DNA from: an uncultured Thermodesulfobacteriota bacterium
GTDB lineage: Bacteria; Desulfobacterota; GWC2-55-46; JADFVP01
Direction of reading: 5' to 3'
DNA length: 64,000 bases
Assembly (NCBI GenBank): GCA_964510775.1
Contig: CAZEBZ010000002.1
Span: 8,447 to 72,446, forward strand
Position numbers and translations under genes: made by a program. Shown in pieces: positions 1 to 64,000 of the stretch. A model generated the notes under the pieces. The model ran no database searches. It worked only from the letters and a program-made list of their open reading frames with translations, and was not told where the DNA came from. Positions within the stretch are counted from its first letter, which is position 1; the number at the start of each line of letters is the position of its first letter.

Positions 1-328
1 AGACCTTATCAAAACTATTATCGGCAAAACCAACGCTCATGGCGTCCATGCTAAGCACATTTATATAATCAAGACGATTCTCATCTATCTTTTTCTTGGC
101 TTTCTTAAGCATCTCCCTTGAGAGATCTATGCCTACGACCTTGCAGTGCTTTGGGTATACAGAGAAGGAGAGTCCCGTACCTACGCCTACATCGAGGACG
201 CGCTCGCCCGGTTTTATATCCATAGTAGTAATAGCGTTACTGATTCTGGGATAAAAAAACCTCTTAAAGAGCATATCGTATACACTGGAATAGGCCGCGT
301 ATACCTTCTTAATGCTCTCTATTTCCAT
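1..328 (-). CDS. Class I SAM-dependent methyltransferase, partial (runs off the window start; N-terminus at 328)
   Basis: Reverse translation from ATG at 328 gives MEIESIKKVYAAYSSVYDML...VLDVGVGTGLSF, the glycine-rich motif I of Rossmann-fold methyltransferases. This ORF is missing from the supplied ORF track because it is truncated by the window edge. Confidence 0.6.
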   Translation of the reverse strand, partial: MEIESIKKVYAAYSSVYDMLFKRFFYPRISNAITTMDIKPGERVLDVGVGTGLSFSVYPKHCKVVGIDLSREMLKKAKKKIDENRLDYINVLSMDAMSVGFADNSFDKV

Positions 329-672
329 GGACTGACCCCCTCCCCCCAAGAAGGGCTCTTTCATAGATATCTCTTTCTTCAACTCTTCCTCCAGATAATA
401 AACTTCCCGACACCTTTCTTATGCCGGATATTGACAGAACAACTCATAAAAACTATATAGAAACTAACAAGATAACCCGCCCGGCGATATACAGGAGGTC
501 AAGATATAAGATCTCTCCCGTTACGGGTCTCAGCAGGGCACTTGGATATTATCTAATATATATCAGCAGGATAAAGAGCGCAACCTATTTTTTTTGCTTC
601 TGCCTGTAATTTTTAAAGAGAGAGAATATGGGTAAAATCAATGTCCATGACACCTATACACACCATGCCGGT

Positions 673-2451
673 CTAACCCTCCCCCGCTGCTGCCCCGCCT
701 CTCCCCCTTATCATGGCCTTTTTAACCCCAAAGGCCAGAGAGGTCTTTGATACCTCCCTTATCCTGAAACCCGGCCTCGCACCTCCGCCCCAGGTATCCT
801 TATAGGGAGAAAAAGCCAGCGAGAGACCTGTGCCGTCAAGGCCTCTCATCTCTGCCATGCCAAATCCTATGGCCCGTGCCCTTGCGCCGTCCTCACTAAG
901 CCTGAAGCTAAGGTGTCTGCCGCCGACTACTTTTGTACCCACAACAGTAGCGCCCTGAAGACAGAGCAGGGGCTCTCTGTTGGCCATTCCAAAGGGAGCG
1001 AGACTCTCTATCTCCATAATAGCCCGAAGGCTCATGTCTCTTAATGAGACAGCGGCGTCAAGCTCTACCTCGGCGACAAGGTCCTCTTCAGTAAGAGTCT
1101 CGCGGGCAAAGGCCAAAAAGCCCTCAGTAAATGCCTCTACCATCTCTCTACTTACTGAAAAACCCGCTGCGGCCCTATGGCCGCCGAATCTAATCAGTGA
1201 CGCGGCGTTGCTCTTAATGCCCTCAAGTATATTAAATGCCTTGATCCCACGGGCGGAACCGCGGCCAATATCACCATCAAGGGCTATCATCACTACAGGA
1301 AGGCCAAAGCGCTCAGTAAGCCTTGAGGCAACTATGCCTATGACGCCCTGATGCCAGTTATCAGAGGCAAGCACCATGGCGCGGCGCGGCCCCGTCTCTA
1401 CCTTCATAAGGGACTCGGCCATAATAAGGGCCTCGTCCATAATATCACTCTCCATGTTTCTGCGCGAGGTATTGGCATCGTCAAGAGCCGCCGCCATAAC
1501 AGCGGCCTCTTTTGCGTCATCAGTTACAAGCAAAGAGAGGGCCATATCAGCCCTTGCGATGCGTCCCGCGGCATTAATGCGGGGGGCGAGCTTAAAGCCG
1601 ATATGATAAGACTCTACAGGGCCAGGGGGTATTGCGGAGACCTCTTTCAGTGCTATGAGCCCCGGCCGCTCTGTATCGGTAAGCTCAACAAGGCCGTAGC
1701 GGACAAATATCCTGTTCTCGCCTACGAGGGGTACCATATCCGAGACAGTACCTATGGCGACAAGGTCAAGAAAACGCTTGAGGTTTGGCCCCTTACCCGT
1801 TATCAGACCGCTCTCGCGCAGCCTTGACCGCAGGGCCATGATAAGGTTAAAGGCGACTCCTACGCCTGCGAGAGACTTAAATGGAAAGGCGCAGCCCTCT
1901 TGGCGGGGGTTTATAAAGGCGCGTGCAGGAAGCTTTTGTTCCGTGGGCTCATGATGGTCTGTTACTAAGACATCTATACCAAGAGCAGCGGCGGCGGATA
2001 TTTCATTATGGTTGGAGGTGCCGCAATCAACTGTAATTACAACCTTGACGCCTTTTTCACCAAGGGCCTTCAAGCCCTTAATATTAAGGCCGTAACCCTC
2101 GCCCTGCCGCTCCGGTATGTATGTATAGATTTTATGCCCTATGGACTTGAAAAAGAGGTATACAAGGGCCGCCGAGCTTGTGCCGTCAACGTCATAATCG
2201 CCCCATACGGCTATGGCCTCGCCTTTTTGCAAGGCCTCTTGGATACGCCCTACGGCCTTATCCATGTCTTTCAAGAGAAAAGGGTCGTGGAGGTCCTCAA
2301 GACCTGGACGCAAAAAAGAAGAGGCCTTCTCGCTGTCAGCAAGACCTCTATTAATGAGTATGCGAGCCGTAAGGGGCAGGATATTAAGGTCTCTTACCAG
2401 TTTATCCTGAAGGGACTTATCAAGTGGAGTTACCTTCCAGCGTTTTTTCAT
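673..2451 (-). CDS. recJ: Single-stranded-DNA-specific exonuclease RecJ
   Basis: 592 aa with DHH-family motifs (VVITVDCGTSN...DVLVTDHH), a DHHA1-like GGGHxxAAG segment, and a typical RecJ N-terminus. Confidence 0.9.
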   Translation of the reverse strand: MKKRWKVTPLDKSLQDKLVRDLNILPLTARILINRGLADSEKASSFLRPGLEDLHDPFLLKDMDKAVGRIQEALQKGEAIAVWGDYDVDGTSSAALVYLFFKSIGHKIYTYIPERQGEGYGLNIKGLKALGEKGVKVVITVDCGTSNHNEISAAAALGIDVLVTDHHEPTEQKLPARAFINPRQEGCAFPFKSLAGVGVAFNLIMALRSRLRESGLITGKGPNLKRFLDLVAIGTVSDMVPLVGENRIFVRYGLVELTDTERPGLIALKEVSAIPPGPVESYHIGFKLAPRINAAGRIARADMALSLLVTDDAKEAAVMAAALDDANTSRRNMESDIMDEALIMAESLMKVETGPRRAMVLASDNWHQGVIGIVASRLTERFGLPVVMIALDGDIGRGSARGIKAFNILEGIKSNAASLIRFGGHRAAAGFSVSREMVEAFTEGFLAFARETLTEEDLVAEVELDAAVSLRDMSLRAIMEIESLAPFGMANREPLLCLQGATVVGTKVVGGRHLSFRLSEDGARARAIGFGMAEMRGLDGTGLSLAFSPYKDTWGGGARPGFRIREVSKTSLAFGVKKAMIRGRGGAAAGEG

Positions 2452-2635
2452 ATAACCTGATAGTCCCCCTGCAATAAAGAGAATATTTTAAGATAATAGC
2501 AGCGTTAGCCGGAAAAGAAATTAAGGGGCAACTTTAAAATACATATTAAAATATCTTATATAGAAAGACCTTTTCGGTCAAGTGATGATTAGAGGTAATA
2601 AGCAAGAATATATAAGAGGGATAATAGAAAGCAGC

Positions 2636-2646
2636 GGGGGGGGGGG
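2636..2646. repeat. Homopolymeric G tract (G11, then A, then GGG) in the recJ upstream region
   Basis: gcagc GGGGGGGGGGG a ggg gtaag, 185-200 bp upstream of the recJ start and 55 bp downstream of the HD-GYP stop. Confidence 0.7.
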
Positions 2647-2699
2647 AGGGGTAAGAAGAAAAACTCATCAGGGAGAGGCAAACTGTGAGCAATGAGACA

Positions 2700-3929
2700 T
2701 TATAACTTCGCGGCAAATCCGCCTATCAGCTCTCTAACCTCTGCCACATCAAGACGCTCGGCAAGAAGGGGCACAATAATGGGGCGCTCGGCCTCACCAT
2801 TAACCTCCTCAAGTATTACGTTCACAAAGGCAACAACTGCCGCCGGGTCGAACTGTGTGCCCGTATGCTTCTTAATCTCAGAGATTGCGGCATTAAAGCT
2901 GAGACGCGGCCTGTATGGCCTGTCAGTGGTCATGGCGTCAAAGGCATCCATGAGGGCCATCACCTTCGCACCAGCCGGTATCTCGCCGTGTGCAAGCCTG
3001 TCGGGGTAGCCCGTACCGTCGATCTTTTCGTGATGGTTGCGTGTCATCATGGCGATACCCTTCCAGGGGAAATGTATCTTCGAGAGTATCTCATACCCCA
3101 CTACGGGGTGAGAGTTAAGCTCTCGCACTTCCATGCTTGTCAGCGGGCTGGCCTTGTTGATTATAGTCTTGTCTACGGTAATCTTACCAATGTCATGGAG
3201 CAGGCCGGCGACTTTTATACCCTCTACCCGGGTCTTTGTCCAGCCCATCTTCTCTGCCACCACTGCGCTGTAGGCAGAGACCCTGTGAGAGTGCCCCTTT
3301 GTATATGCGTCCTTTGCGTCAATAGCCGTGGCAAAGGCATGGATAGTGTCGCGGTAAACCATGGAGAGATTATCATAAAGGCCCTTGTTCTCATTATACT
3401 TGTGCATAAGGCGTGTAAAGAGGGCGTTTGTATGGAGGCTGTAGGAGATATGCTGCGCCATAACAGAGAAGAGCTGTCTGTCGTAAAGTGTATAATCCTG
3501 CCCCGAGACCTTCTCGCTTATGGCTATAACGCCGAAGAGTTCTCCCTTTATCACAAGGGGAGAGGCTACTCTAACATTAAAACGGAGAAGCTCTTCTCTG
3601 AGGGTACCAAAGACAGCACCGCTGGCCTCATCATTCAGGTCAAAGGCCTGAAGGTTCACGCAAAGGGCCTTTATCGTATCCCTGCCGAGTATAAGGGTCT
3701 TGCCGCCAAGACCAGGTATGCCCTTTGCCGCTACAGAGGCAAAACACTTTTTTTCCCTGTCATAAGAGAGAATAACCCCCCTGGACGTAGAGAATGAGCC
3801 CATGACCATCATAAGGGAAGACCTCATAATCTTCACAAAATCCTTGGGTGAAGCTATCTCTTCGCCGAGCTCGGCAAGGGTATTAAGATGAAAGACAAGT
3901 TTTTCAAGACTTACATCAGGCACTACCAT
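2700..3929 (-). CDS. GAF domain + HD-GYP c-di-GMP phosphodiesterase
   Basis: 409 aa. The C-terminal half carries an HD motif (HSHRVSAYS...LLHDIGK) and HHEKIDGTGYP (HD-GYP signature). The N-terminal half is GAF-like. Confidence 0.85.
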   Translation of the reverse strand: MVVPDVSLEKLVFHLNTLAELGEEIASPKDFVKIMRSSLMMVMGSFSTSRGVILSYDREKKCFASVAAKGIPGLGGKTLILGRDTIKALCVNLQAFDLNDEASGAVFGTLREELLRFNVRVASPLVIKGELFGVIAISEKVSGQDYTLYDRQLFSVMAQHISYSLHTNALFTRLMHKYNENKGLYDNLSMVYRDTIHAFATAIDAKDAYTKGHSHRVSAYSAVVAEKMGWTKTRVEGIKVAGLLHDIGKITVDKTIINKASPLTSMEVRELNSHPVVGYEILSKIHFPWKGIAMMTRNHHEKIDGTGYPDRLAHGEIPAGAKVMALMDAFDAMTTDRPYRPRLSFNAAISEIKKHTGTQFDPAAVVAFVNVILEEVNGEAERPIIVPLLAERLDVAEVRELIGGFAAKL

Positions 3930-3982
3930 GACTACTCCTGTAATTCTTAACTCTCAATCAACTTTTTCAGAGGAAGATAAGA

Positions 3983-4372
3983 TTAAACAGCCGCTACGGG
4001 AACCTTTACACCGCAGGCCTTAAGGGCGTCATCTTCAGTATCATATATGGGCACGCTATCAGTAAGTCTCACAATCTTTAGAACATCATAGACAACACCG
4101 CGTACCCCTGACAAGAGAACTTTGGAGCCAACACCCTGTACCTTCTCTATAATACTTGTAAGTATAGAGATACCAATGGAATTTATAATATCCGTACTGG
4201 AAAAATCAAGGATAATGGCACAGCCTCTCTCCTTAAGAAAGGACTCGCATATCTCCTCAAGTTTCTCACCCTCGAGGTCGTTAATATAATCCCTTGCGTA
4301 GACTACAATAACGTCGCCGTAATCAGTGAAGGTTTTAACTTCTTTATCCATCACCGTCCTCTCCTTTTTCAT
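3983..4372 (-). CDS. STAS-domain anti-sigma-factor antagonist (SpoIIAA/RsbV-like)
   Basis: 129 aa. ILDFSSTDIINSIGISIL carries the conserved phosphorylatable Ser context of anti-anti-sigma factors. The gene overlaps the upstream kinase gene by 29 nt. Confidence 0.8.
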   Translation of the reverse strand: MKKERTVMDKEVKTFTDYGDVIVVYARDYINDLEGEKLEEICESFLKERGCAIILDFSSTDIINSIGISILTSIIEKVQGVGSKVLLSGVRGVVYDVLKIVRLTDSVPIYDTEDDALKACGVKVPVAAV

Positions 4373-6533
4373 TGAGATATTTTACAAGCACAAGGCGCGT
4401 TCCTCCATCAAGGCTCTCAAAGCGCACCTCATCCATAAGTCCTTTCATAAGAGCGAGCCCCCAGCCCCGTTTCTGAGGCAGAGCCTCGGCGCCGCCTGCG
4501 GCCGGAGTGGCCGAGAGGGCTCCGTCAAAATCATATCCGGGGTTGGATACATATATAGTAAGGGCCTCAGGAGAGGTGACAAACCTCAGATGCACCTTCG
4601 AGGGAGGCGAACCGCTGTGCTCAAAGGCGTTTATGCAGGCCTCCACCACGCTCGTCTTTATCCGCCCGATAGAGTCCTCGTCAAAACCCATCTCAGCGCT
4701 GATTTCAGTAGCCGCGCGCACGCCAACGAGCTCGGCATTACGGCTCGGAGGAAGCACCATCTCAAACTCCCTTACAGCGGGCTCAGGGCCGCTGGCACGG
4801 CCGCTCTGCACGGGGCACACGAGCTTTTTAATCGCAGCGAGGGCAACGGCGTCTGATGTGAAAGCAGGGCCGTCTTTTGCAAGCCTCTCAAGGGCTTCGC
4901 TGCTAAAGCCTTTTTTTCCAACGAGCCATCTTATTACCCGCGCAGGGCAGAACTCTCGCTGCAGAATACGGCTCCGCCGAAGAAAATTCTCTACATCACC
5001 TGTATTTACAAGGGTATCAGAGTCCTTAAGGCCAACGAGCCAGAGTACCTCGCCGCTGGCATCAAACCTGCCCGGAGCAAAACCATGGGCGATTACAATA
5101 GGCAGTCCGCTCTCGTATTTTTCAAATGCGCTCGCTGCAAAACACCCCGTGACGCTTGGAAGCCTCAGACGCGTCTCATCATCTGCATCCTCGGCGGCCT
5201 TATCACATGCGCCAATACGAAAGAGGGTCTGTGGCGCATCTTGACCTTCAAAAGCCCTCAAGACACTCATTATCTCATCTCTAAACCTTCCCTTTACGGC
5301 GCTGCCCTGTGCAGAGTAACCCGTCTTAAGGACATCCCTTATCATCCACGTCCTTGTCTCTTCGGCGCTCTTTCCAAGCAGAGCCGTAGAACACATGTAC
5401 TCAATATAGTCACCGGCTACAGGGTCAGTGGTACCGCGGATAGAGCCAAGATTAAGTGTAAGGAGGTTAAGAGAGGAGAGAAGCAACACTGTCTTCTCCA
5501 TATCGACGGCGCTTATGCCAAGCCTCTCCGAGAGGTCATCAAGACCTATGGGCCCCCGCTGCATCATAAGGGCACGTAGAGCCCGAAGGCCGCTTCGCCC
5601 GCATTGCGAGAACTCGCCGCCAAAGGCCGCGCCAAGAGTTCCCGTAGTAATCTCATTGACATAGAGGGCGGCAAAGCCTTTTATACTCTTAAGGGCCTCT
5701 ACGGGGCCGCATGACATGGCCCGCACAATCTCTCTAATATAAAATGGGTTTCCGCCGAGCCTTCGCGCCGCCATTGAGACTACCTCTGACTCAAAGCCAA
5801 GGCTGTAACCTCGCAGCAGCTCTTCTATCATAGCCCGGGCGTCGTAGCCAGGCAGACCCTTTACCTCTATGGTCTCGGAGTAGACCTCACCGGCGAGCCC
5901 ATTGCTCATAGCGCCTTCGCCCGAGGCAGCGGCAAAGGCCAGGGGCTTCAGTGCCGCACTTAACTCTCCCGCTACAGAGCCCCCCCTTTCGTAGAGGTTT
6001 ATAGACTCGGCAGAGTCTATATCGTCAAGGAGCAAAAAGGCGGCGGTGCCTGTCTCGCGAGATATAACCTCAACAATGCGAAGAGCGTTCCTAAGGAGCG
6101 CCGTCGGTTCATCTCCCCCTCGCAGGTCAAGGTGCGCGGTAATAAGGTCCGCAGTCTCGATAAAGCCCTCATCGGCAAGGAGGCTCCTGATTTTTTCAAG
6201 TCTCAACTGGCCCCGCGACACTTCGGGGTCACGCCTCTTAAAGGCACGAAACTGCTTTATAACGGCGGCGATAAAGCCGCCGCAAAACTCCTCAAGGCTC
6301 AATGAGGCACTTAATTGATAATATACGGGTACAACAAGACCCTGCTCCCAGAAGAGCTTCCTGTGCGTCCTTCTAAGTATCTCTGTCTTGCCTATCCACC
6401 TCGCCCCCTTAAGGATAATCGCGCAGGGCGGATGAGAGAGATCTACGGCTGCGCCGTAGATCTTATCCATAAGGGTCTCTCTACCAAAGAACTGCCCCTC
6501 GGGAAGTACTGAAAAAATGCTCTTATTTCTCAT
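4344..6533 (-). CDS. Fusion protein: N-terminal P-loop NTPase (AAA-like) + C-terminal RsbW/SpoIIAB-like HATPase_c serine kinase
   Basis: 729 aa. Walker A is GARWIGKT and Walker B is FLLLDDID near the N-terminus. The C-terminus has an N-box (EACINAFEH) and a G2-box (KRGWGLALMKGLMDEV) typical of anti-sigma serine kinases. Confidence 0.6.
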   Translation of the reverse strand: MRNKSIFSVLPEGQFFGRETLMDKIYGAAVDLSHPPCAIILKGARWIGKTEILRRTHRKLFWEQGLVVPVYYQLSASLSLEEFCGGFIAAVIKQFRAFKRRDPEVSRGQLRLEKIRSLLADEGFIETADLITAHLDLRGGDEPTALLRNALRIVEVISRETGTAAFLLLDDIDSAESINLYERGGSVAGELSAALKPLAFAAASGEGAMSNGLAGEVYSETIEVKGLPGYDARAMIEELLRGYSLGFESEVVSMAARRLGGNPFYIREIVRAMSCGPVEALKSIKGFAALYVNEITTGTLGAAFGGEFSQCGRSGLRALRALMMQRGPIGLDDLSERLGISAVDMEKTVLLLSSLNLLTLNLGSIRGTTDPVAGDYIEYMCSTALLGKSAEETRTWMIRDVLKTGYSAQGSAVKGRFRDEIMSVLRAFEGQDAPQTLFRIGACDKAAEDADDETRLRLPSVTGCFAASAFEKYESGLPIVIAHGFAPGRFDASGEVLWLVGLKDSDTLVNTGDVENFLRRSRILQREFCPARVIRWLVGKKGFSSEALERLAKDGPAFTSDAVALAAIKKLVCPVQSGRASGPEPAVREFEMVLPPSRNAELVGVRAATEISAEMGFDEDSIGRIKTSVVEACINAFEHSGSPPSKVHLRFVTSPEALTIYVSNPGYDFDGALSATPAAGGAEALPQKRGWGLALMKGLMDEVRFESLDGGTRLVLVKYLNEKGEDGDG

Positions 6534-8163
6534 ATAAAACTACCCTGTTCTTGCCTCTGCGTTTCGCCTGATACATGGCAGCATCGGCTCGGTAGATAAG
6601 GTCGTCAGTATTACGAGCGTCTCCTGGAAACTCGGCGATACCTATGGATATAGTAGGTGACGGACAAGACATCTCTTGGGGAAACTCCAGAAGCTCCACA
6701 TCAGACCTGATCCTCTCGGCAATGACCTCAGAATCAAGCTTCGAGGTATGGGAGAGTATGACGGCAAACTCCTCACCGCCGTAGCGCACAACAACGTCCA
6801 CTGTCCTTACGGCGTCTTTTATGGCCAGGGAAATACGTTTAAGCACATAATCGCCTGCAAGGTGGCCCCAGTTGTCGTTAAAGGCCTTAAAATCGTCAAC
6901 ATCTATTATGAAGACGGTAAAGCTGTCTCGCTGCCGCCTTACACGCTCGGCCTCCTCAAAGAGCCTGTTCTTGAAGAACCTTCTGTTAAAGAGTCCCGTA
7001 AGAGGGTCTGTCATGGAGACTGTCTTGAGCTTCTCGCTCATACTGTAGTAGGCCCCCCTCTCAAGGGCTATTGTGGCGTAGTTTGAGATGGAGAGAAGGA
7101 CAAAGAGGTCTTGAGATGTAAAGAGACCCTCTCCGCTCTTATCGGCAAGGTTTATAACCCCTATGACACGGTCATAGAGTTTCAATGGAGCGGAGATAAA
7201 AGAAGGCGTCTTGTAAGCCCGTTGGCTTTTTCTCCAAGGCAGCTCCTTATCGATATCCTCAATCACCATGGGCTCGCCCTTTTGCGCAGTGCGCCCCGTT
7301 ATACCCTGCCCCATTTTTATGCGCACACTTGTGGCGATGCTCTTTTCCAGCCCCCTTGATGACTTTATACGAAAGGCCTTGCTGGCGTTATCAAATATCA
7401 TCAATGAAGCGCGCTCAGCACCTATAAGCTCACTGGATTTGGAGAGTATTATCTCGTAGAGTGAGTCCTTATCTATTACCGTAGAGATACTCTTGTATAT
7501 ATCAAGAAGACCCTTGAACTCCCCGTTGTAAGAGAAACCTGCCGCAGAGGGAGTCTCATCACTTCGCGGTAGAGACGTATTGTGAAGGGATTCGAGAAAA
7601 GGCACGGCCAATCTCTTAAAGGTATCGGGAAGGCTGAAAAGTGAGTCTGTCGCGAGACTCTTTACACGCCCCTTAAGGCGCTGCCGCGTCTCTCTGTCAA
7701 GGCCGTTGAGACCCTTGACAAAGGCCTCGTCTTCACGGCCCCTCATATAGGTTCTGCCTCCCATAAGCACATAAGAGCGGCCCTTTAAGAAGACGGGCAT
7801 GGCAAAGGCGAACATATTGCCGTGACACTTGAATATATGGGTATTACCGTCATGAAGAGCCCGCAGAGCGGCCTTGTTGTAATCAGAGCTGCAAAGAGCG
7901 CGAAGCTCCTCCTTGGAGCTCATCTGATGAGCCACCTCGTCATTAAAGCTCGGAGGCACGATAAAGGCCCCCTTCTCATCATTAAGGGATACTGAGACGC
8001 CAAGAAGCCTTGAGAGACCGTCCTGAAATTCGCTCCACCTCGAGGCATTAAAACCCTCAAGATGCACAGGCGACCCGTCCTTGCTGCTGCCAGCCTCGTT
8101 TCCTATATTGGAGACTCTTTCCATATTCAAAAAAACCTCAATACCATAACAGTATTGAGGCAT
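6523..8163 (-). CDS. GAF domain + GGDEF diguanylate cyclase
   Basis: 546 aa. The active-site motif is RYGGEEFAV, with a DxLTGLxNRR I-site/linker region. The central domain is GAF. The gene overlaps the downstream ATPase-kinase gene by 11 nt. Confidence 0.85.
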   Translation of the reverse strand: MPQYCYGIEVFLNMERVSNIGNEAGSSKDGSPVHLEGFNASRWSEFQDGLSRLLGVSVSLNDEKGAFIVPPSFNDEVAHQMSSKEELRALCSSDYNKAALRALHDGNTHIFKCHGNMFAFAMPVFLKGRSYVLMGGRTYMRGREDEAFVKGLNGLDRETRQRLKGRVKSLATDSLFSLPDTFKRLAVPFLESLHNTSLPRSDETPSAAGFSYNGEFKGLLDIYKSISTVIDKDSLYEIILSKSSELIGAERASLMIFDNASKAFRIKSSRGLEKSIATSVRIKMGQGITGRTAQKGEPMVIEDIDKELPWRKSQRAYKTPSFISAPLKLYDRVIGVINLADKSGEGLFTSQDLFVLLSISNYATIALERGAYYSMSEKLKTVSMTDPLTGLFNRRFFKNRLFEEAERVRRQRDSFTVFIIDVDDFKAFNDNWGHLAGDYVLKRISLAIKDAVRTVDVVVRYGGEEFAVILSHTSKLDSEVIAERIRSDVELLEFPQEMSCPSPTISIGIAEFPGDARNTDDLIYRADAAMYQAKRRGKNRVVLYEK

Positions 8164-8514
8164 CCTTTACCCCGGCCAAGAGACCCTTCATGAGCCCCTT
8201 GATTCACAGATGCGTAACAAAAAGCCAACCCCTTCCTGCCAGGAACTACAATCATTTTTCACGAAGATTTTACCATAGAAATTGGTTTTTTACAATAAGT
8301 TTATTCTGCCTCTGGTTCGCCGCCGCGTTAAGCCTGCTTCTCAGATAGCGGTATGGATATGATTATGAGAGATAAGAACCGAGGGGAGAGCGAAGGGACA
8401 AAACACACCTCAGAAAGGCAGGCCGCATACCCGCCAAGGGATAAAGATATAACCGCCCCTAAACATATAAGAGAGCTTAAGGGCGAGATTAGAAGAAGAG
8501 CGTTACGGCAGGAA

Positions 8515-9441
8515 TCAGGTCTTTTCCAGGGCCTCGGTGCCTGCCTGCCCCTTAGCTGGACGCTCCTTCCATAAAAGAAGCACAGGGCTTGCTATGAACA
8601 TTGATGAATAGGTTCCAACCATTACGCCGAGAAAGAGGGCGAGGGCAAAGTCATGAATAACCTCGCCGCCAAAGAGAATCAGGGCCGCAAGGACTATAAG
8701 CGTAGTAAGAGAGGTAACAACGGTTCTGCTTAAGACCTCATTGATACTCCTGTTCACAAGGGAATAAAAGTCTTCATGCTTCTTTTTGTGAAGGTTCTCA
8801 CGTATTCGGTCAAAGACAACAACACTGTCAGAGAGAGAATATCCGGCGAGGGTGAGCAGCGCCGTCACAATAAGGAGGTTCATCTCCTTGTGCATGATAA
8901 AGAGCAGACCAAGCACTACGAGGACATCGTGGAATGTGGCGATAACAGCGGCCACGCCGAAACGGAACTCAAACCTCCATGCAACATAAAAGAGTATTCC
9001 AAGCAGGGCTATGCCAATGGCCTTAATTGCATCTGTTTGAAGTTTCTGACCAACTGTTGGCCCAACCTCTGAGGTGGAGTCAATAGTAAAGGGATTCTCG
9101 GCCATATCGGCGCGAAAGACGTCTGCTATGGCCCTTGATGTAGCCGCGAGATCTCCATCAGAGGATTTAAGGCGTACAAGTAATTGAGTGGGGTCTGAGA
9201 GCTCCTGCAGGTTGGCGTCCTCAAAACCTCCCCCCGAGAGCAGCCCTCTCACCTTCTCAAGGGCAACGGGGCCCTCGAACCTGAACTGAATAGAGACACC
9301 TCCGGAAAAATCTATACCCAGCCTCGCCATGCCCGTTGGGATAGCTATGGCCGCCACAATCCCCACAAGGGCAAAGATAGCCGATACAACGAAGGTAACC
9401 TTTCTAACACCGAGAAAATCTATCTTTGTATTTCCAAGCAT
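8515..9441 (-). CDS. secF: Protein translocase subunit SecF
   Basis: 308 aa polytopic membrane protein with SecF family conservation, located immediately downstream of secD. Confidence 0.9.
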   Translation of the reverse strand: MLGNTKIDFLGVRKVTFVVSAIFALVGIVAAIAIPTGMARLGIDFSGGVSIQFRFEGPVALEKVRGLLSGGGFEDANLQELSDPTQLLVRLKSSDGDLAATSRAIADVFRADMAENPFTIDSTSEVGPTVGQKLQTDAIKAIGIALLGILFYVAWRFEFRFGVAAVIATFHDVLVVLGLLFIMHKEMNLLIVTALLTLAGYSLSDSVVVFDRIRENLHKKKHEDFYSLVNRSINEVLSRTVVTSLTTLIVLAALILFGGEVIHDFALALFLGVMVGTYSSMFIASPVLLLWKERPAKGQAGTEALEKT

Positions 9442-9480
9442 ATCTTCCTTTTCATGCCGTTTAAAATCCGTTGAAGACGA

Positions 9481-11067
9481 TTATATACTTAATTTTTTAA
9501 GCCTCATCTTCTCACTCTGAATATCAAAGGCCACCTTTGTACCAATAAGGGAGGTAAAGAGATTTGTAAGTATACCGAGACTTAGCGTCACGGCAAAGCC
9601 CTTTATCGGCCCCGAACCAAACTGAAAGAGGACAAAGGCAGTAATCAGCGTCGTTACATGAGAGTCAACGATAGTCCACCAGGCCCTGTCATACCCTGAA
9701 TTAATGGCCGAGCGCGGCGTATGCCCACCCTTGAGCTCCTCTTTTATCCTCTCGAAAATCAGGACGTTAGAGTCAACACCCATACCTATTGTAAGTATCA
9801 TGCCCGCTATGCCGGGCAGCGTCAGCGTGGCGTGAATCCATGCCATGGCGCCAAGGAGCATTATCATATTAAGGAATATGGCAAAGTCCGCGACAAGCCC
9901 CGATGCCCTGTAGTAGACAATCATAAAGAGCAGCACAAGGGCTCCGCCAAGCACGGCGGCGCGAAGGCCGGCTCTGATAGAGTCCGCTCCAAGGGTTGGC
10001 CCGACTGTAACGTTCTGAATTATCTTAACCGGCGCAGGCAGCGCTCCTGCACGAAGGACTATGGCAAGATCAACGGCCTCCTCGCGAGTAAAACCGCCGC
10101 TTATCTGCGCCCTGCCGCCTGCTATCGCCTCTCTTATAACAGGGGCCGAGTGTACGTTGCCGTCAAGGACAATGGCAAAGCGTCTGTCCACGTTCTCCGT
10201 AGTTACGCGCTCGAATATCTTAGCGCCAGTCGCGTCAAAGGTAAGTGAGACGTAGGGCTCGTTGAACTGCTGGTCAAAGGCCACACGGGCATCAGAGAGT
10301 GAGCTTCCCGAGAGGATAACATCTTTCTTGATAAGATAGGGCATCCTTACGGCGGGCTCTCCGTTAACGGATTTTCTAATCTGATAGAGTATCTCAGAAC
10401 CTGGCGGTACGCCCTCTGCGGCGGCCTTCTGCGGGCTCATAGACTCGTCAACAAGACGGAACTCCAGCACAGCCGTCTTTCCTATGAGATTTATGGCACG
10501 CTCTGTGTCCTTAAGGCCCGGCAGCTGTATGACTATCTCGCTCTTACCCTGCTTGTGTATAAGGGGTTCAGCTACGCCGAACTTGTCAATCCTGTTTCTT
10601 ATAGTCTCAAGTGCCTGCGAGTGCGCCCAGTCTTTTATCCGCTTAACCTCTGCTTCATCAAGGGAGTAGGAGAGCTCTTTGCCCGCCGTGCCTGACTCAG
10701 TAAAGACCTGCGCCTCGTCTTTTACGAGCTCTACAATCTGACGGCGCGTATTCTCATCAAAAAAACCAATGCTCATGCCGGAAATCCCCTTACGCTTTAC
10801 ATAGCGATAGGGTATGTTCTTTGTACGCAGCTCTCCCTCAATGGAATTTACAAGCCTCTGCGTATAACTCTCAACGGCCTTGTCCTTGTCTACATCAAGA
10901 ACAAGATGCATCCCCCCCTGCAGATCAAGTCCCAGTGTTATTTTCGGGATATTATCACTCCAGAAAGCCGGCAATAGACCCGATAGCGGCGTTGAGGGCA
11001 AAAATAGCGCTATAGCTACTATGGAAAATAAACCGAGTAAGATAAGTCGTACCAGTATACTCTTCAT
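9481..11067 (-). CDS. secD: Protein translocase subunit SecD
   Basis: 528 aa with a SecD N-terminal periplasmic domain and a C-terminal 6-TM bundle, in the conserved yajC-secD-secF order. Confidence 0.9.
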   Translation of the reverse strand: MKSILVRLILLGLFSIVAIALFLPSTPLSGLLPAFWSDNIPKITLGLDLQGGMHLVLDVDKDKAVESYTQRLVNSIEGELRTKNIPYRYVKRKGISGMSIGFFDENTRRQIVELVKDEAQVFTESGTAGKELSYSLDEAEVKRIKDWAHSQALETIRNRIDKFGVAEPLIHKQGKSEIVIQLPGLKDTERAINLIGKTAVLEFRLVDESMSPQKAAAEGVPPGSEILYQIRKSVNGEPAVRMPYLIKKDVILSGSSLSDARVAFDQQFNEPYVSLTFDATGAKIFERVTTENVDRRFAIVLDGNVHSAPVIREAIAGGRAQISGGFTREEAVDLAIVLRAGALPAPVKIIQNVTVGPTLGADSIRAGLRAAVLGGALVLLFMIVYYRASGLVADFAIFLNMIMLLGAMAWIHATLTLPGIAGMILTIGMGVDSNVLIFERIKEELKGGHTPRSAINSGYDRAWWTIVDSHVTTLITAFVLFQFGSGPIKGFAVTLSLGILTNLFTSLIGTKVAFDIQSEKMRLKKLSI

Positions 11068-11139
11068 ACAATAAGACCTGTCCTTAAAAGCCCCTTATCG
11101 GGCTGCTTTTCATAATCAAAATATGAGAAAAATATCCCC

Positions 11140-11466
11140 TTACTCTCCCTTGACCCTTCTCTTGGTGATGGCGCCTTTCTCTACCTTGACCCTCACGTTA
11201 TCGGCTATCTCAATGGTGATAACATCCTCGGAGACGCCGTATACCCTGCCGTGGAGCCCGCCTGTAGTAACAACAAAATCGCCCTTGGCCGTCTTGGAGA
11301 GCATCTCCTTATGGGCCTTGGCCCTCTTCTGCTGAGGCCGTATCATGAGAAAATAAAATATGGCAAAGAGTACTATAATAGGGGCGAAACTCATCATACC
11401 CCCGATTCCTCCCGCAGGCGCTGCGTCAGCGGCAAAGGCCACGGCAACCGGTGCTATAGTCAACAA
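11140..11466 (-). CDS. yajC: Preprotein translocase subunit YajC
   Basis: 108 aa. The segment FLMIRPQQKRAKAHKEMLSKTAKGDFVVTTGGLHGRV is a YajC signature. Confidence 0.85.
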   Translation of the reverse strand: MLTIAPVAVAFAADAAPAGGIGGMMSFAPIIVLFAIFYFLMIRPQQKRAKAHKEMLSKTAKGDFVVTTGGLHGRVYGVSEDVITIEIADNVRVKVEKGAITKRRVKGE

Positions 11467-11496
11467 TGTACATCCTCCTCGTGATTCGTTTAAAAT

Positions 11497-13685
<2,189 letters not shown>

Positions 13686-13736
13686 ATTCGATATATTATT
13701 AGCACAAGAATCAAGTATTGTATAACACAAGACCAC

Positions 13737-14150
13737 TTACTTTCTTTTAGAAACTTACTTTCTTTTAGAAAAAAGAAAGTAAGACAAAGAAAACCAATAT
13801 TAAATTTTACACATAAGCACTTAAAAACCAGCCTGCGCCACGCTTAAAAAAGTAAGACAAAGAAAACCAACGAGTATCAACGGGCCGCTAATTTAAATCT
13901 ATACAATGCACCAGAAATAGAAAAAAAGTAAAACAAAGATAACCAATGTTACAATTCGCACATAAGCACTTAAAAACCAGCCTGCGTCACGCTTAAAAAA
14001 GTAAGACAAAGAAAACCAACGAGTGTCAACGGGCCGCTAATTTAAAGCACTACACTAATACCCCAGACATAGAAAAAAGAAAGTAGGATAAAAAACCCAA
14101 AAATATTAACTATCGCTAATTTAAACCTGCAACGATACCCCAGGTACCGA
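13737..14150. repeat. Structured AT-rich tandem repeat: a 13-bp perfect inverted repeat followed by about 5 units of roughly 73 bp alternating between two types and sharing a 21-nt box AAGTAAGACAAAGAAAACCAA
   Basis: Two near-identical ~150-bp copies differ at 2-3 positions (about 13810-13905 vs 13950-14045). The 21-nt box recurs at about 13779, 13848, 13926, 13999 and 14077 in degenerate form. GCTAATTTAAA recurs three times. The hairpin CTTACTTTCTTTT-AGAA-AAAAGAAAGTAAG lies at 13756-13785. Confidence 0.8.
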
Positions 14151-14157
14151 TTCTCAC

Positions 14158-15366
14158 TTAAAAAGACTTCTTTAGCCTCGCCCCGGGGTAATAATGGCGA
14201 AGGATCTCTCTGTAGGAAGCCCCTGCCTCGGCCATTCCCCGCGCGCCCCACTGCGACATTCCCACGCCGTGGCCAGAGCCGCGGCCCTTAAAGATAAAGA
14301 GCCCGCCATCACGCCTTATGGTAAAGACCGCGCTTCGAAGTATTGAGTACCCTATGATGCGTCTAAGCTCCTCGCCTCTAATAGTCAGGCTCCTGCCGCT
14401 CTTATCAGTAAACCTCACGCCTCGCACCCTGCCGCCTGATGTGAGGTCCTCCGCAACAACCCTTCGGAGAGCCCCAATCCTAAGGCCCTCACCGCGCAGG
14501 ACCCTCGTAAAGATAGGCGCAGGCAGGGCAAAATCCCATCTGTAGCGCGGGTCCGCGTCACCGTCGTGAGGGCTTGGGACGGACCTCAGGTATGGATACT
14601 CATTCGCCCCGCCGCCTCTCCATATATCACTTGCCGCGTCAGTACGCCCGCCTCCGTTGGAGTGATAGACAGTAAGGGCAGGAGCGCCGTTATAAAAAAG
14701 AACCTCGCCGCGGCACTCTCTTACGGCCTCTAAAGAGGCGGCATCCTCAGAGGCGGCGCCGCGGTAGACCTGCCCCGCTACTGTACCCTCTATATCAAAA
14801 GGGCCCGGCGCGGCACGCTCCATGCGGTACAGGACATAAGTCCTCGCCGCAACGGCCTGGGCCTTAACGGCCTCACGGGGCCAGGCAGATGAGATCTCGT
14901 AATTAATTATACCCGCTACGTAATCTTCTATAGCAAGCCTGTTTACAACAAGAAGCCCCATTGAGGACGCGGCATCGGCATAAAGCACAAGTACGCCCCT
15001 GTATGGCCTCTTGTTAAGGTATATAAACTCGCCGGGTCTGGCGGTAAGGGTCAGAGGAAGAGACCTCTCACTATTATTTAAGAAGACCCTGTCTCTTCCG
15101 GCGAGCCTGCGTATAACGAGTTCACCGCCGTCAAGGCTCGCCCGACCGCCTCTTACCGCGCCCCTTACAGTAAGAACATCGGCCCCTCGAAGTACAAGGA
15201 CACGAATGTCTTTGCCTGCCTCTGCGCCGCGAGGCGCGAGCGTAAGGGCAAAGAAAGACATAAGCAAGATAAGAAAAATTTTTTTCCTATTCATGGACAA
15301 AATAGACAGATAAGACGCGCCAGCCGCAGTAGAGACTCCATCAGTCAGGACGGCAGTGATTAACAC
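14158..15366 (-). CDS. SpoIID/LytB-domain protein (peptidoglycan lytic transglycosylase / amidase enhancer family)
   Basis: 402 aa with a signal peptide. SpoIID signature blocks are present (AIEDYVAGIINYEISSAWPREAVKAQAVAARTY and VYHSNGGGRTD). Confidence 0.75.
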   Translation of the reverse strand: MLITAVLTDGVSTAAGASYLSILSMNRKKIFLILLMSFFALTLAPRGAEAGKDIRVLVLRGADVLTVRGAVRGGRASLDGGELVIRRLAGRDRVFLNNSERSLPLTLTARPGEFIYLNKRPYRGVLVLYADAASSMGLLVVNRLAIEDYVAGIINYEISSAWPREAVKAQAVAARTYVLYRMERAAPGPFDIEGTVAGQVYRGAASEDAASLEAVRECRGEVLFYNGAPALTVYHSNGGGRTDAASDIWRGGGANEYPYLRSVPSPHDGDADPRYRWDFALPAPIFTRVLRGEGLRIGALRRVVAEDLTSGGRVRGVRFTDKSGRSLTIRGEELRRIIGYSILRSAVFTIRRDGGLFIFKGRGSGHGVGMSQWGARGMAEAGASYREILRHYYPGARLKKSF

Positions 15367-15725
15367 CTGCAGAGCTCTCGAAGATAGTCCTTTAGCTCCT
15401 CTATCTCTTTATCAGACAATGTCTTACCAAAGGCAGGCATGAGCGTAGACTTGCTTGTAGCAGCGCCGCCGCTGTGTATGACGTCTATTATCTCTTCGTC
15501 AGTGAGCTTTTTCATCTCATAGGCGCTGCTGTGGTCGCGAGGTTCAACGGGCTGACTCTCAGTAGCATTGGGGCCGTCACCACGCCCCTCAAGGCCGTGG
15601 CACTGGGCGCAGTAAAAGGCGTAATTGTCCGGCGCCGAGGCGCCGATTGCGGAGGATGTCAACAAGACAGATAACATCATCGGCATAAAAAAAATAATAG
15701 AGGAAAAAACTTTTTTTCTCACCAC
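15360..15725 (-). CDS. Monoheme class I c-type cytochrome
   Basis: 121 aa with a signal peptide, a single CAQCH heme-binding motif, and a distal Met context (TLMPAFG). Confidence 0.7.
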   Translation of the reverse strand: MVRKKVFSSIIFFMPMMLSVLLTSSAIGASAPDNYAFYCAQCHGLEGRGDGPNATESQPVEPRDHSSAYEMKKLTDEEIIDVIHSGGAATSKSTLMPAFGKTLSDKEIEELKDYLRELCRC

Positions 15726-15747
15726 TTACACTCCGCGGTTTTTTCTA

Positions 15748-16416
15748 TTACTTAAGGGCCGATACATAAGATGCAAGGGCCTTCATCTGCGCCTCTGTTG
15801 CCAAACCCTCATATACAGGCATCCTGCTTACAGGGGTAAATGCCCGCTGATTCCTAAGATAGGCGTATACCCACTGCGGGTTCAATCTATCACGTGTGCC
15901 CTCAAGAGAGGGCCCCGATAGCCCGCCGGCGAGAGAGCCGCGCACATTAACGAGATGACAGCCGTAACAGGCGAACTTCTTAATAAAGGAAATCCTTCCC
16001 CTTACATTTACACCGGGACGTATACCCGCCTCAGGGACAAGCCCCTCGGCCTTAAGGCTCATGAGATAAGAGGCTACGGATTTTGCCATACCTGCCTCAA
16101 GGCGGGGGTGGTCGGCGCTATTCTTTTTTTCAAGAGAATTATAGGCCAGCGGCCTTATGGGCAGAGGATTAGCGAGCCAGCGCTCCAAAAAACCCTCTCT
16201 GAACTTGCTTCCCGCGTACCATAAATCAGGGCCTTTCTTAGCGAGTACGGCAGCGCGACTAAGCTTACCAGAAGGCCTCTCTACGCTGTGACAGCTGCCG
16301 CAGCCCTTTGCGGTAAAGGCCTTGCCCCCCATAGACTCTGAAGAACGCGCCGCAGAGGGAGATAAAAAAACGGACAATATGATTATGAGAAAGAAAGAAA
16401 CAGCAGTGGTTTTCAT
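15748..16416 (-). CDS. Diheme c-type cytochrome
   Basis: 222 aa with a signal peptide and two CxxCH motifs (CGSCH and CYGCH). Confidence 0.7.
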   Translation of the reverse strand: MKTTAVSFFLIIILSVFLSPSAARSSESMGGKAFTAKGCGSCHSVERPSGKLSRAAVLAKKGPDLWYAGSKFREGFLERWLANPLPIRPLAYNSLEKKNSADHPRLEAGMAKSVASYLMSLKAEGLVPEAGIRPGVNVRGRISFIKKFACYGCHLVNVRGSLAGGLSGPSLEGTRDRLNPQWVYAYLRNQRAFTPVSRMPVYEGLATEAQMKALASYVSALK

Positions 16417-16567
16417 ATCTTGATCAGTATAGTATTTTGTAAATTAACAGAACATTATAAGAGGGTAATCACAACAATCAAATACGGCGTTTCACAGGGC
16501 ATAACATATGCCTTCCCCCACATCACACCCCCATCAGCCCCCTATCTGCCCCCTCCTCACCCATGCC

Positions 16568-18130
16568 TCAGAGTATCTCGAACCTGTCTTGCTGAAACCT
16601 CTCCACAGCTACTATTGTTACTTTTTTTCCAAATTTATCCTCAAGATCCCCTAAGATGGCCGGTGTATCTTGCAGGCGCTCGGCGATAAGGGGGCTGCAG
16701 TAGAGCGTAGGCGTCTTTTTATCACAAAAATCTCTCATAAGAGACCTGTAAATATCCATCATTACCGTATGCTCGGACTTTATAAAACCAACGCCCTCAC
16801 AGGTGGGGCATGTCTTGCAGAGGGACTGTATAAGATTATTACGAAGACGCTTTCGCGTCATCTCCACAATCCCAAGGTCTGAGATGCGAAGTATATTCGT
16901 ACGGGCGCGGTCGGCTTTAAGGGCCTCGCGAAGGGCATTATATACCTTGTCTCTATCAGGGGCCTTTGCCATGTCAATAAAATCAATGACGATAATACCG
17001 CCGATATTGCGAAGCCTCAAGTTTCTTACAACAACATCTACGGCCTCAAGGTTGGTCTTGACTATCGTATGCTCGGAGTCCTTCCTGCCTACGTACTTAC
17101 CGGTATTTACGTCTATGGCCGTGAGGGCCTCCATCTGGTCTATTATAAGAAAACCGCCAGAGCGGAGCCATATCTTATTCTCAAGTGCGCCGTCAATCTC
17201 AATCTCAATGCCGTAACGCTCGAAAACACCCTCAGACCCCTCATAACGCTCCAGCTTTTTCACCAGAGCAGGCATAACCTCTCTTGTAAAGTTTCTTACC
17301 TTCTCAAACTCATCTTCTCTATCAAGAACAAGCCTCTTAACACTTGATGAGAACTTATCTCTCGCCGTCCTGAGGCTAAGGTCAAGCTCCTCGTGTAGAA
17401 GAGAGGGCGTTGGAGCCGTATCTTTTTTTTCGTCAATAGACCTCCAGAGCCTTACAAGATAGTCCATATCAGACTTCAGATCCGCCTCGGAGGCGCCCTC
17501 GCAGACCGTCCTTATGATAAAACCATAACCATCAGGACGCATGCCCTGCACTATCTTCTTAAGGCGGCGCCGCTCTCTGTCGCTGGAAATTCGCCTTGAT
17601 ACGGCCACCCTGTCATAGGAGGGCATAAATACGAGATACCTGCCGGCAAGTGAGATATAGGAGGAAACCCTCGCCCCTTTGCTGCCCATTGGCTCTTTCG
17701 TAACCTGAACGACTATGTCCTGGCCGTCTTTTAATATATCCTGTATCCTGAGGGTCTTGTACCTGCCCTTTGCGCCGCCACGACCACCGCCGCGGCCGCC
17801 TCTCCCCCCGCCTGCCCTGCCCTTGCCCTTAGCCCTGTCATCACCGCTATTATCAGGGAGGCTGTCCTCGGCCTGATCATCAACGTCGTCAAGGGTCTCC
17901 TGAATATCAGAGACATGAAGAAAGGCGGTGCGCGCAAGGCCCACGTTAATAAAGGCGGACTGCATACCGGGCAGAACCCTTGCGACCCTGCCCTTGTAGA
18001 CATTGCCAGTCACCTTACGGCCCTCGGGACGCTCTACATAAAGCTCGGCGAGGGAGCCGTTCTCAGTAATAGCCACCCTCGTCTCAAAGGGGTTGGAATT
18101 TACGAATATTTCTATCTTTTTTTCTCTCAT
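16568..18130 (-). CDS. rng: Ribonuclease G/E family endoribonuclease (Rng/CafA)
   Basis: The N-terminal S1 domain is followed by the RNase E/G catalytic core (DHH-like, zinc-link CKTCPTCEG). The start is placed at the internal Met of MREKKIEIF. The protein contains a Gly/Arg-rich insert. Confidence 0.85.
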   Translation of the reverse strand: MREKKIEIFVNSNPFETRVAITENGSLAELYVERPEGRKVTGNVYKGRVARVLPGMQSAFINVGLARTAFLHVSDIQETLDDVDDQAEDSLPDNSGDDRAKGKGRAGGGRGGRGGGRGGAKGRYKTLRIQDILKDGQDIVVQVTKEPMGSKGARVSSYISLAGRYLVFMPSYDRVAVSRRISSDRERRRLKKIVQGMRPDGYGFIIRTVCEGASEADLKSDMDYLVRLWRSIDEKKDTAPTPSLLHEELDLSLRTARDKFSSSVKRLVLDREDEFEKVRNFTREVMPALVKKLERYEGSEGVFERYGIEIEIDGALENKIWLRSGGFLIIDQMEALTAIDVNTGKYVGRKDSEHTIVKTNLEAVDVVVRNLRLRNIGGIIVIDFIDMAKAPDRDKVYNALREALKADRARTNILRISDLGIVEMTRKRLRNNLIQSLCKTCPTCEGVGFIKSEHTVMMDIYRSLMRDFCDKKTPTLYCSPLIAERLQDTPAILGDLEDKFGKKVTIVAVERFQQDRFEIL

Positions 18131-18239
18131 TTTCACCTTATGGCAGAGTATTACCTGCAATACAGAGGCAATGGTCTACTACGGAGCAAAGGCCGCAGTA
18201 GAGTGCCGCTAATAATAAAAAAGCGCGCAAACGCCTTAT

Positions 18240-20789
18240 CTATCGAGAGGATCTTGTCTTGAGGATGGGTATTAGAGAGGCTTCCGGCAAGGGGATATGG
18301 AAGACATGGAGAAGCACATCACAAGGCCTTATAGCCGGCCCGTCGCCGCGCGCAAGGACAAGCCTCACCTGCAGGCCCTTTATACGCTCTAACTCAGCGA
18401 CTTGTTCCTTAATGTCTACTTCTCTTAATTTCTCGCCTTTTTTAATTATCGCCGGAAATGTACCACTTGAATCAAAATCTTTTATATACCCATCGATCCT
18501 ATCGGAATCAATATAAAAACCACGGAGGGACTCTTCAAAATTTAAGAGATACTCATTTTTTTCTATCATATCAGAGCCAGACCCAAGTTTCAAGGCCTCT
18601 CTCTCATTACAGGCCTCGAAGAACTTGAGGCCAAGGGGAGAGTTTCTGTTCAGCACGGCGATAATATCAGAGGTGGGAATAGGCGCGCCGAGAAGGGTTA
18701 TCTCCATGAATTCAACAAGACTCTCCGTGCCAAGAGGCAGGGGCGGAGAAAAGCTCAGCTTTGGCATGGGATGAAAGCCTGATGAGTACTTCACCTTAAA
18801 TTCCGCGCGCCTTATAAGGCGTTTTATGACATTGGCCAGCTCAAGGTGGCCTAAAAACCTCAGATCGCCCTGCTTTGAGAACCTAAGCCTCACCTTGTAT
18901 GACGGCAGATTCTCACGCACCCTCACAGAAGCCGCCTCGGGCACGGGAGTATCTGTAATGATGTTTTTTACGGCCTTATGGTCGCATACTCCGCAGACCG
19001 TACAGGCCGAGTCGCGGCAATCAGGCGTCTGCTCGGCAAGTATGGCTTTTTCGTACTGTGCCCGCAAAAACCCCTTGTCCACGCCCATTGATAGATGCTC
19101 CCAGGGCAGTATCTCAGAGAATTCACGCCTTCTCGATGTATAAAAGTCCGCGCTAATACACTCTTCATCGAGGGCCTGCTCCCAGAGGGTATAGTTGAAC
19201 TTCTCACCCCAGCCGTCAAACCTGCAGCCCTTCTCATAAGCCCGCAGAATTACCGGTGCGAGCCTGCGGTCGCCTCGGGCAAAGATACCCTCCAGTTTAC
19301 TCATAAGAGGGTCGTGCCACTTAAAATCAATGCTCTGCCCGCGAAGCCGCTTTCGCAAGATTCCCTGCAGACGCCGCAGCTCATCAGGTGCGGCTTGGGG
19401 CTCCCACTGAAATGGAGTAAAGGGTTTTGGGATAAAAGAAGAGACAGAGACACTTATGCGCGGGCCTCCCCTCCCGCCCCTTGCCGCGGCCTTTGCCGCC
19501 CTCTTAACACGGCCTGCAAGCTCGGCTATCTCCAGCACGTCTTCTTCTGTCTCCGTAGGCAGGCCTATCATAAAATAGAGCTTAACAGACTTCCAACCAA
19601 GGGCGAATATCTCACTAACGGCGCGAAGCAGGTCTTCTTCTGTAATGCCCTTATTAATCACATAACGAAGCCTCTCAGAGCCTGCCTCAGGTGCAAGGGT
19701 AAAACCTGTCTTTCTGACTTTTTTTATCTCCGCGGCAAGAGCCGTACCAAGGGTTCCCACACGGAGCGAGGGCAGCGACAGCGCGATTCTATCATGGACA
19801 AAATCCTTCATAAGCCCCTGCATAAGGGGCTCAATGGCGCTGTAATCACCTGCGCTGAGGCTAAGAAGAGAGACATCATCATAACCCGTATTCGCCAGGG
19901 CCTCTCTTATAATCTCCATAACCACGGCAGGAGAGCGCTCCCTTATGGGCCTGTAAATCATACCCGCCTGACAGAACCTGCACCCCCGTGTACAGCCGCG
20001 GTTTATCTCCACTGTCACACGGTCGTGAATAGTCTCCGTAAAGGGCACAATGGGCCTTACAGGCCTGCTGCTATCCATGTCCATGACTATCCTTCTCTCA
20101 AGAGGGGCGAACTCGGGGTGATGCGGAGTTATCTCTCTTACCCTCTTGTCCTCATTATAGGAGACCTCAAAGAATGCGGGCACATAGACGCCCTTTACCC
20201 CCGCGAGGGCCTTAAGTATATCGCCACGCTTATCACCTCTTTTTCGGCCCTCCAAAACCACAAGGGCCATCTCAAGGGCCGCCTCCTCGCCGTCTCCAAG
20301 TAAGAAGGCATCAAAAAAGGCCGCTACAGGCTCGGGGTTGCACGTAAGGGGGCCGCCTCCAAAGACAAAAGGGGTAGACTCGTCCCTATCAGCGGCTAAA
20401 AAGGGCACGCCGCCAAGCTCAAGCATCATAAGGACATTTGTATAAGAGAGCTCGTACTGAAGAGAGAAGCCGATGATATGAGAGGCAGATAGGGGCAGCC
20501 CCGACTCAAGCGTGGTAAGGGGAATACTCTTCTCACGCAGCAGGGCCTCCATATCCGTCCAGGGGGCAAAGACACGCTCGCAGGCAATATCGTCGCAGCT
20601 GTTAAGCCCCTGATAGAGTATCTGCATACCAAGATGGCTCATACCAACCTCGTAGCTGTCAGGAAATGCCAATGCGTACCTCAGCGCCACTGTATTGAGG
20701 TCTTTCTTAACTGAGTTGACCTCGCCGCCTATATACCTTGAGGGCCGCCTCACAAGGGGCAGGAATTTTTTAATATCAATATTTTCCAT
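18240..20789 (-). CDS. B12-binding-domain radical SAM protein (TIGR03960-like) fused to a C-terminal DUF2344/TIGR03936-like domain
   Basis: 849 aa. The radical SAM motif is CTRGCRFC (Cx3Cx2C), preceded by a B12-binding-like N-terminal region. The C-terminal roughly 250 aa resemble the radical-SAM-associated DUF2344 protein that usually accompanies this family next to rng. The family names are assigned from memory only. Confidence 0.65.
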   Translation of the reverse strand: MENIDIKKFLPLVRRPSRYIGGEVNSVKKDLNTVALRYALAFPDSYEVGMSHLGMQILYQGLNSCDDIACERVFAPWTDMEALLREKSIPLTTLESGLPLSASHIIGFSLQYELSYTNVLMMLELGGVPFLAADRDESTPFVFGGGPLTCNPEPVAAFFDAFLLGDGEEAALEMALVVLEGRKRGDKRGDILKALAGVKGVYVPAFFEVSYNEDKRVREITPHHPEFAPLERRIVMDMDSSRPVRPIVPFTETIHDRVTVEINRGCTRGCRFCQAGMIYRPIRERSPAVVMEIIREALANTGYDDVSLLSLSAGDYSAIEPLMQGLMKDFVHDRIALSLPSLRVGTLGTALAAEIKKVRKTGFTLAPEAGSERLRYVINKGITEEDLLRAVSEIFALGWKSVKLYFMIGLPTETEEDVLEIAELAGRVKRAAKAAARGGRGGPRISVSVSSFIPKPFTPFQWEPQAAPDELRRLQGILRKRLRGQSIDFKWHDPLMSKLEGIFARGDRRLAPVILRAYEKGCRFDGWGEKFNYTLWEQALDEECISADFYTSRRREFSEILPWEHLSMGVDKGFLRAQYEKAILAEQTPDCRDSACTVCGVCDHKAVKNIITDTPVPEAASVRVRENLPSYKVRLRFSKQGDLRFLGHLELANVIKRLIRRAEFKVKYSSGFHPMPKLSFSPPLPLGTESLVEFMEITLLGAPIPTSDIIAVLNRNSPLGLKFFEACNEREALKLGSGSDMIEKNEYLLNFEESLRGFYIDSDRIDGYIKDFDSSGTFPAIIKKGEKLREVDIKEQVAELERIKGLQVRLVLARGDGPAIRPCDVLLHVFHIPLPEASLIPILKTRSSR

Positions 20790-20821
20790 CTGCTCTTAAC
20801 AATCTCCTTCTTTATACTCTC

Positions 20822-22483
20822 TTAATGGGAAGAAGGCGCACATACGCCGCACCTTGTGCATCCGGGGAGGCAGGGCCCTGTAAAGAGCCCCTTCTTTGCC
20901 CTCTCGTACTCAGACCATAAATACTCTTTCTTAACACCAAAATCTATAATATCCCAGGGAAGGATCTCTTCTTTAGCCCTCTCTCTGTATACAGAGGCCT
21001 CCATCAAGGCGCGCCTCTTCTTTATGCTCCTCTTAAGGCCCGTCTCTGCAGCCTCAAGAACAAGCGCGCCCGCCCGACTATCGGCGCGAGCAACGTAGGC
21101 CTGAAAAAAGGCCGCGCCAAGAGGCATGGAGTTAAGGCGCACTCCCTTTAAGGGGCGAAGCCCCGCTCTTATAATACCAAGCCTTCTTTTTAATATTTCC
21201 TCAGTCTCAAGGGTTGACCACTGAAAAGGGGTAAAGGGTTTTGGTATAAAGGGGTTAAGGCTAATGGTAATCTCCGCGCCGCTGAATAACTTATGTATCT
21301 TCGCGATAAGCTCCACTATGGCTGCGGCGTCTTCATCAGTCTCTGTTGGCAGGCCAAAGAGAAAGTATAACTTCATCCGCCCAAAACCCGCCTCCCTGAC
21401 CAACTCTACTGCGCCAAGGATATCGGCCTCAGAAAGGCCCTTATTTATTACGAGCCTCATTCTCTCAGAGCCCGCCTCTGGAGCAAGGGTAACTGTCCTG
21501 TACCCCGCCCTCTTTAGCATAGATAGCTTTTCCTTATCAAGGACATCAAGGCGCATGGAGCTAAGCGTCACCTTTGCCCCTGCCTTCAGGCCTTCCTCAA
21601 CAACAGCCGTGAGGCATGAGTAATCTGATACGGCCGTACCAACGAGTCCTACCTTGCCGGCAGCCTTGGCACCCTCCCGCACGGCAGAAAAGACCTGCTT
21701 TGGCTGACGCTCTCTCTCTGGCAGACAGACAAAACCAGCTGCGCAGAACCTGCATCCCCGCCCGCAGCCCCGCTCTATCTCTATTAACGAGGCCTCCTTA
21801 AAGGCGGCAAGAGGCGTGCGTATAAAATTCTGCGGAATAAAAAAACCCTTAAGTGATTTATTTTTCTTCGCCCTCACCCTCGACTTTACACCCTCACCGG
21901 GCTTTACGGCTTTTAAGACATCATCACTATACTCAACCTCATATAAAGAAGGAACAAAGGTAAAATCAAGCCTCTCTAATGCCTTTAAGAGGGTTGGTTT
22001 TGTTGCCTTTGTCTCAAGGAGGTCTCTGTAAACCTCCATAAACTCCTCTACCGCCCCCTCGCCCTCTCCGGCGATAAAGATATCCATAAAGTCCGAGATA
22101 GGCCAGGGGTTTAAGGACGGAGCTATACCGCCTGCGAGAATAAGGGGCTGCGGCGCCTGCCGCTTCGAAGCTAATGGCGATAAGTCTGCGAGTCTCAGGA
22201 TAAGCGGGATATTAAGGTAATCCTCCTCAAAAGAAATGGAGAAGGCTACGATATCAAAATCCTTAAGAGGCCTCTGTGATTCAAGGGTAAAGAGCGGCGT
22301 ACCAGGGCCTTCAAAGCTGGCGATATCAACCTTATCAGGCAGAAAGACACGCTCGGCGAGCACCCAGTCCATGGAGTTAAGGAGCTTGTAAACTGACTGA
22401 AAACCAAGATTACTCATAGCAGGCGAGTAATGATTGGGGTAGACAAGGGCTACACTTATACGCCCGCCCCGGTCTTTTCGCAC
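20822..22483 (-). CDS. B12-binding-domain radical SAM protein (paralog of the upstream gene, no DUF2344 domain)
   Basis: 553 aa with CGRGCRFC (Cx3Cx2C). It is collinear with the N-terminal 550 aa of the 849-aa neighbour; for example LAPEAGSERMRLVINKG aligns with LAPEAGSERLRYVINKG. Confidence 0.7.
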   Translation of the reverse strand: MRKDRGGRISVALVYPNHYSPAMSNLGFQSVYKLLNSMDWVLAERVFLPDKVDIASFEGPGTPLFTLESQRPLKDFDIVAFSISFEEDYLNIPLILRLADLSPLASKRQAPQPLILAGGIAPSLNPWPISDFMDIFIAGEGEGAVEEFMEVYRDLLETKATKPTLLKALERLDFTFVPSLYEVEYSDDVLKAVKPGEGVKSRVRAKKNKSLKGFFIPQNFIRTPLAAFKEASLIEIERGCGRGCRFCAAGFVCLPERERQPKQVFSAVREGAKAAGKVGLVGTAVSDYSCLTAVVEEGLKAGAKVTLSSMRLDVLDKEKLSMLKRAGYRTVTLAPEAGSERMRLVINKGLSEADILGAVELVREAGFGRMKLYFLFGLPTETDEDAAAIVELIAKIHKLFSGAEITISLNPFIPKPFTPFQWSTLETEEILKRRLGIIRAGLRPLKGVRLNSMPLGAAFFQAYVARADSRAGALVLEAAETGLKRSIKKRRALMEASVYRERAKEEILPWDIIDFGVKKEYLWSEYERAKKGLFTGPCLPGCTRCGVCAPSSH

Positions 22484-22914
22484 CGCGCCTCTTTCAAGGG
22501 CGAGAATCTTTCTCGCCTTGTCCTTTAGTTTCCAGCTTATGGCCCTCTACTCCCTTTGTCTTTACAGTACATGCTCCGCTAAGGCGCAGACTTACATAGA
22601 ATATTATATATATTATCACATAGGCTAATAAAAAGGTGTCCTTCAAAGCAGAGACCCCCTGCGGGGGTCTCTCAGGAAGAATCAATGGACAGGTTTGTCG
22701 CCTGCAAGAAAGGATCGTACGACGGCGGGCCGCCTTTTTTTTTACTAAGATAAGGCGGTGGTATAGTGACAAACAAACACATCATCCCGAAGGGGGTCTC
22801 TGCCTTGAAGACAACAGAAGGGCATGCAAAGCAATAATAGAATGCCCTCCTGTCAAGCCATAAAAAAACTCTTATTCTCCTTATATAATAAGGGCTACTG
22901 CGATAATCCCGCGC

Positions 22915-24111
22915 CTAATCCGCCTGCCTGCGAAGAAAGGTGGGAGTATCGTATATATCCTCATCATCTGTCTTATGCCCCGCGTACTGGCCAAGCCTCT
23001 TTATCTCGCCTGAATTAAAGTTCAGAGACTTTACCTTGTCCTGACGTATTACCGTAGGCACATCAAGGTTCTCTACAAGTACGCGCGCCGCGGGAATATG
23101 GTCAACAGGAGCGGCCTCCTCGGCGGCCTCGCCAAAACCAGTAGCAATTACAGTAACACGTACCTCTTCACCCATGGTCTCATCAATAACAGCGCCGAAG
23201 ATAATATGGGCGTCATCATGTGCCTCTTCATGAATAAGGCTCGATGCCTCGTTCACATCATGTATACTCATATCCGATGACCCTGTAATGTTAAGCAGCA
23301 CACCTCTTGCGCCGTTAATGGAAATATCCTCAAGAAGGGGTGATGAGATGGCCTTTCTCGCCGCGTCCATGGCACGCTGCTCACCGCTTGCCGTGCCGCT
23401 TCCCATAAGGGCCTGGCCCATCTCGCTCATAATTGTCTTCACATCGGCAAAGTCAACGTTTACAAGCCCAGGCACGGTGATGACATCAGAGATGCCCTTT
23501 ACGGCCTGAAGCAAAACCTCATCGGCCTTCGCGAATGCGTCGGCAAGTGTAGTGTTCTTGCATGATACGGAGAGCAGCCTCTGGTTAGGTATGGTTATCA
23601 CCGTATCCACCATCTCCGTAAGCTTTGCAAGACCTTCCTCGGCCTGCCTCATCTTTTTTGAGCCCTCAAAGGAAAAGGGTTTTGTAACGACAGCCACTGT
23701 GAGCGCCCCTGTCTCACGAGCTATCTCCGCTATTACGGGGCTCGCGCCTGTGCCAGTGCCGCCGCCCATGCCGGCGGTAATAAAGACCATGTCCGCACCC
23801 GATAGGCTCTCGAGAATAGCGTCACGGCTCTCAATAGCGGCGCTCCTGCCCACATCGGGGCTCGCGCCTGCGCCAAGACCCTTTGTAAGGGTAGTGCCAA
23901 TCTGCAGATTCACACCTGCGCGCGACCTGCCAAGGGCCTGTACATCTGTATTGGCCGCGAGGAACTCAACGCCCTGCAGACCAAAGTCGATCATTGTATT
24001 TACGGCGTTGCCGCCGCAGCCTCCGACACCAATGACCTTAAGCCTCGCGCCGGCATTAAAGCCGTCGTCAAATCGAATATCCATCTGCCCATCCTTTGTA
24101 AAATTCATCAC
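22915..24111 (-). CDS. ftsZ: Cell division GTPase FtsZ
   Basis: 398 aa with the tubulin signature GGGTGTG and a T7 loop, at the terminal position of the dcw cluster. Confidence 0.95.
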
Positions 24112-24173
24112 CCTCCTCCTCGTTGTCTGAAATATATCCCTCTAATACCCCTCGATTCATAAAATATTCGCCC

Positions 24174-25400
24174 TTAAAAAAATTCCTTCACCCAGCCTTT
24201 CATCCGTGATGTAAGTTTATTAAAGACATTATCGCCGCGCTGCGGAAAATGCGGACTGCTAACCTTTCTTGTGCCAAACTGCACAAGCCCCACACCTGTG
24301 GAGTACATGGGGTTCTGCACAATATCGGAGAGCCCCTTCACGCCCCTTGGAAGCCCCTTTCGCACGGGCAGATTAAATACCTGCTCGGCAAGCTCCACGG
24401 CGCCCTCCATAGCCGAGGTGCCGCCTGTTATGACAATGCCAGATGAGATAAGTGCGTCATAGCCGGATTTTACTATCTCTCTGTTTACAAGCTCAAAGAG
24501 CTCCTCCATACGGGGCTCCAGAATTTCACAGAGCATAAACCTCGATACGCACTTTGATTTGCCTCCACCTACAGTAGGTATTTCAATGGTCTCGTCCTTG
24601 CCTACCATAGCCGTCATGGCGCAGCCGTACTCTTTTTTAATCCTCTCCGCCACACTCGCCGGCGTGCGAAGCCCAACGGAGATGTCCCCCGTCGCCTGAT
24701 TGCCTCCAAGAGAGATAACTGTGGTATATTTTATCGTCCCGTTATGATACAGAGCCACATCAGTAGTACCGCCGCCTATGTCTACGAGGACAACGCCTAT
24801 CTCCTTCTCATCAGGGATTAACACGGCCTCGCTGCTCGCTAACTGCTGCAGCACAATGTCGTCTACATCAAGGCCTGCCTTATTCGCGCATTTAATAATA
24901 TTCTGAGCCGATGTCACGGCGGCAGTAACAATATGAACCTTGACCTCAAGCCTTATGCCTATCATGCCAAGGGGATCTTCTATGCCGGACTGATCGTCGA
25001 CTATATACTCCTGGGGAATAACGTGTATGACCTCTCTATCAGGGGGTATCACGACGGCCTGTGCGGCCTCAATAGCGCGTTCAATATCGGCGCGTGTAAT
25101 CTCGCGGCTCTTCACGGCTATTACGCCGTGGCTGTTAAAGGCGCGAATATGGCCTCCGGCGATGCCGCAGAAGACCTTGTTTATCTCGCAGCCGGCCATT
25201 AATTCCGTCTCCTTAATGGTCTGCCGTATAGACTCCACCGTGCTCTCTATATTTACGACAACACCCTTTCGAAGCCCCTTCGAGGGCTGCACGCCGATGC
25301 CTATTATCTCAAGCCCCTCGGCGGTCTTCTCTCCGGCTATGGCGCATATCTTTGTAGTACCAATATCAAGGCCAACTATGATATTCTCTTTTTTTGCCAT
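24174..25400 (-). CDS. ftsA: Cell division protein FtsA
   Basis: 408 aa actin-like ATPase (DIGTTKICA, GGGTT), immediately upstream of ftsZ. Confidence 0.95.
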   Translation of the reverse strand: MAKKENIIVGLDIGTTKICAIAGEKTAEGLEIIGIGVQPSKGLRKGVVVNIESTVESIRQTIKETELMAGCEINKVFCGIAGGHIRAFNSHGVIAVKSREITRADIERAIEAAQAVVIPPDREVIHVIPQEYIVDDQSGIEDPLGMIGIRLEVKVHIVTAAVTSAQNIIKCANKAGLDVDDIVLQQLASSEAVLIPDEKEIGVVLVDIGGGTTDVALYHNGTIKYTTVISLGGNQATGDISVGLRTPASVAERIKKEYGCAMTAMVGKDETIEIPTVGGGKSKCVSRFMLCEILEPRMEELFELVNREIVKSGYDALISSGIVITGGTSAMEGAVELAEQVFNLPVRKGLPRGVKGLSDIVQNPMYSTGVGLVQFGTRKVSSPHFPQRGDNVFNKLTSRMKGWVKEFF

Positions 25401-26231
25401 TTAAACTCTCTTCGCCCCCTTTACCACGTCATAGTTGTATCTCAGCACGGCCTCTCCGCCCTTTCGCACATCCACGGCCACGGCGCCTCTTAAGACTCTC
25501 TTTTTCATGGCGCGCACCCGCTCAAAGAGTCTCAGACCCGCCTCAAAGTTCGAGTCCCCAAGCTCCACCAACAAGCCGTTATCAAGAGTATGGAGAGTAA
25601 AACCATAGAGCGAGTCGCAGTGTATCTCCGAGACATTATCAAGGTTAAAACCATCTCTACCCTCAAGCACCTTAAAGAGCCTCATAAAGGCCTCCATAAG
25701 CAGACCTTTGTTCTTGATCATGCCCTCGTCAAGTCCTGTTACAAGGGGCAGATCCAGCCTCTCGCCCGCCTCAAGTCTCTTAAATATCGTACCCTCGCTA
25801 TCCATTACAAAGAGGCCTTTGCTCTGCACAATGGCAACGGGCCGCCTCTCTTTAATCACTATCTTTACCGTACCGGGCAGCCTCCTCTTTACAGCCGCCT
25901 TCACCACCCAGGGGTTCTCTCCTATCATCGCCGCCGCCTCGGAGGCAGAGAAGGAGTAGATATTCTGCCCTTCGCTTATGCCTGCAAGCCTTATTATCTC
26001 ACGGGGCTGGCTTCGTAGCGCTCCCTTTACGGAGATATGAGTTACGGCCAACTCAGGCGTTGTAATGGCCTTCTCATATAGCCACCAAGAGCCGTAAACA
26101 ATAAAGGCCACAAGGGATAGGGCTACGCCGGCCTTCACCGCCACGGCTACTCGGCGCGCGGCCCTCTTTATAAAGGGCTCTTTACGTCTCCTGTTGCTTC
26201 TTTTCTTCTTCTTAACAGCCCTGCTTCCCAT
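25401..26231 (-). CDS. ftsQ: Cell division protein FtsQ/DivIB
   Basis: 276 aa bitopic protein with a POTRA-like region, positioned between ddl and ftsA. Confidence 0.8.
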   Translation of the reverse strand: MGSRAVKKKKRSNRRRKEPFIKRAARRVAVAVKAGVALSLVAFIVYGSWWLYEKAITTPELAVTHISVKGALRSQPREIIRLAGISEGQNIYSFSASEAAAMIGENPWVVKAAVKRRLPGTVKIVIKERRPVAIVQSKGLFVMDSEGTIFKRLEAGERLDLPLVTGLDEGMIKNKGLLMEAFMRLFKVLEGRDGFNLDNVSEIHCDSLYGFTLHTLDNGLLVELGDSNFEAGLRLFERVRAMKKRVLRGAVAVDVRKGGEAVLRYNYDVVKGAKRV

Positions 26232-27183
26232 CTGCCTCGCTCTTTAGTGAAGCCCCTTCGAGCATCTCAACTATAAGACCCCTGTAAGTAAGGCCAGCCT
26301 CAGCCGCCGCCATGGGCAGCAGGCTCCTCTCAGTAAGACCCGGTGAGGTATTAACCTCAAGAACAAAGGGGTTGTTATCTTCATCTATCAATATATCTAC
26401 TCGAGCCGCTCCGCTGCAGCCAAGCTTATTGTACGTCTCTAATGCTATTGTATTTATCCTCTCACGCAGCCCATCGCCAAGCGCGGCAGGCACATTAAAA
26501 CTCGCCCCGCCCGGTGTATACTTGGCCTTATAATCATAGAGCCCCTGATCTGTTATTATCTCAACTATTGGCAGCACCCTACCCCCAAGTATAGATACAC
26601 TTACCTCTCTGCCTCTGATGCGCTCCTCGGCCAAGACGGCTCCGCCGACCTCTCTGGCCTCACTTACGGCAAGAGGCAAAGCCTCTACATCCTCAACAAG
26701 ACTAAGCCCCAGCGTAGAGCCCCCTCGTGATGGTTTTACTACAAGAGGAAACTTCAATCCCTTCACGCCCTCTGCCGTTACGTCAGCGCTAAAGGCAGGC
26801 GTTGGTATAGAGTGATGGATAAGAATTTTTTTCGCGGCTATCTTATCCATGGCAAGGGCGCTCGCCAGCACTCCCGAGCCCGTGTAAGGTATCCCCATGA
26901 CCTCAAGGCCGCCCTGAACAGAGCCGTCCTCGCCAGCTCCGCCGTGCAGTACGATAAAGGCGGCTCCTACGCCCTCATCCCTTAACCTCGCGAAGAGATC
27001 CTCTCCCGCGTCAATGGCTGCGGCGTCATAACCGGCCTCAGTAAGGGCCCTTAAGACCGCCTTGCCGCTTCGTAGAGATATCTCCCGCTCAGGCGAGACT
27101 CCACCCATGAGGACACCTACCTTTCCTCCCTCCAGAGAGGATACAACCGTGCTGCCGGCCTTATCTGCCTTAACCATCTTCAC
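26212..27183 (-). CDS. ddl: D-alanine--D-alanine ligase
   Basis: 323 aa ATP-grasp protein with Ddl signature blocks (HGGAGEDGSVQG, PFVLEVNTSPG). Confidence 0.9.
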   Translation of the reverse strand: MKMVKADKAGSTVVSSLEGGKVGVLMGGVSPEREISLRSGKAVLRALTEAGYDAAAIDAGEDLFARLRDEGVGAAFIVLHGGAGEDGSVQGGLEVMGIPYTGSGVLASALAMDKIAAKKILIHHSIPTPAFSADVTAEGVKGLKFPLVVKPSRGGSTLGLSLVEDVEALPLAVSEAREVGGAVLAEERIRGREVSVSILGGRVLPIVEIITDQGLYDYKAKYTPGGASFNVPAALGDGLRERINTIALETYNKLGCSGAARVDILIDEDNNPFVLEVNTSPGLTERSLLPMAAAEAGLTYRGLIVEMLEGASLKSEADGKQGC

Positions 27184-28102
27184 CGACTACCCTTATCTCC
27201 GGCTCAAGGAGCACGCCCGTTGTGCCGTAAACACCGTCTCGCACAAGGGCCATAAGAGAGAGAACCTCTGAGGCCTTTGCGCCGCCCTTATTGACTATAT
27301 AATTCGCGTGTATCGCCGAGACCTCTACGGCGCCATCACGCTTACCCTTAAAACCCGCCTCCTCTATAAGGCGTCCCGCCGCATCGCCCTCGGGGTTACG
27401 GAATATGGAGCCTGCGTTAGCGGGAGGTATAGAGGCCGTTGTCTTTTTTCTCTTCTCTACAAATTCCTTTATCCTTTTTCGTATATTAACTGGCTCGTCT
27501 CTACCGAGCCTCAAGTGCACTCTTGTAACAACAGTATCTCCGCTTATATTAGATGTCCTGTAGCCAAGGGCCATCTCCGCCGCAGGTATAAACTTTCGCG
27601 CACCCTTGCGGCTCATCACCTCGACGCCGTCCATAACATAACTCATGTCCCTGCCGTAGGCCCCGGCATTAATCACCGCCGCGCCGCCCATAGAGCCCGG
27701 TATAGAGGCGGCGAACTCCATACCCGTTAGCCCCCTCTCGGCGCTCTCGGCTACAAAGGCAGGTGTTCTCACCCCCGCCCCCGCAACTACCGTGGCATTA
27801 CCCTCATTCCAGGTAATATCTCGCAGACCCTCTCTCATATTAATAACAATACCCCTGTACCCACCGTCCCTTACAAGCAGATTCGTACCCATGCCCATTA
27901 CGATAAAGGGAAATTTTTTACTTGCGGCGAAGCTCAGTATCTCTCTTAAATCATTCTCATCAAGAGGAAAGGCCATAACATCAGCAGGGCCTCCGATACC
28001 AAAGGAGGTATAATCAGCCATTGGGGCATTAAATAAGATCCTGCCCTTAAAACGCTCTACAAATATAAGTGGATACTGTCTCGACACATTACTATCCTTC
28101 AT
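27170..28102 (-). CDS. murB: UDP-N-acetylenolpyruvoylglucosamine reductase MurB
   Basis: 310 aa with an FAD-binding PCMH domain (GIGGPAD, GMGTNLLV) and a MurB C-terminal domain. Confidence 0.9.
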   Translation of the reverse strand: MKDSNVSRQYPLIFVERFKGRILFNAPMADYTSFGIGGPADVMAFPLDENDLREILSFAASKKFPFIVMGMGTNLLVRDGGYRGIVINMREGLRDITWNEGNATVVAGAGVRTPAFVAESAERGLTGMEFAASIPGSMGGAAVINAGAYGRDMSYVMDGVEVMSRKGARKFIPAAEMALGYRTSNISGDTVVTRVHLRLGRDEPVNIRKRIKEFVEKRKKTTASIPPANAGSIFRNPEGDAAGRLIEEAGFKGKRDGAVEVSAIHANYIVNKGGAKASEVLSLMALVRDGVYGTTGVLLEPEIRVVGEDG

Positions 28103-29506
28103 TTAAAGCACCTTCAAATGACTCGCGCGGCTTGCTTTTTCCAGCATCTCCAGCAGTCCTGTACCTGCCTTCCATACGTCTCCCGCGCCGAGGGTAATCA
28201 CAAGGTCGCCTGCGCGAACCTCTCCCTTTAAAAATTCTGGCACATCGGCGACGCTCTTAATATAAGTAATGTCCTTATGTCCATGCTCCTTTATGGCCTC
28301 ATAGAGAGTCTCGCCGTCTATACCGGCAATGGGCTCTTCTCCTGCGGCGTAGATATCAGTTACAACGAGTTTATCCACATCGTTAAAGGCCGAGAGAAAA
28401 TCCTTAAATAGATCTGCCGTCCTTGAGAATCTGTGAGGCTGGAATACGACTATAATTCTCTTATTAAAACTCTCCTTGGCGCCTCGAAGCACGGCCTTTA
28501 TCTCCTCAGGGTGATGACCGTAATCATCTACTAGCGTAACGCCCTCGGAGGCCCCGCGCACATGAAACCTGCGCTCCACACCGGAGAAAGACTGCAGGCC
28601 CGTCTTTATACTCTCAAAATTAATATTAAGCTCCAGGGCCACAGCAGCGGCGGCAAGGGCGTTCTGAACATTATAGGCTCCCGGCAGATGCAGAGTTACC
28701 CTGCCAAGCTCCTTACCTGCAGCAAATAAATCAAAGGAGGTCTCCAAACCCTCATATCTCAAGTTCGAGCCGCGAACATCGGCCTGAGCCGCGAGGCCGT
28801 AGGTAATGACCCTCCTTGTAACGCGGGGCAGAAGGCTCTGAATAACAGGATGATCAAGACAGAGTATGGCCGCTCCGTAAAAAGGCACCTTGTTCATAAA
28901 ACCAATATATGCGTCATATACATCTTCCATATCGCTGTAGTGGTTCATGTGCTCGCGGTCAATGCTCGTGACAATAGCCATAGTGGGAGAGAGTTTTAAG
29001 AAACTCCCATCGCTCTCATCGGCCTCTGCTACGAGAATATCGCCCTTACCGAGGCGCGCGTTGGCGCCGAGGCTGTTGAGCTTACCGCCCGTTACCACTG
29101 TTGGATCAACACCGGACTCTGCGAGTATTGAGGCGATAAAAGAAGTGGTAGTAGTCTTACCGTGAGTGCCGGCGATGGCTATGCCGTACTTCAGACGCAT
29201 GAGTTCGGCGAGCATCTCGGCGCGGGGGATTATTGGTATCTTAGCCGATGCAGCGGCCTTAAGCTCGGCGTTGGACTCATTAATAGCCGATGAGTAGACT
29301 ACGCACTGCGAGCCGAGGACATTTTCTTCCCTGTGCCCGATATGAATTGTAGCGCCAAGACCCTTGAGCCTCTTTACTGTAGGCGACTCGGCAAGATCCG
29401 AGCCCGTAACCTCGTAGCCCATAGTAAGCAGTACCTCGGCGATGCCGTTCATACCGCTGCCGCCGATGCCTACAAAGTGAATCTTTTTTATCCTGCCCCT
29501 GTTCAT
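28103..29506 (-). CDS. murC: UDP-N-acetylmuramate--L-alanine ligase MurC
   Basis: 467 aa. The N-terminus is HFVGIGGSGMNGIAEVL, with a Mur ligase P-loop (GTHGKTTTT). Confidence 0.9.
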   Translation of the reverse strand: MNRGRIKKIHFVGIGGSGMNGIAEVLLTMGYEVTGSDLAESPTVKRLKGLGATIHIGHREENVLGSQCVVYSSAINESNAELKAAASAKIPIIPRAEMLAELMRLKYGIAIAGTHGKTTTTSFIASILAESGVDPTVVTGGKLNSLGANARLGKGDILVAEADESDGSFLKLSPTMAIVTSIDREHMNHYSDMEDVYDAYIGFMNKVPFYGAAILCLDHPVIQSLLPRVTRRVITYGLAAQADVRGSNLRYEGLETSFDLFAAGKELGRVTLHLPGAYNVQNALAAAAVALELNINFESIKTGLQSFSGVERRFHVRGASEGVTLVDDYGHHPEEIKAVLRGAKESFNKRIIVVFQPHRFSRTADLFKDFLSAFNDVDKLVVTDIYAAGEEPIAGIDGETLYEAIKEHGHKDITYIKSVADVPEFLKGEVRAGDLVITLGAGDVWKAGTGLLEMLEKASRASHLKVL

Positions 29507-29507
29507 C

Positions 29508-30665
29508 CTACTGCCTCGATTGATTAAGCCGCGCTGACTTTGTGAGAGAAAAAGCCTTATTAACGCTAAGAAGGTTCATAAAATCATCTACAATAACTGC
29601 CGCGGCGTTAACACGTCCAAAACCCAGAGCCTTCTTTCTTGAGCTTGAGAGCTCGCCGGGGTTCTCGTAAAAACGCCGTATATTCTCGGCAAGAGACCTG
29701 CCTGTAAGTTTTTCCTGCGGTATCATCACAGCGCCCCCGCCGCGTACCATGCACCTTGCGTTAACCTCCTGATGATTATCAGAGGCAAAGGGGTATGGCA
29801 CAAGGATAGAGACAAGGCCAAAGGCCGCTATCTCCGCTATGGAGGTGGCCCCGGCTCTGCATACCACAAGGTCTGTCGAGGCATAAGCCTCTGCCATGGA
29901 GTCTATAAACCTGTAGAGGCGTACATTGAGTTTTTTCCTCTCATAGGCCTCGTGAACAAAAGAAAAGGCCTTCTCACCGGTCTGATGAATAACATCAAGG
30001 TTATCCCATATATCCCGAAGATACTCCGTGGCATCAAGAAATGCCGCGTTTATTGCCATCGCTCCCTGAGAGCCGCCAAATATTAGAATTGTAAATTTAC
30101 CCCTGCCGCCCTGCCCCGCGCCTCTCTTGCTACTGGCGCGGGAAATAAGCGCCTTCTCAATTATATCCCCTCTCATGGGGTTGCCGGCGAGCAGGACTTT
30201 TTGCTTGGGAAAGAACCCGCCGGCCTCTGGGAAGGCCGTATAGACCCTCTTTACTATGCGGCCAAGCATCCTGTTAGTAAGGCCCGCCTGAGCGTTCTGC
30301 TCCATTACCGCCGTCTTTATCCCAAGAAGCCGAGCCGCCGCCACAACAGGCGCCGATGAGTAAGCCCCGCTCCCGATAACGCCGTCGGGGCGCATAGCGC
30401 GAAGTATTTTTATGGCGCGCACAGTAGCCGCCGCAGCCTTTAGAATGGCAACTCCTTTCTTTAACCCGCGTCCGCCCTTAAGGCCCTCCACATTAAGCGT
30501 AGTAAGGCGGTAACCATAGGCAGGGATTATCTTCTCCTCAAGACCGCCTATTGCGCCGATAAACTCCACCTCAACAGAGCCGTCGCGGCGCTTAAATTCC
30601 TCGGCGAGCGCTATAGCCGGGAAAAGATGGCCCCCTGTACCTCCGCCTGTGAGGACAAACTTCAA
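29508..30665 (-). CDS. murG: Undecaprenyldiphospho-muramoylpentapeptide beta-N-acetylglucosaminyltransferase MurG
   Basis: 385 aa with an N-terminal GGGTGGHLFPA motif and a GT-B fold. Confidence 0.9.
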   Translation of the reverse strand: MKFVLTGGGTGGHLFPAIALAEEFKRRDGSVEVEFIGAIGGLEEKIIPAYGYRLTTLNVEGLKGGRGLKKGVAILKAAAATVRAIKILRAMRPDGVIGSGAYSSAPVVAAARLLGIKTAVMEQNAQAGLTNRMLGRIVKRVYTAFPEAGGFFPKQKVLLAGNPMRGDIIEKALISRASSKRGAGQGGRGKFTILIFGGSQGAMAINAAFLDATEYLRDIWDNLDVIHQTGEKAFSFVHEAYERKKLNVRLYRFIDSMAEAYASTDLVVCRAGATSIAEIAAFGLVSILVPYPFASDNHQEVNARCMVRGGGAVMIPQEKLTGRSLAENIRRFYENPGELSSSRKKALGFGRVNAAAVIVDDFMNLLSVNKAFSLTKSARLNQSRQ

Positions 30666-30693
30666 TAGACTACCTCTGTAATATTAAAATTCC

Positions 30694-31806
30694 TCATGAT
30701 GACGACTCACGATGAAGCATATATATGTTGAGCAGTATGCCTACGGCTATCATATTAATTACAAGAGAGCTGCCGCCGTAACTGATAAAGGGCAGCGTAA
30801 GCCCCTTTGGCGGAAGAAGCCCCATGACAACGGCCATGTTTATGGCCGCCTGCATGGCGACCATTATCGTAAGCCCAAGGGCGAGATAGGCCCCGAATAG
30901 ATCCTTTGCCTTAAGGGTTATCTTTATCCCTGATACAAGAAAAACAACATAAAAGGCTATTACAAGGCCTACGCCAACAAGGCCAAGCTCCTCACCGATA
31001 ACGGAGAGAATAAAATCAGTATGAGCTTCGGGCAGATAAAAGAGCTTCTGCATACCCTCGCCAAGCCCCACACCTGTTACCCCGCCTGAACCAAAGGCGA
31101 GAAATGACTGCACCATCTGAAACCCCGCGCCAAGAGAATCCTTCCATGGATCCATAAATATAAGAAGACGTTTTGCCATATAGGCGTGCCTGTATATTAC
31201 AAAGATAATAATCGGCACAAAGGGCACGAAGATTCCGAGCAGATGTCTTAATCTTACACCTCCGGCAAAGCACATGATAAGCACCAGGGCCGAGAGCGTA
31301 AGGGACGTGCCAAGGTCAGGCTCCATGAGGACAAGGAGGATAAAGACGCCGGGAATAATAATATTTGGCAAAAAACCAAAGCAAAAATCCTTTATCCTCT
31401 CGGCCTTACTCGAGAGCGAGTATGCGAGAAAGACGACGATTGCTAACTTCGCGGGCTCTGAGGGCTGAAAGGCAATAGGGCCAAGATGCACCCAGCGCCT
31501 CGCGCCTCCTGCCTTAAAACCAAATCCCGGAACATATATTAAGAACATGAGACAAAAGGCTATTATAAGTATTGGGTACACAAGCCTGCGGTAGAGCGTA
31601 TAGGGAATACGCGAGGCCGCAACGAGGAGAACAAGCCCGATGAAGGCGAATGTAAGGTGCTTTTTCATAAAGAAAAACTCGTCTCCAAAACGGTTCATAG
31701 CCACGATATAACTCGTGGAATAGACCATTACCACGCCCATAACAAGAAGAGCGAGAGCCGAGAGAACAAGAAACCTGTCTGTATCACCTAACTTCAATGA
31801 GACCAT
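30694..31806 (-). CDS. ftsW: Peptidoglycan glycosyltransferase FtsW (SEDS family)
   Basis: 370 aa, 10-TM SEDS protein located between murD and murG. Confidence 0.9.
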   Translation of the reverse strand: MVSLKLGDTDRFLVLSALALLVMGVVMVYSTSYIVAMNRFGDEFFFMKKHLTFAFIGLVLLVAASRIPYTLYRRLVYPILIIAFCLMFLIYVPGFGFKAGGARRWVHLGPIAFQPSEPAKLAIVVFLAYSLSSKAERIKDFCFGFLPNIIIPGVFILLVLMEPDLGTSLTLSALVLIMCFAGGVRLRHLLGIFVPFVPIIIFVIYRHAYMAKRLLIFMDPWKDSLGAGFQMVQSFLAFGSGGVTGVGLGEGMQKLFYLPEAHTDFILSVIGEELGLVGVGLVIAFYVVFLVSGIKITLKAKDLFGAYLALGLTIMVAMQAAINMAVVMGLLPPKGLTLPFISYGGSSLVINMIAVGILLNIYMLHRESSS

Positions 31807-31825
31807 ATACCTCTACCTCTGTGCC

Positions 31826-33259
31826 TTAACTAAGGGCCTTCACAAGGGCGGTAAAGCGTGCGCCCCGCTCCTTAAAATCCCTGAACATATCAAAACTCGA
31901 GCACGCAGGTGAGAGCAGTACCGTATCACCTGCCGCGGCCTCTTTTGCCGCCGCCTCCACTGCCTCTTCCATAGTAGAGACAGCCTGAACATCGACAATA
32001 TCTGAAAAAGACTCCCTTAATCTGCCGGCGCCCTCGCCCAAAACAATAAGGAGGCGTACCTTATCTGCCATAATTTCACGAAGCGCAGTATAATCACCGC
32101 CCTTATCCCGTCCGCCGGCGATAAGGATAACAGGGGCCGCAGTGCTTCGAAGCGCCATCATAAGGGCCCCTGTATTCGTACCCTTGGAGTCATTAATAAA
32201 TCGTACACCGCCGCGCTCCCTTACAAGCTCCATCCTGTATCGAAGCCCATGAAAAGACCTTAACCCCTCTTGTACATCACCGCTGCTCACACCGCAGAGG
32301 CGAAGAGCTGCGATGGCGGCCATTGCGTTCTCCATGTTATGCAGCCCTGTAAGAGACGTACCCTCGAGGGGATACTCCTCAACAAGACCGTCTTTTCTGT
32401 ACAATACATCTGTCCCTCTAATACATAGACCGTTATCATCATCAGAAGAGCAGTTAAAGGGTACTCGTATTGCCTCGCCGTGAGAAGAGGCCTCGACGTC
32501 GAGGGTCTCGTCGTGAATAAGGGCGTCAGCGGCGTTCACCACTGCAAAGTCCCTCCTCTGCTGATTATCAAAGAGCCTGAACTTCACGGCGGCGTACTCC
32601 TCAAAGCCGCTGTACCTGTCAAGGTGGTCATCAGTAATATTAAGGAGTATGGCAACGTGGGGGCGAAAGGTCACGATTGACTCAAGCTGAAAGCTGCTTA
32701 CCTCAAGGACGCATATTTTAGCCTGCGACTCGTCGAGAAAATAATCAACTGCAGGCGTGCCGATATTACCGCCTACAAAGACGCTTACACCTGCGGCCTC
32801 AAGCACAGAGCCGATAAGGGAGGTTACCGTGGATTTTCCATTCGTTCCCGCTATGGCTATTATAGGCACGGTGATAAAACGGCTCGCAAGCTCAAGGCCG
32901 CCTATGACCTCTACGCCTCTGGCGCGGGCCTGCTTAAGGAGAGGGTCTGAGGCTGGGAAACCGGGGCTTAAAACAATAAGCTCGGCATCTTCGAAATCAC
33001 CAGACCTAAGCCCTCCGGCCTTTACCTTTACACCCATTTTTCTAAGGTCTTCAGCGCCTGCAAGGAGGCCTTCGTCTCTGCTGTCAACAACACTTACAGA
33101 GGCGCCCCTTCTTGATAAAAACCTCGCAACAGAGCGCCCCGTAAGGCCAAGGCCTACGACAAGCACCTCACGCCCGGCGAGCGCCTCTACGGGACTTGAG
33201 CTATCCATACCGTGAGACTGACTCATCACACTCTCTATCTCCCCGCTGCTCTCAATCAC
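31826..33259 (-). CDS. murD: UDP-N-acetylmuramoylalanine--D-glutamate ligase MurD
   Basis: 477 aa Mur ligase (GTNGKST). The true start may be 10-20 codons downstream of the ORF start. Confidence 0.9.
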   Translation of the reverse strand: MIESSGEIESVMSQSHGMDSSSPVEALAGREVLVVGLGLTGRSVARFLSRRGASVSVVDSRDEGLLAGAEDLRKMGVKVKAGGLRSGDFEDAELIVLSPGFPASDPLLKQARARGVEVIGGLELASRFITVPIIAIAGTNGKSTVTSLIGSVLEAAGVSVFVGGNIGTPAVDYFLDESQAKICVLEVSSFQLESIVTFRPHVAILLNITDDHLDRYSGFEEYAAVKFRLFDNQQRRDFAVVNAADALIHDETLDVEASSHGEAIRVPFNCSSDDDNGLCIRGTDVLYRKDGLVEEYPLEGTSLTGLHNMENAMAAIAALRLCGVSSGDVQEGLRSFHGLRYRMELVRERGGVRFINDSKGTNTGALMMALRSTAAPVILIAGGRDKGGDYTALREIMADKVRLLIVLGEGAGRLRESFSDIVDVQAVSTMEEAVEAAAKEAAAGDTVLLSPACSSFDMFRDFKERGARFTALVKALS

Positions 33260-33265
33260 TACTCA

Positions 33266-34339
33266 TTACCTTATCTTCAGTGTACTAACGGCGATAAGCG
33301 CCAATATTATCGAAATTATCCAGAAACGTACTATTATCTTTGGCTCGGCCCAGCCCTTCAGCTCGTAATGGTGATGAATAGGGGCCATAGCAAAGACACG
33401 CTTACCCGTAAGCTTAAAAGAACCCACCTGACACATCACCGAGAGGGCCTCTACGACGAATATGCCTCCAACTATAAGCAGCAGCGCCTCCTGCTTGGTC
33501 ATAACAGCGATAGTGCCGAGAACCCCGCCAAGAGACAATGAACCCACGTCCCCCATAAAGACCTGAGCAGGGTATGTGTTAAACCATAAAAAACCAAGAC
33601 TTGCTCCAACCACTGCGCCGGCAAAGACAGTAATCTCCGCCGCGTTTGCTACATGGAGTATGTGAAGATAAGCGGCTATCTTCGCGTGCCCTGTTATGTA
33701 GGCAAGGAGCATATAAGTGGCCATAGAGATTATCATAGGGCCGATGGCAAGGCCGTCAAGGCCGTCCGTAAGGTTAACGGCGTTTGATGAGCCCACTATC
33801 ACGCACATAACAAAGGGTATGTACAAAAATCTCATATCAAAGGCCGCGTCCTTGAAAAATGGTATAGTCACCACTGTATCAAAACCCGTGGCATAGAGAA
33901 AAACCCCAACGATAAAGGCAACAACGAGCTGGGCGCCGAGCTTTCTTGAGGCCGTCAATCCTTTCTTGTCCCGCTTCATCACCTTCTTCAGATCATCTAC
34001 AAAACCTATTGCCCCCATGGAGACAATTACAAAGAGCAGAATCCATATAAAAGAGTTGGAAAAATTACCCCAGAGCATGACGGAAAAGAGGATTACAAGT
34101 AGAATTATCGCTCCGCCCATAGTGGGAGTCCCCTCTTTACTGGCATGAGTTGAAGGGCCATCGCTTCGAATCACGTCCTGCACCTTCAGCCTCTTGAGTT
34201 TTCTTATGAGGTATGGCCCAAGAACAAAACTCAGAACAAGAGACGTTACGGCGGCGTATATAGTCCTAAACGTAATGTACTGAAATACGTTAAAGATCGT
34301 GTGAAACTCTGAAAGAGGAAATAAAAAATGATAAAGCAT
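33266..34339 (-). CDS. mraY: Phospho-N-acetylmuramoyl-pentapeptide transferase MraY
   Basis: 357 aa polytopic protein with MraY signatures ([18 protein letters not shown]). Confidence 0.95.
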
Positions 34340-34345
34340 ATACTC

Positions 34346-35770
34346 CTAACCTAATGCCTCGCAAGAGGCGTCTCTCTGTGATTTCAGCCCCTCGGCGATA
34401 TACTCAAGCCCCGCCGCTCTTGAGGCCTTTACAAGGACTGCATCTCCCTCTCTTAATATAAAAGCGCGAAGAGCCGCGAGGGCCTCGCACTTATCCTCAA
34501 AGGCAAATATCCTCTTCTCTGACATGCCCCCCTCAAGTGCCCCTGCCGCCACATCATTGGCGCGCCCTCCAACGGCTACGATAATCCCAAGACCAAGCTC
34601 CGCGCAGAGCCTGCCGACCTCGCGATGGGCCTCCTCGGCGCCGCCGCCTAACTCATGCATCTCACCTATTACGGCAACCCTTCTGCCCGCGCCTGCCACA
34701 TTCGAGAGGCTGCGAAGAGCAGCTCCCATAGAATCAGGGTTCGCGTTATAAGTATCATCAATAAGAGTAACAAGGCCGGTAACGGTAACCTCCATCCTCC
34801 CGCCAAGCCCCTTAAAGGCCTCAAGGCCGCCTATGATATCATCAAGATAAACGCCAAAGGGTAACGCGGCGGCTATAGCGGCAAGGGCGTTTGCTACGTT
34901 AAAAGCCCCTGGAACACCGAGCCTTACGTCAAAGACCTGCCCGCGCACGTCAAGGGTTACAAGGGCGCCCTCAATTGCGCCACCCTCTCTCACCTCAACA
35001 ACCCTTACATCTGCTACCCTCTCTTTGCTAAAAGTAACGACCTCTCTTCCGGAACGTCTCAACTCCTGCAGATCCGAGGCCTTTACGGCAAGAGGGTCGT
35101 CTATATTAACTACCTTCACACATGAAAGCCCGGCGAGCTCGTATAAGAGACCCTTCTCGGCGCCAATAGCATCGATACTCTCAAAGTTCTCAAGGTGCGC
35201 ACTGCCTATATTTGTAATAAGAGCAACATCAGGAGCGGCAATCTCAACAAGCCTCTCCATCTCACCGGGCTCGCTTATACCAAGCTCCACGACGGCGGCG
35301 GCTACTGCGCCATTAAGGCCCAGAAGCGTAAGGGGCAGCCCTATCAGGTTATTTTTATTGCCCTCTGTCTTTAATACTGAACGGTCGCGAGAGAGTATCG
35401 CGGCTATCATCTCCTTTGTCGTCGTCTTGCCGCAGCTTCCGGCAACGGCAACAAGGGGCGTCTTGAAAGACCCTCTCACAGAGGCCGCTAAGTCTCCAAG
35501 AGCCCTTACCGTATCCTCTACCATAAAGACCCTGCCAAGCACGTGGCTAATAGGCATGCCCCCTCTCTGCACCATTACGGCAGAGGCGCCCTTCTTAAAG
35601 GCCTCCTCACAGAACCTGGAGCCTTTGTAGTTAGGGCCCTTTATCGCCACATATAACTCACCGGCCCTTATAGTCCTCGTATCAATGGATATACCTGAGG
35701 CAGAACCATTACCCGCTGCTCGCGAGCATATACCGCCTGTTGCCTCAAGTATCTTCTCAAAAGTAATCAC
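34346..35770 (-). CDS. murF: UDP-N-acetylmuramoyl-tripeptide--D-alanyl-D-alanine ligase MurF
   Basis: 474 aa Mur ligase (GSCGKTTTK) at the position expected for murF. Confidence 0.85.
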   Translation of the reverse strand: MITFEKILEATGGICSRAAGNGSASGISIDTRTIRAGELYVAIKGPNYKGSRFCEEAFKKGASAVMVQRGGMPISHVLGRVFMVEDTVRALGDLAASVRGSFKTPLVAVAGSCGKTTTKEMIAAILSRDRSVLKTEGNKNNLIGLPLTLLGLNGAVAAAVVELGISEPGEMERLVEIAAPDVALITNIGSAHLENFESIDAIGAEKGLLYELAGLSCVKVVNIDDPLAVKASDLQELRRSGREVVTFSKERVADVRVVEVREGGAIEGALVTLDVRGQVFDVRLGVPGAFNVANALAAIAAALPFGVYLDDIIGGLEAFKGLGGRMEVTVTGLVTLIDDTYNANPDSMGAALRSLSNVAGAGRRVAVIGEMHELGGGAEEAHREVGRLCAELGLGIIVAVGGRANDVAAGALEGGMSEKRIFAFEDKCEALAALRAFILREGDAVLVKASRAAGLEYIAEGLKSQRDASCEALG

Positions 35771-37293
35771 AGAGCGCCCTCCATTGCCCAGCGAAGCTCA
35801 AGGGCATCCTCAAAGTGAGACCTTACCTTGCCTCTTATCTGATAATCCTCATGCCCTTTGCCTGCTACGAGCAGGGTATCTGATGAGCCTGCCAGAGCCA
35901 CGGCCTCTGTTATAGCCTCTCTTCTATCAGGGCAAACCATATAGACTTTCCCCCCAGAGGGTATCTTATGCTTATTCTCTTCTAACTCTACCTTTGTTAT
36001 GCCCCTTAAACCATGCTCTATATCACAGATAATCCCCATAGGATCCTCGTCACGGGGGTTATCGGATGTAAGTATAATAACGTCGGCGAGTCTTGCCGCG
36101 GCCTCGCCCATTTCGCTGCGCTTTGTCCTGTCTCTGTTGCCGCCGCAGCCAAATACGAGAATAATCCTTCCCTCTGACATTTCTCTAATGGTTGAGAGTA
36201 CGCGCAGAAGGGCATCGGGCGTATGAGCATAATCCACATATGCCCTGTAGGGCAGCTCGACGCCGGGAAGCGAGATCCTCTCGAACCTGCCCGGCACGCC
36301 GCAGAGCGCCTTTATTCCCTCCTCTATCTTAACGCCGTCAATACCGAGGCCAACACATACACCTATCGCGGAGAGGATATTATATACGTTAAACCTGCCC
36401 GTCATACTCGTAGAGACTGAGACCTCTGCAGAGGGCGTTACAACAAGGGCCTCTATACCCTCAGGTCTCACGGAGAGCCCGCGCGGGTGTATATCCGCCT
36501 CTTTCTCCATTCCTGTTGTAAGAAGACCGGGGAGCGATGCGGCAAGACGGCTGCCCCAGGGATCGTCTATATTTACTACTGATAGACCGCCTGCCTTTAA
36601 GAGGGTAAATAATAAAGACTTGGCGCGGTAATATTCCTCAACAGTGGAGTGATAATCCATGTGCTCGTGAGTAAGGTTTGTAAAGACGGCCGCGTCGAAC
36701 TTGCACCCGGAGACGCGTTTTTGAGCAAGTCCGTGTGAGGACACCTCCATGGCGCAGTGCGTAACTCCGGCGCCGCGCATATCATGCAGCAGCCTCTGCA
36801 GTGAGGGCGCCCCGGGAGTAGTATTTGGCGCCGGCACCTCACCGCCCTTGAACCTGTAGTTAACCGTACCGATAACTCCTGTCTCAAAGCCGCAGGCACG
36901 AAATATTGCCTCCAGTATATAAGTAACCGTTGTCTTGCCGTTAGTGCCCGTTACACCTACAAGGGTAAGGCCTGCTGAGGGCTCACCGTAGATGCTCGCC
37001 GAGACCCTTCCAAGGGCCTCTCTTACGTCAGGGACTATAATCTCCGTAATGGCTACGCCTCTGTCTTCAAGCTTCAGAGGCCTCTCAGTCATAACGCAGC
37101 GCGCACCCTTATCAAGGGCCTCACCTATAAAGGCGTGTCCATCTGCGACCTCGCCAGAGACAGCCGCAAAGAGAGAGCCGCCGTGCAGCGCAGACCTCGA
37201 ATCGCAGGAGATATCGCTAATCTCTATCTCATCAGAACCGATTATCCTGCATCCCTCAAGCATATCGCGCAGCTCACTAACCTTCATCAACAT
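35767..37293 (-). CDS. murE: UDP-N-acetylmuramoyl-L-alanyl-D-glutamate--2,6-diaminopimelate ligase MurE
   Basis: 508 aa Mur ligase (GTNGKTT) with a DNPR motif near the C-terminus, consistent with meso-DAP specificity. Confidence 0.9.
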   Translation of the reverse strand: MLMKVSELRDMLEGCRIIGSDEIEISDISCDSRSALHGGSLFAAVSGEVADGHAFIGEALDKGARCVMTERPLKLEDRGVAITEIIVPDVREALGRVSASIYGEPSAGLTLVGVTGTNGKTTVTYILEAIFRACGFETGVIGTVNYRFKGGEVPAPNTTPGAPSLQRLLHDMRGAGVTHCAMEVSSHGLAQKRVSGCKFDAAVFTNLTHEHMDYHSTVEEYYRAKSLLFTLLKAGGLSVVNIDDPWGSRLAASLPGLLTTGMEKEADIHPRGLSVRPEGIEALVVTPSAEVSVSTSMTGRFNVYNILSAIGVCVGLGIDGVKIEEGIKALCGVPGRFERISLPGVELPYRAYVDYAHTPDALLRVLSTIREMSEGRIILVFGCGGNRDRTKRSEMGEAAARLADVIILTSDNPRDEDPMGIICDIEHGLRGITKVELEENKHKIPSGGKVYMVCPDRREAITEAVALAGSSDTLLVAGKGHEDYQIRGKVRSHFEDALELRWAMEGAL

Positions 37294-37314
37294 CCCTTCC
37301 CTCTCTCCGCCCCT

Positions 37315-39270
37315 TTACTTAAACCAGACCCTTACTGTCTTCACGCCCTTTAAGGGGCTGCCCGGCCTCGGGCTCTGACGTACGGCAAGACCTCCGCCTA
37401 TCATCTTAATATCAAAGACGCCATCCCTTGAGACCCTCATGGCCCTTCTCATCGTTAACCCCGTGAAATCAGGGGTCAAACCCTTCTTCGTCCTCATCCT
37501 CTCTGACCTTACGGCGCGGCCTTTTTTCGTCCCCCGACGTGCCCTCTTGGCGTTCCTTACCGCTTTGCCGCCTTCAGGGGTAATACCGAGATAGGAAAGA
37601 CTCTTTGAGGCTATCTCCTTAAATACCGGGGCCGCCACCTCGCCGCCGTAATGGCCCTTTTGAGGCTCATCAAGTGTAACAACGATAATAAGCGCCGGAT
37701 CCTCGGCGGGGACAAAACCAAAGAAACTCGATACATAGGCATGGCTGCGGTAACCGCCGTGCTCAAAATCGGGTTTTTGCGCCGTACCTGTCTTTCCAGC
37801 CACCTCAAAACCTGCGATAGAGGCCTTTGTTCCCGTGCCGTCAGGGCCTGTTACACCTCTCATCATCGCGGTAACAGTCCTCGCCGTCTCGGCTGAAATT
37901 ACGCGCCTCACGATTACGGGATTATTGGCTTTCACTACCTCGCCGGCGCCGCTCTGTATCTCTTTTACGATATAGGGCTTCATAAGAAACCCTCCATTTG
38001 CTACGGCTCCAAGGGCCGTTGCGAGCTGAATGGACGAGACTGCTACGCCCTGACCAAAAGAGAGGGTATGAAGCGTCACGCCTGACCACTTATCGAGCTT
38101 AAGAAGCGAGCCACTCGTCTCTCCCGGCAGATCAAGACCAGTCTTGGCGCCCATGCCAAAGGCGCTAAAGTATCTGTACAGAGTCTCTCTACCCATCTTC
38201 TCGGCTATCTTTGAGGCGCCGATATTGCTTGAGTACTTTATTATATTCGATACTGAGAGCCAGCCTTTTTTCTCGGCGTCATGCAGCACACGGTCGGCTA
38301 CTCTGTACTTACCGTTCTCGCAGAAAAATATATCGTCAGGCTTAACAATGCCCTCCTCAAGGGCTCCTGCCACGACAAAGACCTTTGCCACAGAGCCCGG
38401 CTCAAAGGCATCAGTAACAGTTCGGTTACGCCATAGACCAGGTGATGTGCGGCGAAAATTATTAAGATCAAAACCAGGTGCCGTGGCCATGGCAAGAACC
38501 TCGCCCGTAGCAGGGGATAATACCACCGCCGTTCCTCCCTTGGCCTCGGTCTTATCCATAGCTCTCTGAAGAGCGCGCTCTGTTATATACTGAATACTCT
38601 TATCAATGGTAAGCTCAACACTCATGCCCTCCACAGGCACAACATTACCTGTATCGCCAAAGAGCATTAGCCGGCCCCTTGCGTCGCGGCCTCCGCTTAT
38701 CTTTCGAGCAGTGCCGCGAAGATAAGTATTGTATGAATGCTCTATACCCTCAAGGCCGTTAGAGTCTACGCCCGTAAAACCTATGAGGTTAGAGGCAAGG
38801 CCCTTATTCGGATAATAACGCCTGCTCTCCTTGATTAAACCAACACCTCTCATGGCAATTATCTTCTCCCGCTCAGCTGGCCCCAGGTCTATCTGACGCT
38901 TCAACCAGACAAAGCCCTTGCCTGAGGAGAGTGTATGACTGATTTGCGAGACCTTGAGGCCCGTAAGAGGGGCAAGCGCCCTTGCCACACTCCTCTTTGA
39001 TTTTATCTGCGACGGCCTCGCGTAGATAGAATCAACATCAATGCTGATGGCGAGTGCCTTGGAATTCCTGTCGTAGATATCACCGCGCTTTGAGCGCAGT
39101 TTTACAGAGCGAACGTGCTGTCTTGAGGCCATAGCCTTTAGCGAGGCGCTCTCTACCACCTGAAGCTGAAAGGCCCGCATAAATATAAGCGAATAGGCCA
39201 GGACAAAAAAAGCAAGGACAATAAATACCCTGGGTCTGAAGTAATTTTTTTTCTTCTTTTTCTTTCTCAC
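37315..39270 (-). CDS. ftsI: Peptidoglycan D,D-transpeptidase FtsI (PBP3, class B PBP)
   Basis: 651 aa with an N-terminal TM segment, a dimerisation domain, and transpeptidase motifs (SVAK, SSN, KTGT). Confidence 0.9.
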   Translation of the reverse strand: MRKKKKKKNYFRPRVFIVLAFFVLAYSLIFMRAFQLQVVESASLKAMASRQHVRSVKLRSKRGDIYDRNSKALAISIDVDSIYARPSQIKSKRSVARALAPLTGLKVSQISHTLSSGKGFVWLKRQIDLGPAEREKIIAMRGVGLIKESRRYYPNKGLASNLIGFTGVDSNGLEGIEHSYNTYLRGTARKISGGRDARGRLMLFGDTGNVVPVEGMSVELTIDKSIQYITERALQRAMDKTEAKGGTAVVLSPATGEVLAMATAPGFDLNNFRRTSPGLWRNRTVTDAFEPGSVAKVFVVAGALEEGIVKPDDIFFCENGKYRVADRVLHDAEKKGWLSVSNIIKYSSNIGASKIAEKMGRETLYRYFSAFGMGAKTGLDLPGETSGSLLKLDKWSGVTLHTLSFGQGVAVSSIQLATALGAVANGGFLMKPYIVKEIQSGAGEVVKANNPVIVRRVISAETARTVTAMMRGVTGPDGTGTKASIAGFEVAGKTGTAQKPDFEHGGYRSHAYVSSFFGFVPAEDPALIIVVTLDEPQKGHYGGEVAAPVFKEIASKSLSYLGITPEGGKAVRNAKRARRGTKKGRAVRSERMRTKKGLTPDFTGLTMRRAMRVSRDGVFDIKMIGGGLAVRQSPRPGSPLKGVKTVRVWFK

Positions 39271-39623
39271 TTCCCAACCCTTATAATTTGTCCCTCACCG
39301 GGGTGCACAAGGCCCAACTCCTCTACTGCTATTGCCTCAATGCGGCGGGGTGCTTTAAGACGCAGATACTCTATCTTCAGCCGCCTGTTCTGCTCCACAA
39401 GGGCGTTTCTATCCATATTGGCGCGAGATATCTCATATCCCATGCCCACCACCGTCAGCCTGCACCAGATATAGAGAAAAAGCACGCCTATGAGGGCCAG
39501 AGAAGCGAGTATCGCCGAGAAAAGAAACCTCACATCGCGCGGGTCTCTACTCGAGCGAACCCTCTGTCCCGCCAGGTGCTGGCTAAGGCCAAATATTCTG
39601 CTAAATGTCTGCGACAATTCCAC
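39267..39623 (-). CDS. ftsL: Cell division protein FtsL
   Basis: 118 aa bitopic coiled-coil protein positioned between rsmH and ftsI. Confidence 0.6.
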   Translation of the reverse strand: MELSQTFSRIFGLSQHLAGQRVRSSRDPRDVRFLFSAILASLALIGVLFLYIWCRLTVVGMGYEISRANMDRNALVEQNRRLKIEYLRLKAPRRIEAIAVEELGLVHPGEGQIIRVGK

Positions 39624-39662
39624 TACCTCTTTTTACCCTATTTTATAATAACAAGGACGTAC

Positions 39663-40595
39663 TTAAATCTTCTCAACTGCCCGCAGCTTCGCGCTCCTCG
39701 CCCGCGGGTTCTCTGCTATCTCATCGGCCTCTGCCGTAACTACTTTTCCTGTAAGGAGACGTAGCGAGGGTTTTTTACCGCATAAACAAAGAGGCAGCCC
39801 AGAGGGGCATTCACAGGGATAGGCCCTATCCCTGAAGGCCTTCTTTACTATCCTGTCCTCTAATGAGTGGTACGATATTACTACCATGCGCCCGCCGCTC
39901 TTAAGGATATCAATGCCCGCGGCAAGGCCCTCTTCAAGGGACTCCAGCTCATTGTTTACGGCTATCCTCAGGGCCTGAAAGACGCGAGTAGCCGGGTGTA
40001 TGCGAGTTCCGTGAAAACGCGCCGGTATTGCCGTGCAGATTAACTTCGATAGCTCGCCCGTTGTGGCGATGGGCTTTATGGCACGCGCCTGAACTACAGC
40101 GCGGGCAATCTTCCTGGAGAAACGCTCCTCTCCATAAGACCTGAAAATATCAGCAAGCTCCTCTACGCCAAGGGTATTTACAAGGATCGCGGCCGTAACA
40201 TCACCGCGCCTGTCCATCCTCATATCAAGGGGGGCATCGCCTCTGAAGCTAAAACCTCGCGCCGCCTCATCAAGGTGATGGGAAGATACTCCAAGGTCAA
40301 GCAGCATGCCGTCTATCTCCATAATCCCCCTCTCCCTCAGTACATCCCCTACCTCGCTAAAATTAGCCCTTATCAGTACAACTCTCTCTTTATAACTCTG
40401 AAGAACCTCACCTGCGCGCTCTATTGCCGCCTCATCGCCGTCTATGCCTATTAGGACACCATCAGGGGCCGAGGCCTTTAGTATGGCCAGCGAGTGACCA
40501 CCACCGCCGAGGGTACCGTCAACATATACGCCGCCGCGGCATTGAAGATAATAAATAACCTCGCGAGGCATTACAGGCCGATGAGAGTACTCCAT
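39663..40595 (-). CDS. rsmH: 16S rRNA (cytosine1402-N4)-methyltransferase RsmH (MraW)
   Basis: 310 aa. The N-terminus is HRPVM...VDGTLGGGGHS, the RsmH signature. Confidence 0.9.
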   Translation of the reverse strand: MEYSHRPVMPREVIYYLQCRGGVYVDGTLGGGGHSLAILKASAPDGVLIGIDGDEAAIERAGEVLQSYKERVVLIRANFSEVGDVLRERGIMEIDGMLLDLGVSSHHLDEAARGFSFRGDAPLDMRMDRRGDVTAAILVNTLGVEELADIFRSYGEERFSRKIARAVVQARAIKPIATTGELSKLICTAIPARFHGTRIHPATRVFQALRIAVNNELESLEEGLAAGIDILKSGGRMVVISYHSLEDRIVKKAFRDRAYPCECPSGLPLCLCGKKPSLRLLTGKVVTAEADEIAENPRARSAKLRAVEKI

Positions 40596-40597
40596 AA

Positions 40598-41032
40598 CTA
40601 AAGACCGAGACGCTCAAGGGTATTACCGATATCTTCTGTAGAGACTGCGCCCTCGGCCTTGTCCCAGGCCTCTTTAGCCCATATCTCAATCTGACGAAAG
40701 GCCCCTATGAGGACTACTTCCTTATCAAAACCAGCGTAATCGCGAAGCGACTGAGGTATAAGGATACGGCCAAGCCTGTCTATTGCACAGTCCGTGGCGC
40801 TTGAATAAAAAAAGCGGAGAAAGGCCCGCGTATCCTTCTTAAACTCGGGCAGCTCCGCTATCTTCGACTCCAGCTTATCCCACTCCATAAGTGGATAGGC
40901 TACGAGACAACCATCGTATGTGGTAACAACAAGGCGCGAATCATACCTCTCGTTAAGGGTCTCGCGAAGCCTCGAAGGGATGCTTAACCTGCCCTTAACA
41001 TCAATGGTATGTTCAAACCTGCCTCTGAACAT
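40598..41032 (-). CDS. mraZ: Transcriptional regulator MraZ
   Basis: 144 aa with a duplicated MraZ fold (DxxxR motifs). It is the first gene of the dcw cluster. Confidence 0.9.
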   Translation of the reverse strand: MFRGRFEHTIDVKGRLSIPSRLRETLNERYDSRLVVTTYDGCLVAYPLMEWDKLESKIAELPEFKKDTRAFLRFFYSSATDCAIDRLGRILIPQSLRDYAGFDKEVVLIGAFRQIEIWAKEAWDKAEGAVSTEDIGNTLERLGL

Positions 41033-41080
41033 TGTTCAGACCCCGCACTCTAACTCAAAGACCACGCCCTACTATAGGAC

Positions 41081-41130
41081 CATACCACCGTAGGCGGCTC
41101 TTATACCACTCTATACCACTTTATACCACT
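41081..41130 (-). promoter_or_regulatory. Putative MraZ operator: three exact direct repeats of TATACCACT (AGTGGTATA on the coding strand) at 10-bp periodicity, plus an upstream degenerate copy
   Basis: Positions 41101-41130 read ttataccact|ctataccact|ttataccact. The array sits 70-100 bp upstream of the mraZ start. MraZ proteins are known to bind direct repeat arrays with 10-bp phasing in their own promoter. Confidence 0.5.
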
Positions 41131-41413
41131 TACGCCTCAACTATATTCTCAGCGTGTTTTTTTGTCAAGTGATATTTGGGGTATTACAGGGGCAATTCGC
41201 ATTTTAATGGCGCGCTGAAGGCGGCCATCATAATTTTATGCCTGAAAGTGATGGTATAAATGGAATAAGTATGAGTTGAGAGATGATAAGGAAATATATG
41301 AGAGAGAAATGACAGCAGGTTTATTTCGAGGCAGAACTCTCTTACTATGCGAAGTAAAGTATCATATAGGAATATCTGTGAAGAGGAAGAAAAAGGGGGG
41401 CGGCCATGGTGTA

Positions 41414-42304
41414 TTAGCGCCCTTTAATCTTTTTCACGGCAGGCGTCTTCTTTACGTCCTGAGTATCTTTAATCTTTTTCACCTTCTTCTCAATGGCCTC
41501 GGCGCGCTTCTTATAATCAGCGGCCTCGGTATTGGCGGGGTCAACGGCAAGCACCTTCTTCCACTCTCTTATGGCAAGGGCAAGCTCCTCTTTCTGAAAA
41601 AGAGTTACGCCCTCTTTGATATGACGGTCTATAAAATTCTTGCGCTCAAGACGGGCGAGATTTAAAAAAAGCTCGGCGTCTTTATAATCAGGCACAATCT
41701 TAAGCGCCTCTGTAAAGTGCTTTATGGCTTTATTATATTTACCTGAGATAAAATAAAGCTTACCCTTTACGTAGTGATGTCCCGCTTTTTTCTCAGGGCC
41801 AACATCTCTCTTTTTGGCCTTACGTATCTTCTTTCTTATCTCTTCAAGCCCGGGCAATGGCTGGCCGGGATTCTCACTGCTTAAAATTTTGTTAAGAAGG
41901 GTATGCTTTTTTCTCGCCCACTTATTTGATGGATTAATACGAAGGGCAGTATCATACTCTTTAAGGGCTTTGTGCAGTATACCCGCCTTCTCATAGGCCT
42001 CGGCAAGCTCCACATGCTCTGTTGAGAGTTTAAGGGCAAGTCTGTTAATATCCTTCAGGAGTTTTTGAGCTCGGCTGTACGCAGGGTCTGTCTCTACTAT
42101 GTCACCGGCCTTGTCCCTTGCCTGAGATATAGCACCGCGCTCATAGAGTATCTCTGCCTGCCTGTAATCAGTACCAAGGACATAATCAGTCCCTGTCCCC
42201 GCGCAGCCGGAGAAGAGGACAGAGGCCAAGACCACGAGGCTAAGGTAAAAACCCCTCCTCGCCCATGGTTCTGATAGTCCTCTCAACAACTTGCTCAATC
42301 TCAA
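41414..42304 (-). CDS. TPR-repeat lipoprotein
   Basis: 296 aa. A lipobox-like signal (VLFSGC) is followed by multiple 34-residue TPR repeats (AEAYEKAGILHKALKEYDTALRINP and others). The annotated start overlaps the upstream cyclase gene by 65 nt, so the true start may be an internal non-ATG codon. Confidence 0.7.
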   Translation of the reverse strand: MRLSKLLRGLSEPWARRGFYLSLVVLASVLFSGCAGTGTDYVLGTDYRQAEILYERGAISQARDKAGDIVETDPAYSRAQKLLKDINRLALKLSTEHVELAEAYEKAGILHKALKEYDTALRINPSNKWARKKHTLLNKILSSENPGQPLPGLEEIRKKIRKAKKRDVGPEKKAGHHYVKGKLYFISGKYNKAIKHFTEALKIVPDYKDAELFLNLARLERKNFIDRHIKEGVTLFQKEELALAIREWKKVLAVDPANTEAADYKKRAEAIEKKVKKIKDTQDVKKTPAVKKIKGR

Positions 42305-43664
42305 CCCTCCTATTATCCTTCAACTCAACTATACTATAAAGCCCGATTGGCTTGTCAACACCTTTTATTGCCGCAGGCGCTACCTTCTGACAATGGGCGT
42401 ATTTCTTCACCCGCGCATAAAGCCCCTCGTTTATAAGTATCTCACCTCCGCCTGCTATATCAGATAACCGCGAGGCCATGTTCACTGCCTCGCCGACTGC
42501 CGTATACTCCATCCTCTGTCTCGAACCCATGTTGCCTACAATCACAGGGCCGGAATCAAGGCCAAGGCCCATACGCACAGCGGGCTCACCGCGCTCCTGC
42601 CTCAGGGCATTTACGCGCCTTAGGACATCCCTTATGGCAACAGTCGTCTTGACCGCCTCCTCCAGATGAGAAGGATTGGCAATAGGAGCGCCAAATACGC
42701 ACATTACGGCATCGCCGATAAACTTATCCACCGTGCCGCCGCAGGTAAAGACTACCTCCGTAATAAGGCTGAAGTATTTATTCAATATCTCAACTGTCTG
42801 CTCCGGACTCATGCTCCGGGCATGACGGGTAAAGCCGCGTATATCAGCGAAAAAAACAGTAAGATCGCGTCGTTCGCCGCCAAGATCAAGGCTCTCGGGC
42901 TCTCTTAATATCTCATCGGCCACATCAGGGCTGACATAGAGATTAAAGACCCCTCTCATAACCTCCTTTTTCTTCAGCTCCGCGGCCATATGGTTAAATG
43001 AGCGCACAAGCTCGCCCACCTCGTCTCTTCTCCCTTCAGGTATCTTATAATCAAAATTTCCCATAACTATCTCCTTCGTACCTTTGAGGAGCATGAATAT
43101 GGGCCTTAAAAATCCTGAGGCAAGGGGTATAGAGATAAAAGAGACGAAGATTATAGCCAGCATGGTGATAATAACGAGGCTCATTACCGCGGCCCTTACC
43201 CTCTCGACGATAAAGGCCTTTGAGAAAGAGAGTACCGTGTAGCCAACCTTGGTATCCTTAAAAAAAACAGGCATGGCGTAGGTAATGGAGCCCTCTCCCT
43301 CAGATATCACCCATGGATAGGCGCCGCGCGCCGCATTGATACGGTTTGCGAGAAAAAATCTCTCGCCCACGCTCCGCATATCCCTAACGGCCTTGACCAT
43401 GAGGCTCTCGTTCAGTATGTATGCCTTTGAGATTGATGGATTTTTAAGAATATTCTCAATGAGCTGGCTCATTGCGAGGCTGTCGTTCTCAAGGAGGGGG
43501 AACTTACTGTTACGGGAAAAACTGCCTGTAATAGTTCCGGCCATGGACTTTATCTGCGATTCCATGGAGTGTTTCTGATTCAGCACCATGAAGACGCCCA
43601 TGACAGTGGTAATGGCGCAAAACAGGATGGAGAGGATTATGGCGTACTTTAACTTTATGCCCAT
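42240..43664 (-). CDS. Membrane-bound class III adenylate/guanylate cyclase with periplasmic sensor and HAMP domain
   Basis: 474 aa with two TM segments flanking a roughly 140-aa periplasmic domain, a HAMP domain (VGELVRSFNHMAAEL), and a CHD cyclase domain (FADIRGFTRHA...GDAVMCVFG). Confidence 0.8.
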   Translation of the reverse strand: MGIKLKYAIILSILFCAITTVMGVFMVLNQKHSMESQIKSMAGTITGSFSRNSKFPLLENDSLAMSQLIENILKNPSISKAYILNESLMVKAVRDMRSVGERFFLANRINAARGAYPWVISEGEGSITYAMPVFFKDTKVGYTVLSFSKAFIVERVRAAVMSLVIITMLAIIFVSFISIPLASGFLRPIFMLLKGTKEIVMGNFDYKIPEGRRDEVGELVRSFNHMAAELKKKEVMRGVFNLYVSPDVADEILREPESLDLGGERRDLTVFFADIRGFTRHARSMSPEQTVEILNKYFSLITEVVFTCGGTVDKFIGDAVMCVFGAPIANPSHLEEAVKTTVAIRDVLRRVNALRQERGEPAVRMGLGLDSGPVIVGNMGSRQRMEYTAVGEAVNMASRLSDIAGGGEILINEGLYARVKKYAHCQKVAPAAIKGVDKPIGLYSIVELKDNRRVEIEQVVERTIRTMGEEGFLP

Positions 43665-43809
43665 TTATTCTCTCTTATACCCCTTTTTACACATTATCGA
43701 CTCAGTTAGAGCCCTATGATGGCGGGATACAACCAACTATGCCTATACAAACCAGGGCGCGTCTTAAATACGCGGCCTCTTGCGGCGAGGCATAAGACCG
43801 CCGCAGATA

Positions 43810-44223
43810 AGAGAAAGACGCCCGAGGGTATCATGTAAGCCGGATCCTGTAATCCCTCTGTAGAGAGAGACGGCGGCCATTCATCTGGGACCTGCGTTGC
43901 CGCAGGCCTCAAGCAACCTACCCGTTCCGCCCGCTCTCACAGAGGAGAGACGAAGGGCGGGCCGCCCTTGAAGCGGAACCTATTCGGTCTTGCACCGGGA
44001 GGGGGTTGCCAAGCCCTGCCAGTCACCTGGCAGGCTGGTGGGCTCTTACCCCGCCTTTTCACCCTTACCCCTTATGTAAAGGGGCGGTATATTTTCTGTG
44101 GCCCTGTCCCTGGGGTCTCCCCCGGTCGCCGTTAGCGACCTCCCTGCTCTGCGGTGTCCGGACTTTCCTCCACCTGCTAATGCAGACAGCGGCCGCCCAA
44201 TACCCTCGGGCGTCTTTCCAGTA
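43810..44223 (-). ncRNA. rnpB: RNase P RNA, bacterial type A (rnpB)
   Basis: The reverse complement contains GGAGGAAAGUCCGGAC (P4 5' strand), AAGGGUGAAAAGGCGGGGUAAGAGCCCACCAG (P10/11-P12 region), GGUGCAAGACCGAAUAGG, and ACAGGAUCCGGCUUACA (P4 3' strand). The P1 pairing GAAAGACGCCCGAGGGUAU/AUACCCUCGGGCGUCUUUC fixes the ends to within about 10 nt. Confidence 0.85.
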
Positions 44224-44331
44224 AGGGCTCCTCAAATAAAAAAAAGAGGCCATTACATTAAGTGTTTATAATACGCTGAAATGAGTGAAAAAATCAAGGC
44301 TAACGCGAAGAATCCGCAGTGGAGATAAAGG

Positions 44332-44946
44332 CTATCTCGCCGCGTCCATAGCCTCGTTGGCAAGGCCGTCGGCAACGTTGTTATCAGAGCGAGGAATATG
44401 TCTTATGCTAAAGGCCTCGAATTGATTCATAAGCCCCACAACCTCGGCGTAAAGTGGTCTTAGTACAGGGCTCTTTACCTTGTACCTACCGCTGACCTGG
44501 CGCACCATAAGCTCTGAATCGGCAAAAATATTTATATGCAGCACGGCGAGCTTGCGGGCCGCCTTAAGGCCCATTATAAGGGCCATATACTCGGCCCTGT
44601 TATTCGTGCCCACTCCAAGGGCTTTTTTCAGCCTCTTTACAACAACTCCGCCGGGCTCTATTATTACCGCCCCCGCACCCGAAGGGCCGGGGTTTCCGCG
44701 TGAGCCGCCGTCTACATAAAGCTTATAGGCCTTGTCCTTTACAGGGGCCTTTTTTTTCAGCAGCGCAGGCTTTATTGAGGCAGTTGGAGAAGCGGTTCTC
44801 TTCGAGGAGATAAGCCCCCGCAGCAGCACTCTGGCCTCAGCCTTTGAGATACTCAGTTCTTTAATGGATTTTTCAAGATCAAGGGTCTCGGCAAGTGAGA
44901 TAAGAAGCGACTCGCCAGATGGTGTAAGGGTATTCTTTTGAGGCAT
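44332..44946 (-). CDS. Ribonuclease HI family protein with a ~70-aa N-terminal extension
   Basis: 204 aa. The RNase H fold motifs are YVDGGSRGNPGPSGAG...NNRAEYMALIMGL...ADSELMV...SDNNVADGLA, carrying the DEDD catalytic residues. Confidence 0.75.
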   Translation of the reverse strand: MPQKNTLTPSGESLLISLAETLDLEKSIKELSISKAEARVLLRGLISSKRTASPTASIKPALLKKKAPVKDKAYKLYVDGGSRGNPGPSGAGAVIIEPGGVVVKRLKKALGVGTNNRAEYMALIMGLKAARKLAVLHINIFADSELMVRQVSGRYKVKSPVLRPLYAEVVGLMNQFEAFSIRHIPRSDNNVADGLANEAMDAAR

Positions 44947-44948
44947 AC

Positions 44949-45650
44949 TCAGGGGGCCTCAGTAGCGGCAGGGGTTTGCTCTACATAAAGTATTCTATCG
45001 CAGTGCGGACACCTGATGATTTCTTCTTCGCCCTTGCAGAGTTGCACATAGATCTGAGTGGGCACATGCATATAACAGCCCTGACAGGCCTCCTTTTTAA
45101 GAGGAACAACTGCCAGCCCGCCCCTTCTCTCTCTTATATTCTCATAAAGGCGGTACTTGCCATCATCAAGAGCTGCGCGCAGGGTCTCGCGCTCCGCCTT
45201 CCTGGCCTTTAGGGCCTCTTGCCAGGGGGCGCCTTTTGCCTCAAGCTCACCGCGAAGGGACTCTATCTCAGCATTAATCTCCTCGACCTCAAGCACCCTT
45301 GCTTCCCTCAGCACCCCTTGCTCAGTCTGGCGTACAGTTAGGTCAGATGACTCTTTCTCGGCCTGACGGATTATCTTTCCAGCAGTACTCGTCTCTTTAT
45401 TCAGGGCCTTCAGTTCTTTATTACCGCTAACAGAGCGTATACGCTCCTCATTTTTTCTTATTCTATCATTGGCCTGAGTGATGCGAAGGGCCACCTCACT
45501 AATAGAGGCCCCAAGGGCCTCTATCTCATTATCTATAAGGACAAGACCGCCGTTAATCTGCTCCAGTCTCGCAGTCAGAGTCTCTATCTTTTTTGTATAA
45601 GCACTTGCCTCGTCATCCATGCCCTTTATGACAAGGTCTATCTTCTGCAT
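44949..45650 (-). CDS. C4-type zinc-ribbon coiled-coil protein (COG1579/DUF164 family)
   Basis: The long coiled-coil ends in CQGCYMHVP...CPHCDRILY. The ORF track extends to 45818, but that extension runs through a tRNA gene, so I place the start at the Met of MQKIDLVIKG. Confidence 0.6.
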   Translation of the reverse strand: MQKIDLVIKGMDDEASAYTKKIETLTARLEQINGGLVLIDNEIEALGASISEVALRITQANDRIRKNEERIRSVSGNKELKALNKETSTAGKIIRQAEKESSDLTVRQTEQGVLREARVLEVEEINAEIESLRGELEAKGAPWQEALKARKAERETLRAALDDGKYRLYENIRERRGGLAVVPLKKEACQGCYMHVPTQIYVQLCKGEEEIIRCPHCDRILYVEQTPAATEAP

Positions 45651-45700
45651 ACCTGCAAGTGTTAGTAAGGAGTTTGACAAGGGTATCTCCAGAGAAAAAT

Positions 45701-45776
45701 TGGTGGGCCCACCAGGACTCGAACCTGGGACCGACCGGTTATGAGCCGGTGGCTCTTCCAACTGAGCTATGGGCCC
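45701..45776 (-). tRNA. tRNA with CAU anticodon (elongator Met, or Ile2 if lysidinylated), CCA encoded
   Basis: The reverse complement is GGGCCCATAGCTCAGTTGGAAGAGCCACCGGCTCATAACCGGTCGGTCCCAGGTTCGAGTCCTGGTGGGCCCACCA. It has a 7-bp acceptor stem, a GTTCGAGTC T-loop, and the anticodon loop CTCATAA. Confidence 0.85.
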
Positions 45777-46013
45777 CGCGCAATGGCTGAAACGTAAAAG
45801 ATGCTTACCGCAAAGCACAGAGGCCTCTTTGCGGGAAATACTGCCGAGGGGAAAGGATATTTACCGTCAAAAATTCATTTTATTCAAATACACTCCACCT
45901 TGTCAAGGTCTTTAACCGGAGAGCGCCCTTAAGCAAGTACAATTTAGGGCTAAAAGACATGTACAAGTGAAAATCACCTGAGAGTAGAGCCGTTATAACG
46001 GTGAGGGGGGAAA

Positions 46014-48623
46014 TCACTTCCCGCCACGGGTAAGGACTTCTTTTACAAAGGTTATCTCCTCGTCTTTACTGCATATCTCTCCATCAAGACGCTTTAGGAG
46101 CAGGGCGGAAATAGTACGCCCTATCTGCGGCCCCTCGGGCACTCCAAGGCCCAGAAGCTCGGAGCCTGTAAGGGCCGGGGCAGTACCCCTTAAGCGGGTA
46201 ATATAAGTAGAGAGGCTCTTCTTAACAGCCTCATCTTCTGTACGGGCCATCATGTATAATAACCCCTCAATGGGCAATAAAGAGAGTAAGGTGTACAGCT
46301 CACTATTGGAAAAGGGAATTTCTCTGCCAAGAGACTTTAAGGCTCTCCGATAGACCCGCCTTCGCGAGATTATATCCACTGTTTTCTTGTCTACTATGGA
46401 GAGCCTTGTTCTAATACCCCTCATCATAACCTCGCTCAGCCCGTCTGTAAGGACAAGAAAGAGAACCACCCACTCTGCGAGCTGCTCACCTGTGTACAAG
46501 AGTTTAAACCAGCCCAGCGCCTCTCTTGCCCTCTCAAAAAAGGCCTCATCTCTCGCGTTAAAGGTAATTCCGCTGTGTATAAGGGGAAGAAGACCGAGCC
46601 GGCCGAGGGCCTTTATTGCCTTTAATGCCGTCTCCTCATCAAGAATGCTTCGCAGCTCCTCAAGGAGACGAGGCCCCGAGAGATGGCTGAAGACCCCGAG
46701 CCTTACGGCCTTCTTAATAAGTTTTTTCGTATGGGGCTCGATAGTAAAACCGAACTTGACGGCAAACCTCACGGCCCTGAAGGCGCGCGTAGGGTCCTCG
46801 ATAAAACTCAGGTTATGGAGTACGCGTATCTTCTTTTCTTTTATATCACGGCGGCCCCCGAAAAAATCTATAAGGCTCCCAAAGGAGTCGGGGTTTAGCT
46901 CCACGGCGAGGGTATTGATTATAAAGTCACGCCTGTATATATCAAGTTTCAGTGAGGACTGCTCTACTGTTGGCAGCGCCCCGGGGCTCTCATAATACTC
47001 AAGACGCGCCGTGGCAACATCTACTTTAAATCCGTCAGGAAATATTAAGACCGCTGTCTTGAACCTCTTATGCGAGCGCACTCTGAGGTTGTTTTCTTTA
47101 GCGTAAGAGCGAGCAAAGGTTATGGCGTCGCCATGCTCGATAACTATATCCACGTCGAGATTATCTCTGCCAAGGAGAAGGTCGCGGACAAAACCGCCTA
47201 CTACATAAGCGCGGCAATTAAGGGCCTCGGCAATGCCGCCAAGAGATGCCAGCCTCTCCATAAGCCACTGCGGAAGCCTCTCTCTCATAAGGTTAGCCAC
47301 TACCTTGACCCTCGGCCCCGTCCCATACTCGCTGCCAATATCCCTCTGCAGGAGCCGCAGTATATCCGTCCTCGTAATAACCCCCCTGACACTGTGCCCC
47401 TGTAGCACAGGTATGAGCCGCTGCCCGTGTCTTACGAACATCTCCCTTATCTCCCCAAGAGAGGTATCCGGCCCTACGCACTCCACATCAGTACTCATGA
47501 AGTCGGCGATTTCCTCATCGCCGAGGCCGTGATATACTGCCTTGTCAATAGTCTGGCGCGTTATCACACCAGTGAAGAGACCGCCCTCAACTACGGGGAT
47601 AGCGTTAATATTATACCTGCCGAGTATTGCCGAGGCCTGCCGTAAAGGTGTATCTGACTCAACAGTAATAGGGGGAAAACTCATAATATCCGCTGCACTC
47701 TCCGTTGGCGGCACAGCTCGCTTCAACGCGCCGAGAAGAGTTGCTCTTGCCTCTGTAAGGGTAAGGCCCTTTAACGTAACAGAGGCGGCATGGGCATGAC
47801 CTCCGCCGCCAAGAAGCTTTAATACATGACCCACGTTTACACCTCTGGCCTTACTTCTCGCAACAACATGAACCCTCTCGCCGGAATCCACAAGCATAAA
47901 GAGAGACTCCATGCCCTCTATATCTCGAATCTTGTGGGCGAGTATGGAGATGTCTCCGCCGTGTTCTGTAAAGGTACCCTCGGCAATCACGATCTCGCGG
48001 CCGCCAAAGGTCACGGTAGTCTCGTTCTTAAGGAGCTCGTTTAAAAAAGATACCTCCTCAGGCGTTAACTCCCTGGTGAGCATATCAGATAAGGCCGAGA
48101 GGTCTGCTCCGGCCTCAAGAAGATAGGCCGCCGCATTAAGGTCATTCACTGTAGTAGAGGGGTAAGTAAGGGAACCCGTATCCTCATAGATGCCTGCCAT
48201 CATTACCGTAGCCTCGGCGGCACTCACCTTCAACCCCTTATCTCGCAATATCTCAGTAATCACCGTAGTAGTAGAGCCGTACTCCTTTACTACCTCAAGA
48301 GTACCAGAGAGGTCTCCCTCTGAGGCGGGGTGATGGTCATAGATATGAACCTCAAGGCCCTCTTTGCCTATTATATCGGCAAAGGCCCCAAGCCTTGCGG
48401 GGCTGCGCACATCAACGAGTATGAGGCGGGTAACAAGGGCAAGATCTATGTCTTTAACCCTGTAAAATGTCTCTTGAAGACCAGCGGTGGAGAGGGCCTC
48501 CTTGAGAGTCTTCTCAAGGGAGCCGGGAAAGACGAGCTTTGCCTGCGGATAGAGCTTATGGGCGCCTATCATAGAGCCCAGAGTATCAAAGTCCGCGTTT
48601 ATATGGGCGGATATAACTTCCAT
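46014..48623 (-). CDS. Multidomain CCA tRNA nucleotidyltransferase: DHH-DHHA1 phosphoesterase + tandem CBS + poly(A) polymerase/CCA head + HD domain
   Basis: 869 aa. The N-terminus carries NrnA-like DHH motifs (HINADFDTLGS, HIYDHHPA) and a DHHA1 segment (GGGGHAHAAS). The middle has CBS pairs. The C-terminal half carries GGFVRDLLLGRDNLDVDIVIE, the class II nucleotidyltransferase signature, followed by a helical tRNA-binding region. Confidence 0.8.
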   Translation of the reverse strand: MEVISAHINADFDTLGSMIGAHKLYPQAKLVFPGSLEKTLKEALSTAGLQETFYRVKDIDLALVTRLILVDVRSPARLGAFADIIGKEGLEVHIYDHHPASEGDLSGTLEVVKEYGSTTTVITEILRDKGLKVSAAEATVMMAGIYEDTGSLTYPSTTVNDLNAAAYLLEAGADLSALSDMLTRELTPEEVSFLNELLKNETTVTFGGREIVIAEGTFTEHGGDISILAHKIRDIEGMESLFMLVDSGERVHVVARSKARGVNVGHVLKLLGGGGHAHAASVTLKGLTLTEARATLLGALKRAVPPTESAADIMSFPPITVESDTPLRQASAILGRYNINAIPVVEGGLFTGVITRQTIDKAVYHGLGDEEIADFMSTDVECVGPDTSLGEIREMFVRHGQRLIPVLQGHSVRGVITRTDILRLLQRDIGSEYGTGPRVKVVANLMRERLPQWLMERLASLGGIAEALNCRAYVVGGFVRDLLLGRDNLDVDIVIEHGDAITFARSYAKENNLRVRSHKRFKTAVLIFPDGFKVDVATARLEYYESPGALPTVEQSSLKLDIYRRDFIINTLAVELNPDSFGSLIDFFGGRRDIKEKKIRVLHNLSFIEDPTRAFRAVRFAVKFGFTIEPHTKKLIKKAVRLGVFSHLSGPRLLEELRSILDEETALKAIKALGRLGLLPLIHSGITFNARDEAFFERAREALGWFKLLYTGEQLAEWVVLFLVLTDGLSEVMMRGIRTRLSIVDKKTVDIISRRRVYRRALKSLGREIPFSNSELYTLLSLLPIEGLLYMMARTEDEAVKKSLSTYITRLRGTAPALTGSELLGLGVPEGPQIGRTISALLLKRLDGEICSKDEEITFVKEVLTRGGK

Positions 48624-48709
48624 GAGAGTATCTTAACACAACTGAACCCCCCGTGCCAAAAGGAGCTGCCGCGGAGGGTTCAATAGATACATCTAAACCT
48701 ATAAAAGTA

Positions 48710-49654
48710 CTAAAAGAGTGTCTTTCTCTTTTTCTTTTTCTTTTTCTGCTTTTTCTTCTTCTCTTCCTCTTCTTTAGCTTTTTTATCGGCCTCGGCCTTG
48801 GCCGCGGCCTTCTCTTTCACAACATCAGCGCCTGTAATCCAGTCCGGTATGGCACGCTCTACGGAGTGACAGCGAAAACAATTTTCAAGAGGAAAGGCCA
48901 CCTTGCCGTGACAAGCGCCGCAGTACTCTCCGTCTATAATCTTCATCATATCCATAGCAGCATTACCGCCCTCTTTCGCCTTAAAGCGCCCCGGGTGACA
49001 GGCCGCGCAGTCAAGTACCTCGGTATGAGACTTATGTGGGAAGAGGACATCAGGCGGGACTGCGGAGAATTTACTGCGGGCATAGGCAGGAAGCACTACG
49101 TCCTTTTTAAGCGCCTTCAGCTGTCCCTTACCGTCAAGAGAGGATTTTGGAGTAATCTTATTCTCATGGAGGGCCTTGACCCAGTCAACCTTGTTGCCAA
49201 AATCACTAGCGGGAAAGCCCCTAAGGGCCTCCTTAATACCGCTATTCTCCACGACCTTCTTACCATAGGAATGGCAGCGATTGCATGTCTTCGTACTAAA
49301 AGCCTCTCTTCCGTTATGACAGGCGCCGCATTTTCCCCCGCTCTCAATATCGCTATGCCTTATATCCGTAAAGCCTGCCTTCCAGGCAAATCCAAGATCC
49401 TTGTGACAGACATTACATGTATAAAACCTCCTGTGCGCCCAGTGTTTAAAGACAACAGGGGCCACACCATCGGCGGCCTTAATATTCTTCTTCATCACAA
49501 CAGAGCCGTACCAGGAAGGCGGTAATACTTTATTGTAACCATCCCCTGTTACGGTGCGGGGCCCTGCCGCTGAGGAAGAGATAAATTGCGGCGCCGCTAT
49601 GACAAATAGAGCAAGAAGAACTATCTCTATGATATGCGTACAAAAACGTTTCAA
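48710..49654 (-). CDS. Hexaheme c-type cytochrome built from c7/c3-like modules, with a poly-lysine C-terminal tail
   Basis: 314 aa with a signal peptide and six CxxCH motifs (CNVCH, CGACH, CNRCH, CAACH, CGACH, CFRCH). The distal His contexts are c3/c7-like (VVFKHWAHRRF, VLFPHKSHTEVL). The C-terminus is KAKEEEEKKKKQKKKKKKRK. Confidence 0.8.
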   Translation of the reverse strand: MKRFCTHIIEIVLLALFVIAAPQFISSSAAGPRTVTGDGYNKVLPPSWYGSVVMKKNIKAADGVAPVVFKHWAHRRFYTCNVCHKDLGFAWKAGFTDIRHSDIESGGKCGACHNGREAFSTKTCNRCHSYGKKVVENSGIKEALRGFPASDFGNKVDWVKALHENKITPKSSLDGKGQLKALKKDVVLPAYARSKFSAVPPDVLFPHKSHTEVLDCAACHPGRFKAKEGGNAAMDMMKIIDGEYCGACHGKVAFPLENCFRCHSVERAIPDWITGADVVKEKAAAKAEADKKAKEEEEKKKKQKKKKKKRKTLF

Positions 49655-49682
49655 TATAAAAAGACCTCCCTGACAAGAATTT

Positions 49683-50072
49683 TTAATAGCCCCTGTGACA
49701 GGCCGAGCACAGACGCAGATAATCTATCCTCAGCATATTTGGGTACTCTGACTTATTATGAGCATCATGGCATGTGTAGCACACAAGCTTACCACTCTTA
49801 TCAAGGGGCATACGCCTGCTTATGTTTATCCTCGGTCTCTTACCTATGGGGTGTTTTGCCACAGGGTGATTGCCGAGCTGCTCCTTATGGCAACGCGTGC
49901 AGAGAGTAACTGTATCTAACTTTAAGGAAGGCATCTCGCTGCCATGACAGTAAGAGCAACTCTCTTTATTCTCCCACTCATGGGGATTGACGCCGTGACC
50001 CGCCGCCAAAGAGACACGCGGCAGGGTAAGCAACGAGAGGAATAAAAAGACTGCAAGAGCGAGACCCGCCAT
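49683..50072 (-). CDS. Small tetraheme c-type cytochrome
   Basis: Four CxxCH motifs (CSYCH, CTRCH, CYTCH, CSACH) in about 130 aa. The start is placed at the internal Met preceding the signal peptide MAGLALAVFLFL; the ORF track starts at 50135. Confidence 0.75.
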   Translation of the reverse strand: MAGLALAVFLFLSLLTLPRVSLAAGHGVNPHEWENKESCSYCHGSEMPSLKLDTVTLCTRCHKEQLGNHPVAKHPIGKRPRINISRRMPLDKSGKLVCYTCHDAHNKSEYPNMLRIDYLRLCSACHRGY

Positions 50073-50214
50073 TATCCACCGCAAATGAGTGCGAGTACTA
50101 CCTCTATTTATCAAGACAGGCGCATAAATGCCCATGACCGTGCCTCCACCCTATCTTTCCATCACAGCGGGCCTTGCTCCGGTGATAATCAAAAAAACTC
50201 ACAGAGAGCCCACT

Positions 50215-52401
50215 CTAATTAGTACAATCAGCAACAGTATTACAGCTGTAGATAGCCGTAACTCCCGTAAGTATATCCGTAAAATTATGCTTACAGACCT
50301 TGTCCGTCAGAGTATTCACTGTTCTAAAGTATAGCTGCGCTCCGGCAGTCGTAGTCGCCGGCACATAGGACTCTATACAGGCCCCGTTCATCATCCTGTA
50401 CCCAAGGGGGCTTGAGCCAACAACAGTGCCCGCCGCCGCGTTGCTGCCATGTATACCCTTCATTACATTATTAACACTGTCATAACCGCCGCCGTGACAG
50501 GACAGGCAGAGATTGCCAAAGTAATTGCTGTCATTACCCGTACCAACGCCTGAGGTATAAAAAGGTGAGGCCGTACCGAGACCATCCACGGGGTGAGGTA
50601 CTCTGGAATAGTTGGCATTAGGCCCGACAAAACCCTCATCGCCATAGACATCGCGGCGGTGGCAGTTATAGCAGAAGTTCTTCAGAGAACCCGCTCCGCT
50701 CTCATTGCTTCTAAGGACCCACTTATTATTTGAGGCATGAGGCCCCTGTGGGTCTGCTGCCGAGTCCGGGCCATGACAATCCGTACACGTCATAGTCGAT
50801 TCATGAGTAACATTGGCAAAACCAGTCCTCGTGCCTGTACCGGGAAAATCAAGATAAGTAAATGTATTAGTAAGACCGAGGCCGTTAATTGGCCAATTGG
50901 GGTTAGCCAAGACAGGCGGACGGTTCTTGCCCTGAATAAATACAGGGTGAAAGCCCTTGTTGTTTACATTAAAGTCATCTGAAATATCCGATTCTTTCAC
51001 AATACTGCCGTTCGCGTTGCCAGAGGGAACAAAAGGCGGCATACTGGAGTAGGCGTAATAGGAATGACACTTCATACACAGGTAGCCCTCAAGGTTATTT
51101 CCGCCGGGCAGAGTTGATGTGAAGTCAACAACCTGATAGGTAAGGGCCGCTCCGGAGAGAGGCCAGACAGAGGGCATTACCCCCCATGAGCCTAACAAAT
51201 TAGGGCCTATGACATCTCCGTCAATACCGCCTATAGTGTGATTACCGGCCTTTGCACCGTGAGGATTATGACAATCGGCGCACTCGGCGTGTCTGTTCAG
51301 ACCAAGGTTAACGGCCGTCTCACGAGCTGGATCGCTTGAGACGGATCTTGAAGGTATATGGGCGCCGCTAACTCCCTTCACATCATGCATTGAGGTCTTA
51401 GTAAAAAGGGCATCTATGTTTTTTGCGGCCACGTTGCCATTATGGCAGTTAAGGCATGTCCACTCCTCATCTACTATTGTATGAGTCACAGGATCCGTAC
51501 CCTTCAAGAGGCTCTTTCCCGCCATGCCTCCATGAGAGCGGTGGCAGGCAAGACAGCTATGCTGCTGCGGTGTATCGTCGGCAAAACCCGCCGCGCCCAT
51601 ATCAAGGTGATAGGGATTCTCACCTGTCTGGTTCCAGAGAGCGATTGAGTCCCTGTGAACTGAGGGATTGGTATCCCAGTATTTTTTAGTATGACAGGCA
51701 GCACAGAGCACGCCGTTCTCAGGGCTCGTTACCATTAAGGCAGGGTATATGGTGCCGTGAGGGTCGTGACAGCTTGTGCATTGCAGCATGTTATTCTTAT
51801 CCAGTTTCACCGCAGCCGGCAGAGCCGATGCGGCCTTAATTTCCACATTGGCAGGTGAAGAGAGTGCGTAATCAAATGAAATGGGATGGTCGTCTCTTAG
51901 ATCCGTCCCTATATAAGCCGTAGAAACGGCAGTAAGTTTACCAGCCGTCACCCCCGGGCCTGTAACAGGCAGGGTAAATGGGCCCGTTACTGATGTGAAG
52001 TTCTTAAGAGAACCAATGGCAATAGTTCCGTCGTGACAGGAGAGGCATAGTTTTGACGAACCCGTGGGCTGGCCCATAGTGGCAACAACAGTATCGCTCT
52101 GATATATATTATAAGTAGCTCCCGAGTCAGCCCTGTTCCAGAGGGGCCCCGATGGGCTGGTATTATGAGGGGCATGACAAAATACACATATCCTTGTAGT
52201 ATTTGCCGTCTTTATCGCAGAGGAAGAGAAAGTGCTGAAGTTGTGTTTTGTCGCGGCAACTGTGGCAAAAACCGGTGTCGCGGCAAAAAACATAACGCCG
52301 GACATCAATAAGCCCAGACAAAAAACCACTGCGTGCGCTGTGCCAGTCCCTCGCAGAAAATTAACAAAAAAACTTCTTTTAATAAACTCGGCGTATCTCA
52401 A
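50215..52401 (-). CDS. Large multiheme c-type cytochrome, 11 CxxCH motifs
   Basis: 728 aa with a signal peptide and 11 CxxCH motifs (CVFCH, CLSCH, CTSCH, CAACH, CLACH, CLNCH, CADCH, CMKCH, CTDCH, CYNCH, CLSCH). Composition is rich in Thr/Ser/Gly/Asn, which suggests surface exposure. Confidence 0.8.
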   Translation of the reverse strand: MRYAEFIKRSFFVNFLRGTGTAHAVVFCLGLLMSGVMFFAATPVFATVAATKHNFSTFSSSAIKTANTTRICVFCHAPHNTSPSGPLWNRADSGATYNIYQSDTVVATMGQPTGSSKLCLSCHDGTIAIGSLKNFTSVTGPFTLPVTGPGVTAGKLTAVSTAYIGTDLRDDHPISFDYALSSPANVEIKAASALPAAVKLDKNNMLQCTSCHDPHGTIYPALMVTSPENGVLCAACHTKKYWDTNPSVHRDSIALWNQTGENPYHLDMGAAGFADDTPQQHSCLACHRSHGGMAGKSLLKGTDPVTHTIVDEEWTCLNCHNGNVAAKNIDALFTKTSMHDVKGVSGAHIPSRSVSSDPARETAVNLGLNRHAECADCHNPHGAKAGNHTIGGIDGDVIGPNLLGSWGVMPSVWPLSGAALTYQVVDFTSTLPGGNNLEGYLCMKCHSYYAYSSMPPFVPSGNANGSIVKESDISDDFNVNNKGFHPVFIQGKNRPPVLANPNWPINGLGLTNTFTYLDFPGTGTRTGFANVTHESTMTCTDCHGPDSAADPQGPHASNNKWVLRSNESGAGSLKNFCYNCHRRDVYGDEGFVGPNANYSRVPHPVDGLGTASPFYTSGVGTGNDSNYFGNLCLSCHGGGYDSVNNVMKGIHGSNAAAGTVVGSSPLGYRMMNGACIESYVPATTTAGAQLYFRTVNTLTDKVCKHNFTDILTGVTAIYSCNTVADCTN

Positions 52402-52559
52402 GAAAAACCTCCCCGCAGATTACATGCCGCTCACCACAAATAATCGCTTTTTCGATTATCTGCCATACAAATAAATAACCGGCTCTTTACTACAAAACCC
52501 CACTCAACAGACTTGGCGCTGCTCTTGGCCAAAGACTCCGGTAATCATCTCTTTGAGAC

Positions 52560-53696
52560 TCATCCGCCGCGCGTATGAATGGGTTCGCTGCCACCGCCTC
52601 CAAGATACTCAAAGACCTCTATCCTTCTATTGTAAGGATCTGCCACAAAAATATTATCAGAGGCGTCTATAAAGACCCCTCCGGGCATCCAGAACATACC
52701 GGGGCCTGCGCCGAGCTTTCCGAAGCTAAGGAGAAAGGCACCCTTGCGGGAAAATATCTGCACAGTATCAAAGATGGCATCGGCCACATATATGTTGCCC
52801 TCGGAATCTACGGCAATACCCTTTGGCCTGCCAAAATCGCCAGTGCCGTCGCCATGCTGACCAAAGCTGCTTAAATATCGGCCATTCATGTCGAATATCT
52901 GAACCCTGTAGTTCATAGAGTCCGTTACATAGAGGTCTCCTCTGGCATCAACAAAGACATCAGTAGGGTAATTAAACTGACCATCTTTGTCTCCACGACC
53001 GCCAAACGTCTTAATAAGCCTACCCTGAAGGTCGTAGGCTATTAGTTCATGCTCGCCAGTATCCACGACATAGAGGCGTTTTCTCGCGGCGTCTACGGCT
53101 AAACCCGTAGGGCGCGTCCCGCCATCAATGGAACGAATGAGCTTGCCTCGCTGATTAAAGACATAGACCTTGCGTGCGCTGGAATCACTGACATATATAT
53201 TATCGGCGTTGTCTGTGGCCACGCCCATAGGAGATATAAGAGGGTCTTTGCCTGCCCTATCGATAAATTCATACTTTTTTTTCTTCTTATCGTATATATG
53301 AACCCTCTTCAGGACAGTATCGGCAACGATAATCCTGCCGGAGACGTCTACGGCGATACCATAGGGCTTCACCATATCTCTCTTGGCGGCGCCAACAAGG
53401 ACATCGACGATTTTTTTGAAAAGACCTCTCTTGATTCCAAGATCCTCGGGCCTTGCAAGGGATATATCAAAGGCAATACGCGCAGGCGCCGGAGGTGAGG
53501 GCCATATAAGGGGCTTATGCTTAAAGTCTTTTGATTGCTGAGCTGATATGTCCGGAGTACCGCATCCAACTGAGGTAAGGAGCAGGGTAAGCACAAGGAG
53601 ACACAGACATGACAAAGAGGCCGCTTCGCGTACAGAACGCACCGAAGCATCACGCCGTTGCATGAAAAAATCATAAAAAGCAGAATATATTCTCAT
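52560..53696 (-). CDS. NHL-repeat six-bladed beta-propeller protein, probable lipoprotein
   Basis: 378 aa with six NHL repeats (IYVSDSSARKVYVFNQRG, LYVVDTGEHELIAYDLQG, LYVTDSMNYRVQIFDMNG, IYVADAIFDTVQIFSRKG, IFVADPYNRRIEVFEY and others) and an N-terminal signal with Cys (LTSVGC). Confidence 0.8.
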   Translation of the reverse strand: MRIYSAFYDFFMQRRDASVRSVREAASLSCLCLLVLTLLLTSVGCGTPDISAQQSKDFKHKPLIWPSPPAPARIAFDISLARPEDLGIKRGLFKKIVDVLVGAAKRDMVKPYGIAVDVSGRIIVADTVLKRVHIYDKKKKKYEFIDRAGKDPLISPMGVATDNADNIYVSDSSARKVYVFNQRGKLIRSIDGGTRPTGLAVDAARKRLYVVDTGEHELIAYDLQGRLIKTFGGRGDKDGQFNYPTDVFVDARGDLYVTDSMNYRVQIFDMNGRYLSSFGQHGDGTGDFGRPKGIAVDSEGNIYVADAIFDTVQIFSRKGAFLLSFGKLGAGPGMFWMPGGVFIDASDNIFVADPYNRRIEVFEYLGGGGSEPIHTRGG

Positions 53697-53717
53697 AACT
53701 TCACCAGAGCCCCGCGC

Positions 53718-54356
53718 TTATTTTCTGTGGCAGTACTGGCAGATATCCGCCCCCTCAGCCCTGAGACGAGTCTCCTGATCCGCGCCCCACTCCGCCCTGC
53801 CGTAAAGAAGACCCCTCTCGTGAGAATTATGGCATGTCCCACAAAATATCTTACCCGTAGCGGGATCAAGAGGAAGGAGCAGCGGAAGCTCCTTCTTTAT
53901 AAGCCTCATATTCTTGTATATCAACGCCGGGGGTTTAGCAAGATGACTAGGTGCCACAAAACCGCTCATCGCCGGGCCAACGCCCTCTGAGCCGGGGTGC
54001 TTTTTTATTAAATGACAACTATAACAATTTTTATTAATATCCTCGGAAAATCTAAGTTTCATATTTACATCAGATTTAAGATTCTGAGTATCAGGCATAA
54101 CCTTGTGACAGATAAGACACTTTGACCATAAAATCTCACCCTCGTCATTTATCTGCTCATGAGGATTAATAAGAGACTTTCTCGCCGCAGTTACCTTATA
54201 AGAGAGCGGTGGAGGAGCGTCCTTATCCGCCGCTTCCGCTTTTGCGGCTTTCTTTGCCGCAAAGGCATCACCGGAATTGAGCATAATAATCAGCCCGAGG
54301 ACTATTAGGGTCTGCATTATTCCTCTGTATAAAACTTCTCGCATGAAATAACCCAA
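53718..54356 (-). CDS. Tetraheme c-type cytochrome
   Basis: 212 aa with a signal peptide and four CxxCH motifs (CLICH, CYSCH, CGTCH, CQYCH). Confidence 0.75.
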   Translation of the reverse strand: MGYFMREVLYRGIMQTLIVLGLIIMLNSGDAFAAKKAAKAEAADKDAPPPLSYKVTAARKSLINPHEQINDEGEILWSKCLICHKVMPDTQNLKSDVNMKLRFSEDINKNCYSCHLIKKHPGSEGVGPAMSGFVAPSHLAKPPALIYKNMRLIKKELPLLLPLDPATGKIFCGTCHNSHERGLLYGRAEWGADQETRLRAEGADICQYCHRK

Positions 54357-54437
54357 CCTTTAGGGCGTCCGGCCAGATGCCGGAGAGCCGTACAGAGTTT
54401 ATTCCTTACACAACAAAGATTAAACAACCATTAGAAG

Positions 54438-55589
54438 CTAGCGCCCAAAGGCATAGACATATCCATCCTTGGAGGCGGCAAAGAGCCTCTCACCGGAGAT
54501 GGCCGGAGAGCTGTGGACACCTCCGCCCGTAGCATAACTCCAGCTTATCTCGCCAAGAATAATGTCAATAGCATAGATACGACCGTCCTCGGCGCCAACA
54601 TATATAAAACCATTGGAGGTAACAACAGGCGTGGAGTTAACAGGGGCCGGAAGCTTGTAATCTGCGAGCCGTCTGCCGCGCCTCATACCATAGGCCCTTA
54701 TATGACCATCCTTAAAGGCAAGGTAAATCTTGCCTCCAGCCACAACAGGAGAAGCATATACCATGGAGCTGGCGATGTTTTTTCTAAAAACAATCTTACC
54801 CGTCTCAGCATCAACACCAAAGAGCTTACGCTCTCCAGAGACAAAATAAACCTTGCCGTTCTTTAAGACAGGACTCGTGTATATAGACGAGTGGTTAATC
54901 ACCGCCCAGTTTCTGCCGCCGCTCTTGCCGTCCTGCGAATAAAGAACACCGTTCTTGCCGGCGAAGAGAACAGCGTCTTTATAGTACAGCGGTGATGCGT
55001 ATATATCGCTGTACTTCTCGTAATCAAGCGTCCTCATACGCCAGATCCGCTTTCCCGTCTTGGCGTTAAGGGCATAAAAACGCAGGTCTGATGCTCCAAA
55101 AAAGACCATGCCGCCGCCTACTACCGGTGAGGTAAGGATACTACCGTCTGCGGTGAAGCTCCACATAAGCCTGCCGTCCGAGGCATCAAGACAATAGAAC
55201 TTACCGTCCTTTGAACCAAAGAACACATGACCGTCTTTAACGGCGGGCGTAGAGAGTATCTCGCCGCCAGTGGAAAAGCTCCAGAGCTTTGCGCCCGTAG
55301 TCTCATCAAGGGCATATAGTTTTTTGTCGTATGAACCGATAAATACCTTGCCGCCCCATACAACGGGAGATGAATAAACAGGCCCATCAGTAGCGAACTT
55401 CCATAAAACCTTCAGAGGGGGCCGAGGAGCCATAGGGGCAAAAGAGGAATGATTCCTGTCCTTCATGAACATGGGCCAATCTGCGTGGCCGCTGCCCGGA
55501 AGAAAAAGTGCGGAGAGTGAACAAATAATTACAGCGGTAAGTATTTTAATAAATTCAGAGCCGTATTTTCTTCCGTAGACTTGTCTCAT
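54438..55589 (-). CDS. PQQ-repeat (BamB-like) beta-propeller protein
   Basis: 383 aa with a signal peptide and about eight repeats of the PQQ-propeller pattern (SSPVVxxGxVFxGSxDGxLYALDAxTGKxxW). Confidence 0.8.
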   Translation of the reverse strand: MRQVYGRKYGSEFIKILTAVIICSLSALFLPGSGHADWPMFMKDRNHSSFAPMAPRPPLKVLWKFATDGPVYSSPVVWGGKVFIGSYDKKLYALDETTGAKLWSFSTGGEILSTPAVKDGHVFFGSKDGKFYCLDASDGRLMWSFTADGSILTSPVVGGGMVFFGASDLRFYALNAKTGKRIWRMRTLDYEKYSDIYASPLYYKDAVLFAGKNGVLYSQDGKSGGRNWAVINHSSIYTSPVLKNGKVYFVSGERKLFGVDAETGKIVFRKNIASSMVYASPVVAGGKIYLAFKDGHIRAYGMRRGRRLADYKLPAPVNSTPVVTSNGFIYVGAEDGRIYAIDIILGEISWSYATGGGVHSSPAISGERLFAASKDGYVYAFGR

Positions 55590-55598
55590 ATACTATAA

Positions 55599-56207
55599 TC
55601 AAACCTTGAATGTTAAGAGCTTTTTCAGCGCAGAATCTGTTTTTGAACTCATACTCTCAAGTCTTTCAATAACCTCGGTCTTTACTGACATTCTTCCCGA
55701 AGCGCTCCTGTAGCACACAAGCCCCCTCGCAAGACCATTTATCTCCGCAACCTCTGCCTGAACCGCGGTAAAGCGCTCGTCAAATAGCTCCATAGAATCA
55801 TTAAAGGCGCCACGAGGCGACTCAAGGTGATGAGGCAGCCCTGCAATCCTAACAGTTAAGTCACCACCCTGTCCGGCATTCTTCATGGCCTCTATATAAA
55901 AAGCGAGCCCTCTCTCAAGACTCCTCGTCAGCACATATCCGAAGACAAGACCAGCGATAATTATAAAGGGCACACTAAAGGCCGAGAGTTTCCATATAAC
56001 AGGCCAGATTATATCCGAGGTAGAACTTGCCTGCAAGTGAATTTTATAGAGCCTCTCATCAAGCCTGCCCTCAATAAGAATATAGGCGGCTAAGAGGTCT
56101 AAAAAAAGCCCGCAGCTTACGAGTACGGCGAGACCAATTACAAAACGGCCCTGAAGGGATCTGTTTATAAAAAACCGCCTTCTCCTCAACCACGGATACT
56201 TACCCAT
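55599..56207 (-). CDS. Small membrane protein: 2 TM helices + HAMP-like linker + C-terminal coiled coil, no output domain
   Basis: About 202 aa. The first TM is FVIGLAVLVSCGLFLDLLAAYILI and the second is FSVPFIIIAGLVFGYVL, followed by a HAMP-like segment ending AFNDSMELFDERF. It is a paralog in architecture of the protein at 57131-57745. Confidence 0.5.
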   Translation of the reverse strand: MGKYPWLRRRRFFINRSLQGRFVIGLAVLVSCGLFLDLLAAYILIEGRLDERLYKIHLQASSTSDIIWPVIWKLSAFSVPFIIIAGLVFGYVLTRSLERGLAFYIEAMKNAGQGGDLTVRIAGLPHHLESPRGAFNDSMELFDERFTAVQAEVAEINGLARGLVCYRSASGRMSVKTEVIERLESMSSKTDSALKKLLTFKV

Positions 56208-56261
56208 CTTACACCTCATAAAGTTAACATAAAATCAATTAAAATTCAACTACGTGCCCGC

Positions 56262-57077
56262 TTACTTTACATGGCAGGCAAGACAGAGATTACTCCCGTA
56301 ATTATCCATAACGAGCTGCGCGTGCGTACCTGAGTAGGGGCTGTGACAGGTGCCGCAGCCCACCATGCCGCCAAAAAACTTTATCTGCGGCGGTAGCGAC
56401 GCCATGTCCCTGTAGGCGCCCCTGTATTTTCTCTTTGCCTCGGCGTAGGATACACCTACGGGGTGCGTCAGACCTGTAATATTACTGTGGCGACTCCTGA
56501 AAATATCCTGATTTTCCACCATCGCGGAGCTGCCTACTATGGCATCATGACAGCTCAGACACTTTATGCTCATCTCGTCCAGACGGGCGCCGCCCTGAGC
56601 CTGAGGGGAATAAGATGCCTTAAGAGGCCTTGGAGCGCCGCCTATATGGGCATTTACACCGGAGAGAGTGTGTATCATATTATCATCAAGGCCGCTGTGG
56701 CATAATACGCAAAACCCCTGACCTCCGGCGCTTGTCCTCAGGTGACTGGGGCCAAACCCCTGATGATGTATCTCGTGACAGGTGAGGCATGTAACCATAC
56801 CTCTCCAATCCAAGGGAAAATAAGAAGGCACCTTCATCGCGGGCGTAATGTCAACGGGATGAGTAAGCCCCTCCTCCTGGCGGTGACACTCCATACATAA
56901 CCCTGTTATATCCTTTCTTAATGTAGGTTTTTTATCTCCTGCGCCGGGAATTTTAATATGACAATCCAGACATCTCCCTGTAAAATCATGATAAGCGCCT
57001 GCCGTCCTACCGGGAACTTTAGCCGAGAATACCAGCGCACCAGCGATTAAAACAAGCAATAAGAGTACCTTCTTCAC
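56262..57077 (-). CDS. Heptaheme c-type cytochrome
   Basis: 271 aa. The GTG start is preceded by an AGAGG Shine-Dalgarno sequence. It has a signal peptide and seven CxxCH motifs (CLDCH, CMECH, CLTCH, CVLCH, CLSCH, CGTCH, CLACH), with a GLTHPV distal-ligand motif repeated twice. Confidence 0.8.
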   Translation of the reverse strand: MKKVLLLLVLIAGALVFSAKVPGRTAGAYHDFTGRCLDCHIKIPGAGDKKPTLRKDITGLCMECHRQEEGLTHPVDITPAMKVPSYFPLDWRGMVTCLTCHEIHHQGFGPSHLRTSAGGQGFCVLCHSGLDDNMIHTLSGVNAHIGGAPRPLKASYSPQAQGGARLDEMSIKCLSCHDAIVGSSAMVENQDIFRSRHSNITGLTHPVGVSYAEAKRKYRGAYRDMASLPPQIKFFGGMVGCGTCHSPYSGTHAQLVMDNYGSNLCLACHVK

Positions 57078-57114
57078 CTCGACAAAACCTCTGAATTGTA
57101 TTAGCCCCGCACAT

Positions 57115-57123
57115 GGGGGGGGG
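57115..57123. repeat. Homopolymeric G tract (G9; C9 on the coding strand) 38 nt upstream of the heptaheme cytochrome start
   Basis: acatGGGGGGGGGcactcg, inside the 53-nt gap between the HAMP-protein gene and the heptaheme cytochrome gene. Confidence 0.7.
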
Positions 57124-57130
57124 CACTCGT

Positions 57131-57745
57131 TTATTGGGCGGTCTTTATTGCTGAGATTCTTGAACTCAGCTCTTTTACGAGCCCCTCAAGCTCCCTTATA
57201 CCCTCGGCAGCTTCCCCCTCAAGACACTCACCGCTCCCCTCAAGCTCCTCAGCCTCTCGCAGAAGGGCACAGAGACTGCCGCTCTGTTTTTTTACGGCCA
57301 TTAAAGACTCCCTGGACTCTACGACAAGCCCTGTGAGTCTCTCTGTCATTTTATTCTTTTCTCTTGCCAGAAGAGCCAGTTGGTCACTCTCACGAAAAGA
57401 CGTCTCTACCGTAAGGTCTCCTGAGGCAAGAAGCTCAAGGTCGCGTGTAAGCCTGAAGATCGGGCCAGCCATCTTATGAGAGAAAAATATCGAGGTCAGG
57501 GCGATAAAGACTACGGTAACAACCATAGTGGCTATGGAATAGACTGAGGCCAATACGAGAGAGAAGATATTTATCCTCAGTGAGTATATGGCATACATGG
57601 CCTCGCCATAGGAATGGCCAAGGTCACGGCCCGTAACAAGATAAAGACCGATAGTGAGGGCCGAGAAACCGGCCGCCGTAAGGAGACAGAACTTTATCAG
57701 GAATTTAAGCTGAAAACTGCCCTCAAGCAGTCTAACACTCCTCAT
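57131..57745 (-). CDS. Small membrane protein: 2 TM helices + HAMP-like linker + C-terminal coiled coil, no output domain
   Basis: 204 aa. The TMs are at about residues 15-37 and 60-88, followed by HKMAGPIFRLTRDLELLASGDLTVETSFRESDQLALLAREKNKMTERL (HAMP pattern) and a coiled coil. A GGAGG Shine-Dalgarno lies 8 nt upstream of the ATG. Confidence 0.5.
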   Translation of the reverse strand: MRSVRLLEGSFQLKFLIKFCLLTAAGFSALTIGLYLVTGRDLGHSYGEAMYAIYSLRINIFSLVLASVYSIATMVVTVVFIALTSIFFSHKMAGPIFRLTRDLELLASGDLTVETSFRESDQLALLAREKNKMTERLTGLVVESRESLMAVKKQSGSLCALLREAEELEGSGECLEGEAAEGIRELEGLVKELSSRISAIKTAQ

Positions 57746-57840
57746 AGATTTCCCTCCTTCAAAGAGATAGCACTAATCCCAAAAACGTAAAAAGTCCACT
57801 AATCCCTACTATCACCGATGCCCGCGCTATGGTTTTTACC

Positions 57841-57869
57841 TTGACACTCTGGTGCGCGATTACTATAGT
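57841..57869 (+). promoter_or_regulatory. Near-consensus sigma70-type promoter (TTGACA-17 bp-TATAGT) on the plus strand
   Basis: ttgaca ctctggtgcgcgattac tatagt. It reads toward the G-rich repeat block and tRNA-Cys. It was identified from the sequence only. Confidence 0.4.
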
Positions 57870-57985
57870 GTCTATGTCTTTACTATCGGCGTCTCAGGCG
57901 AAAAGTTTAAGAAAAAGGGCGCTGCAAGAGGTATAATAAGGACGCGACACTTAAGAGACGCACTAAGGGCCTCATCTTGCTAACA

Positions 57986-58142
57986 GGGTAGAGGGCATAA
58001 GGGGTAGAGAGCAGAAGGGGCAGAGGGCATAAGGGGTAGAGGGCATAAGGGGTAAGAGGCAGGAGAGGGGCAGAGGGCAGGAGAGGGGCAAGGGGCAGGA
58101 GAGGGGCAGAGGGCAGCAGGGGTACAGGGGACAGGAGGGGTA
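57986..58142 (+). repeat. G-rich tandem repeat of 18-nt units (AGGGCATAAGGGGTAGAG x3, then GGGCAGGAGAGGGGCAGA x3-4)
   Basis: The plus strand carries GGG/GGGG runs every 6-9 nt over about 160 nt. The spurious minus-strand ORF across it translates as repeated PLPLSCPLPLSC, which reflects the periodicity. Confidence 0.8.
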
Positions 58143-58213
58143 AAGAAAGGGCGGGGTCATAAAACCCGCCGTCTCATTGAACCTTTTTAAGATTACACAT
58201 ACATTTACACTCT

Positions 58214-58289
58214 GGCGGCGTACCCAAGTGGCTAAGGGAGCAGTCTGCAACACTGCCATCCAGCGGTTCGAATCCGCTCGCCGCCTCCA
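58214..58289 (+). tRNA. tRNA-Cys (GCA), CCA encoded
   Basis: GGCGGCGTACCCAAGTGGCTAAGGGAGCAGTCTGCAACACTGCCATCCAGCGGTTCGAATCCGCTCGCCGCCTCCA. It has a 7-bp acceptor stem, the anticodon loop CTGCAAC with anticodon GCA, and a GGTTCGAAT T-loop. Confidence 0.9.
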
Positions 58290-58312
58290 TTTTTTCTTAT
58301 ACTCTCATAAAT

Positions 58313-58340
58313 AAAAAAGGGCCCTTAAGGGCCCTTTTTT
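58313..58340. terminator. Bidirectional intrinsic terminator (A6-GGGCCC-TTAA-GGGCCC-T6)
   Basis: A perfect 6-bp GC stem with a 4-nt loop is flanked by an A-tract and a T-tract. It lies 23 nt downstream of tRNA-Cys (plus strand) and about 110 nt downstream of the minus-strand M20 peptidase gene. Confidence 0.6.
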
Positions 58341-58449
58341 ATTATTCTTTATTCTTAATAATTAATTTAACATCCCTTCCGGAGCCCACACCTCTCACTC
58401 TCTCATCTGCCGCAGCGGCGTGGTAACAGCATAGGCTCCTGCAAAAAAA

Positions 58450-59694
58450 TCACGGACAGGGTTTTATATCAGGCAGGCCCTTTATGAGATAACAGACTGA
58501 GAGCCAGGCAAGAGTCTTTACTCCAACCTCAAGGGCCTTCTCATCCACATCAAAATCCGAGCTATGCAGCTTAGCCGTAAGGCCCTTTGCCTTATTCGAG
58601 GTACCGAGCCTAAAGAGCGCGCCCGGTATCTGCTCGGTAAAGTATGCAAAGTCCTCGGCGCCCATCTTGGGATCGGGCATGGTTATAACGTTATCCTCGC
58701 CTATGACATGAGTGGCGCACCTGCTTATAAGTCCGTCTACGGCGGCGTCATTTACCACAGCAGGCGTACCGAACTCATAATCAAGCTCATAACCGCCGCC
58801 CATACCCTCGGTAACACCGCGTATAGTATCTTCCACAAAGGCGCGCACCTGCATCCTCGCCCCCTTGCTAAGGGTACGCACCGTGCCTTCCATCTCCACC
58901 CTATCGGCTATTACGTTAAGGGCCGTACCGCCATGAATCGTGCCTATGGAGATAACAGCGTGATGGAGCGGGTCTGTACGGCGGCTTACTATATGCTGCA
59001 TGGCATTTACGACAAGGGCAGACAAGAGCACGGCGTCAACGCACTGATGAGGCCTTGAGGCATGGCCGCTTTTTCCAAGCACCACAACCTTGAACTTATC
59101 GGCAGAGGCCGTCATAATACCGGCCTTATGTGCAATAGTACCTGCCTCCATCTCAGGAAAGCAGTGCAGAGCAACTATTGCCCCTGGCCTTGGGTCAAGA
59201 AGCGCACCGTCCTCTATCATCATCGAGGCCCCTGTAATACTCCTCTCCTCAGAAGGCTGAAATATTAGTTTTATCGTCCCCTTAATACGATCTTTTACTG
59301 CGGCAAGAACCATAGCCGTACCAAGGAGCACAGAAGTATGTACGTCGTGACCACAGGCGTGCATAACACCGGGAACATCAGAGGCGTAATCCACATCCTT
59401 ACTGTCCTGTATTGGCAGTGCGTCCATATCGGCCCTAAGGGCGATTGTCCGCCCCTCTCCTGCGCCGCCTCTTATAAGGGCTATAATACCGTGGCCCCCG
59501 ACATTTCTTCTCATCTCTACGCCAAGACTCTCAAGCACTCCCGCCACAAGATTAGAGGTCTTTTCCTCCTCTCCTGATAGCTCGGGCGCACTGTGAAGCT
59601 CACGCCTCAGCTCCTGTACCCTCTCTTTTACGCCATGCGCCCCGTCTATTATAGCCTCAAAAATAGCGGCCTCTGCCTCACTCTTATCACTCAT
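58450..59694 (-). CDS. M20D family amidohydrolase/peptidase (aminoacylase/hippurate hydrolase-like)
   Basis: 414 aa with M20 metal-binding blocks (MHACGHDVHTS and GxxEE in EERSITGASMMIEDG) and a dimerisation domain. Confidence 0.8.
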   Translation of the reverse strand: MSDKSEAEAAIFEAIIDGAHGVKERVQELRRELHSAPELSGEEEKTSNLVAGVLESLGVEMRRNVGGHGIIALIRGGAGEGRTIALRADMDALPIQDSKDVDYASDVPGVMHACGHDVHTSVLLGTAMVLAAVKDRIKGTIKLIFQPSEERSITGASMMIEDGALLDPRPGAIVALHCFPEMEAGTIAHKAGIMTASADKFKVVVLGKSGHASRPHQCVDAVLLSALVVNAMQHIVSRRTDPLHHAVISIGTIHGGTALNVIADRVEMEGTVRTLSKGARMQVRAFVEDTIRGVTEGMGGGYELDYEFGTPAVVNDAAVDGLISRCATHVIGEDNVITMPDPKMGAEDFAYFTEQIPGALFRLGTSNKAKGLTAKLHSSDFDVDEKALEVGVKTLAWLSVCYLIKGLPDIKPCP

Positions 59695-59753
59695 AAACCC
59701 AAGACTCCTTTAGCTGACTCTATCAATTGATTATCATAATGACGGGCCGCTCA

Positions 59754-61337
59754 TTAATGAGAAATTTTCCTTACAGCGCCGCCTCGCCTGTGGTCTCCAG
59801 AGCCGCTTAAAACCCCTCCCTCACTGACAATAGTATGAACGCCGCCAAAATACATGTCCTTCTTTCTCCACTTCTTAACCTCGGCGCCGGCGGCGACGAG
59901 TGCATCTATCTCAGAGGCACAAATACCTGCCTCAACATCTGTGACTCCCTCCTCAGAGTGAATGCGCGGCGAGTTTACGGCCTCGTAAACGGGCAGATTA
60001 AAGTCTACTACATTAAGTATAGTCTGCAGCACAGCGCTCCGTATACGCTTTGAGCCGCCGCTGCCAAGCACCATCTCTCCGGCGCCACCTCTCATCACGA
60101 TAGTCGGAGACATCATTGAGCTGAGCCTCACTCCTGCCGTTATGGCATGAAAACCCTGTGGGTTAAGGTCGTGCTCGCCAAGCATATTGTTCATCATTAT
60201 CCCCGTGCCGGGAATCATAAATCCGCAGCCCATGCCAACTGACGTTGTCATGGAGACAAGGTTGCCTGCCTCGTCTGCAACGCTTATATGCGTAGTATCG
60301 CCAAGGGGCCGCGGGCCCGCCTGATCCGCACCATCGGCCTGCGCGCCCTGCTCGGCAAGACGCCTTCTAAAACCGCTGATATGTTCGTTAGATAAAAACC
60401 TCTCCAGAAGCCCTTTAGCAAACAAATTGTGGTCAAAAGAAGCGCGCCGAGCCTCGTCCGTAAGCTTCATGACTTGAGAGAGAGACCTCATATAAGGGGC
60501 GCTGTTATGGCCAAGGCCCTGCACGTCCATATCCTCAAGAAGTCTCAGCGCAAAGGCTATGAGCGCGCCGCCGGAAGATGGCGGGGGGTTTGTGTATATG
60601 TTTCTTCCCCTGTAGGCGAACTCAAGGGGTTTTCTTATAATAGGCCGATACAGCGCAAGGTCTTCTTCTGTAATGAGACCGCCCTTTTGAGGGCCAAATT
60701 CCTCTAAGAGGCCCTCGGCGATATTACCGGTATAAAAACTCATCAGCCCATCGCTGGCAAGAGACTCAAAAGTATCTGCCATGAGCCCGTGTTTAATAAT
60801 ACCGCCCTCGGCGATAGCTTGGCCGCCGGGCATGTATATTTCAGTCGACGCAGCTGAGGCCTCGAACATGGGCTGAAGCAGTGTGTTAAAGTAGCTCTGC
60901 GCCGCTGTTACGGGAAATCCGCCTCGCGCCATGCTTATGGCAGGCTCAAGAAGAACGTCTACGGGCAGCGTGCAGTGCCTCTTTCGCACCTCCTCAAGAC
61001 CTGCGACAACGCCGGGCACGGCAGCCGCTGCGCGCCCGATATAAACAGTCTGCAGGGCATCGGCAAAGTCTATCTGAAGAGGGAAAAAATCAATCTCATC
61101 TCTACTCTTGGCGCCAAGACCGGGCATTGTAGTAAAAAAATCATATACAATATTCTCGCCCCCCGCGCCATGGACAGTCATAAAACCGCCGCCTCCGGCG
61201 CTCGTTAAGGCCCCTTCTGCTACAAAAGAGGCAAAGGCCGCCGCAACGGCAGCATCAAAGGCATTGCCGCCTCTTTCAAACATAGAGGCCCCTGCCTCTG
61301 CGGTAAGCTCGTGCCCGCCTACGATTATACCCTTCAA
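59754..61337 (-). CDS. ggt: Gamma-glutamyltransferase
   Basis: 527 aa of the GGT family. The autoprocessing and catalytic Thr lies in GDTTHISVADEAGN, with conserved C-terminal small-subunit blocks (GGSKRIRSA). Confidence 0.9.
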   Translation of the reverse strand: MKGIIVGGHELTAEAGASMFERGGNAFDAAVAAAFASFVAEGALTSAGGGGFMTVHGAGGENIVYDFFTTMPGLGAKSRDEIDFFPLQIDFADALQTVYIGRAAAAVPGVVAGLEEVRKRHCTLPVDVLLEPAISMARGGFPVTAAQSYFNTLLQPMFEASAASTEIYMPGGQAIAEGGIIKHGLMADTFESLASDGLMSFYTGNIAEGLLEEFGPQKGGLITEEDLALYRPIIRKPLEFAYRGRNIYTNPPPSSGGALIAFALRLLEDMDVQGLGHNSAPYMRSLSQVMKLTDEARRASFDHNLFAKGLLERFLSNEHISGFRRRLAEQGAQADGADQAGPRPLGDTTHISVADEAGNLVSMTTSVGMGCGFMIPGTGIMMNNMLGEHDLNPQGFHAITAGVRLSSMMSPTIVMRGGAGEMVLGSGGSKRIRSAVLQTILNVVDFNLPVYEAVNSPRIHSEEGVTDVEAGICASEIDALVAAGAEVKKWRKKDMYFGGVHTIVSEGGVLSGSGDHRRGGAVRKISH

Positions 61338-62485
61338 CTCCCCTCGCCCTCCTTCTCTCTTGTCTGCATAACATCAGACTCGAAGAGACTGGCGAGCTCA
61401 CGGCAGAGTTCCTTAAAACTGCCTCTTTCCTCGCAAATTTCTATCTGCCTCACGGCTCCAGTATCTCCTCGCCTAAGCAGCCCCTCAAGAGAAGCGAGAT
61501 AAGACTCCGTCTTAAGAGAGGAGGCTCCGGCTGCGCACCACTGAAGAAGCTCCAATATGGCCTTTCTCGCGGTTATAGTAGCTGAGCCGTCTTCTGTGAT
61601 GAACTCACCCTCAAGACCATACCTGCAGGCACGCCACTTATTCTCCCTGATAATCGCCGAGTGAGGCCGCTTAAAGCAGACACTACGGTCAAAGTCCTCA
61701 CCAAACCTCTTTACAAGGGCCTGGATAAAGGCGGCTATGTTCATAACCTCGCCAAGGGTAGAGGGTATGTCGCATATTCTCACCTCTATGGTACCGAAAT
61801 TAGGGTGGGGCCGCACGTCCCACCAGAGCTCGCGAATAGTCTTGATAGTGCCTGTTGAGATATATGTATTTACAAGACGGGTATAATCGGCGAAGTTATG
61901 AAAATAAAAGGGCAGCCCGCCGATGGGAAGGTTCTCAAAGACCTTTGTCCTGTAAGACATTAACCCCGTGCGCTCACCCTCCCAGAATGGCGAGTTTGAG
62001 GTAAGGGCAAGGAGATGGGGCAGGTAATAGAGCAGCCTGTTCATTACATATATGCATTTTTCCGCGCTGCTTATACCCACATGAACGTGAAGCCCAAAGA
62101 TATTAAAACGTCTGGCAACCATCTGCAGGTTATCAAGAAGCTCGTTGTACCTCTCATCTGACGTAACGCTCTGCGCCTTCCAGCGCGAGAAGGGATGAGT
62201 GCTTGCCGCGGCGATAAGAACGCCTTGCTTCTTTGCCGCCCTTATAACAGGCGCAAGCGTGGAGCTGAGGTCAGCCTGCGCCTCGGCCACGCTGTAGCAT
62301 TTTTTTGATATTACCTCAAGGTTACTCCGCATAAGCTCGTGTTTTACAGAGCCTCTTAGCCCATCGAGAGAATCGATAATATGAGAAGAGCGCGGCACAA
62401 GCTCAAGGGTCTCGCTGTCAAGGAGCTGCAGCTCAAGCTCTACGCCAAGCGTAAGATCTTCAAGACCATTATAGGCTATATCCAT
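61334..62485 (-). CDS. Carboxylate-amine ligase, YbdK/GCS2 family (putative glutamate--cysteine ligase 2)
   Basis: 383 aa. The N-terminus LTLGVELELQLLD and the H...HVHVG blocks are typical of GCS2. The gene overlaps ggt by 4 nt. Confidence 0.8.
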   Translation of the reverse strand: MDIAYNGLEDLTLGVELELQLLDSETLELVPRSSHIIDSLDGLRGSVKHELMRSNLEVISKKCYSVAEAQADLSSTLAPVIRAAKKQGVLIAAASTHPFSRWKAQSVTSDERYNELLDNLQMVARRFNIFGLHVHVGISSAEKCIYVMNRLLYYLPHLLALTSNSPFWEGERTGLMSYRTKVFENLPIGGLPFYFHNFADYTRLVNTYISTGTIKTIRELWWDVRPHPNFGTIEVRICDIPSTLGEVMNIAAFIQALVKRFGEDFDRSVCFKRPHSAIIRENKWRACRYGLEGEFITEDGSATITARKAILELLQWCAAGASSLKTESYLASLEGLLRRGDTGAVRQIEICEERGSFKELCRELASLFESDVMQTREKEGEGS

Positions 62486-62566
62486 ACTTTATCCAGTCTC
62501 CACGAAGGTTTACCAACAATTTCAAGAGACCGCCACCTCCCACCTAATGAGAATAAGGGCCGTCCG

Positions 62567-62962
62567 TTAAATCTCTACCTTGACAGTATCGCCATCTACC
62601 TTTACTTTAAATGTCTTTAGATTGCCCGTCTTTATATGAGTCGTCACCTTACGGCTCACCTGCCTGCCCATTCGCCGTAAAAGACACTTAGGGCCGCTTC
62701 TGTCACCCTCGGCACGGCAGAGTACGGGGCCGCTAAGGGCCCTTCCATCATGAATATCAAACTGTGAGTAATGCCAGGGGCAGGTGAGTATGTACCCCAC
62801 AAGAGTGCCCTTATCAAGGCGCCCCCTCATGTGGCCGCACCTCTTTGAGAGGGCGTAAAACTGCCCGCCCTCATTGCATATCACTATCTCAGTACCCTCT
62901 ACAGTAAAACCCTTCATACCGCCAGGGGCTATCTCACAGGTCTTGGTCACCTCTACAAACAT
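62567..62962 (-). CDS. Rieske [2Fe-2S] domain protein (NirD-like small Rieske ferredoxin)
   Basis: 131 aa with CGHM...(17 aa)...CPWH Rieske boxes. Confidence 0.7.
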   Translation of the reverse strand: MFVEVTKTCEIAPGGMKGFTVEGTEIVICNEGGQFYALSKRCGHMRGRLDKGTLVGYILTCPWHYSQFDIHDGRALSGPVLCRAEGDRSGPKCLLRRMGRQVSRKVTTHIKTGNLKTFKVKVDGDTVKVEI

Positions 62963-62963
62963 A

Positions 62964-63326
62964 TCAAGTATCCCTCACGTCATCAGGGGCGATAATTTGC
63001 AGCGCCTCAGGGTCTGTTACGTCCTTATGTACAAAGAGACCGCACCAGCAGCGCTTCATTTTGTCAAAATGCTCTCTATGAAATGGAATACAGGGACATA
63101 CTATCTTCATATCAAGCTCGCGCTCACCTGTAAGGCCCTGACATGGGCAAAAGGGAGCACCCTCGCGTCCCTCGATAATAACCTCCTGCTCCAGAAGGAA
63201 ATCAACATCTTCCTCATCAGGGCTGAACTTATAACCCAGCTGGTCTACGATATACTCGAAGAGAAACCAGAGCGCCTTCTTCCTTGCCTCCAGCGTAGTT
63301 TTTGCCTTCTCCTCTACCTCTCCCAT
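62964..63326 (-). CDS. Ferredoxin:thioredoxin reductase catalytic-subunit-like protein (FtrB family; CPC/CPC/CWC)
   Basis: 120 aa. FCPCQG...(14 aa)...VCPCIPFHREHFDKMKRCWCGLF matches the FTR catalytic chain CPC-x-CPC-x-CHC cysteine pattern, except that Trp replaces the catalytic His of CHC. Confidence 0.65.
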   Translation of the reverse strand: MGEVEEKAKTTLEARKKALWFLFEYIVDQLGYKFSPDEEDVDFLLEQEVIIEGREGAPFCPCQGLTGERELDMKIVCPCIPFHREHFDKMKRCWCGLFVHKDVTDPEALQIIAPDDVRDT

Positions 63327-63592
63327 GGTTTCTTTTCCAGCTTAAGCCCAAGAAGCTCGGCGAGCCTCACGGGGTTAAAGCCGACTACTACGGCCTCGCC
63401 TATCCTCACCCAGGGAAAAGCCGGAGTACCTGAGGAGTCCATGAGCCTGCGAATCTCGGCCTGCTGCGCCTCATCGGCAGAGTCGTACTCCAGATACTCG
63501 AACTCTACATTATTATCAAGAAAGAATTTTTTGACCTTTCGACACCCGGGACAGGTGCTAAGGGCGTAAAAAAGAACCTTTTTCATCGTCAC
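63314..63592 (-). CDS. Glutaredoxin-like / NrdH-like thioredoxin-fold protein
   Basis: 92 aa with a CPGC active site at residues 14-17, a cis-Pro region GTPAFPWV, and a VVGF motif. It overlaps the FTR-like gene by 13 nt. Confidence 0.7.
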   Translation of the reverse strand: MTMKKVLFYALSTCPGCRKVKKFFLDNNVEFEYLEYDSADEAQQAEIRRLMDSSGTPAFPWVRIGEAVVVGFNPVRLAELLGLKLEKKPWER

Positions 63593-63906
63593 ACCTCTAT
63601 CTTTATAAATACCCGTCCATCCACTATGCGCTGCTCGTATATTTTAAGAGCGATCTCCTCTGCGTCAAGAAAGATACCCGTCCTTATATCGTACCTCCAG
63701 TCGTGACATGGGCACTCTATGACAAACCCGCTAAGAGAGCCGCCGTCAAGGGGGCACCCCATATGGGAGCACTTATTAGTAAGGGCGTAGATCTCTTTAT
63801 CTTTTTTTATAAGAAGTACAGGCACTCCGCGGGGTCTCACTACCGTGGGAGTTGAGTCGAAGAGTTCTGACTCTTCAACGACAAAAATCCATGGGTCTGA
63901 AGGCAT
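63589..63906 (-). CDS. Rieske [2Fe-2S] domain protein
   Basis: 105 aa with CSHMGC...(14 aa)...CPCH Rieske boxes. It overlaps the downstream glutaredoxin-like gene by 4 nt. Confidence 0.7.
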   Translation of the reverse strand: MPSDPWIFVVEESELFDSTPTVVRPRGVPVLLIKKDKEIYALTNKCSHMGCPLDGGSLSGFVIECPCHDWRYDIRTGIFLDAEEIALKIYEQRIVDGRVFIKIEV

Positions 63907-64000
63907 GATACCTCTCTACTTAAGTCGATATGTTCATCTGTGCGGCATTGAGTTTATATTATACACCAGAGCATGAATTTTGCAAGAAAGGGCAAGGCAG

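Follow-up and report, generated by a model that had tools for sequence, protein, structure and literature searches.

To our knowledge, partner-switch control of c-di-GMP synthesis is confined to a few proteobacterial systems, each of which pairs a STAS-type protein with a cyclase. In HsbA-HsbD, BgrV-BgrR and SiaC-SiaD, diguanylate cyclases are controlled by STAS or STAS-like proteins (PMC8457831), and an earlier note on this DNA, which had pointed to a STAS protein acting on a GGDEF cyclase in the Pseudomonas HptB-HsbR-HsbA-HsbD pathway, is supported by the literature in this respect. SiaABCD of Pseudomonas aeruginosa comprises the PP2C SiaA, the kinase SiaB, the STAS-like DUF1987 protein SiaC and the cyclase SiaD. 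In the HptB-HsbR-HsbA-HsbD pathway of the same organism, the STAS protein HsbA is phosphorylated by an RsbW-type domain and controls a GGDEF cyclase (PMC8457831, PMC8256260), and in Sinorhizobium meliloti, the STAS protein BgrV of the partner switch BgrSTUWV-BgrR modulates the cyclase BgrR (PMC8457831).

The locus described here, four co-directional genes (A to D) within a 64-kb stretch of DNA, hereafter the window (Table 1), resembles these systems in that a STAS gene and a kinase gene are genetically linked to a GGDEF cyclase gene, as in SiaABCD, HsbR/A/D and BgrSTUWV-BgrR. Compared with SiaABCD, however, the cassette encodes a true Pfam STAS protein, contains no PP2C, carries its RsbW-type kinase domain fused to a 580-aa NTPase/winged-helix/alpha/beta module, and has an HD-GYP phosphodiesterase as its obligatory fourth gene. 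The Hsb system differs from the cassette in several respects: a phosphorelay feeds HsbR, a response regulator that carries a PP2C domain as well as a kinase domain; the action of HsbA extends to anti-sigma factors (FlgM and the RpoS pathway); and there is neither a co-encoded phosphodiesterase nor an NTPase fusion. The Bgr switch is described as a set of five proteins (BgrS, T, U, W and V) and not as a kinase-STAS pair, and no HD-GYP partner or NTPase-fused kinase is named for it in PMC8457831. Unlike the classical RsbW/RsbV and SpoIIAB/SpoIIAA switches, the cassette has no sigma factor or PP2C, the G1 aspartate of its kinase domain is replaced by asparagine, and this domain makes up just the last fifth of a multidomain protein of 729 aa.

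What sets the cassette apart is that a synthase and a hydrolase are both coupled to a single partner-switching pair, that a STAND-NTPase fusion takes the place of the usual small kinase, and that a dedicated phosphatase is lacking. On balance, we favor, with moderate confidence, the reading that the cassette is a conserved operon in which a c-di-GMP synthase and a c-di-GMP hydrolase are placed under one sigma-independent partner-switching pair. This uncharacterised operon probably represents a novel kind of c-di-GMP switch, and, as a compact four-gene system, it makes reciprocal STAS control of a second-messenger writer and eraser directly testable.

Table 1. Features of the cassette and its leader, in window coordinates
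Feature	Coordinates	Strand	Motifs and remarks
Operon 5' leader: promoter-like site, upstream hairpin, terminator-like hairpin and T-run	8125..8295	-	
Gene A, PocR-GAF-GGDEF diguanylate cyclase	6523..8124	-	Longest ORF to 8163; Pfam PocR, GAF, GGDEF
Gene B, P-loop NTPase, helical/winged-helix, alpha/beta and RsbW-like GHKL, 729 aa	4344..6533	-	
B residues 1-280, STAND/Arch_ATPase-like P-loop NTPase	5694..6533	-	Walker A GARWIGKT; Walker B LLLDD
B residues 284-572, helical/winged-helix, long helix and alpha/beta domain	4818..5684	-	Alpha/beta domain of restriction-endonuclease-like topology
B residues 588-729, RsbW/SpoIIAB-like HATPase_c_2	4344..4772	-	N-box E631-x3-N635-A-x-E-H639; G2 R689-G-x-G692; G1 position Asn664
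Gene C, single-domain STAS, anti-sigma-antagonist type	3983..4372	-	Pfam STAS; likely start Met8 at 4351
Gene D, GAF-HD-GYP phosphodiesterase	2700..3929	-	Pfam HD_5; PDB matches

Packing and domain composition of the cassette

The longest ORFs of A (6523..8163), B, C and D encode 546, 729, 129 and 409 aa, respectively; A and B overlap by 11 nt, B and C overlap by 29 nt, and C and D are separated by 53 nt, exactly as had been noted before. The operon-like packing proposed at that time is borne out by these junction distances, and the four genes are predicted to be co-transcribed. For the STAS protein, both the JGI gene call and homologue alignment place the probable start at Met8, which gives 122 aa and shrinks the B/C overlap to 8 nt. 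All four of the original domain calls were upheld by Pfam profile searches (GGDEF, HD_5, STAS and HATPase_c_2), AAA_16 matching the N-terminus of B only below threshold.

Gene A had been read as GAF-GGDEF, and both domains are indeed present, but an N-terminal PocR domain had been overlooked (PocR 9.5e-13, GAF_2 3.5e-15, GGDEF 6e-48). The RxxD I-site (RTVD) and GGEEF are present as RTVDVVVRYGGEEF, together with the base-contact motif NDNWGHLAGD, in which we place the equivalents of PleD N335 and D344 by counting from the GGEEF of PleD. Across the family, the cyclases retain GG(D/E)EF (AGDEF in one clade), RxxD and the N...D base contacts. A Hypr-type (cGAMP-making) GGDEF domain, suggested by the Phe, Thr, Ser or Ala nine positions past the 'NRR' Asn, was rejected because the guanine contacts sit in 'ND..GH..GD', which is canonical in all members.

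At the other end of the cassette, gene D matches HD_5 (2.7e-35) and, under the cut-off, GAF_3 (7e-6), and GAF families match its homologues. It contains HDIGK, HHEKIDGTGYP and DRPYR, the last of which conforms to Rxx[K/R], the guanine-recognition motif of HD-GYP phosphodiesterases (bioRxiv 10.1101/600031). This motif is found in 54 of the 54 family HD-GYP sequences that reach it, and the HD and HHE..GYP motifs are also kept. The best sequence match of D in the PDB is V-cGAP3 (5z7c, 6.7e-33), a cGAMP phosphodiesterase, and PmGH (4mcw) is matched at 9.5e-29.

In the case of gene B, the fusion of a P-loop ATPase with an RsbW-like domain had been recognized, but the winged-helix and middle alpha/beta regions had not. 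With Walker A and B motifs and an NTPase, helical and winged-helix succession, the N-terminal part has the STAND/Arch_ATPase core. Compared with the archaeal Walker-type ATPases PABY2304 and SSO1545 (Arch_ATPase type) and the STAND NTPases NB-ARC, CED-4 and MalT, B lacks a TPR, WD40 or LRR sensor arm and has a serine-kinase-like output domain attached. The Walker A lysine is gone from most acidobacterial members, so NTP hydrolysis by the N-terminal domain is not universally required. In the alpha/beta domain within residues 284-572, the ExK lysine is absent, and judging from this feature of the sequence, the domain is probably non-catalytic. AF2 modelling of the middle domain alone gave a low pLDDT of 47. 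The C-terminal domain matches HATPase_c_2 at 2.7e-18, and the architecture of B is identical in 138 of the 166 relatives retrieved.

Gene C, the small partner of B, matches Pfam STAS at 4e-12. Its candidate phospho-serine is Ser65 (ORF numbering; codon 4178-4180) in the motif INSIGIS. This serine aligns with those of two structurally solved antagonists, TM1442 (in D-S-x-G) and RsfB (in G-S-V-G), and with S58 of SpoIIAA. An NS[IV]G motif occurs in every STAS protein detected at related loci.

Conservation of the four genes and their surroundings

Related loci, about 80 in all, were sought with a profile built from a 49-sequence subset, the 124-sequence profile being too divergent for this use. 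Counting only non-redundant loci where the contig permits the test, a GGDEF gene lies upstream of B on the same strand in every case (54 of 54), a STAS gene follows B in 69 of 72 (it is absent after B in L043, L050 and L056), and an HD-GYP gene lies downstream in 47 of 48. The A-B-C-D order persists at B identities as low as 24%, with estimated junction gaps whose medians are about 14 nt for A-B, the shortest, about 85 nt for B-C and about 51 nt for C-D. Surroundings, on the other hand, change from clade to clade: secDF and recJ in the clade of the window; a sigma54 response regulator, DUF7847 and DUF4129 at L006; UPF0182 at L009; and an Opp transporter, as well as FHA, protein kinase and PP2C genes, at soil loci. 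The four-gene arrangement is far beyond chance, and the functional link among the genes that the earlier note had assumed gains support from strict conservation of the cassette amid unrelated flanks, as well as from annotated relatives in two phyla, namely in Thermodesulfobacteriota and in Pyrinomonadaceae/Acidobacteriota.

The cassette family is common. Word-index searches with B or with the 124-sequence profile gave just 18 proteins, a serious underestimate, as an exhaustive profile search and a search with an acidobacterial member gave many more. A single acidobacterial query retrieved 933 protein clusters (90% identity) at E <= 1e-30, which, where named, are called only 'ATP-binding protein' or 'RsbW', and the N-terminal profile of B matched 1302 representatives. 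Acidobacteriota are a major phylum of soils, and their signalling has been little studied.

A classical switch also includes a sigma factor and a PP2C. In the ORFs of the 64-kb window, Pfam searches detected no sigma factor, and neither Pfam nor phmmer with two PP2C queries detected a PP2C, so the lack of both, noticed at first in the immediate locus, holds across the whole window. Among the gene calls and recurrent neighbours of annotated related loci, there is likewise no sigma factor, and no locus has a PP2C inside the cassette. A convergent operon of PP2C, protein kinase and FHA genes does adjoin the cassette in one acidobacterial subclade, in 11 of the 29 loci that extend 3 kb or more downstream, and such a neighbouring PP2C operon does not occur in the clade of the window. 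Every partner switch known to us requires a phosphatase, and the description of the locus as self-contained is therefore doubtful. Without a phosphatase in the cassette, phosphorylated STAS would have to be reset by an unlinked phosphatase or by protein turnover, or else the switch would work by binding only.

A possible mechanism and its alternatives

In the mechanism that we favor, the mobile element would be the small STAS protein. The C-terminal RsbW-like domain of B would capture it and probably phosphorylate the invariant Ser65, while the STAND-like NTPase, the winged-helix and the middle alpha/beta regions may form a signal-gated input, responding to a nucleotide or to oligomerisation, that would decide whether STAS is held or released. 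By analogy with SiaC-SiaD, HsbA-HsbD and BgrV-BgrR, the released STAS protein would bind the cyclase and/or the phosphodiesterase as its putative target, thereby shifting the balance between synthesis and breakdown. The sensors of the enzymes themselves, a GAF domain in both and PocR in the cyclase, could add further input, and the RxxD site of the cyclase could confer product inhibition. Making both enzymes from a single operon would be sensible only if the two were regulated in opposite directions.

How far B deserves the name of a serine kinase depends on its nucleotide-binding boxes. The N-box and G2 box of the RsbW-like domain are conserved across the family. However, the G1 aspartate, which contacts adenine in RsbW and SpoIIAB, corresponds to Asn664 in B, and of the 114 family members in which this position is occupied, 71 have Asn, 27 Ser and 3 Asp (Asn/Ser about 86%), a replacement that makes ATP-dependent kinase activity uncertain. 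The earlier call of a serine kinase needs qualifying on this account. An alternative with a modest chance of being right is a phosphorylation-independent switch. Here the RsbW-like domain would be a pseudokinase, or a kinase of very low activity, and its role would be confined to binding STAS (or one of the enzymes) and letting it go again as the NTPase module dictates. Such a switch would need no phosphatase, in keeping with the absence of PP2C from every cassette, and VanS, in which Asp is likewise replaced by Asn, is a weak binder of ATP (preprint 10.1101/2022.12.12.520123). Against it, the candidate phospho-acceptor serine is present in every STAS protein found, and the Glu, Asn and His of the N-box and the RGxG of G2 are strongly conserved at 20-25% overall identity, a pattern that speaks for nucleotide binding and catalysis. 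Asn can still hydrogen-bond adenine, as in ThkA (cited in 10.1101/2022.12.12.520123).

The same replacement permits a bolder version of the favored partner switch, in which the RsbW-like domain uses a guanine nucleotide, either GTP as phosphodonor or a ligand. The switch would then read the nucleotide pool that the cyclase consumes, making the cassette a feedback device for c-di-GMP, either homeostat or toggle, that is self-contained, needs no phosphatase and is gated by a STAND-type NTPase. The proposal is based on Asn and Ser being hydrogen-bond donors suited to guanine O6, with precedent in a GTP-dependent kinase of B. anthracis that has the same Asp-to-Asn change as the G1 box of B; we regard it as speculative and rather unlikely.

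It is also conceivable, though we think it doubtful, that B is itself the direct regulator, its RsbW-like domain sequestering the cyclase or the phosphodiesterase and STAS serving as the antagonist that frees the enzyme. This arrangement would mirror the classical RsbW/RsbV topology (review PMC8256260) and would suit the close spacing of A and B, which overlap in the window and have the shortest gap across loci, but in the three c-di-GMP precedents it is the STAS-type protein that touches the cyclase (PMC8457831). An ordinary anti-sigma switch, with the sigma factor and the phosphatase encoded elsewhere and the c-di-GMP enzymes as inputs or co-regulated neighbours rather than outputs, appears improbable, because sigma factors are missing from the window and from the annotated neighbours of related loci, exactly four genes are kept while the flanks change, and the other non-sigma partner switches in PMC8457831 act directly on cyclases. 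Chance adjacency is effectively refuted by a four-gene order kept at nearly all of the loci, and an anti-phage defence island, for which the STAND-like NTPase fold of B might speak, is scarcely credible given that PADLOC matched none of A, B and C and linked D just weakly to Cas3 HD domains, and that the cassette of the window clade sits in conserved housekeeping surroundings.

The 5' leader and the start of gene A

The operon is preceded by a leader that had escaped the earlier note and is conserved only in L001, L002, L004 and L007. It contains a promoter-like site, TTGTAA-17-TAAAAT with an upstream TG (8295..8267, minus strand), and a terminator-like hairpin with a T-run (8161..8135, minus strand) that ends just 5' of the start codon of A. 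Rfam has no family matching the leader or anything elsewhere within 2300-8700, and small leader peptides upstream of A were rejected, as neither frame nor length is conserved. The first 13 codons of the longest ORF of A coincide with a conserved hairpin and are non-coding, the frame being broken in L001, so the true start of A would be at about 8124 (ATG) or at 8130 (TTG); the JGI gene call uses the TTG at 8130, giving a protein of 535 aa.

Gene models and domain content of the cassette

The four genes of the cassette, namely A (PocR-GAF-GGDEF cyclase), B (a 729-aa P-loop NTPase and RsbW-like fusion), C (STAS) and D (GAF-HD-GYP phosphodiesterase), lie on the minus strand at the coordinates given by the earlier note, and the longest ORFs reproduce its junctions, with overlaps of 11 nt between A and B and 29 nt between B and C, and a gap of 53 nt between C and D. 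Its GGDEF, RsbW-like, STAS and HD-GYP calls were matched by Pfam and NCBIfam profiles. By Pfam, A carries PocR (9.5e-13), GAF_2 (3.5e-15) and GGDEF (6e-48), C carries STAS (4e-12), and D carries HD_5 (2.7e-35) with a sub-threshold GAF. In B, the RsbW-like portion scored above the cut-off (HATPase_c_2, 2.7e-18) and the P-loop ATPase portion reached 3e-4 with AAA_16, below it. The top NCBIfam matches were anti-sigma-B factor RsbW models for B and the anti-sigma factor antagonist superfamily for C.

Codons 1-13 of ORF A coincide with a conserved hairpin and T-run, the length of which differs between relatives by a non-multiple of three (39 nt here, compared with 41 nt in the related metagenome locus L001); the most likely start of A is therefore either ATG 8124 or TTG 8130. 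In the JGI gene call for an identical contig, A, STAS and D comprise 535, 122 and 407 aa, respectively, and the STAS start at Met8 reduces the B/C overlap to 8 nt. A promoter-like TTGTCA-18-TATGAT is present inside the STAS gene (4085-4114, minus strand), ~150 nt before the HD-GYP gene begins; known only as a consensus match (10 of 12), it may serve the phosphodiesterase as an internal promoter.

Coordinates of the cassette ORFs and leader elements
Feature	Position	Strand	Remark
A	6523..8163	minus	longest ORF
B	4344..6533	minus	longest ORF
C	3983..4372	minus	longest ORF
D	2700..3929	minus	longest ORF
Leader, window	8125-8295	minus	
Leader, L001	about 445-597		
Leader, L002	about 8262-8420		
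Leader, L004	about 6256-6405		
Leader, L007	about 6245-6405		
Promoter-like site	8295..8267	minus	TTGTAA-17-TAAAAT and upstream TG, conserved
Terminator-like hairpin	8161..8135	minus	GCCUCAAUAC...GUAUUGAGG and U-run

Conservation of the cassette

The linkage of the four genes is conserved, and the motifs of the two enzymes and of STAS are intact. Close relatives of B were found in metagenome-assembled genomes of Thermodesulfobacteriota, and every sufficiently long contig of this set carries A-B-C-D in the same order. An exhaustive profile search with B residues 1-580 returned 1302 representatives at E <= 1e-3, 249 of them at E <= 1e-30, and the RsbW-like C-terminus is also present in 138 of 166 fetched relatives. 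From a metagenome scan yielding >584 relatives, 80 loci were kept, in almost all of which domain-level phmmer placed PocR-GAF-GGDEF, B, STAS and GAF-HD-GYP on the same strand. Among non-redundant loci, with each gene scored where the contig permits, A is upstream of B in 54/54, STAS is downstream of B in 69/72 (the exceptions being L043, L050 and L056), and HD-GYP lies downstream in 47/48. Median gaps are estimated at ~14 nt for A-B, ~85 nt for B-C and ~51 nt for C-D; in L045, an insertion of 2 kb carries methyltransferase and glycosyltransferase genes.

Two distant members (~30% identity) keep the cassette amid unrelated flanks: L006, where a sigma54 response regulator precedes it and DUF7847 and DUF4129 genes follow, and L009, with UPF0182 downstream. 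A homologue search with P0045, a member of a divergent clade, gave 933 clusters at E <= 1e-30, with relatives annotated as Pyrinomonadaceae or Acidobacteriota and named, where at all, only 'ATP-binding protein' or 'RsbW'. Recurring across divergent relatives and differing surroundings, the cassette is thus an old, mobile functional unit and no local accident.

A proposed partner switch with c-di-GMP enzymes as outputs

The cyclase has an RxxD inhibitory site and GGEEF, replaced by AGDEF in one clade, and all members keep an 'ND..GH..GD' motif, with the equivalents of the PleD guanine contacts N335 and D344. HD[IV]GK and HHE..G.GYP are kept in the phosphodiesterase across loci, as is, in all 54 sequences extending that far, the Rxx(K/R) guanine-recognition motif, a mark of specificity for c-di-GMP rather than cGAMP (Wright et al., bioRxiv 10.1101/600031). 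Every STAS found among the loci has an 'NS[IV]G' serine aligning to its counterpart in TM1442 and RsfB, two antagonists of solved structure.

The earlier note had also held that neither a sigma factor nor a PP2C phosphatase is encoded here, and this was borne out over the 64-kb window, where Pfam scans of ORFs found neither; phmmer searches using two PP2C queries, as well as the domains of the module itself, gave no PP2C and no second copy of any of these domains. Of the readings considered, a sigma-independent partner switch with the two co-encoded c-di-GMP enzymes as its outputs has the best support. The RsbW-like domain of B would hold STAS and probably phosphorylate it, with the large N-terminal module of B as a gated input, and the cyclase and/or phosphodiesterase would be bound by free STAS or, with lower probability, by B itself. 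We infer these binding partners, phosphotransfer, co-transcription and bistability, and the earlier proposal that STAS toggles between the two enzymes is compatible with the data. Precedents for partner-switch STAS-type control of cyclases are HsbA-HsbD, BgrV-BgrR and SiaC-SiaD (PMC8457831), and a review of STAS-only proteins covers how they work in general and which further outputs, other than sigma factors, they have (PMC8256260). As in the known systems, c-di-GMP enzymes would be under partner-switch control; the cassette differs in joining writer and eraser in one operon, in its STAND-type fusion kinase, in its non-canonical G1 box and in having no phosphatase; full-text literature searches yielded no description of this cassette or of the NTPase-RsbW fusion.

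Two features depart from a textbook partner switch. The first is Asn664 of B (codon 4542-4544), which in the alignment stands where RsbW and SpoIIAB have their G1-box aspartate. Of the 114 family members that have a residue in this column, 71 carry Asn, 27 Ser and 3 Asp, and the N-box and G2 box stay conserved. According to a VanS structure preprint (10.1101/2022.12.12.520123), the amine of adenine is the usual partner of this aspartate, and its change to Asn is rare; VanS, which carries the change, binds ATP weakly, and a sporulation kinase of Bacillus anthracis that shares it depends on GTP. By analogy, the RsbW-like domain may be a kinase that works weakly with ATP, a kinase that uses GTP, or a pseudokinase limited to binding. 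Within the window clade, the Walker A GKT and Walker B DD of B do not vary; of 124 family members in the alignment, 55 have lost the Walker A lysine. In a large lysine-less subfamily, GAS, GTS, GVS or GLS replaces GK[ST] and Walker B Asp170 is kept; relatives also include ~550-aa forms without the middle domain and ~590-aa forms without the kinase-like domain.

The second misfit is the missing phosphatase, none being a cassette member among the loci examined. In one acidobacterial subclade only (11 of the 29 loci with >=3 kb downstream), the cassette adjoins a convergent operon that encodes a PP2C, a Hanks-type Ser/Thr kinase and an FHA protein; the window clade has no such operon. It could supply the phosphatase in that subclade or reflect mere synteny. 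In L030, L040, L053, L065, L073, L081 and L084 it lies on the opposite strand downstream of the HD-GYP gene; in the subclade, 50-650 nt separate that gene from the FHA gene end.

Leader and surroundings in the window

Upstream of the cyclase gene, the window clade only has a promoter-like site, a structured leader of ~140 nt (MFE z-score -3.3) with an upstream hairpin, and a terminator-like hairpin finishing 5-11 nt ahead of the start codon. Conserved across five genomes, the leader occurs once in the window and matched no Rfam family; covariation support from these five sequences is thin, and the leader is a candidate attenuator or riboswitch. A GAGG within the 3' arm of the terminator-like hairpin could be a sequestered ribosome-binding site.

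The cassette is flanked by housekeeping genes on its own strand (Pfam), with queA, tgt, yajC, secD and secF upstream and recJ downstream. A 248-nt spacer separates the HD-GYP gene from recJ and contains a run of 11 C (2636-2646, minus-strand reading), preceded by CCCCT. Other window ORFs include a dcw cell-division cluster and multihaem cytochromes. Two further nucleotide-related genes, at 42240-43664 and 46014-48623, encode a HAMP and class III adenylate/guanylate cyclase protein and an 869-aa fusion of DHH/DHHA1, CBS and a poly(A) polymerase/CCA-adding head. The multihaem c-type cytochromes, the products of which include one of 728 aa, are encoded in a cluster at 48710-57077, interleaved with NHL-repeat and BamB-like beta-propeller proteins; the cluster resembles an extracellular electron-transfer locus.

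Follow-up and report, generated by a model that had tools for sequence, protein, structure and literature searches.

The 729-residue protein encoded on the minus strand of the DNA analysed here (a stretch of 64,000 nucleotides from an uncultured Thermodesulfobacteriota bacterium, hereafter the window) is a genuine and conserved fusion in which a STAND/ATPase_2-type NTPase and a winged helix precede what is probably a catalytically dead domain of Mrr type and, at the C-terminus, an RsbW-like GHKL domain. Its gene lies in a four-gene cassette (in the order GAF-GGDEF, kinase, STAS, GAF-HD-GYP; Table 1) that probably constitutes an undescribed phosphorylation switch for c-di-GMP, conserved across several bacterial phyla. 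We hold it somewhat more probable than improbable that the fusion would act as an NTPase-gated STAS kinase which balances c-di-GMP synthesis against breakdown, and that it would be the central regulator of a self-contained control module made up of these four genes.

Table 1. Features of the cassette and domains of the kinase fusion (positions in the window; residues of the 729-residue protein).
Feature	Position	Strand	Evidence
GAF-HD-GYP c-di-GMP phosphodiesterase	2700..3929	-	Pfam HD_5 122 bits, HD 65 bits, weak GAF
STAS protein (anti-sigma antagonist-like), 122 aa	3983..4351	-	Pfam STAS 46.2 bits
NTPase / winged-helix / dead-Mrr / RsbW-like kinase fusion gene, 729 aa	4344..6533	-	ATG-to-stop ORF; stop codon 4344-4346
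RsbW-like HATPase_c_2 domain, residues 591-729	4347..4763	-	Pfam, RsbW alignment, TM-score, column statistics
Long helix and predicted PD-(D/E)xK (Mrr_cat-like) fold, residues 396-590	4764..5348	-	Model, Foldseek, Mrr_cat relatives
Helical lid (GxP, GGNPFYI) and winged helix (~residues 310-370), residues 231-395	5349..5843	-	Model, Foldseek, HTH matches
P-loop nucleotide-binding domain, residues 1-230	5844..6533	-	AAA_16 sub-threshold, Foldseek, family conservation
PocR-GAF-GGDEF diguanylate cyclase	6523..8130	-	Pfam GGDEF 163 bits, GAF, PocR
Putative cassette leader	8135..8295	-	Consensus scan only

A first-pass annotation of the window had described this reading frame as an N-terminal NTPase and a C-terminal HATPase_c domain, separated by some 400 residues in which no known motif was recognised. 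The open reading frame and its C-terminal domain (HATPase_c_2, PF13581, residues 606-718: 66.6 bits against a Pfam cut-off of 27.4) were confirmed, the motifs quoted for it (GARWIGKT, FLLLDD, EACINAFEH and RGWGL) were all found at verified coordinates, and the intervening stretch now resolves into a lid and winged helix (residues 231-395) followed by what is probably a degenerate Mrr_cat-like domain (residues 396-590). The architecture was drawn correctly, but the strand (minus) had been left unstated, and neither the missing phosphatase nor the probable nuclease derivation of the middle domain had been noticed. The accompanying proposal, that nucleotide binding or oligomerisation may gate the kinase, is qualified by the loss of the Walker A lysine in part of the family and by the altered G1 box, both described below. 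The AF2 model of the protein has a mean pLDDT of 77 and, at a pTM of 0.58, an uncertain inter-domain geometry. Pfam searches over 50 family members recovered HATPase_c_2 in 49 and NPHP3_N in 8, together with AAA_16 in 33 and ATPase_2 in 21 (the latter two at E<=0.01; best 2.6e-10).

In the window's own protein no NTPase profile reaches its cut-off: ATPase_2 (PF01637) gave no Pfam match and AAA_16 (residues 14-176) scored 21.7-25.7 bits, under a cut-off of 32.6. The sequence elements of such a domain are nevertheless all intact: the hhGRExE-like FFGRET (residues 15-20, positions 6474-6491; R18 conserved in 92% of the family), Walker A GARWIGKT (6384-6407; G48 97%, K49 64%), the hhhhDD Walker B FLLLDD (6021-6038; D170 93%) and the lid GxP (GGNPFYI; P263 81%). 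An hhGRExE upstream of Walker A together with a lid GxP belongs to the definition of the STAND family. Searched with Foldseek, the model (pLDDT mostly 79-92 over residues 11-400, 57-76 near residues 181-220) gave as top matches 2qen and 2fna (E 2e-8), Apaf-1, CED-4 and Cdc6 (1e-7 to 1e-6), with a Foldseek probability of 1.0 against Apaf-1, CED-4 and NRC; alignments to proteins of this kind span about 400-450 columns, and the fold of nucleotide-binding domain (NBD), lid and winged helix is present. The lid and winged-helix region (residues 231-395) has weak Rrf2 and IclR HTH matches, and its relatives match MarR_2, HTH_24 and HTH_20. The best structural counterparts of residues 1 to ~400 are thus ATPase_2 proteins (PABY2304, 2qen; SSO1545, 2fna), members of the family 'ATPase domain predominantly from Archaea'. 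The fusion shares with STAND NTPases (Apaf-1, CED-4, NLRs, MalT, Avs) the order of NBD, helical lid and winged helix, but it has no repeat-type sensor (WD40, LRR or TPR), the candidate sensor being the dead nuclease domain, and its effector is C-terminal instead of N-terminal. The Walker A lysine, kept in the window (K49), is replaced by Ala or Val in ~26% of members (chiefly Pyrinomonadaceae-type loci); because these members still retain the whole cassette, NTP hydrolysis cannot be a family-wide requirement.

The middle domain (pLDDT 70 in a model of the domain) probably has a restriction-endonuclease-like core: Foldseek matched it to MspJI, EndoMS/NucS and AF1548 (E 4e-3 to 5e-2, probability 0.97-1.0) and also to the nuclease region of Avs3, and two relatives (P0074 and P0105) score above the Mrr_cat cut-off (23.5 and 24.0 against 21) exactly where it aligns. 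Searches with residues 1-590 furthermore retrieved kinase-less proteins carrying ATPase_2, wHTH and Mrr_cat in the same order as the fusion, one of which adjoins a toxin-antitoxin pair. At the aligned site these relatives read W-h-V-E-x-K, with the ExK intact, whereas the window reads LWLVGLK (5025-5045), where Gly501 replaces the catalytic Glu; Gly or Ala occupies this position in the fused family, and column statistics across the family found no acidic residue conserved at >=80% in the Mrr-like domain. These comparisons suggest that the module probably arose from an ATPase_2/wHTH/Mrr restriction-like protein that lost its nuclease activity and to which an RsbW-type kinase was fused.

The cassette is contiguous in 43 of the 53 species-level genomes with enough flanking sequence (Thermodesulfobacteriota, Brocadiaceae, Acidobacteriota and others), so that the association with STAS and GGDEF/HD-GYP genes, proposed as a check in the first-pass annotation, holds in most genomes of the family; the exceptions among the 53 loci include five with cyclase and kinase only and three lacking the cyclase. 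Counting all 86 loci, 67 have the complete set. The same gene order extends to divergent metagenome loci (to 29% identity), and a Nitrospirota-type short variant (558 aa, devoid of the Mrr-like domain) sits in the same cassette. Flanking genes vary among lineages; in the window's clade the cassette occupies a syntenic position, with yajC-secDF and recJ as its housekeeping neighbours. The cyclase reading frame of the window extends 11 nt into the kinase gene, whose own stop codon overlaps the ATG of the STAS gene (ATGGATAA); across loci, the cyclase and kinase genes are a median of -4 nt apart. Judged by this arrangement, the kinase gene is co-transcribed with the upstream sensor diguanylate cyclase and the downstream STAS gene, and is probably also translationally coupled with both. 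The putative leader, which had no Rfam match, contains a predicted sigma-70-like promoter (8295-8267, from the consensus scan only) and, immediately before the start of the GGDEF gene, a 12-bp hairpin and U-run (8161-8135).

All three partner proteins carry the residues expected for activity. The predicted phospho-acceptor of the STAS protein is Ser58 (4178-4180, within IINSIGIS); this position is Ser in 80/80 cassette STAS proteins, when aligned to S58 of SpoIIAA and S56 of RsbV, and lies in an almost invariant motif (T-[ED]-L-[VI]-N-S-I-G-[VI]-S-I-L). The window cyclase has a GGEEF active site and an RTVD I-site, and across loci GGEEF or AGDEF is found in 71/75 cyclases and an RxxD I-site in 71/72. 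The phosphodiesterase reads HDIGK at residue 245 and GYP at residue 307 (HD[IV]GK in 71/77 and GYP in 69/77 across loci).

Partner switches controlling diguanylate cyclases have been described as SiaABCD and HptB-HsbR-HsbA-HsbD in P. aeruginosa and BgrSTUWV-BgrR in S. meliloti, in which a STAS-type protein binds the cyclase directly and its phosphorylation state matters (PMC8457831, PMC5085249). Like those systems, the cassette combines genes for an RsbW-type kinase, a STAS or STAS-like protein and a GGDEF cyclase, and it may on this comparison be regarded as a new variant of that mode of control. The differences lie in the STAS component (SiaC is DUF1987 and not Pfam STAS, whereas the cassette protein is Pfam STAS) and in the PP2C phosphatase, which those systems include (SiaA, the phosphatase domain of HsbR) and which was not found in the cassette, the window or the 86 loci. 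The Sia, Hsb and Bgr kinases are moreover standalone or fused to receiver or PP2C domains and are not known to be joined to a STAND-like NTPase, and for none of these systems has an HD-GYP phosphodiesterase been described as an invariable fourth component.

By analogy, the RsbW-like domain of the fusion would bind the STAS protein and phosphorylate it at Ser58. The NTPase/winged-helix/dead-nuclease module would serve as a STAND-like, nucleotide-dependent switch of conformation or oligomerisation that decides when the kinase domains (RsbW-type domains work as dimers) become competent. The phosphorylation state of the STAS protein would then determine whether it is the cyclase or the HD-GYP phosphodiesterase of the cassette that is bound and either stimulated or inhibited, and this choice may toggle cellular c-di-GMP. 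Such a scheme would parallel SiaB/SiaC/SiaD, HsbR/HsbA/HsbD and BgrW/BgrV/BgrR, in each of which a STAS-type protein controls a cyclase through its state of phosphorylation.

How far this analogy carries depends on the kinase domain. The C-terminal 139 residues of the fusion have the fold of RsbW and SpoIIAB (6m36, 6m37, 1til, 1l0o), the closest solved sequence being B. subtilis RsbW (6m36, E 4.5e-11) and the target-normalised Foldseek TM-scores against RsbW chains (6m36/6m37) 0.88-0.93; the gene for a single-domain STAS protein with a canonical phospho-serine, overlapping the kinase stop, is a further point of likeness. The catalytic-base Glu and the Mg-binding Asn of the N-box are kept (EACINAFEH, 4617-4643; E631 in 205/210 family members, N635 in 197/210), as is the G2 box (RGWGL, 4455-4469; R689 in 191/210, G690 in 192/210, G692 in 195/210). 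What sets the protein apart from RsbW/SpoIIAB kinases, which are usually standalone proteins of about 140-160 aa, is the 590-residue NTPase/winged-helix/Mrr-like extension at its N-terminus, scores far below the equivalog cut-offs (RsbW NF003144 46.3 against 145 bits; SpoIIAB TIGR01925 30.4 against 135 bits), a locus in which neither a sigma factor nor a PP2C phosphatase was found, and an altered G1 box. In the latter (VSNPG, 4536-4550) the Asp that reads the adenine base in these kinases (D-x-G; RsbW VADEG, SpoIIAB VRDEG) is aligned with Asn664, and of 210 family members 122 have Asn at this position, 69 have Ser and 3 have Asp.

Since an Asp-to-Asn change abolishes ATP binding in other GHKL proteins, the kinase domain might bind the STAS protein without phosphorylating it. 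We consider it unlikely, if deserving of serious weight, that the RsbW-like domain is a pseudokinase which merely binds or sequesters the STAS protein or one of the enzymes, with the NTPase cycle providing the reversible on/off step. The replacement of the G1-box Asp by Asn or Ser in 191/210 members speaks for it, as does the phosphatase search: a crude motif regex detected no PP2C/SpoIIE phosphatase in the window or in the 86 loci, and none appeared among the Pfam labels of the annotated loci or when another 10 ORFs of the window were scanned against Pfam. Such an absence from cassette, window and loci leaves a switch with no obvious reset, and would be expected if nothing were phosphorylated; non-phosphorylating RsbW homologues are known (for example M. 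tuberculosis UsfX). The >90% conservation of Glu631, Asn635 and the G2 box, and the acceptor Ser in 80/80 cassette STAS proteins, are on the other hand hard to explain without phosphotransfer, and where the Walker A lysine has been lost the NTPase, too, would be unable to drive the cycle.

A more speculative reading, to which we give rather less credence, takes the altered G1 box and the missing phosphatase together. A domesticated restriction-like ATPase_2/wHTH/Mrr protein, its nuclease inactivated, and an RsbW-type domain fused to it, with Asn or Ser in place of Asp, would form a phosphatase-free partner switch, whose kinase would use or sense a nucleotide other than ATP (most obviously GTP, on which the neighbouring cyclase acts). 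Reversibility would come from the STAND-type NTPase cycle or, in the clade without the lysine, from a purely ligand-driven conformational change, and the STAS protein would reciprocally control the cyclase and the HD-GYP phosphodiesterase, giving a self-contained bistable c-di-GMP toggle in at least five phylum-level groups.

The resemblance of the C-terminal domain, which is greatest to RsbW and SpoIIAB, and a sub-threshold match of the STAS protein to TIGR00377, a profile of anti-sigma antagonists (40.4 bits against a cut-off of 53.45), could also point to a classical anti-sigma factor acting on a sigma factor encoded elsewhere, with the STAS protein as its antagonist and the c-di-GMP enzymes merely co-regulated. 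This we regard as quite improbable: the kinase scores only 46 bits against the RsbW equivalog cut-off of 145, no sigma-factor family lies beside the cassette in the eight Pfam-annotated loci, the cassette genes in the 86 loci match nothing besides GGDEF, kinase, STAS and HD-GYP, and the linkage of GGDEF and HD-GYP genes is kept across Thermodesulfobacteriota, Acidobacteriota and Nitrospirota while the outer flanks change.

Avs-type STAND proteins recognise phage components, and the ATPase/wHTH/Mrr-like module might likewise sense foreign or damaged DNA and trigger a c-di-GMP or kinase response. The kinase-less relatives with intact nuclease motifs, the one beside a toxin-antitoxin pair, and the Foldseek matches of the middle domain to MspJI and the Avs3 nuclease region are in line with such an anti-phage role, which we nonetheless judge very improbable. 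The ExK glutamate has been lost in the fused family, the short variant keeps the cassette without an Mrr-like domain, and the cassette of the window's clade occupies a syntenic housekeeping position and not a variable island. Furthermore, no PADLOC defence model matched the kinase, STAS protein or cyclase, and the HD-GYP protein gave only weak matches to Cas3 HD domains.

That the fusion is an assembly or frameshift artefact joining two genes, a possibility raised in the first-pass annotation, can be dismissed almost entirely, since the identical protein occurs in both NCBI and JGI data, homologues of full length (729-755 aa) reach down to 29% identity, and the same continuous architecture recurs in >100 cluster representatives at <=50% identity and in 80 species-level genomes. 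An exhaustive search with residues 1-590 alone yielded 303 cluster representatives at E<=1e-3, and most of the top 150 of these carry the C-terminal kinase domain. Among 166 collected proteins (which include 150 representatives of 50%-identity clusters) ~95 have all four modules and ~25 more lack the middle domain only. All family members come from metagenome-assembled genomes of uncultured organisms, with hosts among the Acidobacteriota, Thermodesulfobacteriota, anammox Planctomycetota (Brocadiaceae), Nitrospirota and others, and the cassette is present in at least 80, perhaps several hundred, species-level genomes.

To our knowledge, the few partner switches described for c-di-GMP synthesis are proteobacterial, and all have a standalone or receiver-linked kinase and a PP2C phosphatase. 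The cassette would add to these a mechanistically different input, namely a STAND-like NTPase with a dead nuclease domain, and a different output logic, in which synthase and hydrolase are both fixed partners. Moreover, the kinase domain represents a natural GHKL variant without the adenine-reading Asp, and the cassette places the enigmatic ATPase_2 family in a concrete functional setting.

The serine kinase domain and the P-loop NTPase that the first-pass annotation had assigned to a single protein are encoded by one uninterrupted 729-codon ORF (ATG to stop), in which all the motifs it named for the NTPase (Walker A GARWIGKT, Walker B FLLLDD) and for the kinase (N-box EACINAFEH, G2 box RGWGL) were located. 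Pfam recognized HATPase_c_2 at residues 606-718 (66.6 bits vs. a cut-off of 27.4) and, below threshold, AAA_16 at residues 14-176 (21.7 bits vs. 32.6); the NCBIfam models for RsbW (46 bits, cut-off 145) and SpoIIAB (30 bits, cut-off 135) gave domain-level matches only, and the closest solved sequence was B. subtilis RsbW (6m36; E 5.8e-10 for the full protein, 4.5e-11 for the kinase domain). A sequencing or assembly artefact joining two genes is ruled out by an identical public protein (present in two sources, NCBI and JGI), by the family-wide occurrence of the fusion and by the species genomes, so that the fusion is genuine and its layout recurs in homologue, cluster and species-genome searches. 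Seventeen further homologues, mostly full-length (729-755 aa), were recovered at identities down to 29%, and a profile search with the family alignment A3 (5.8-billion-protein set) returned nothing beyond the 18 proteins already known; residues 1-590 alone gave 303 matches at E ≤ 1e-3 (121 at E ≤ 1e-10) among 1.84 billion cluster representatives. Four module HMMs, built from the family alignment A1 and run on the 166 collected proteins, revealed nucleotide-binding, lid/winged-helix, middle and kinase modules in ~95 (700-850 aa), the same layout devoid of the middle domain in ~25 (~550 aa), and no kinase module in ~16. Furthermore, scanning one genome per GTDB species yielded 80 loci, all with a full-length relative except a few truncated by the contig end; every genome carrying family members is a MAG. 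Sampled relatives bear only generic database names (‘ATP-binding protein’ or ‘RsbW’), as do the homologues of the window protein itself. At one locus (L075) the C-terminal 305 residues of a GGDEF protein run in frame into the kinase (no stop, 1076-aa ORF), which could reflect a natural fusion of cyclase and kinase or an indel error; we set it aside as Rosetta-stone evidence, since the cyclase gene is also split in that assembly, pointing to indel errors.

The NTPase fold proposed for the N-terminus was supported by structure prediction (AlphaFold model from 14 sequences, mean pLDDT 77): for residues 1 to ~400 the best Foldseek PDB matches were the Walker-type ATPases PABY2304 (2qen) and SSO1545 (2fna), followed by Apaf-1, Cdc6/Orc1, CED-4, NLRs and RuvB. 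This region displays the hallmarks of STAND-type NTPases: an hhGRExE-like motif (FFGRET; R18 conserved in 92% of the family), a Walker A accompanied by an hhhhDD Walker B (D170 kept in 93%), a GxP motif in the lid (GGNPFYI; P263 81% conserved) and a winged helix at residues ~310-370 (weak Rrf2 and IclR matches). Among 50 diverse members, Pfam matched AAA_16 in 33, ATPase_2 (PF01637) in 21, AAA_22 in 15 and the STAND family NPHP3_N in 8.

The stretch in between, described initially as matching no recognizable motif, indeed has no Pfam match at residues 396-590; scanning residues 181-380 and 381-590 against Pfam as single sequences (E ≤ 10) yielded only faint hints of an HTH and left the middle domain unmatched. 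Modelled separately (pLDDT 70), it gave weak and consistent Foldseek matches to PD-(D/E)xK nucleases (MspJI, EndoMS/NucS and AF1548; E 4e-3 to 5e-2). The homologues without a kinase that residues 1-590 recovered have an ATPase_2 + wHTH + Mrr_cat layout, and two of them (P0074 and P0105) exceed the Mrr_cat cut-off and have that region aligned exactly by the middle-domain HMM; by sequence, these relatives indirectly support the link of the middle domain to PD-(D/E)xK nucleases. The W-h-V-E-x-K motif kept in nuclease-bearing proteins is aligned with LWLVGLK in the window protein, the other kinase-fused members of the displayed alignment have Gly or Ala at the nuclease Glu position, and the family alignment contains no acidic residue conserved at ≥80% in this domain. 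Taken together, the Mrr_cat relatives, the lost Glu and the lack of conserved acidic residues indicate that the middle domain is probably a catalytically dead Mrr-type domain, and the N-terminal 590 residues as a whole would, on this homology, derive from a restriction-like ATPase family. The kinase-less relatives (the product of L091, P0069, together with P0073, P0074, P0103, P0105 and P0137) have the ExK intact in most cases, and may constitute a restriction or defence family that is NTP-dependent and so far uncharacterised; the one inspected locus is surrounded by glycosyltransferase genes and has, ~2.4 kb downstream, a PemK/RHH toxin-antitoxin pair. In PADLOC, none of the kinase, STAS and cyclase proteins matched a defence system.

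The C-terminus of the model matches RsbW with a target-normalised TM-score of 0.88-0.93 (Foldseek vs. PDB), and the predicted catalytic base Glu631, the Mg-binding Asn635 and the R-G-x-G of the G2 box are conserved in >90% of 210 family members. In contrast, the G1-box Asp of RsbW (VADEG) and SpoIIAB (VRDEG) is aligned with Asn664 in the window protein, and across the 210 members this position is occupied by Asn (122), Ser (69) or Asp (3). The G1-box residue co-varies with P-loop type: the canonical GxxxxGK[TS]E occurs with Asn in Thermodesulfobacteriota and Brocadiaceae loci and some Acidobacteriota/Blastocatellia and ‘Clostridia’ loci (the window protein falls in this group), and a degenerate AAPxxG[VA]SE, devoid of lysine, occurs mostly with Ser in Pyrinomonadaceae-type loci (a large clade within L033-L085). 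In the latter, Walker B often has G, C or A after the D, and the full cassette is nonetheless retained. As the Walker A lysine is lost in a quarter of family members, the sequences show that NTP hydrolysis would not be universally required.

The kinase gene is part of a cassette of four genes (table), in which the cyclase stop codon falls 11 nt into the kinase gene (family median cyclase-to-kinase distance -4 nt) and the STAS ATG overlaps the kinase stop (ATGGATAA).

Positions of the cassette, its motifs and other features (window coordinates unless a fetched locus is named)
Feature	Position	Strand	Remark
PocR-GAF-GGDEF cyclase	6523-8130	minus	first of four
Kinase fusion	4344-6533	minus	second of four
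Walker A	6384-6407		GARWIGKT
Walker B	6021-6038		FLLLDD
N-box	4617-4643		EACINAFEH
G2 box	4455-4469		RGWGL
STAS	3983-4351	minus	third of four
STAS Ser58	4178-4180		predicted phospho-acceptor
GAF-HD-GYP	2700-3929	minus	fourth of four
Hairpin	8135-8161	minus	12 bp, U-run
Sigma-70-like promoter	8295-8267
dcw-like cluster	~22.9-41.0 kb		N-terminal sequence only
TPR lipoprotein	41414-42304		adjoins HAMP cyclase gene
HAMP + class III cyclase	42240-43664	minus	Guanylate_cyc, 81 bits
DHH/CBS/CCA-adding fusion	46014-48623	minus	869 aa
Multihaem cytochrome c cluster	48710-57077	minus	Cytochrome_C7, paired CXXCH
L054 inserted genes	8450-10214
L071 inserted genes	8342-12759
L081 inserted genes	4431-9550
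L075 read-through	4873-8103
L091 kinase-less relative (P0069)	3910-5685

The four-gene order is identical around homologues of 29-46% identity, with unrelated outer flanks; the full cassette is present in 67/86 loci, and the short Nitrospirota-type variant occupies one of the same kind. Complete genomes with the cassette exist too, chromosome OZ244725.1 (locus L058) among them. The association of the fusion with STAS and GGDEF/HD-GYP genes, which the first-pass annotation had raised as possibly constant, proved frequent but not universal: in the 53 species genomes whose flanks are long enough in both directions, the cassette is contiguous in 43, carries an insertion between kinase and STAS in 2, is reduced to cyclase and kinase in 5 and lacks the cyclase in 3. 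Three Acidobacteriota loci (L054, L071, L081) harbor 2-5 kb of extra genes between kinase and STAS that resemble, by N-terminal sequence alone, methyltransferase, glycosyltransferase-2 and membrane-protein genes, which hints at exopolysaccharide synthesis as a possible cassette output. Five others (L016, L019 and L024 of Brocadiaceae, L040 and L089) have kinase, STAS and HD-GYP genes and no GGDEF gene upstream, L089 having in its place another STAS gene, and a histidine kinase on the downstream side. In the window leader, a 12-bp hairpin with U-run (GCCTCAATACTGTTATGGTATTGAGGTTTTTTTGAAT) stops a few bases short of the cyclase start codon; it is located ~100 nt past a sigma-70-like promoter and might serve as the secF terminator or as an attenuator. 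Rfam identified no RNA family, riboswitches included, in this leader. Nearly all window genes lie on the minus strand; besides the table entries (the fusion there joining DHH/DHHA1, two CBS domains and a poly(A) polymerase/CCA-adding head domain, the HAMP cyclase being a membrane protein, and the cytochrome cluster including NHL and PQQ beta-propeller proteins), the remainder resembles queA-tgt-yajC-secDF by N-terminal sequence.

All 80 cassette STAS proteins have Ser at the position of SpoIIAA S58/RsbV S56 (aligned to two Bacillus reference sequences), within a nearly invariant motif (T-[ED]-L-[VI]-N-S-I-G-[VI]-S-I-L). The cyclases carry GGEEF (60/75) or AGDEF (11/75) and an RxxD I-site (71/72), and the HD-GYP proteins HD[IV]GK (71/77) and GYP (69/77); since catalytic motifs are retained, both enzymes are probably active. 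Neither a PP2C/SpoIIE phosphatase nor a sigma factor was found in any annotated locus; ten further window ORFs included no such phosphatase, and a crude regex for SpoIIE/PP2C motifs matched nothing in the window or the 86 loci.

Partner switches are reported to set cyclase activity through a STAS-type protein, according to whether it is phosphorylated (SiaB/SiaC/SiaD, HsbR/HsbA/HsbD and Bgr; PMC8457831, PMC5085249), and partner-switch control of c-di-GMP would be the most economical reading of the cassette. The data establish the architecture and its conservation, the cassette and the states of the motifs, and we infer phosphotransfer, gating and enzyme target as follows: the RsbW-like domain would phosphorylate STAS Ser58, the NTPase/winged-helix/dead-nuclease module would gate this step as STAND proteins do, and STAS or phospho-STAS would shift the cyclase-to-phosphodiesterase balance of the flanking enzymes. 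A pseudokinase-type switch stays the main rival, because the phosphatase is missing and the G1 box has Asn/Ser. In the full-text literature, as incompletely covered, we found neither an RsbW-like domain fused to an ATPase_2, AAA_16 or STAND module nor the four-gene cassette described, which is absence of evidence only. Partner-switch control of c-di-GMP being already known, the cassette would add a variant to it, made distinctive by a layout in which no phosphatase was found, an altered GHKL pocket, a domesticated restriction-like NTPase and the fixed pairing of cyclase and phosphodiesterase.

Follow-up and report, generated by a model that had tools for sequence, protein, structure and literature searches.

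A tandemly amplified repeat array upstream of queA as a probable member of a REP/BIME/BOX-like family dispersed in uncultured Thermodesulfobacteriota

Introduction

What is the repetitive DNA that fills the space between a SpoIID-like gene and queA, and is it peculiar to that site? Compact bacterial genomes contain few small dispersed repeats. Those that have been studied, namely REP, BIME, BOX and Correia elements, influence how transcripts are terminated, stabilized and translated and how genomes rearrange, and short-read assemblies break at them. The window studied here is a 64-kb stretch of contig from an uncultured Thermodesulfobacteriota bacterium. An earlier note on this DNA proposed that the array consists of small-RNA genes, of iterated binding sites for a DNA-binding protein, or of a miniature mobile or REP-like element. 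The last candidate is favored, with the same box and hairpin dispersed in related genomes: the array is probably a tandemly amplified member of a REP/BIME/BOX-like extragenic repeat family with a putative sequence-specific partner.

The array in the SpoIID-queA spacer

The genes flanking the array are all on the minus strand, which means that it follows the SpoIID-domain gene and precedes queA (Table 1). The SpoIID-like gene is preceded by two c-type cytochromes and RNase E/G, and queA is followed by Tgt, YajC and SecD; the order RNase G - cyt c - cyt c - SpoIID - QueA - Tgt - YajC - SecDF is kept in relatives. The QueA homologs belong to uncultured Thermodesulfobacteriota ("Deltaproteobacteria") and not to Firmicutes, and the organism is not a spore-former. 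The SpoIID-like stop codon and the first degenerate box are about 54 nt apart. At the other end, the queA ATG at 13685 is 68 nt past the hairpin, with an alternative GTG start at 13736 that is used by a 100% identical database QueA entry of 370 aa (P0001).

Most of the 472-bp spacer is structured repeat, as the earlier note described. Tandem Repeats Finder reports a period of 149 bp in 2.0 copies (13772-14078, 88% matches), a sub-period of 73 bp, and an 18-bp repeat in 2.1 perfect copies (13735-13771, 100%). The GC content of the array is 0.32-0.40, compared with 0.5-0.6 in the genes on either side. The shared 21-nt box, AAGTAAGACAAAGAAAACCAA, is found at 13777, 13850, 13926 (two mismatches) and 13999, with none expected from 100 shuffles and no further copy elsewhere in the 64-kb window; a fifth, degenerate box (80%) at 14070-14104 agrees with the unit that the note had placed there. 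The informative reading is that of the minus strand, which is gene-sense and on which the box is TTGGTTTTCTTTGTCTTAC... In this orientation, five T-rich boxes spaced 73-82 nt apart (73/76/73/82) fall within 13735-14104, and one perfect 13-bp AT-rich hairpin closes the array. The hairpin corresponds to the inverted repeat already recorded, here placed at 13754-13783, and its arm is present a third time at 13736-13748. The two ~150-bp copies had been said to differ at only 2-3 positions. This is accurate for the central ~88 nt, where just two positions differ, but not for the whole copies, which are separated by 16 substitutions and a 3-nt indel (about 88% identity).

Table 1. Features of the SpoIID-queA spacer and its two flanking genes, in window coordinates.
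Feature	Coordinates	Strand	Details
SpoIID/LytB-domain protein gene, upstream neighbor	14158..15366	-	Pfam PF08486, 6.4e-23
Unit 1, B-type	14020..14104	-	degenerate box TTTGGGTTTTTTATCCTAC; B filler 14020-14073
Unit 2, A-type	13947..14019	-	duplicate of unit 4
Unit 3, B-type	13871..13946	-	variant box TTGGTTATCTTTGTTTTAC, then filler TCTATTTCTGGTGCATTG..TTAGCGGCCCGTTGATACTCG
Unit 4, A-type	13798..13870	-	box and left arm, no right arm (13870-13846), then filler
Filler of unit 4	within 13798..13870	-	AAGCGTGGCGCAGG...TTTAATA
Terminal complete module	13754..13797	-	14-nt T-rich box and perfect 13-bp AT-rich hairpin
Box of terminal module	13797-13784	-	TTGGTTTTCTTTGT
Hairpin of terminal module	arms 13783-13771, 13766-13754	-	loop TTCT (4 nt)
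Extra tandem loop and right arm	13735..13753	-	TTCTAAAAGAAAGTAAG; part of the 18-bp x 2.1 perfect repeat
Sigma-70-like hexamer pair, the only one in the spacer	13695..13724	-	TATACA-18-AATAAT; 1 found, 1.0 expected by chance
queA, downstream neighbor	12624..13685	-	Pfam PF02547, 1.1e-116

The terminal module of the window is identical to the canonical 44-nt module of eight related MAGs. The extra loop and right arm that follow it are able to pair with the box in a two-tier hairpin; they are specific to the window and missing from an independent relative (L002), which carries a comparable array at the same place. The filler of unit 4 aligns with the consensus of a "type-1" segment from other loci (CGTGGGGCGCA..TTCAATG..CCCC), and the B filler is common only to the window and the orthologous array in L002. 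The window unit count comes from a short-read MAG assembly. A contig of an independent Logan assembly (L001) ends right where the array begins, which leaves the number of units less than certain.

A small-RNA gene array, or a degenerate or orphan CRISPR array, would account for regular 25-30-nt repeats with 45-75-nt segments between them and a terminal repeat that differs from the others. Both readings are essentially excluded. The "spacers" inside an array duplicate each other, the ground on which CRISPR had been dismissed at the outset, and Pfam detects no Cas domains in the seven genes around the array. No relevant Rfam 15 match to the array region appears at gathering or permissive thresholds, and nothing attains a gathering score; the best hits by E-value are chance microRNA/sRNA matches of about 20 bits, against cut-offs of 55-100 bits. 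The RNA fold of the whole array on the gene-sense strand is not better than that of shuffles (z = -0.85), and RNAalifold on 38 type-1 elements yields the terminal hairpin only, leaving the filler unstructured. The promoter scan of the spacer is at chance, with the single pair of Table 1, and no terminator-like site is found where 1.6 are expected. Furthermore, the majority of the family are single modules. The small-RNA proposal is therefore not sustained by these scans.

The same site in relatives

SpoIID-QueA spacers were compared in relatives located through the QueA protein, independently of the repeat. L002 (QueA identity 84%) has three 83-nt units and the same terminal box and hairpin. 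At 70% identity, L115/L114 contain one unit and a compensated variant module, in which the stem CTTAC/GTAAG is replaced by TCCAC/GTGGA. Only a decayed relic is found in L113 (71%), and the element is absent from L112 and L004/5 (67-72%). This series, which is unbiased by the repeat pattern, documents retention, but also loss and decay, and turnover through canonical, variant, relic and absent states is typical of repeats of the REP/BIME/BOX kind. Two of these relatives have the gene order of the window but not the element, and only the relic is left in a third; any modulation of the queA operon by the element therefore cannot be essential. A metagenome scan with QueA returned only relatives of at most 57% identity, none of which contains the module.

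A promoter-like motif, CTTGTAT-N16-TTACAAT, follows the element position in all relatives compared at the queA site, so the repeat has the stop codon of the SpoIID-like gene on one side and the likely promoter of queA on the other. The hexamer pair of the window (Table 1) corresponds to what is left of this motif, and its role as a promoter is putative.

A dispersed family with one complete hairpin per array

The 44-nt core, TTGGTTTTCTTTGT-CTTACTTTCTTTT-TTCY-AAAAGAAAGTAAG, occurs more than 130 times in fragments of the eight related Thermodesulfobacteriota MAGs. A scan of species-representative genomes with the 22-nt box pattern TTGSTTTTCTTWGYCTTACTTT returned at least 105 stretches, and the eight MAGs account for 98 among the 105 matching stretches listed. 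One MAG has at least 44 copies in the 255 kb sampled; the 64 kb of the window contain a single locus. No matches were obtained in a scan of viral contigs. A literature search found the sequence strings of the repeat in no paper, and no paper mentioning the sample accessions; the family, dispersed in genomes of uncultured sulfate-reducer relatives, seems to be previously undescribed. Contigs often end at the repeat.

The architecture recurs from locus to locus: zero to four units of box and left arm, with no right arm and 45-75 nt of filler, are followed by one complete box and hairpin. The complete hairpin stands alone in 67 of 109 elements (pattern H), after one truncated unit in 29 (-H), after two in 8, after three in 2 and after four in only 1, which is the window. 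The five-box array of the window is thus the longest among the family loci examined. The complete hairpin is the last box in almost all arrays, and only two arrays have two of them (HH), both direct. A hairpin-based search of the same loci places the box on exactly one side in 115 of 116 hairpins. Box spacing in other loci has a mode of 83-87 nt. Fillers are near-identical within one array and different from locus to locus, with a loose type-1 consensus (CGTGGGGCGCA..TTCAATG..CCCCYA) in about a third, to which the A filler of the window aligns.

About 95 of the 109 elements are intergenic, and they show no preferred orientation relative to the genes around them (>E> 34, <E< 29, >E< 12, <E> 7). 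The genes near the elements, or enclosed by paired ones, are housekeeping genes (yicC-gmk, def-fmt, glmM, ABC transporters, kinases), and no functional theme common to the neighboring genes was found. Some copies are inter-cistronic within one operon, for example among ABC-transporter genes in L053. In 29 of 64 cases, the hairpin end is at most 16 nt from the stop codon of a convergent gene, and genes close to the box end are rare (6 of 106). Finally, many copies occupy orthologous positions in different species.

Two simpler functions were considered and rejected. By eye, the filler motifs CGTGGGGCGCA, TTCAATG and CCCCYA partially match sigma-54, sigma-32 and sigma-70 sites; these readings were dropped because the matches are partial and because type-1 elements face a convergent 3' end more often than a gene start (17 vs 9). 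An intrinsic terminator, formed either by a GC hairpin with the T-rich box or by the AT hairpin with a T-run, is rejected as a general function on account of the unbiased orientation relative to the upstream gene and the presence of a GC hairpin directly upstream in only 8 of 102 modules.

Hairpin pairing and conservation

Thirty distinct module variants were compared, three of them padded by 1-2 nt at the loop or the box-stem junction to keep register. Across these variants, 97.9% of the cells of the 13-bp helix are paired. Changes on both sides of the helix affect 5 of 13 pairs in 37 cells, a level that is reached by none of 500 shuffles, and slid controls give at most 12 cells. It is the outer five pairs that covary (CTTAC/GTAAG, TCCAC/GTGGA, CCCGC/GCGGG and others), and orthologous sites also differ by compensatory change, as in CCTAC/GTAGG vs CCCGC/GCGGG. 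The box and the inner stem (TTTCTTTT/AAAAGAAA) are near-invariant, and base 4 of the loop is free. The window module folds as DNA at -10.9 kcal/mol (z = -4.6), and the consensus structure has an energy of about -14 kcal/mol as RNA. The mismatches comprise five of the G-U type vs three of the C-A type, with no strand asymmetry.

Conservation was measured over 25 cross-species pairs of orthologous sites. The neighboring genes share 82% of their amino acids and 53% of their four-fold degenerate sites, and the 60 nt upstream of the module are 40% identical. The module itself attains 96%, a figure inflated by the exact 22-nt pattern with which the loci were collected, as this fixed half of the module. 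Alignments of the orthologous sites show islands of identity confined to the module.

These data bear on the main rival, which is a host cis-acting RNA element under selection copy by copy. The transcribed hairpin would serve as a 3'-end stabilizer, as an RNase processing site, or as a translation brake on the preceding gene when it lies just after the stop codon. E. coli REPs stabilize upstream mRNA, and Liang, Rudd and Deutscher reportedly found in 2015 that a REP no more than about 15 nt from a stop codon reduces translation. The strong stem covariation, the compensatory changes at orthologous sites, a module far more conserved than four-fold codon sites, the hairpins close to stop codons and the copies between cistrons of one operon all speak for such an element. 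Against it, the orientation relative to transcription is random (34 vs 29) even though the 14-nt box is invariant and one-sided, so that an mRNA element would meet U-rich and A-rich versions equally. The mismatches lack the strand asymmetry of an RNA helix, some relatives do without the element at the queA site, and in the window about 400 nt separate the hairpin from the stop codon of the SpoIID-like gene. We regard this explanation as possible but rather unlikely.

The invariant part of the module, TTTCTTTT-N4-AAAAGAAA with the box, could alternatively belong to iterated double-stranded DNA sites for a nucleoid-associated or regulatory protein. The spacing both in the window and elsewhere would set the boxes on one helix face (about 73 nt for 7 turns, about 84 nt for 8 turns), and the AT-rich tracts and the independence from gene orientation are consistent with this arrangement. 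However, the outer five stem pairs take many fully complementary sequences within one genome, which indicates pairing rather than base-specific contacts. Most copies are single modules and not arrays, no candidate protein was found, and the neighboring genes have no common theme. Such binding sites are improbable, and less likely than an RNA element.

Relation to known repeats

The family shares many features with REP and BIME elements as defined previously (PMC3733652, PMC2817692). Those are short extragenic palindromes (20-40 bp) present in tens of copies; the module hairpin is 30 nt, and the copies in the sampled fragments of the eight MAGs exceed that number. As in REP/BIME, the copies lie in either orientation, mostly between co-directional or convergent genes, they combine a compensated stem with a conserved unpaired flank on one side only, they are often clustered in mosaics with other small repeats, and one consensus persists across related species. 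The differences concern the details of the module. A REP has an unpaired GTAG or CGTC tag at one end of its palindrome (PMC3733652), whereas the unpaired flank here is the 14-nt T-rich box. The box ends in TTGT on the 5' side of the stem, the other side has G and variable bases, and neither tag is present. The stem is AT-rich, and the arrays are direct and tandem with truncated hairpins and one complete hairpin at one end, unlike alternating inverted REPs or the inverted doublets of REPINs and BIMEs.

The same genomes also hold canonical REPs and REP-associated tyrosine transposases (RAYT). A motif screen identified RAYTs in two of the related MAGs; they are confirmed by NCBIfam NF047646 (198 and 188 bits) and Pfam Y1_Tnp, and match TnpArep of PDB 4ER8 with E = 5e-43. 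In the canonical arrangement, the RAYT lies between two inverted repeat copies (PMC2817692). All five loci examined, among them L036, L095, L116 and L120, follow it with immediate inverted flanks of GTAG-GTTGGGT..ACCCAAC or GTAG-GGTGGGC..GCCCACC, and the GC-rich hairpins of the same MAGs carry GTAG/CTAC. In none of the five is the AT-rich module the flanking repeat: where it lies nearby, it is 75-320 nt off on one side only, or 1.3 kb off. RAYT was dropped as the likely owner of the module, as its flanks are a different, GC-rich REP. The window contains neither a RAYT nor GC-rich GTAG REPs. With no GTAG/CGTC tag and no place as a RAYT flank, the module is REP-like in behavior and lacks two defining marks of a REP.

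Mobility by other means was also considered. A classical MITE derives from a DDE transposon, is not autonomous, and is bounded by terminal inverted repeats and target-site duplications. Such an element would be dispersed, short, AT-rich, intergenic and prone to break contigs, as this repeat is. The earlier note took dispersed copies flanked by target-site duplications as the mark of a MITE. Many dispersed copies do exist, but target-site duplications of 2-6 nt number 0-1, with 0-3 expected by permutation. The ends of the element are direct and not inverted repeats, transposases in about 700 kb of element flanks are limited to RAYT, viral contigs have no matches, and many copies occupy orthologous sites of different species. 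The MITE reading is largely refuted and very improbable. A transposase between paired elements was likewise rejected, as only housekeeping genes are enclosed, and the multi-copy protein clusters near elements are ordinary paralogs.

Two further comparisons are instructive. Pneumococcal BOX elements (boxA - n x boxB - boxC) are modular composites in which a variable number of internal tandem units lies between fixed end modules, with predicted stem-loops; they are intergenic, and their length changes by gain or loss of internal modules (PMC3049150). The present family resembles them in these respects. BOX elements are bounded by terminal inverted repeats and generate target-site duplications (PMC3049150), neither of which is found here; in addition, the filler of the internal units changes from locus to locus and is no constant boxB, the sequences are dissimilar, and the two families belong to different phyla. 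The second likeness, which is a resemblance only, is to the ends of IS200/IS605-type elements and other substrates of HUH enzymes. Read on its A-rich strand, the module is a hairpin with a 14-nt conserved 3' tail and a sharp end (..AAAACCAA|), and no target-site duplications flank it. A hairpin with a 3' tail and no target-site duplications is typical of single-strand HUH substrates. In contrast to IS200/IS605, the module is not accompanied by an HUH gene, and no gene is enclosed by a left-end/right-end pair.

Proposed mechanism and implications

We favor, as the probable explanation, a REP/BIME/BOX-like repeat with a putative sequence-specific partner. The family behaves like REP, BIME and BOX elements in being intergenic in either orientation and in combining a single-strand hairpin with a compensated outer stem and an invariant part. 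Its core is the polar 44-nt module, in which the 14-nt T-rich box TTGGTTTTCTTTGT is directly followed by the 13-bp AT-rich hairpin, and the longer forms are extended upstream by one to four units, each made of box, left arm only and 45-75 nt of filler. The array of the window may go back to [B-unit][A-unit][terminal module], duplicated to B-A-B-A-terminal, after which the right arm was presumably duplicated once more. Slipped-strand events or unequal recombination between the 25-30-nt direct boxes could generate such duplications, and arrays would generally grow in this way, by local tandem duplication. The invariant box and inner stem would be recognized by a conserved protein that acts in trans to copy, repair or use the element. 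Effects on neighbors may include 3'-end protection of the upstream transcript or insulation of the SpoIID-like gene from queA.

Several observations count against this REP/BIME/BOX-like reading. No mobilizing or binding protein was identified for the module, and the GTAG/CGTC tag typical of REPs is missing. Host-level selection on each copy fits the near-identity and the in situ compensation as well as a selfish repeat does, or better, and the polarity of the hairpin end toward convergent stop codons is not predicted by a purely passive repeat. It is conceivable, with about the same low probability as the RNA element, that the 44-nt module is a new kind of conserved extragenic element in a Desulfobacterota lineage, separate from the REP-RAYT system of the same genomes, and either the single-strand DNA substrate of an enzyme or a host-domesticated element that tunes expression near gene ends. 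If so, a putative enzyme would keep the sequence uniform across species, or dozens of housekeeping gene ends would carry the element, often within 16 nt of the stop codon.

For annotation, the repeat upstream of queA should be treated neither as a locus-specific regulator nor as an sRNA cluster, and unit counts of such repeats in MAG assemblies call for caution. What is unusual in this family is a near-invariant 44-nt core while synonymous sites are near saturation, together with stem covariation, strict polarity, growth as direct arrays, and coexistence with a REP-RAYT system to which it apparently does not belong. Should the module have a partner protein of its own or serve the host, it would represent a second type of maintained extragenic element in these bacteria, beside REP-RAYT.

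Placement of the AT-rich module and its hairpin variants

The AT-rich module, a dispersed, mostly intergenic 44-nt repeat composed of a 14-nt T-rich box and a 13-bp hairpin, shows a positional polarity. Across all module loci (L006-L110), the hairpin end is no more than 16 nt away from a convergent gene's stop codon in 29 of 64 cases; for the box end, such closeness to any gene is seen in just 6 of 106.

The hairpin also occurs without the box, followed by a run of T (CTTACTTTCTTTTAGAAAAAAGAAAGTTTTTTGAT). These copies look terminator-like and may constitute a sister sub-family. The Bacteroidota MAG loci captured by the box pattern carry a different conserved motif, in which a T-rich box and hairpin (TTGCTTTTCTTAGCCTTACTTTTCTTTAGAAGAAAAGTAAC) precede a conserved GC-rich stretch (AATCGCCCTGTGCAAGCCCGRCGGGG..). 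No Rfam family matches this motif.

Canonical REP-RAYT systems are present in related MAGs. The RAYT is encoded by a single 180-aa gene located between inverted, GTAG-tagged, GC-rich hairpins of two types, GTTGGGT..ACCCAAC and GGTGGGC..GCCCACC. Scattered copies of the same REPs make up mosaic clusters beside the AT-rich module in these genomes; neither the GC-rich GTAG REPs nor a RAYT is found within the window.

Coordinates of the features described
Feature	Stretch and positions
Region compared upstream of queA	window 13690-13735; L002 815-880; L004 4930-5000; L115 2440-2500
Box-less hairpin with T-run	L010 4281-4307; L050 4188-4214; L045 3846-3872; L014 6072-6096; others
Bacteroidota motif	L078 7140-7185; L087 6999-7040; L094 3697-3735; L103 260-300
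REP-RAYT locus	L036 2150-3400; L095 3150-4450; L116 1280-2640; L120 1030-2050
Stretch with the SpoIID-like gene	window 14158-16416
33-nt direct repeat	window 19404-19436; 21218-21250
23-nt tandem repeat	window 21225-21269
G-rich tandem repeat	window 57986-58142
tRNA gene	window 58214-58286

Features of the window

Upstream of queA, approximately 31-37 nt from its ATG, relatives share a promoter-like sequence, CTTGTAT-N16-TTACAAT, for which L002 and L112 have TAAAAT at the TTACAAT end. Within the window, TTGTGT directly adjoins TATACAAT, as if ~15 nt of spacer had been lost beside the duplicated hairpin arm, the extra right-arm copy that lies toward queA.

Other repeats are also observed. The two copies of a 33-nt direct repeat are 91% identical and separated by 1.8 kb, and the second overlaps a tandem repeat of two 23-nt units. 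A tRNA gene has, ~70 nt upstream, a degenerate G-rich tandem repeat (~9 copies of GGGTAGAGGGCAGAAG-like units, period 16-18).

The SpoIID-like gene resides in a conserved block with RNase E/G and two c-type cytochrome genes, and its host lineage is non-sporulating Thermodesulfobacteriota; the sporulation label is therefore misleading.

What the first reader, a model, noticed from the sequence alone, without database searches (positions are those of the whole stretch)
18240..22483. Tandem paralogous B12-binding radical SAM enzymes, one fused to DUF2344, directly upstream of rng
Two adjacent genes (849 aa and 553 aa) both carry the Cx3Cx2C radical SAM motif (CTRGCRFC and CGRGCRFC) and are collinear over about 550 aa, for example LAPEAGSERLRYVINKG versus LAPEAGSERMRLVINKG. 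The longer one has an extra C-terminal ~250-aa domain that I recall as the radical-SAM-associated DUF2344/TIGR03936 protein, which usually occurs as a separate gene beside a TIGR03960 radical SAM gene and an RNase E/G gene. The substrate of this widely conserved module is unknown. Here it appears duplicated and partly fused, and its fixed linkage to an endoribonuclease suggests an RNA-directed modification.
Basis: partly seen in the sequence, partly recalled or inferred. Interest (0 to 1): 0.55.

Follow-up and report, generated by a model that had tools for sequence, protein, structure and literature searches.

The report
Two ancient radical SAM paralogs abutting
Two related iron-sulfur "radical SAM" enzyme genes sit side by side between the cell-division gene ftsZ and an RNA-cutting enzyme gene; they are not a fresh duplication but two old, uncharacterised gene families that happen to touch in this lineage, one carrying a disabled pseudouridine-synthase-like domain that points to an RNA substrate.

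Summary
ORF 18240-20789(-) (849 aa, "L") is a TIGR03960 radical SAM protein fused to TIGR03936/DUF2344. ORF 20822-22483(-) (553 aa, "S") is a 34%-identical paralog without DUF2344. An Rne/Rng ribonuclease gene follows 79 nt after L. The interpretation needs correcting in three ways. (1) The fusion is ordinary: all 120 best relatives of L are fused. (2) S is not a local duplicate. It scores below the TIGR03960 cutoff and belongs to a separate clade (50/50 bootstraps) found in many phyla. Where flank is available, that clade usually lies directly after ftsZ (23 of 42 loci) and lacks L, DUF2344 and rng downstream (28 of 31 loci). Only the window's lineage has the ftsZ-linked S gene next to the rng-linked L module. 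(3) The RNA-directed idea gains support. DUF2344 has a TruA-type pseudouridine-synthase fold, its profile hits only TruA/Pus1 chains in the PDB, it is basic, and it lacks the catalytic Asp. The rSAM core is closest to cobalamin-dependent class B methylases, then to MiaB/RimO. The substrate and chemistry remain unknown, and I found no paper characterising either clade. L is a catalogued but unstudied family; the S clade has no curated family model in NCBIfam.

The parts
20822..22483 (-). S gene, 553 aa. It is a TIGR03960-like radical SAM protein of the ftsZ-linked S clade and has no DUF2344 domain.
   Evidence: ORF. TIGR03960 394 bits, below the cutoff of 462. Pfam Radical_SAM_N2 149 bits and Radical_SAM 71 bits. 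Falls in the S clade of the tree.
21743..21766 (-). S radical SAM cluster motif CGRGCRFC (C240, C244, C247).
   Evidence: The three Cys are invariant in all 88 clade members.
20840..20872 (-). S C-terminal Cys motif CLPGCTRCGVC (C538, C542, C545, C548). It is a candidate auxiliary metal or Fe-S site.
   Evidence: Invariant among close S relatives. Absent from 14 of 50 S-clade members.
20790..20821 (-). 32-nt S-L intergenic spacer containing AAGGAG upstream of the L start codon.
   Evidence: Co-transcription is inferred, not shown.
18240..20789 (-). L gene, 849 aa. It is a TIGR03960 radical SAM protein fused to TIGR03936/DUF2344.
   Evidence: AlphaFold model with pLDDT 90.2 and pTM 0.92.
20709..20789 (-). 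L-specific N-terminal segment (aa 1-27, containing RPSRYIGGE). S lacks it.
   Evidence: P16, R18, Y19 and G21 are at least 90% conserved in L and absent or variable in S. The TIGR03960 alignment of S starts at model position 28.
20178..20630 (-). L N-terminal Rossmann-like domain (Radical_SAM_N2), the one labelled 'B12-binding'.
   Evidence: Pfam 193.6 bits. The fold is nearest to cobalamin-dependent rSAM enzymes.
19515..20009 (-). L radical SAM core, including CTRGCRFC at 19971-19994.
   Evidence: Pfam Radical_SAM 76.6 bits; motif confirmed.
18984..19019 (-). L Cys motif CRDSACTVCGVC (C591, C596, C599, C602), in the linker before DUF2344.
   Evidence: The first three Cys are 100% conserved in L and the fourth 97%. 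The region has low pLDDT in the metal-free model.
18258..18896 (-). DUF2344/TIGR03936 domain (aa 632-844). It has a TruA-like pseudouridine-synthase fold without the catalytic Asp.
   Evidence: HMMs; model, pLDDT 89.6; Foldseek; profile against PDB; conservation; pI 9.2.
16568..18160 (-). Rne/Rng family endoribonuclease gene (rng-like), 530 aa.
   Evidence: TIGR00757 507 bits, above the cutoff of 326; Pfam RNase_E_G 341 bits.
22915..24111 (-). ftsZ, the last canonical gene of the dcw cluster and the usual upstream neighbour of S-clade genes.
   Evidence: TIGR00065 426 bits. ftsZ lies upstream of S in 23 of 42 loci with enough flank.
22484..22914 (-). 431-nt ftsZ-S intergenic region with a GC-rich hairpin (GAGACCCCC-GCA-GGGGGTCTC). 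It may be a transcript boundary.
   Evidence: Sequence. No Rfam family at gathering threshold. The pattern scans found no more sites than in shuffled sequence.

Best explanation
Two anciently diverged members of the TIGR03960 radical SAM superfamily lie next to each other because, in this lineage, the 3' end of the dcw cell-division cluster (…ftsA-ftsZ-S) abuts a separate conserved module (L-DUF2344, then rng). L most likely modifies RNA. Its C-terminal DUF2344 is a basic, TruA-type pseudouridine-synthase-fold domain that has lost the catalytic aspartate. I infer that it binds and presents an RNA nucleotide to the radical SAM active site. The catalytic part has the architecture of cobalamin-dependent class B radical SAM enzymes: a Rossmann-like N-domain, a CxxxCxxC barrel, and an extra 4-Cys site. 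The likeliest chemistry is therefore radical-mediated methylation, or another C-H functionalisation, of an rRNA or tRNA (precursor) that RNase G also processes. S has the same catalytic scaffold but lacks both the RNA-presenting domain and the L-specific N-terminal motif, and its core is basic. I think it is an independent enzyme with a different substrate or recognition mode whose expression is tied to the dcw cluster, as is the rRNA methyltransferase RsmH at the other end of that cluster. Shown here: the domain identities, the clade split, the gene contexts, the fold relationships and the absence of the catalytic Asp. Inferred: RNA as the substrate, methylation as the chemistry, cobalamin use, and the independence of S from L.
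For: Paralogy is 34% identity, E = 2e-89. In an NJ tree of 88 proteins over 570 columns, the S|L split appears in 50/50 bootstraps; identity is 41% within S, 49% within L and 34% between them. In the L clade, 37 of 38 loci have DUF2344 fused or adjacent and 22 have rng downstream. In the S clade, ftsZ lies upstream in 23 of 42 loci with at least 1.5 kb of flank, and 28 of 31 loci with at least 3 kb downstream have no L gene there. The conserved neighbours of S are ftsZ, ftsA, ftsQ, murB and ddl. The same S-L-rng order occurs in relatives only about 50% identical (L001-L004, L006). For the DUF2344 model (pLDDT 89.6), the top 44 Foldseek PDB hits are all pseudouridine synthases, with PUS3 and TruA at E about 1e-5 and TM 0.5-0.56. 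A DUF2344 sequence profile hits only TruA/Pus1 chains in the whole PDB, best E = 0.003, and aligns G687 to the G of TruA's GVHA loop. Pfam already groups DUF2344 with the pseudouridine-synthase clan (PMC7955657). No Asp is conserved in that loop across 132 diverse domains, while H648, R657, R661, G671, P674, G687 and E693 are 94-100% conserved. Median pI is 9.2 for DUF2344, 5.5 for the L core and 8.0 for the S core. The full-length L model has pTM 0.92. Its nearest solved structures are MgmA (E = 3e-16), TsrM, CysS, OxsB and TokK, followed by MtaB, MiaB and RimO. RsmH heads the same dcw cluster.
Against: No experiment or paper identifies a substrate. The closest structural neighbour, MgmA, methylates a protein, and RimO also acts on a protein, so the catalytic scaffold does not itself indicate RNA. 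Cobalamin binding cannot be read from sequence, and the Pfam B12-binding hit is below threshold (23 bits against 32.1, S only). AprD4, another neighbour, has the same fold but does not use it for methylation (my own recollection). I could not inspect model coordinates, so whether the conserved face of DUF2344 points at the active site is unknown. Linkage to ftsZ or rng is only guilt by association, and 19 of 42 S loci have no ftsZ nearby. The tree is neighbour-joining, unrooted, and built from only 88 sequences.
Confidence: 0.55

Rival explanations
1. This is a recent local tandem duplication of the rng-linked radical SAM gene, after which one copy lost (or never gained) DUF2344.
For: The two genes are adjacent, on the same strand, 32 nt apart, and collinear over about 570 aa.
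Against: Identity is only 34%. S groups with proteins from Desulfobacterales, Geobacteraceae, Myxococcales, Rokubacteria, Poribacteria, Ignavibacteria and Negativicutes, not with its neighbour L (50/50 bootstraps). Most S-clade genes have no L gene downstream (28 of 31 loci).
Confidence: 0.04
2. L modifies a protein and not RNA, for example a ribosomal protein, RNase G itself or another RNA-associated protein. In this reading DUF2344 is a protein-docking or chaperone-like module.
For: The best structural neighbour is MgmA, a protein glutamine C-methylase. RimO, which modifies ribosomal protein S12, is also among the neighbours. Loss of the catalytic Asp shows that DUF2344 no longer performs its ancestral RNA chemistry.
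Against: The fold and profile matches of DUF2344 are exclusively to RNA-binding pseudouridine synthases. The domain is basic (pI 9.2) with invariant Arg and His residues. MiaB and MtaB, which act on tRNA, are equally close neighbours of the core.
Confidence: 0.2
3. In this lineage S and L work together as a heteromeric enzyme or as consecutive steps on one substrate, sharing L's DUF2344 domain. The adjacency would then be functional and not accidental.
For: The S-L spacing of 32 nt has no convincing terminator, whereas a 431-nt gap with a hairpin separates ftsZ from S. The S-L-rng order is retained in relatives about 50% identical. At least 17 further S/L pairs appear to share contigs, judged from matching contig lengths.
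Against: Across other phyla, S occurs without L nearby and L without S, so neither needs the other as a neighbour. One relative, L008, has 3.2 kb between the two genes. There is no evidence of interaction.
Confidence: 0.15
4. S acts on the cell envelope or the divisome (a lipid, a peptidoglycan precursor or a division protein) and has nothing to do with RNA.
For: S is the terminal gene of the dcw cluster in 23 of 42 loci. In Selenomonas it precedes genes of the Cu-oxidase_4 (YfiH/PgeF) and Ala_racemase_N (YggS-like) families. A loose precedent is that the radical SAM enzyme QueE affects division in E. coli (PMC4974570, abstract listing).
Against: The dcw cluster also carries RsmH, an rRNA methyltransferase, so dcw membership does not imply an envelope function. 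The S core is basic (pI 8.0), which is compatible with a polyanionic substrate. There is no direct evidence either way.
Confidence: 0.2

Closest known systems
TIGR03960 / TIGR03936 (DUF2344) module next to Rne/Rng: a catalogued, uncharacterised 'radical SAM plus radical-SAM-linked protein' pair
   Same: L meets both curated HMM cutoffs and is followed by an Rne/Rng gene. The fused form is the common architecture among its relatives.
   Different: Nothing distinguishes L itself. S differs: it falls below the cutoff, has no DUF2344 partner, lacks the N-terminal RYIGGE segment, and has a different typical neighbour, ftsZ.
TruA/Pus1/Pus3 family pseudouridine synthases
   Same: The DUF2344 domain has the same fold (Foldseek E about 1e-5, TM 0.5-0.56). 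Its profile-to-sequence match covers the catalytic-loop region and the following beta-alpha-beta unit.
   Different: The universally conserved catalytic Asp is missing; the aligned position is a mostly conserved Pro685. No PseudoU_synth_1 Pfam hit appears even at E <= 10. The domain has its own invariant H, R, R, G, P, G and E set and is attached to a radical SAM enzyme.
Cobalamin-dependent class B radical SAM enzymes (MgmA, TsrM, CysS, TokK, OxsB)
   Same: An N-terminal Rossmann-like domain followed by a CxxxCxxC radical SAM barrel. These are the best structural neighbours, with MgmA at E = 3e-16 and TsrM at 2e-13.
   Different: Sequence identity is only 12-16%. HMM scores are far below every characterised family's cutoff, for example 45 bits against 360 for the MgmA model TIGR04014. 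L and S carry an extra C-terminal 4-Cys motif, and L carries a TruA-like domain. Cobalamin use is untested.
Methylthiotransferases MiaB / MtaB / RimO
   Same: They are radical SAM enzymes acting on tRNA or a ribosomal protein, with a three-module layout (N-domain, barrel, C-terminal substrate-binding domain). They are the second tier of structural and sequence neighbours.
   Different: The N-domain has no conserved three-Cys auxiliary cluster; only two partly conserved Cys occur there. There is no TRAM domain. HMM scores are 23-31 bits against cutoffs of 251-357.

Membership tests
TIGR03960 family B12-binding radical SAM protein | Whole-protein score at or above the curated NCBIfam cutoff (462.3 bits) | tested here: met
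   L scores 777.3 bits. S scores 394.4 bits and therefore does NOT meet it; S is a relative, not a member by the curated rule.
TIGR03960 family B12-binding radical SAM protein | CxxxCxxC radical SAM motif plus N-terminal Radical_SAM_N2 domain | tested here: met
   Both proteins have them: Pfam 193.6 and 149.2 bits for Radical_SAM_N2, 76.6 and 71.2 bits for Radical_SAM. Motifs confirmed.
TIGR03960 family B12-binding radical SAM protein | Partnership with TIGR03936/DUF2344, fused or as the adjacent gene | tested here: met
   L is fused, and 37 of 38 L-clade loci have DUF2344 fused or adjacent. S has none of its own, and 28 of 31 S loci lack an L/DUF2344 gene downstream.
TIGR03960 family B12-binding radical SAM protein | Actual cobalamin binding | not testable with these tools
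   Only fold similarity to cobalamin enzymes is available. The Pfam B12-binding hit is sub-threshold (23 bits against 32.1) and occurs in S only.
TIGR03936 / Pfam DUF2344 (radical SAM-associated protein) | HMM score above the curated cutoffs | tested here: met
   TIGR03936 133.6 bits against 71.9; PF10105 125.5 bits against 23.8; L aa 632-844.
Pseudouridine synthase, TruA family | Pseudouridine-synthase fold | tested here: met
   The top 44 Foldseek PDB hits are all pseudouridine synthases. All 7 profile hits are TruA/Pus1 chains.
Pseudouridine synthase, TruA family | Conserved catalytic aspartate in the loop preceding G-V-H-A | tested here: not met
   The alignment to T. thermophilus TruA puts G687 on the G of GVHA, so the position two residues upstream is Pro685, which is 83% conserved. 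That the catalytic Asp lies two residues before this Gly is my own knowledge of the RTD-x-GVHA motif, not a tool result. No Asp reaches even 40% frequency in that region across 132 domains.
Pseudouridine synthase, TruA family | Match to the Pfam PseudoU_synth_1 model | tested here: not met
   Six DUF2344 domains scanned at E <= 10 hit DUF2344, with no pseudouridine-synthase model among the hits.
Methylthiotransferases (MiaB/RimO/MtaB) | N-terminal three-Cys auxiliary cluster, C-terminal TRAM domain, and HMM score above cutoff | tested here: not met
   Scores are 23-31 bits against cutoffs of 251-357. No TRAM hit. The N-domain has only two partly conserved Cys.
Characterised class B radical SAM methylases (e.g. 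MgmA, TIGR04014) | HMM score above the family cutoff | tested here: not met
   45 bits against a cutoff of 360 for both L and S. The resemblance is at fold level only.
Rne/Rng family ribonuclease (neighbouring gene) | TIGR00757 score above cutoff | tested here: met
   506.8 bits against 325.95. The RNase G equivalog NF008689 gives 495.7 bits, below its cutoff of 594, so 'rng' is a family-level call.

The most novel reading that the evidence does not exclude
The S clade is an unrecognised, phylum-spanning radical SAM family. It is the true terminal gene of the dcw division cluster in many anaerobes and carries out a growth- or division-coupled modification of RNA or of a divisome or envelope component. 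The sister L clade uses a catalytically dead TruA domain to deliver an RNA nucleotide to a cobalamin-type radical SAM site, producing a new carbon-methylated or otherwise modified rRNA or tRNA nucleoside coupled to RNase G processing.
Probability: 0.25. Interest if true: 0.75.

Novelty: new variant of a known kind. Interest (0 to 1): 0.45.

Why it matters
TIGR03960/DUF2344 is one of the large, widely distributed radical SAM families with no assigned substrate; the DUF2344 domain alone has 8,301 cluster representatives at 50% identity. This work yields two usable points. First, DUF2344 is a TruA-type domain without its nucleophile. That gives a concrete and testable hypothesis: RNA presentation to a class-B-like radical SAM site. 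It suggests simple experiments, namely RNA pull-down with the stand-alone domain and nucleoside LC-MS of knockouts. Second, what databases lump together as 'TIGR03960-like' is really two old clades with different genomic partners, ftsZ/dcw for one and DUF2344/rng for the other. Annotation transfer between them is therefore unsafe, and the ftsZ-linked clade deserves its own family model and study.

Tried and rejected
(1) Literature searches on DUF2344, TIGR03960, TIGR03936, PF10105, PF19864, 'radical SAM-linked protein', radical SAM plus RNase G plus rplU, radical SAM plus ftsZ plus dcw, and 'downstream of ftsZ' found no functional study. The only useful item was a remark that Pfam groups DUF2344 with pseudouridine-synthase halves.

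(2) A word-indexed homolog search with the DUF2344 domain alone returned only 5 proteins. It was replaced by the exhaustive HMMER search.

(4) I looked for a cobalamin or SAM riboswitch, or any Rfam element, near the genes and found none.

(5) Promoter and terminator pattern scans gave no more sites than shuffled sequence, so they say nothing about operon structure.

(6) My first guess was that the conserved 'YSxGFHP' loop corresponds to TruA's 'RTDxGVHA'. The profile alignment superseded it by placing the GVHA glycine at G687. Under either mapping no catalytic Asp is present.

(7) I searched all held DNA for a truA gene to run a direct profile-profile alignment and found none.

(8) I looked for a conserved gene downstream of S across phyla and found none. 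The only recurring case is a Cu-oxidase_4 (YfiH/PgeF family) plus Ala_racemase_N (YggS-like) pair in a few Negativicutes loci.

Full report
**1. What is in the sequence**

All genes in this part of the window are on the minus strand. One search lists an 849-aa ORF at 18240-20789 (here called L) and a 553-aa ORF at 20822-22483 (here called S).

- L contains CTRGCRFC and S contains CGRGCRFC. The quoted collinear peptides are present.
- BLASTP of L against S gives 34% identity over about 570 residues, E = 2e-89. The paralogy is real.
- The gaps are 32 nt (S to L), 79 nt (L to the next gene) and 431 nt (ftsZ to S).

**2.

- L scores 777 bits on NCBIfam TIGR03960 (cutoff 462) over aa 8-605. It scores 133.6 bits on TIGR03936 (cutoff 71.9) over aa 632-844.
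- In Pfam, L hits Radical_SAM_N2, Radical_SAM and DUF2344.
- S has the same two N-terminal Pfam domains. It scores only 394 bits on TIGR03960, below the curated cutoff. Its alignment starts at model position 28, and it has no DUF2344.
- No characterised radical SAM family comes close. The best alternatives score under 66 bits against cutoffs of 250-750.
- The downstream gene at 16568-18160 is an Rne/Rng family ribonuclease (TIGR00757 507 bits against 326). It falls just short of the RNase G equivalog cutoff.
Neither protein falls in a characterised family, and the C-terminal domain is DUF2344.

**3. The fusion is ordinary**

- All 120 best relatives of L in a 5.8-billion-protein collection carry DUF2344 fused. 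JGI already names them 'radical SAM family uncharacterized protein/radical SAM-linked protein'.
- An exhaustive HMMER search with the domain alone finds 8,301 cluster representatives at E <= 0.001. They occur both as stand-alone proteins of about 200-300 aa and as fusions of about 840-930 aa.
- In Clostridia and Acidimicrobiia loci the domain is a separate gene immediately after the L-type gene.

**4. The 'duplication' is two old modules touching**

I fetched 80 loci from species-representative genomes with an S-clade alignment, plus five metagenomic or genomic loci. I annotated all of them with phmmer. Proteins fall into two groups according to whether they score higher against S or against the N-terminal 615 aa of L.

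*The tree*
- A neighbour-joining tree of 88 proteins over 570 well-aligned columns recovers the S|L bipartition in 50 of 50 bootstrap replicates. The internal branch length is 0.31.
- Mean identity is 41% within S, 49% within L and 34% between them.

*Gene context follows the split*
- 37 of 38 L-clade genes have DUF2344 fused or adjacent, and 22 have an Rne/Rng gene just downstream.
- No S-clade gene has its own DUF2344.
- Of 42 S loci with at least 1.5 kb of upstream flank, 23 have ftsZ directly upstream, often within 100 nt.
- Of 31 S loci with at least 3 kb downstream, 28 have no L gene there.
- Clustering of neighbour ORFs shows that the conserved company of S is ftsZ (26 loci), ftsA (23), ftsQ (21), murB (9) and ddl (5). 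Nothing is conserved downstream across phyla.

*Where the S clade occurs*
- Judging by the record titles, S-clade members come from Desulfobacterales, Desulfuromonadales/Geobacteraceae, Syntrophaceae, Myxococcales, Nitrospirota, Rokubacteria, Poribacteria, Ignavibacteria, an acidobacterium and Negativicutes.
- In Selenomonas the S gene precedes a Cu-oxidase_4 (YfiH/PgeF family) gene and an Ala_racemase_N (YggS-like) gene. From my own knowledge, that pair follows ftsZ in many Gram-positives.

*Where S and L are adjacent*
- Only the window's own lineage has S and L adjacent. This lineage consists of 'Deltaproteobacteria'/Thermodesulfobacteriota MAGs, with relatives down to about 50% identity.
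- The shared order there is ftsZ-S-L-rng-(cytochromes c)-(DUF2065)-SpoIID. One relative, L008, has 3.2 kb between S and L.
- Matching contig lengths suggest at least 17 further S/L pairs on shared contigs. This is indirect evidence.

The arrangement is therefore a conserved, lineage-level juxtaposition of a dcw-terminal gene and an rng-linked module. It is not a duplication of the latter.

**5. What DUF2344 is**

*Fold*
- An AlphaFold model of aa 620-849, built from a 49-sequence alignment, is confident (pLDDT 89.6, pTM 0.81).
- Against the PDB, its top 44 Foldseek hits are all pseudouridine synthases: PUS3, TruA, Pus1, Cbf5 and TruB. The best E is 8.5e-6, with TM 0.5-0.56.

*Sequence*
- A sequence profile of 51 mostly stand-alone DUF2344 proteins hits only seven PDB sequences at E <= 10. 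All are TruA/Pus1 family, led by T. thermophilus TruA at E = 0.003.
- Pfam already treats DUF2344 as one half of a pseudouridine-synthase domain (PMC7955657). The fold relationship is therefore on record and is not new.

*Catalytic residue and surface*
- The alignment puts DUF2344's invariant G687 on the glycine of TruA's G-V-H-A.
- The catalytic Asp of TruA-family enzymes lies two residues before that glycine, in the 'RTD-x-GVHA' motif (established knowledge). In DUF2344 that position is Pro685, conserved in 83% of sequences.
- Across 132 diverse domains no Asp reaches even 40% frequency in this region. H648, R657, R661, G671, P674, G687 and E693 are 94-100% conserved.
- Pfam's PseudoU_synth_1 model does not match even at E <= 10.
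- The domains are basic: median pI 9.2, with 74% above 8.

I read this as an RNA-binding, probably nucleotide-presenting, module that no longer makes pseudouridine. That reading is an inference.

**6. What the catalytic part resembles**

- The full-length L model has pLDDT 90.2 and pTM 0.92. The high pTM implies confident relative placement of the three modules. Only the Cys-rich linker (aa 590-610) and one loop have low confidence.
- The nearest solved structures are cobalamin-dependent class B radical SAM enzymes: MgmA (E = 3e-16), TsrM (2e-13), CysS, OxsB and TokK. AprD4 also appears.
- The next tier is the methylthiotransferases MtaB, MiaB and RimO. These are also the only sequence-level PDB hits.
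- Both paralogs carry an extra Cys motif after the core: CRDSACTVCGVC in L and CLPGCTRCGVC in S. In the L clade the first three Cys are 100% conserved. In the S clade 14 of 50 members lack the motif entirely.
- This could be an auxiliary [4Fe-4S] or zinc site, but that is untested.
- The N-domain has no conserved three-Cys cluster and there is no TRAM domain, so neither protein is a methylthiotransferase.
- Cobalamin binding cannot be decided here.

**7. Differences between S and L beyond DUF2344**

- L has a conserved N-terminal segment (P16, R18, Y19, G21: 'RPSRYIGGE') that S lacks.
- About two dozen other positions are L-specific or S-specific.
- The L core is acidic (median pI 5.5) and the S core is basic (median pI 8.0).
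- One reading is that S contacts a polyanionic substrate directly, while L delegates this to DUF2344. This is speculative.

**8. Context and regulation**

- The dcw cluster runs from rsmH (39663-40595, TIGR00006 351 bits) through ftsI to ftsA and ftsZ. The ORFs between ftsI and ftsA match the usual mur/ddl/ftsQ order by size and position, but I did not run them against HMMs.
- After rng come two c-type cytochromes, a SpoIID/LytB protein, queA, tgt, secD and secF.
- An rRNA methyltransferase (RsmH) sits in the same division cluster. Linkage of S to dcw is therefore compatible with an RNA role.
- No Rfam family occurs near the genes. Pattern scans for promoters and terminators do not exceed shuffled expectation.
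- The 431-nt ftsZ-S spacer contains a strong GC hairpin, while S-L is only 32 nt with an AAGGAG upstream of L. S-L(-rng) may therefore be one transcript separate from ftsZ. This is inferred.

**9. Verdict**

The RNA-directed idea is strengthened, and the 'duplicated and partly fused module' idea is replaced by 'two ancient paralogous families abutting'.
- L is a routine member of a catalogued but functionally unknown family.
- S belongs to a sister clade that matched no NCBIfam or Pfam model of its own. Its typical place is the 3' end of the dcw cluster.
- I found no publication on either clade.
- Interest is moderate. Nothing here is surprising in kind, but the family is large and unassigned. 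The dead-TruA reading and the S/L split both give concrete experiments.

Noticed in passing
window 17756-17827 (-), inside rng: The Rne/Rng protein carries a Gly/Arg-rich, RGG-like insertion (GKGRAGGGRGGRGGGRGGAKGRYK, aa 112-135). Orthologs in L001 (491 aa) and L003 (497 aa) are about 35 aa shorter than the window's 530-aa protein, so the insertion may be specific to the window's close relatives.
   Followed up: no
window 22484-22914: The ftsZ-S intergenic region is unusually long (431 nt). It holds a perfect 9-bp GC hairpin (GAGACCCCC-GCA-GGGGGTCTC, around 22650-22672) and an AT-rich stretch before S. It has no Rfam match. It may be a terminator plus promoter separating S-L-rng from the dcw transcript.
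   Followed up: partly
window 39663-40595 (-) and 20822-22483 (-): The dcw cluster is bracketed by RsmH, a 16S rRNA m4C1402 methyltransferase, at its head and the S-type radical SAM gene at its tail.
   Followed up: partly
window 11497-13736 (-): queA and tgt, the queuosine tRNA-modification genes, lie a few genes downstream of rng on the same strand. The same SpoIID-queA-tgt order occurs in L003 and L004. This is probably conserved synteny, not a functional link.
   Followed up: no
window 43819-44208 (-): Bacterial RNase P RNA class A, 308 bits, full length.
   Followed up: no
window 46014-48623 (-): An 869-aa protein resembles the A-adding tRNA nucleotidyltransferase model NF041569 (917 bits) but falls well below its cutoff of 1440. 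An RNase HI-like gene lies at 44332-44946.
   Followed up: no
loci L027, L028, L030, L036 (Rokubacteria); L022, L029 (Desulfuromonadales); L026, L033 (Syntrophaceae); L044, L045: These S-clade proteins end before the C-terminal Cys motif that the window's S and every L-clade protein keep. The putative auxiliary metal site therefore appears dispensable in parts of the S clade.
   Followed up: partly
locus L020 (Selenomonas caprae) 7941-11238: In this Negativicutes genome the S-type gene is followed directly by a Cu-oxidase_4 (YfiH/PgeF family) gene and an Ala_racemase_N (YggS-like) gene. No ftsZ lies within the 8 kb upstream.
   Followed up: partly
window 15360-16416 (-): Two small c-type cytochrome genes (SoxX-like and cbb3 subunit III-like, both weak hits) sit between rng and SpoIID. 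They are also present in L001 and L002 but absent from L003 and L004.
   Followed up: no
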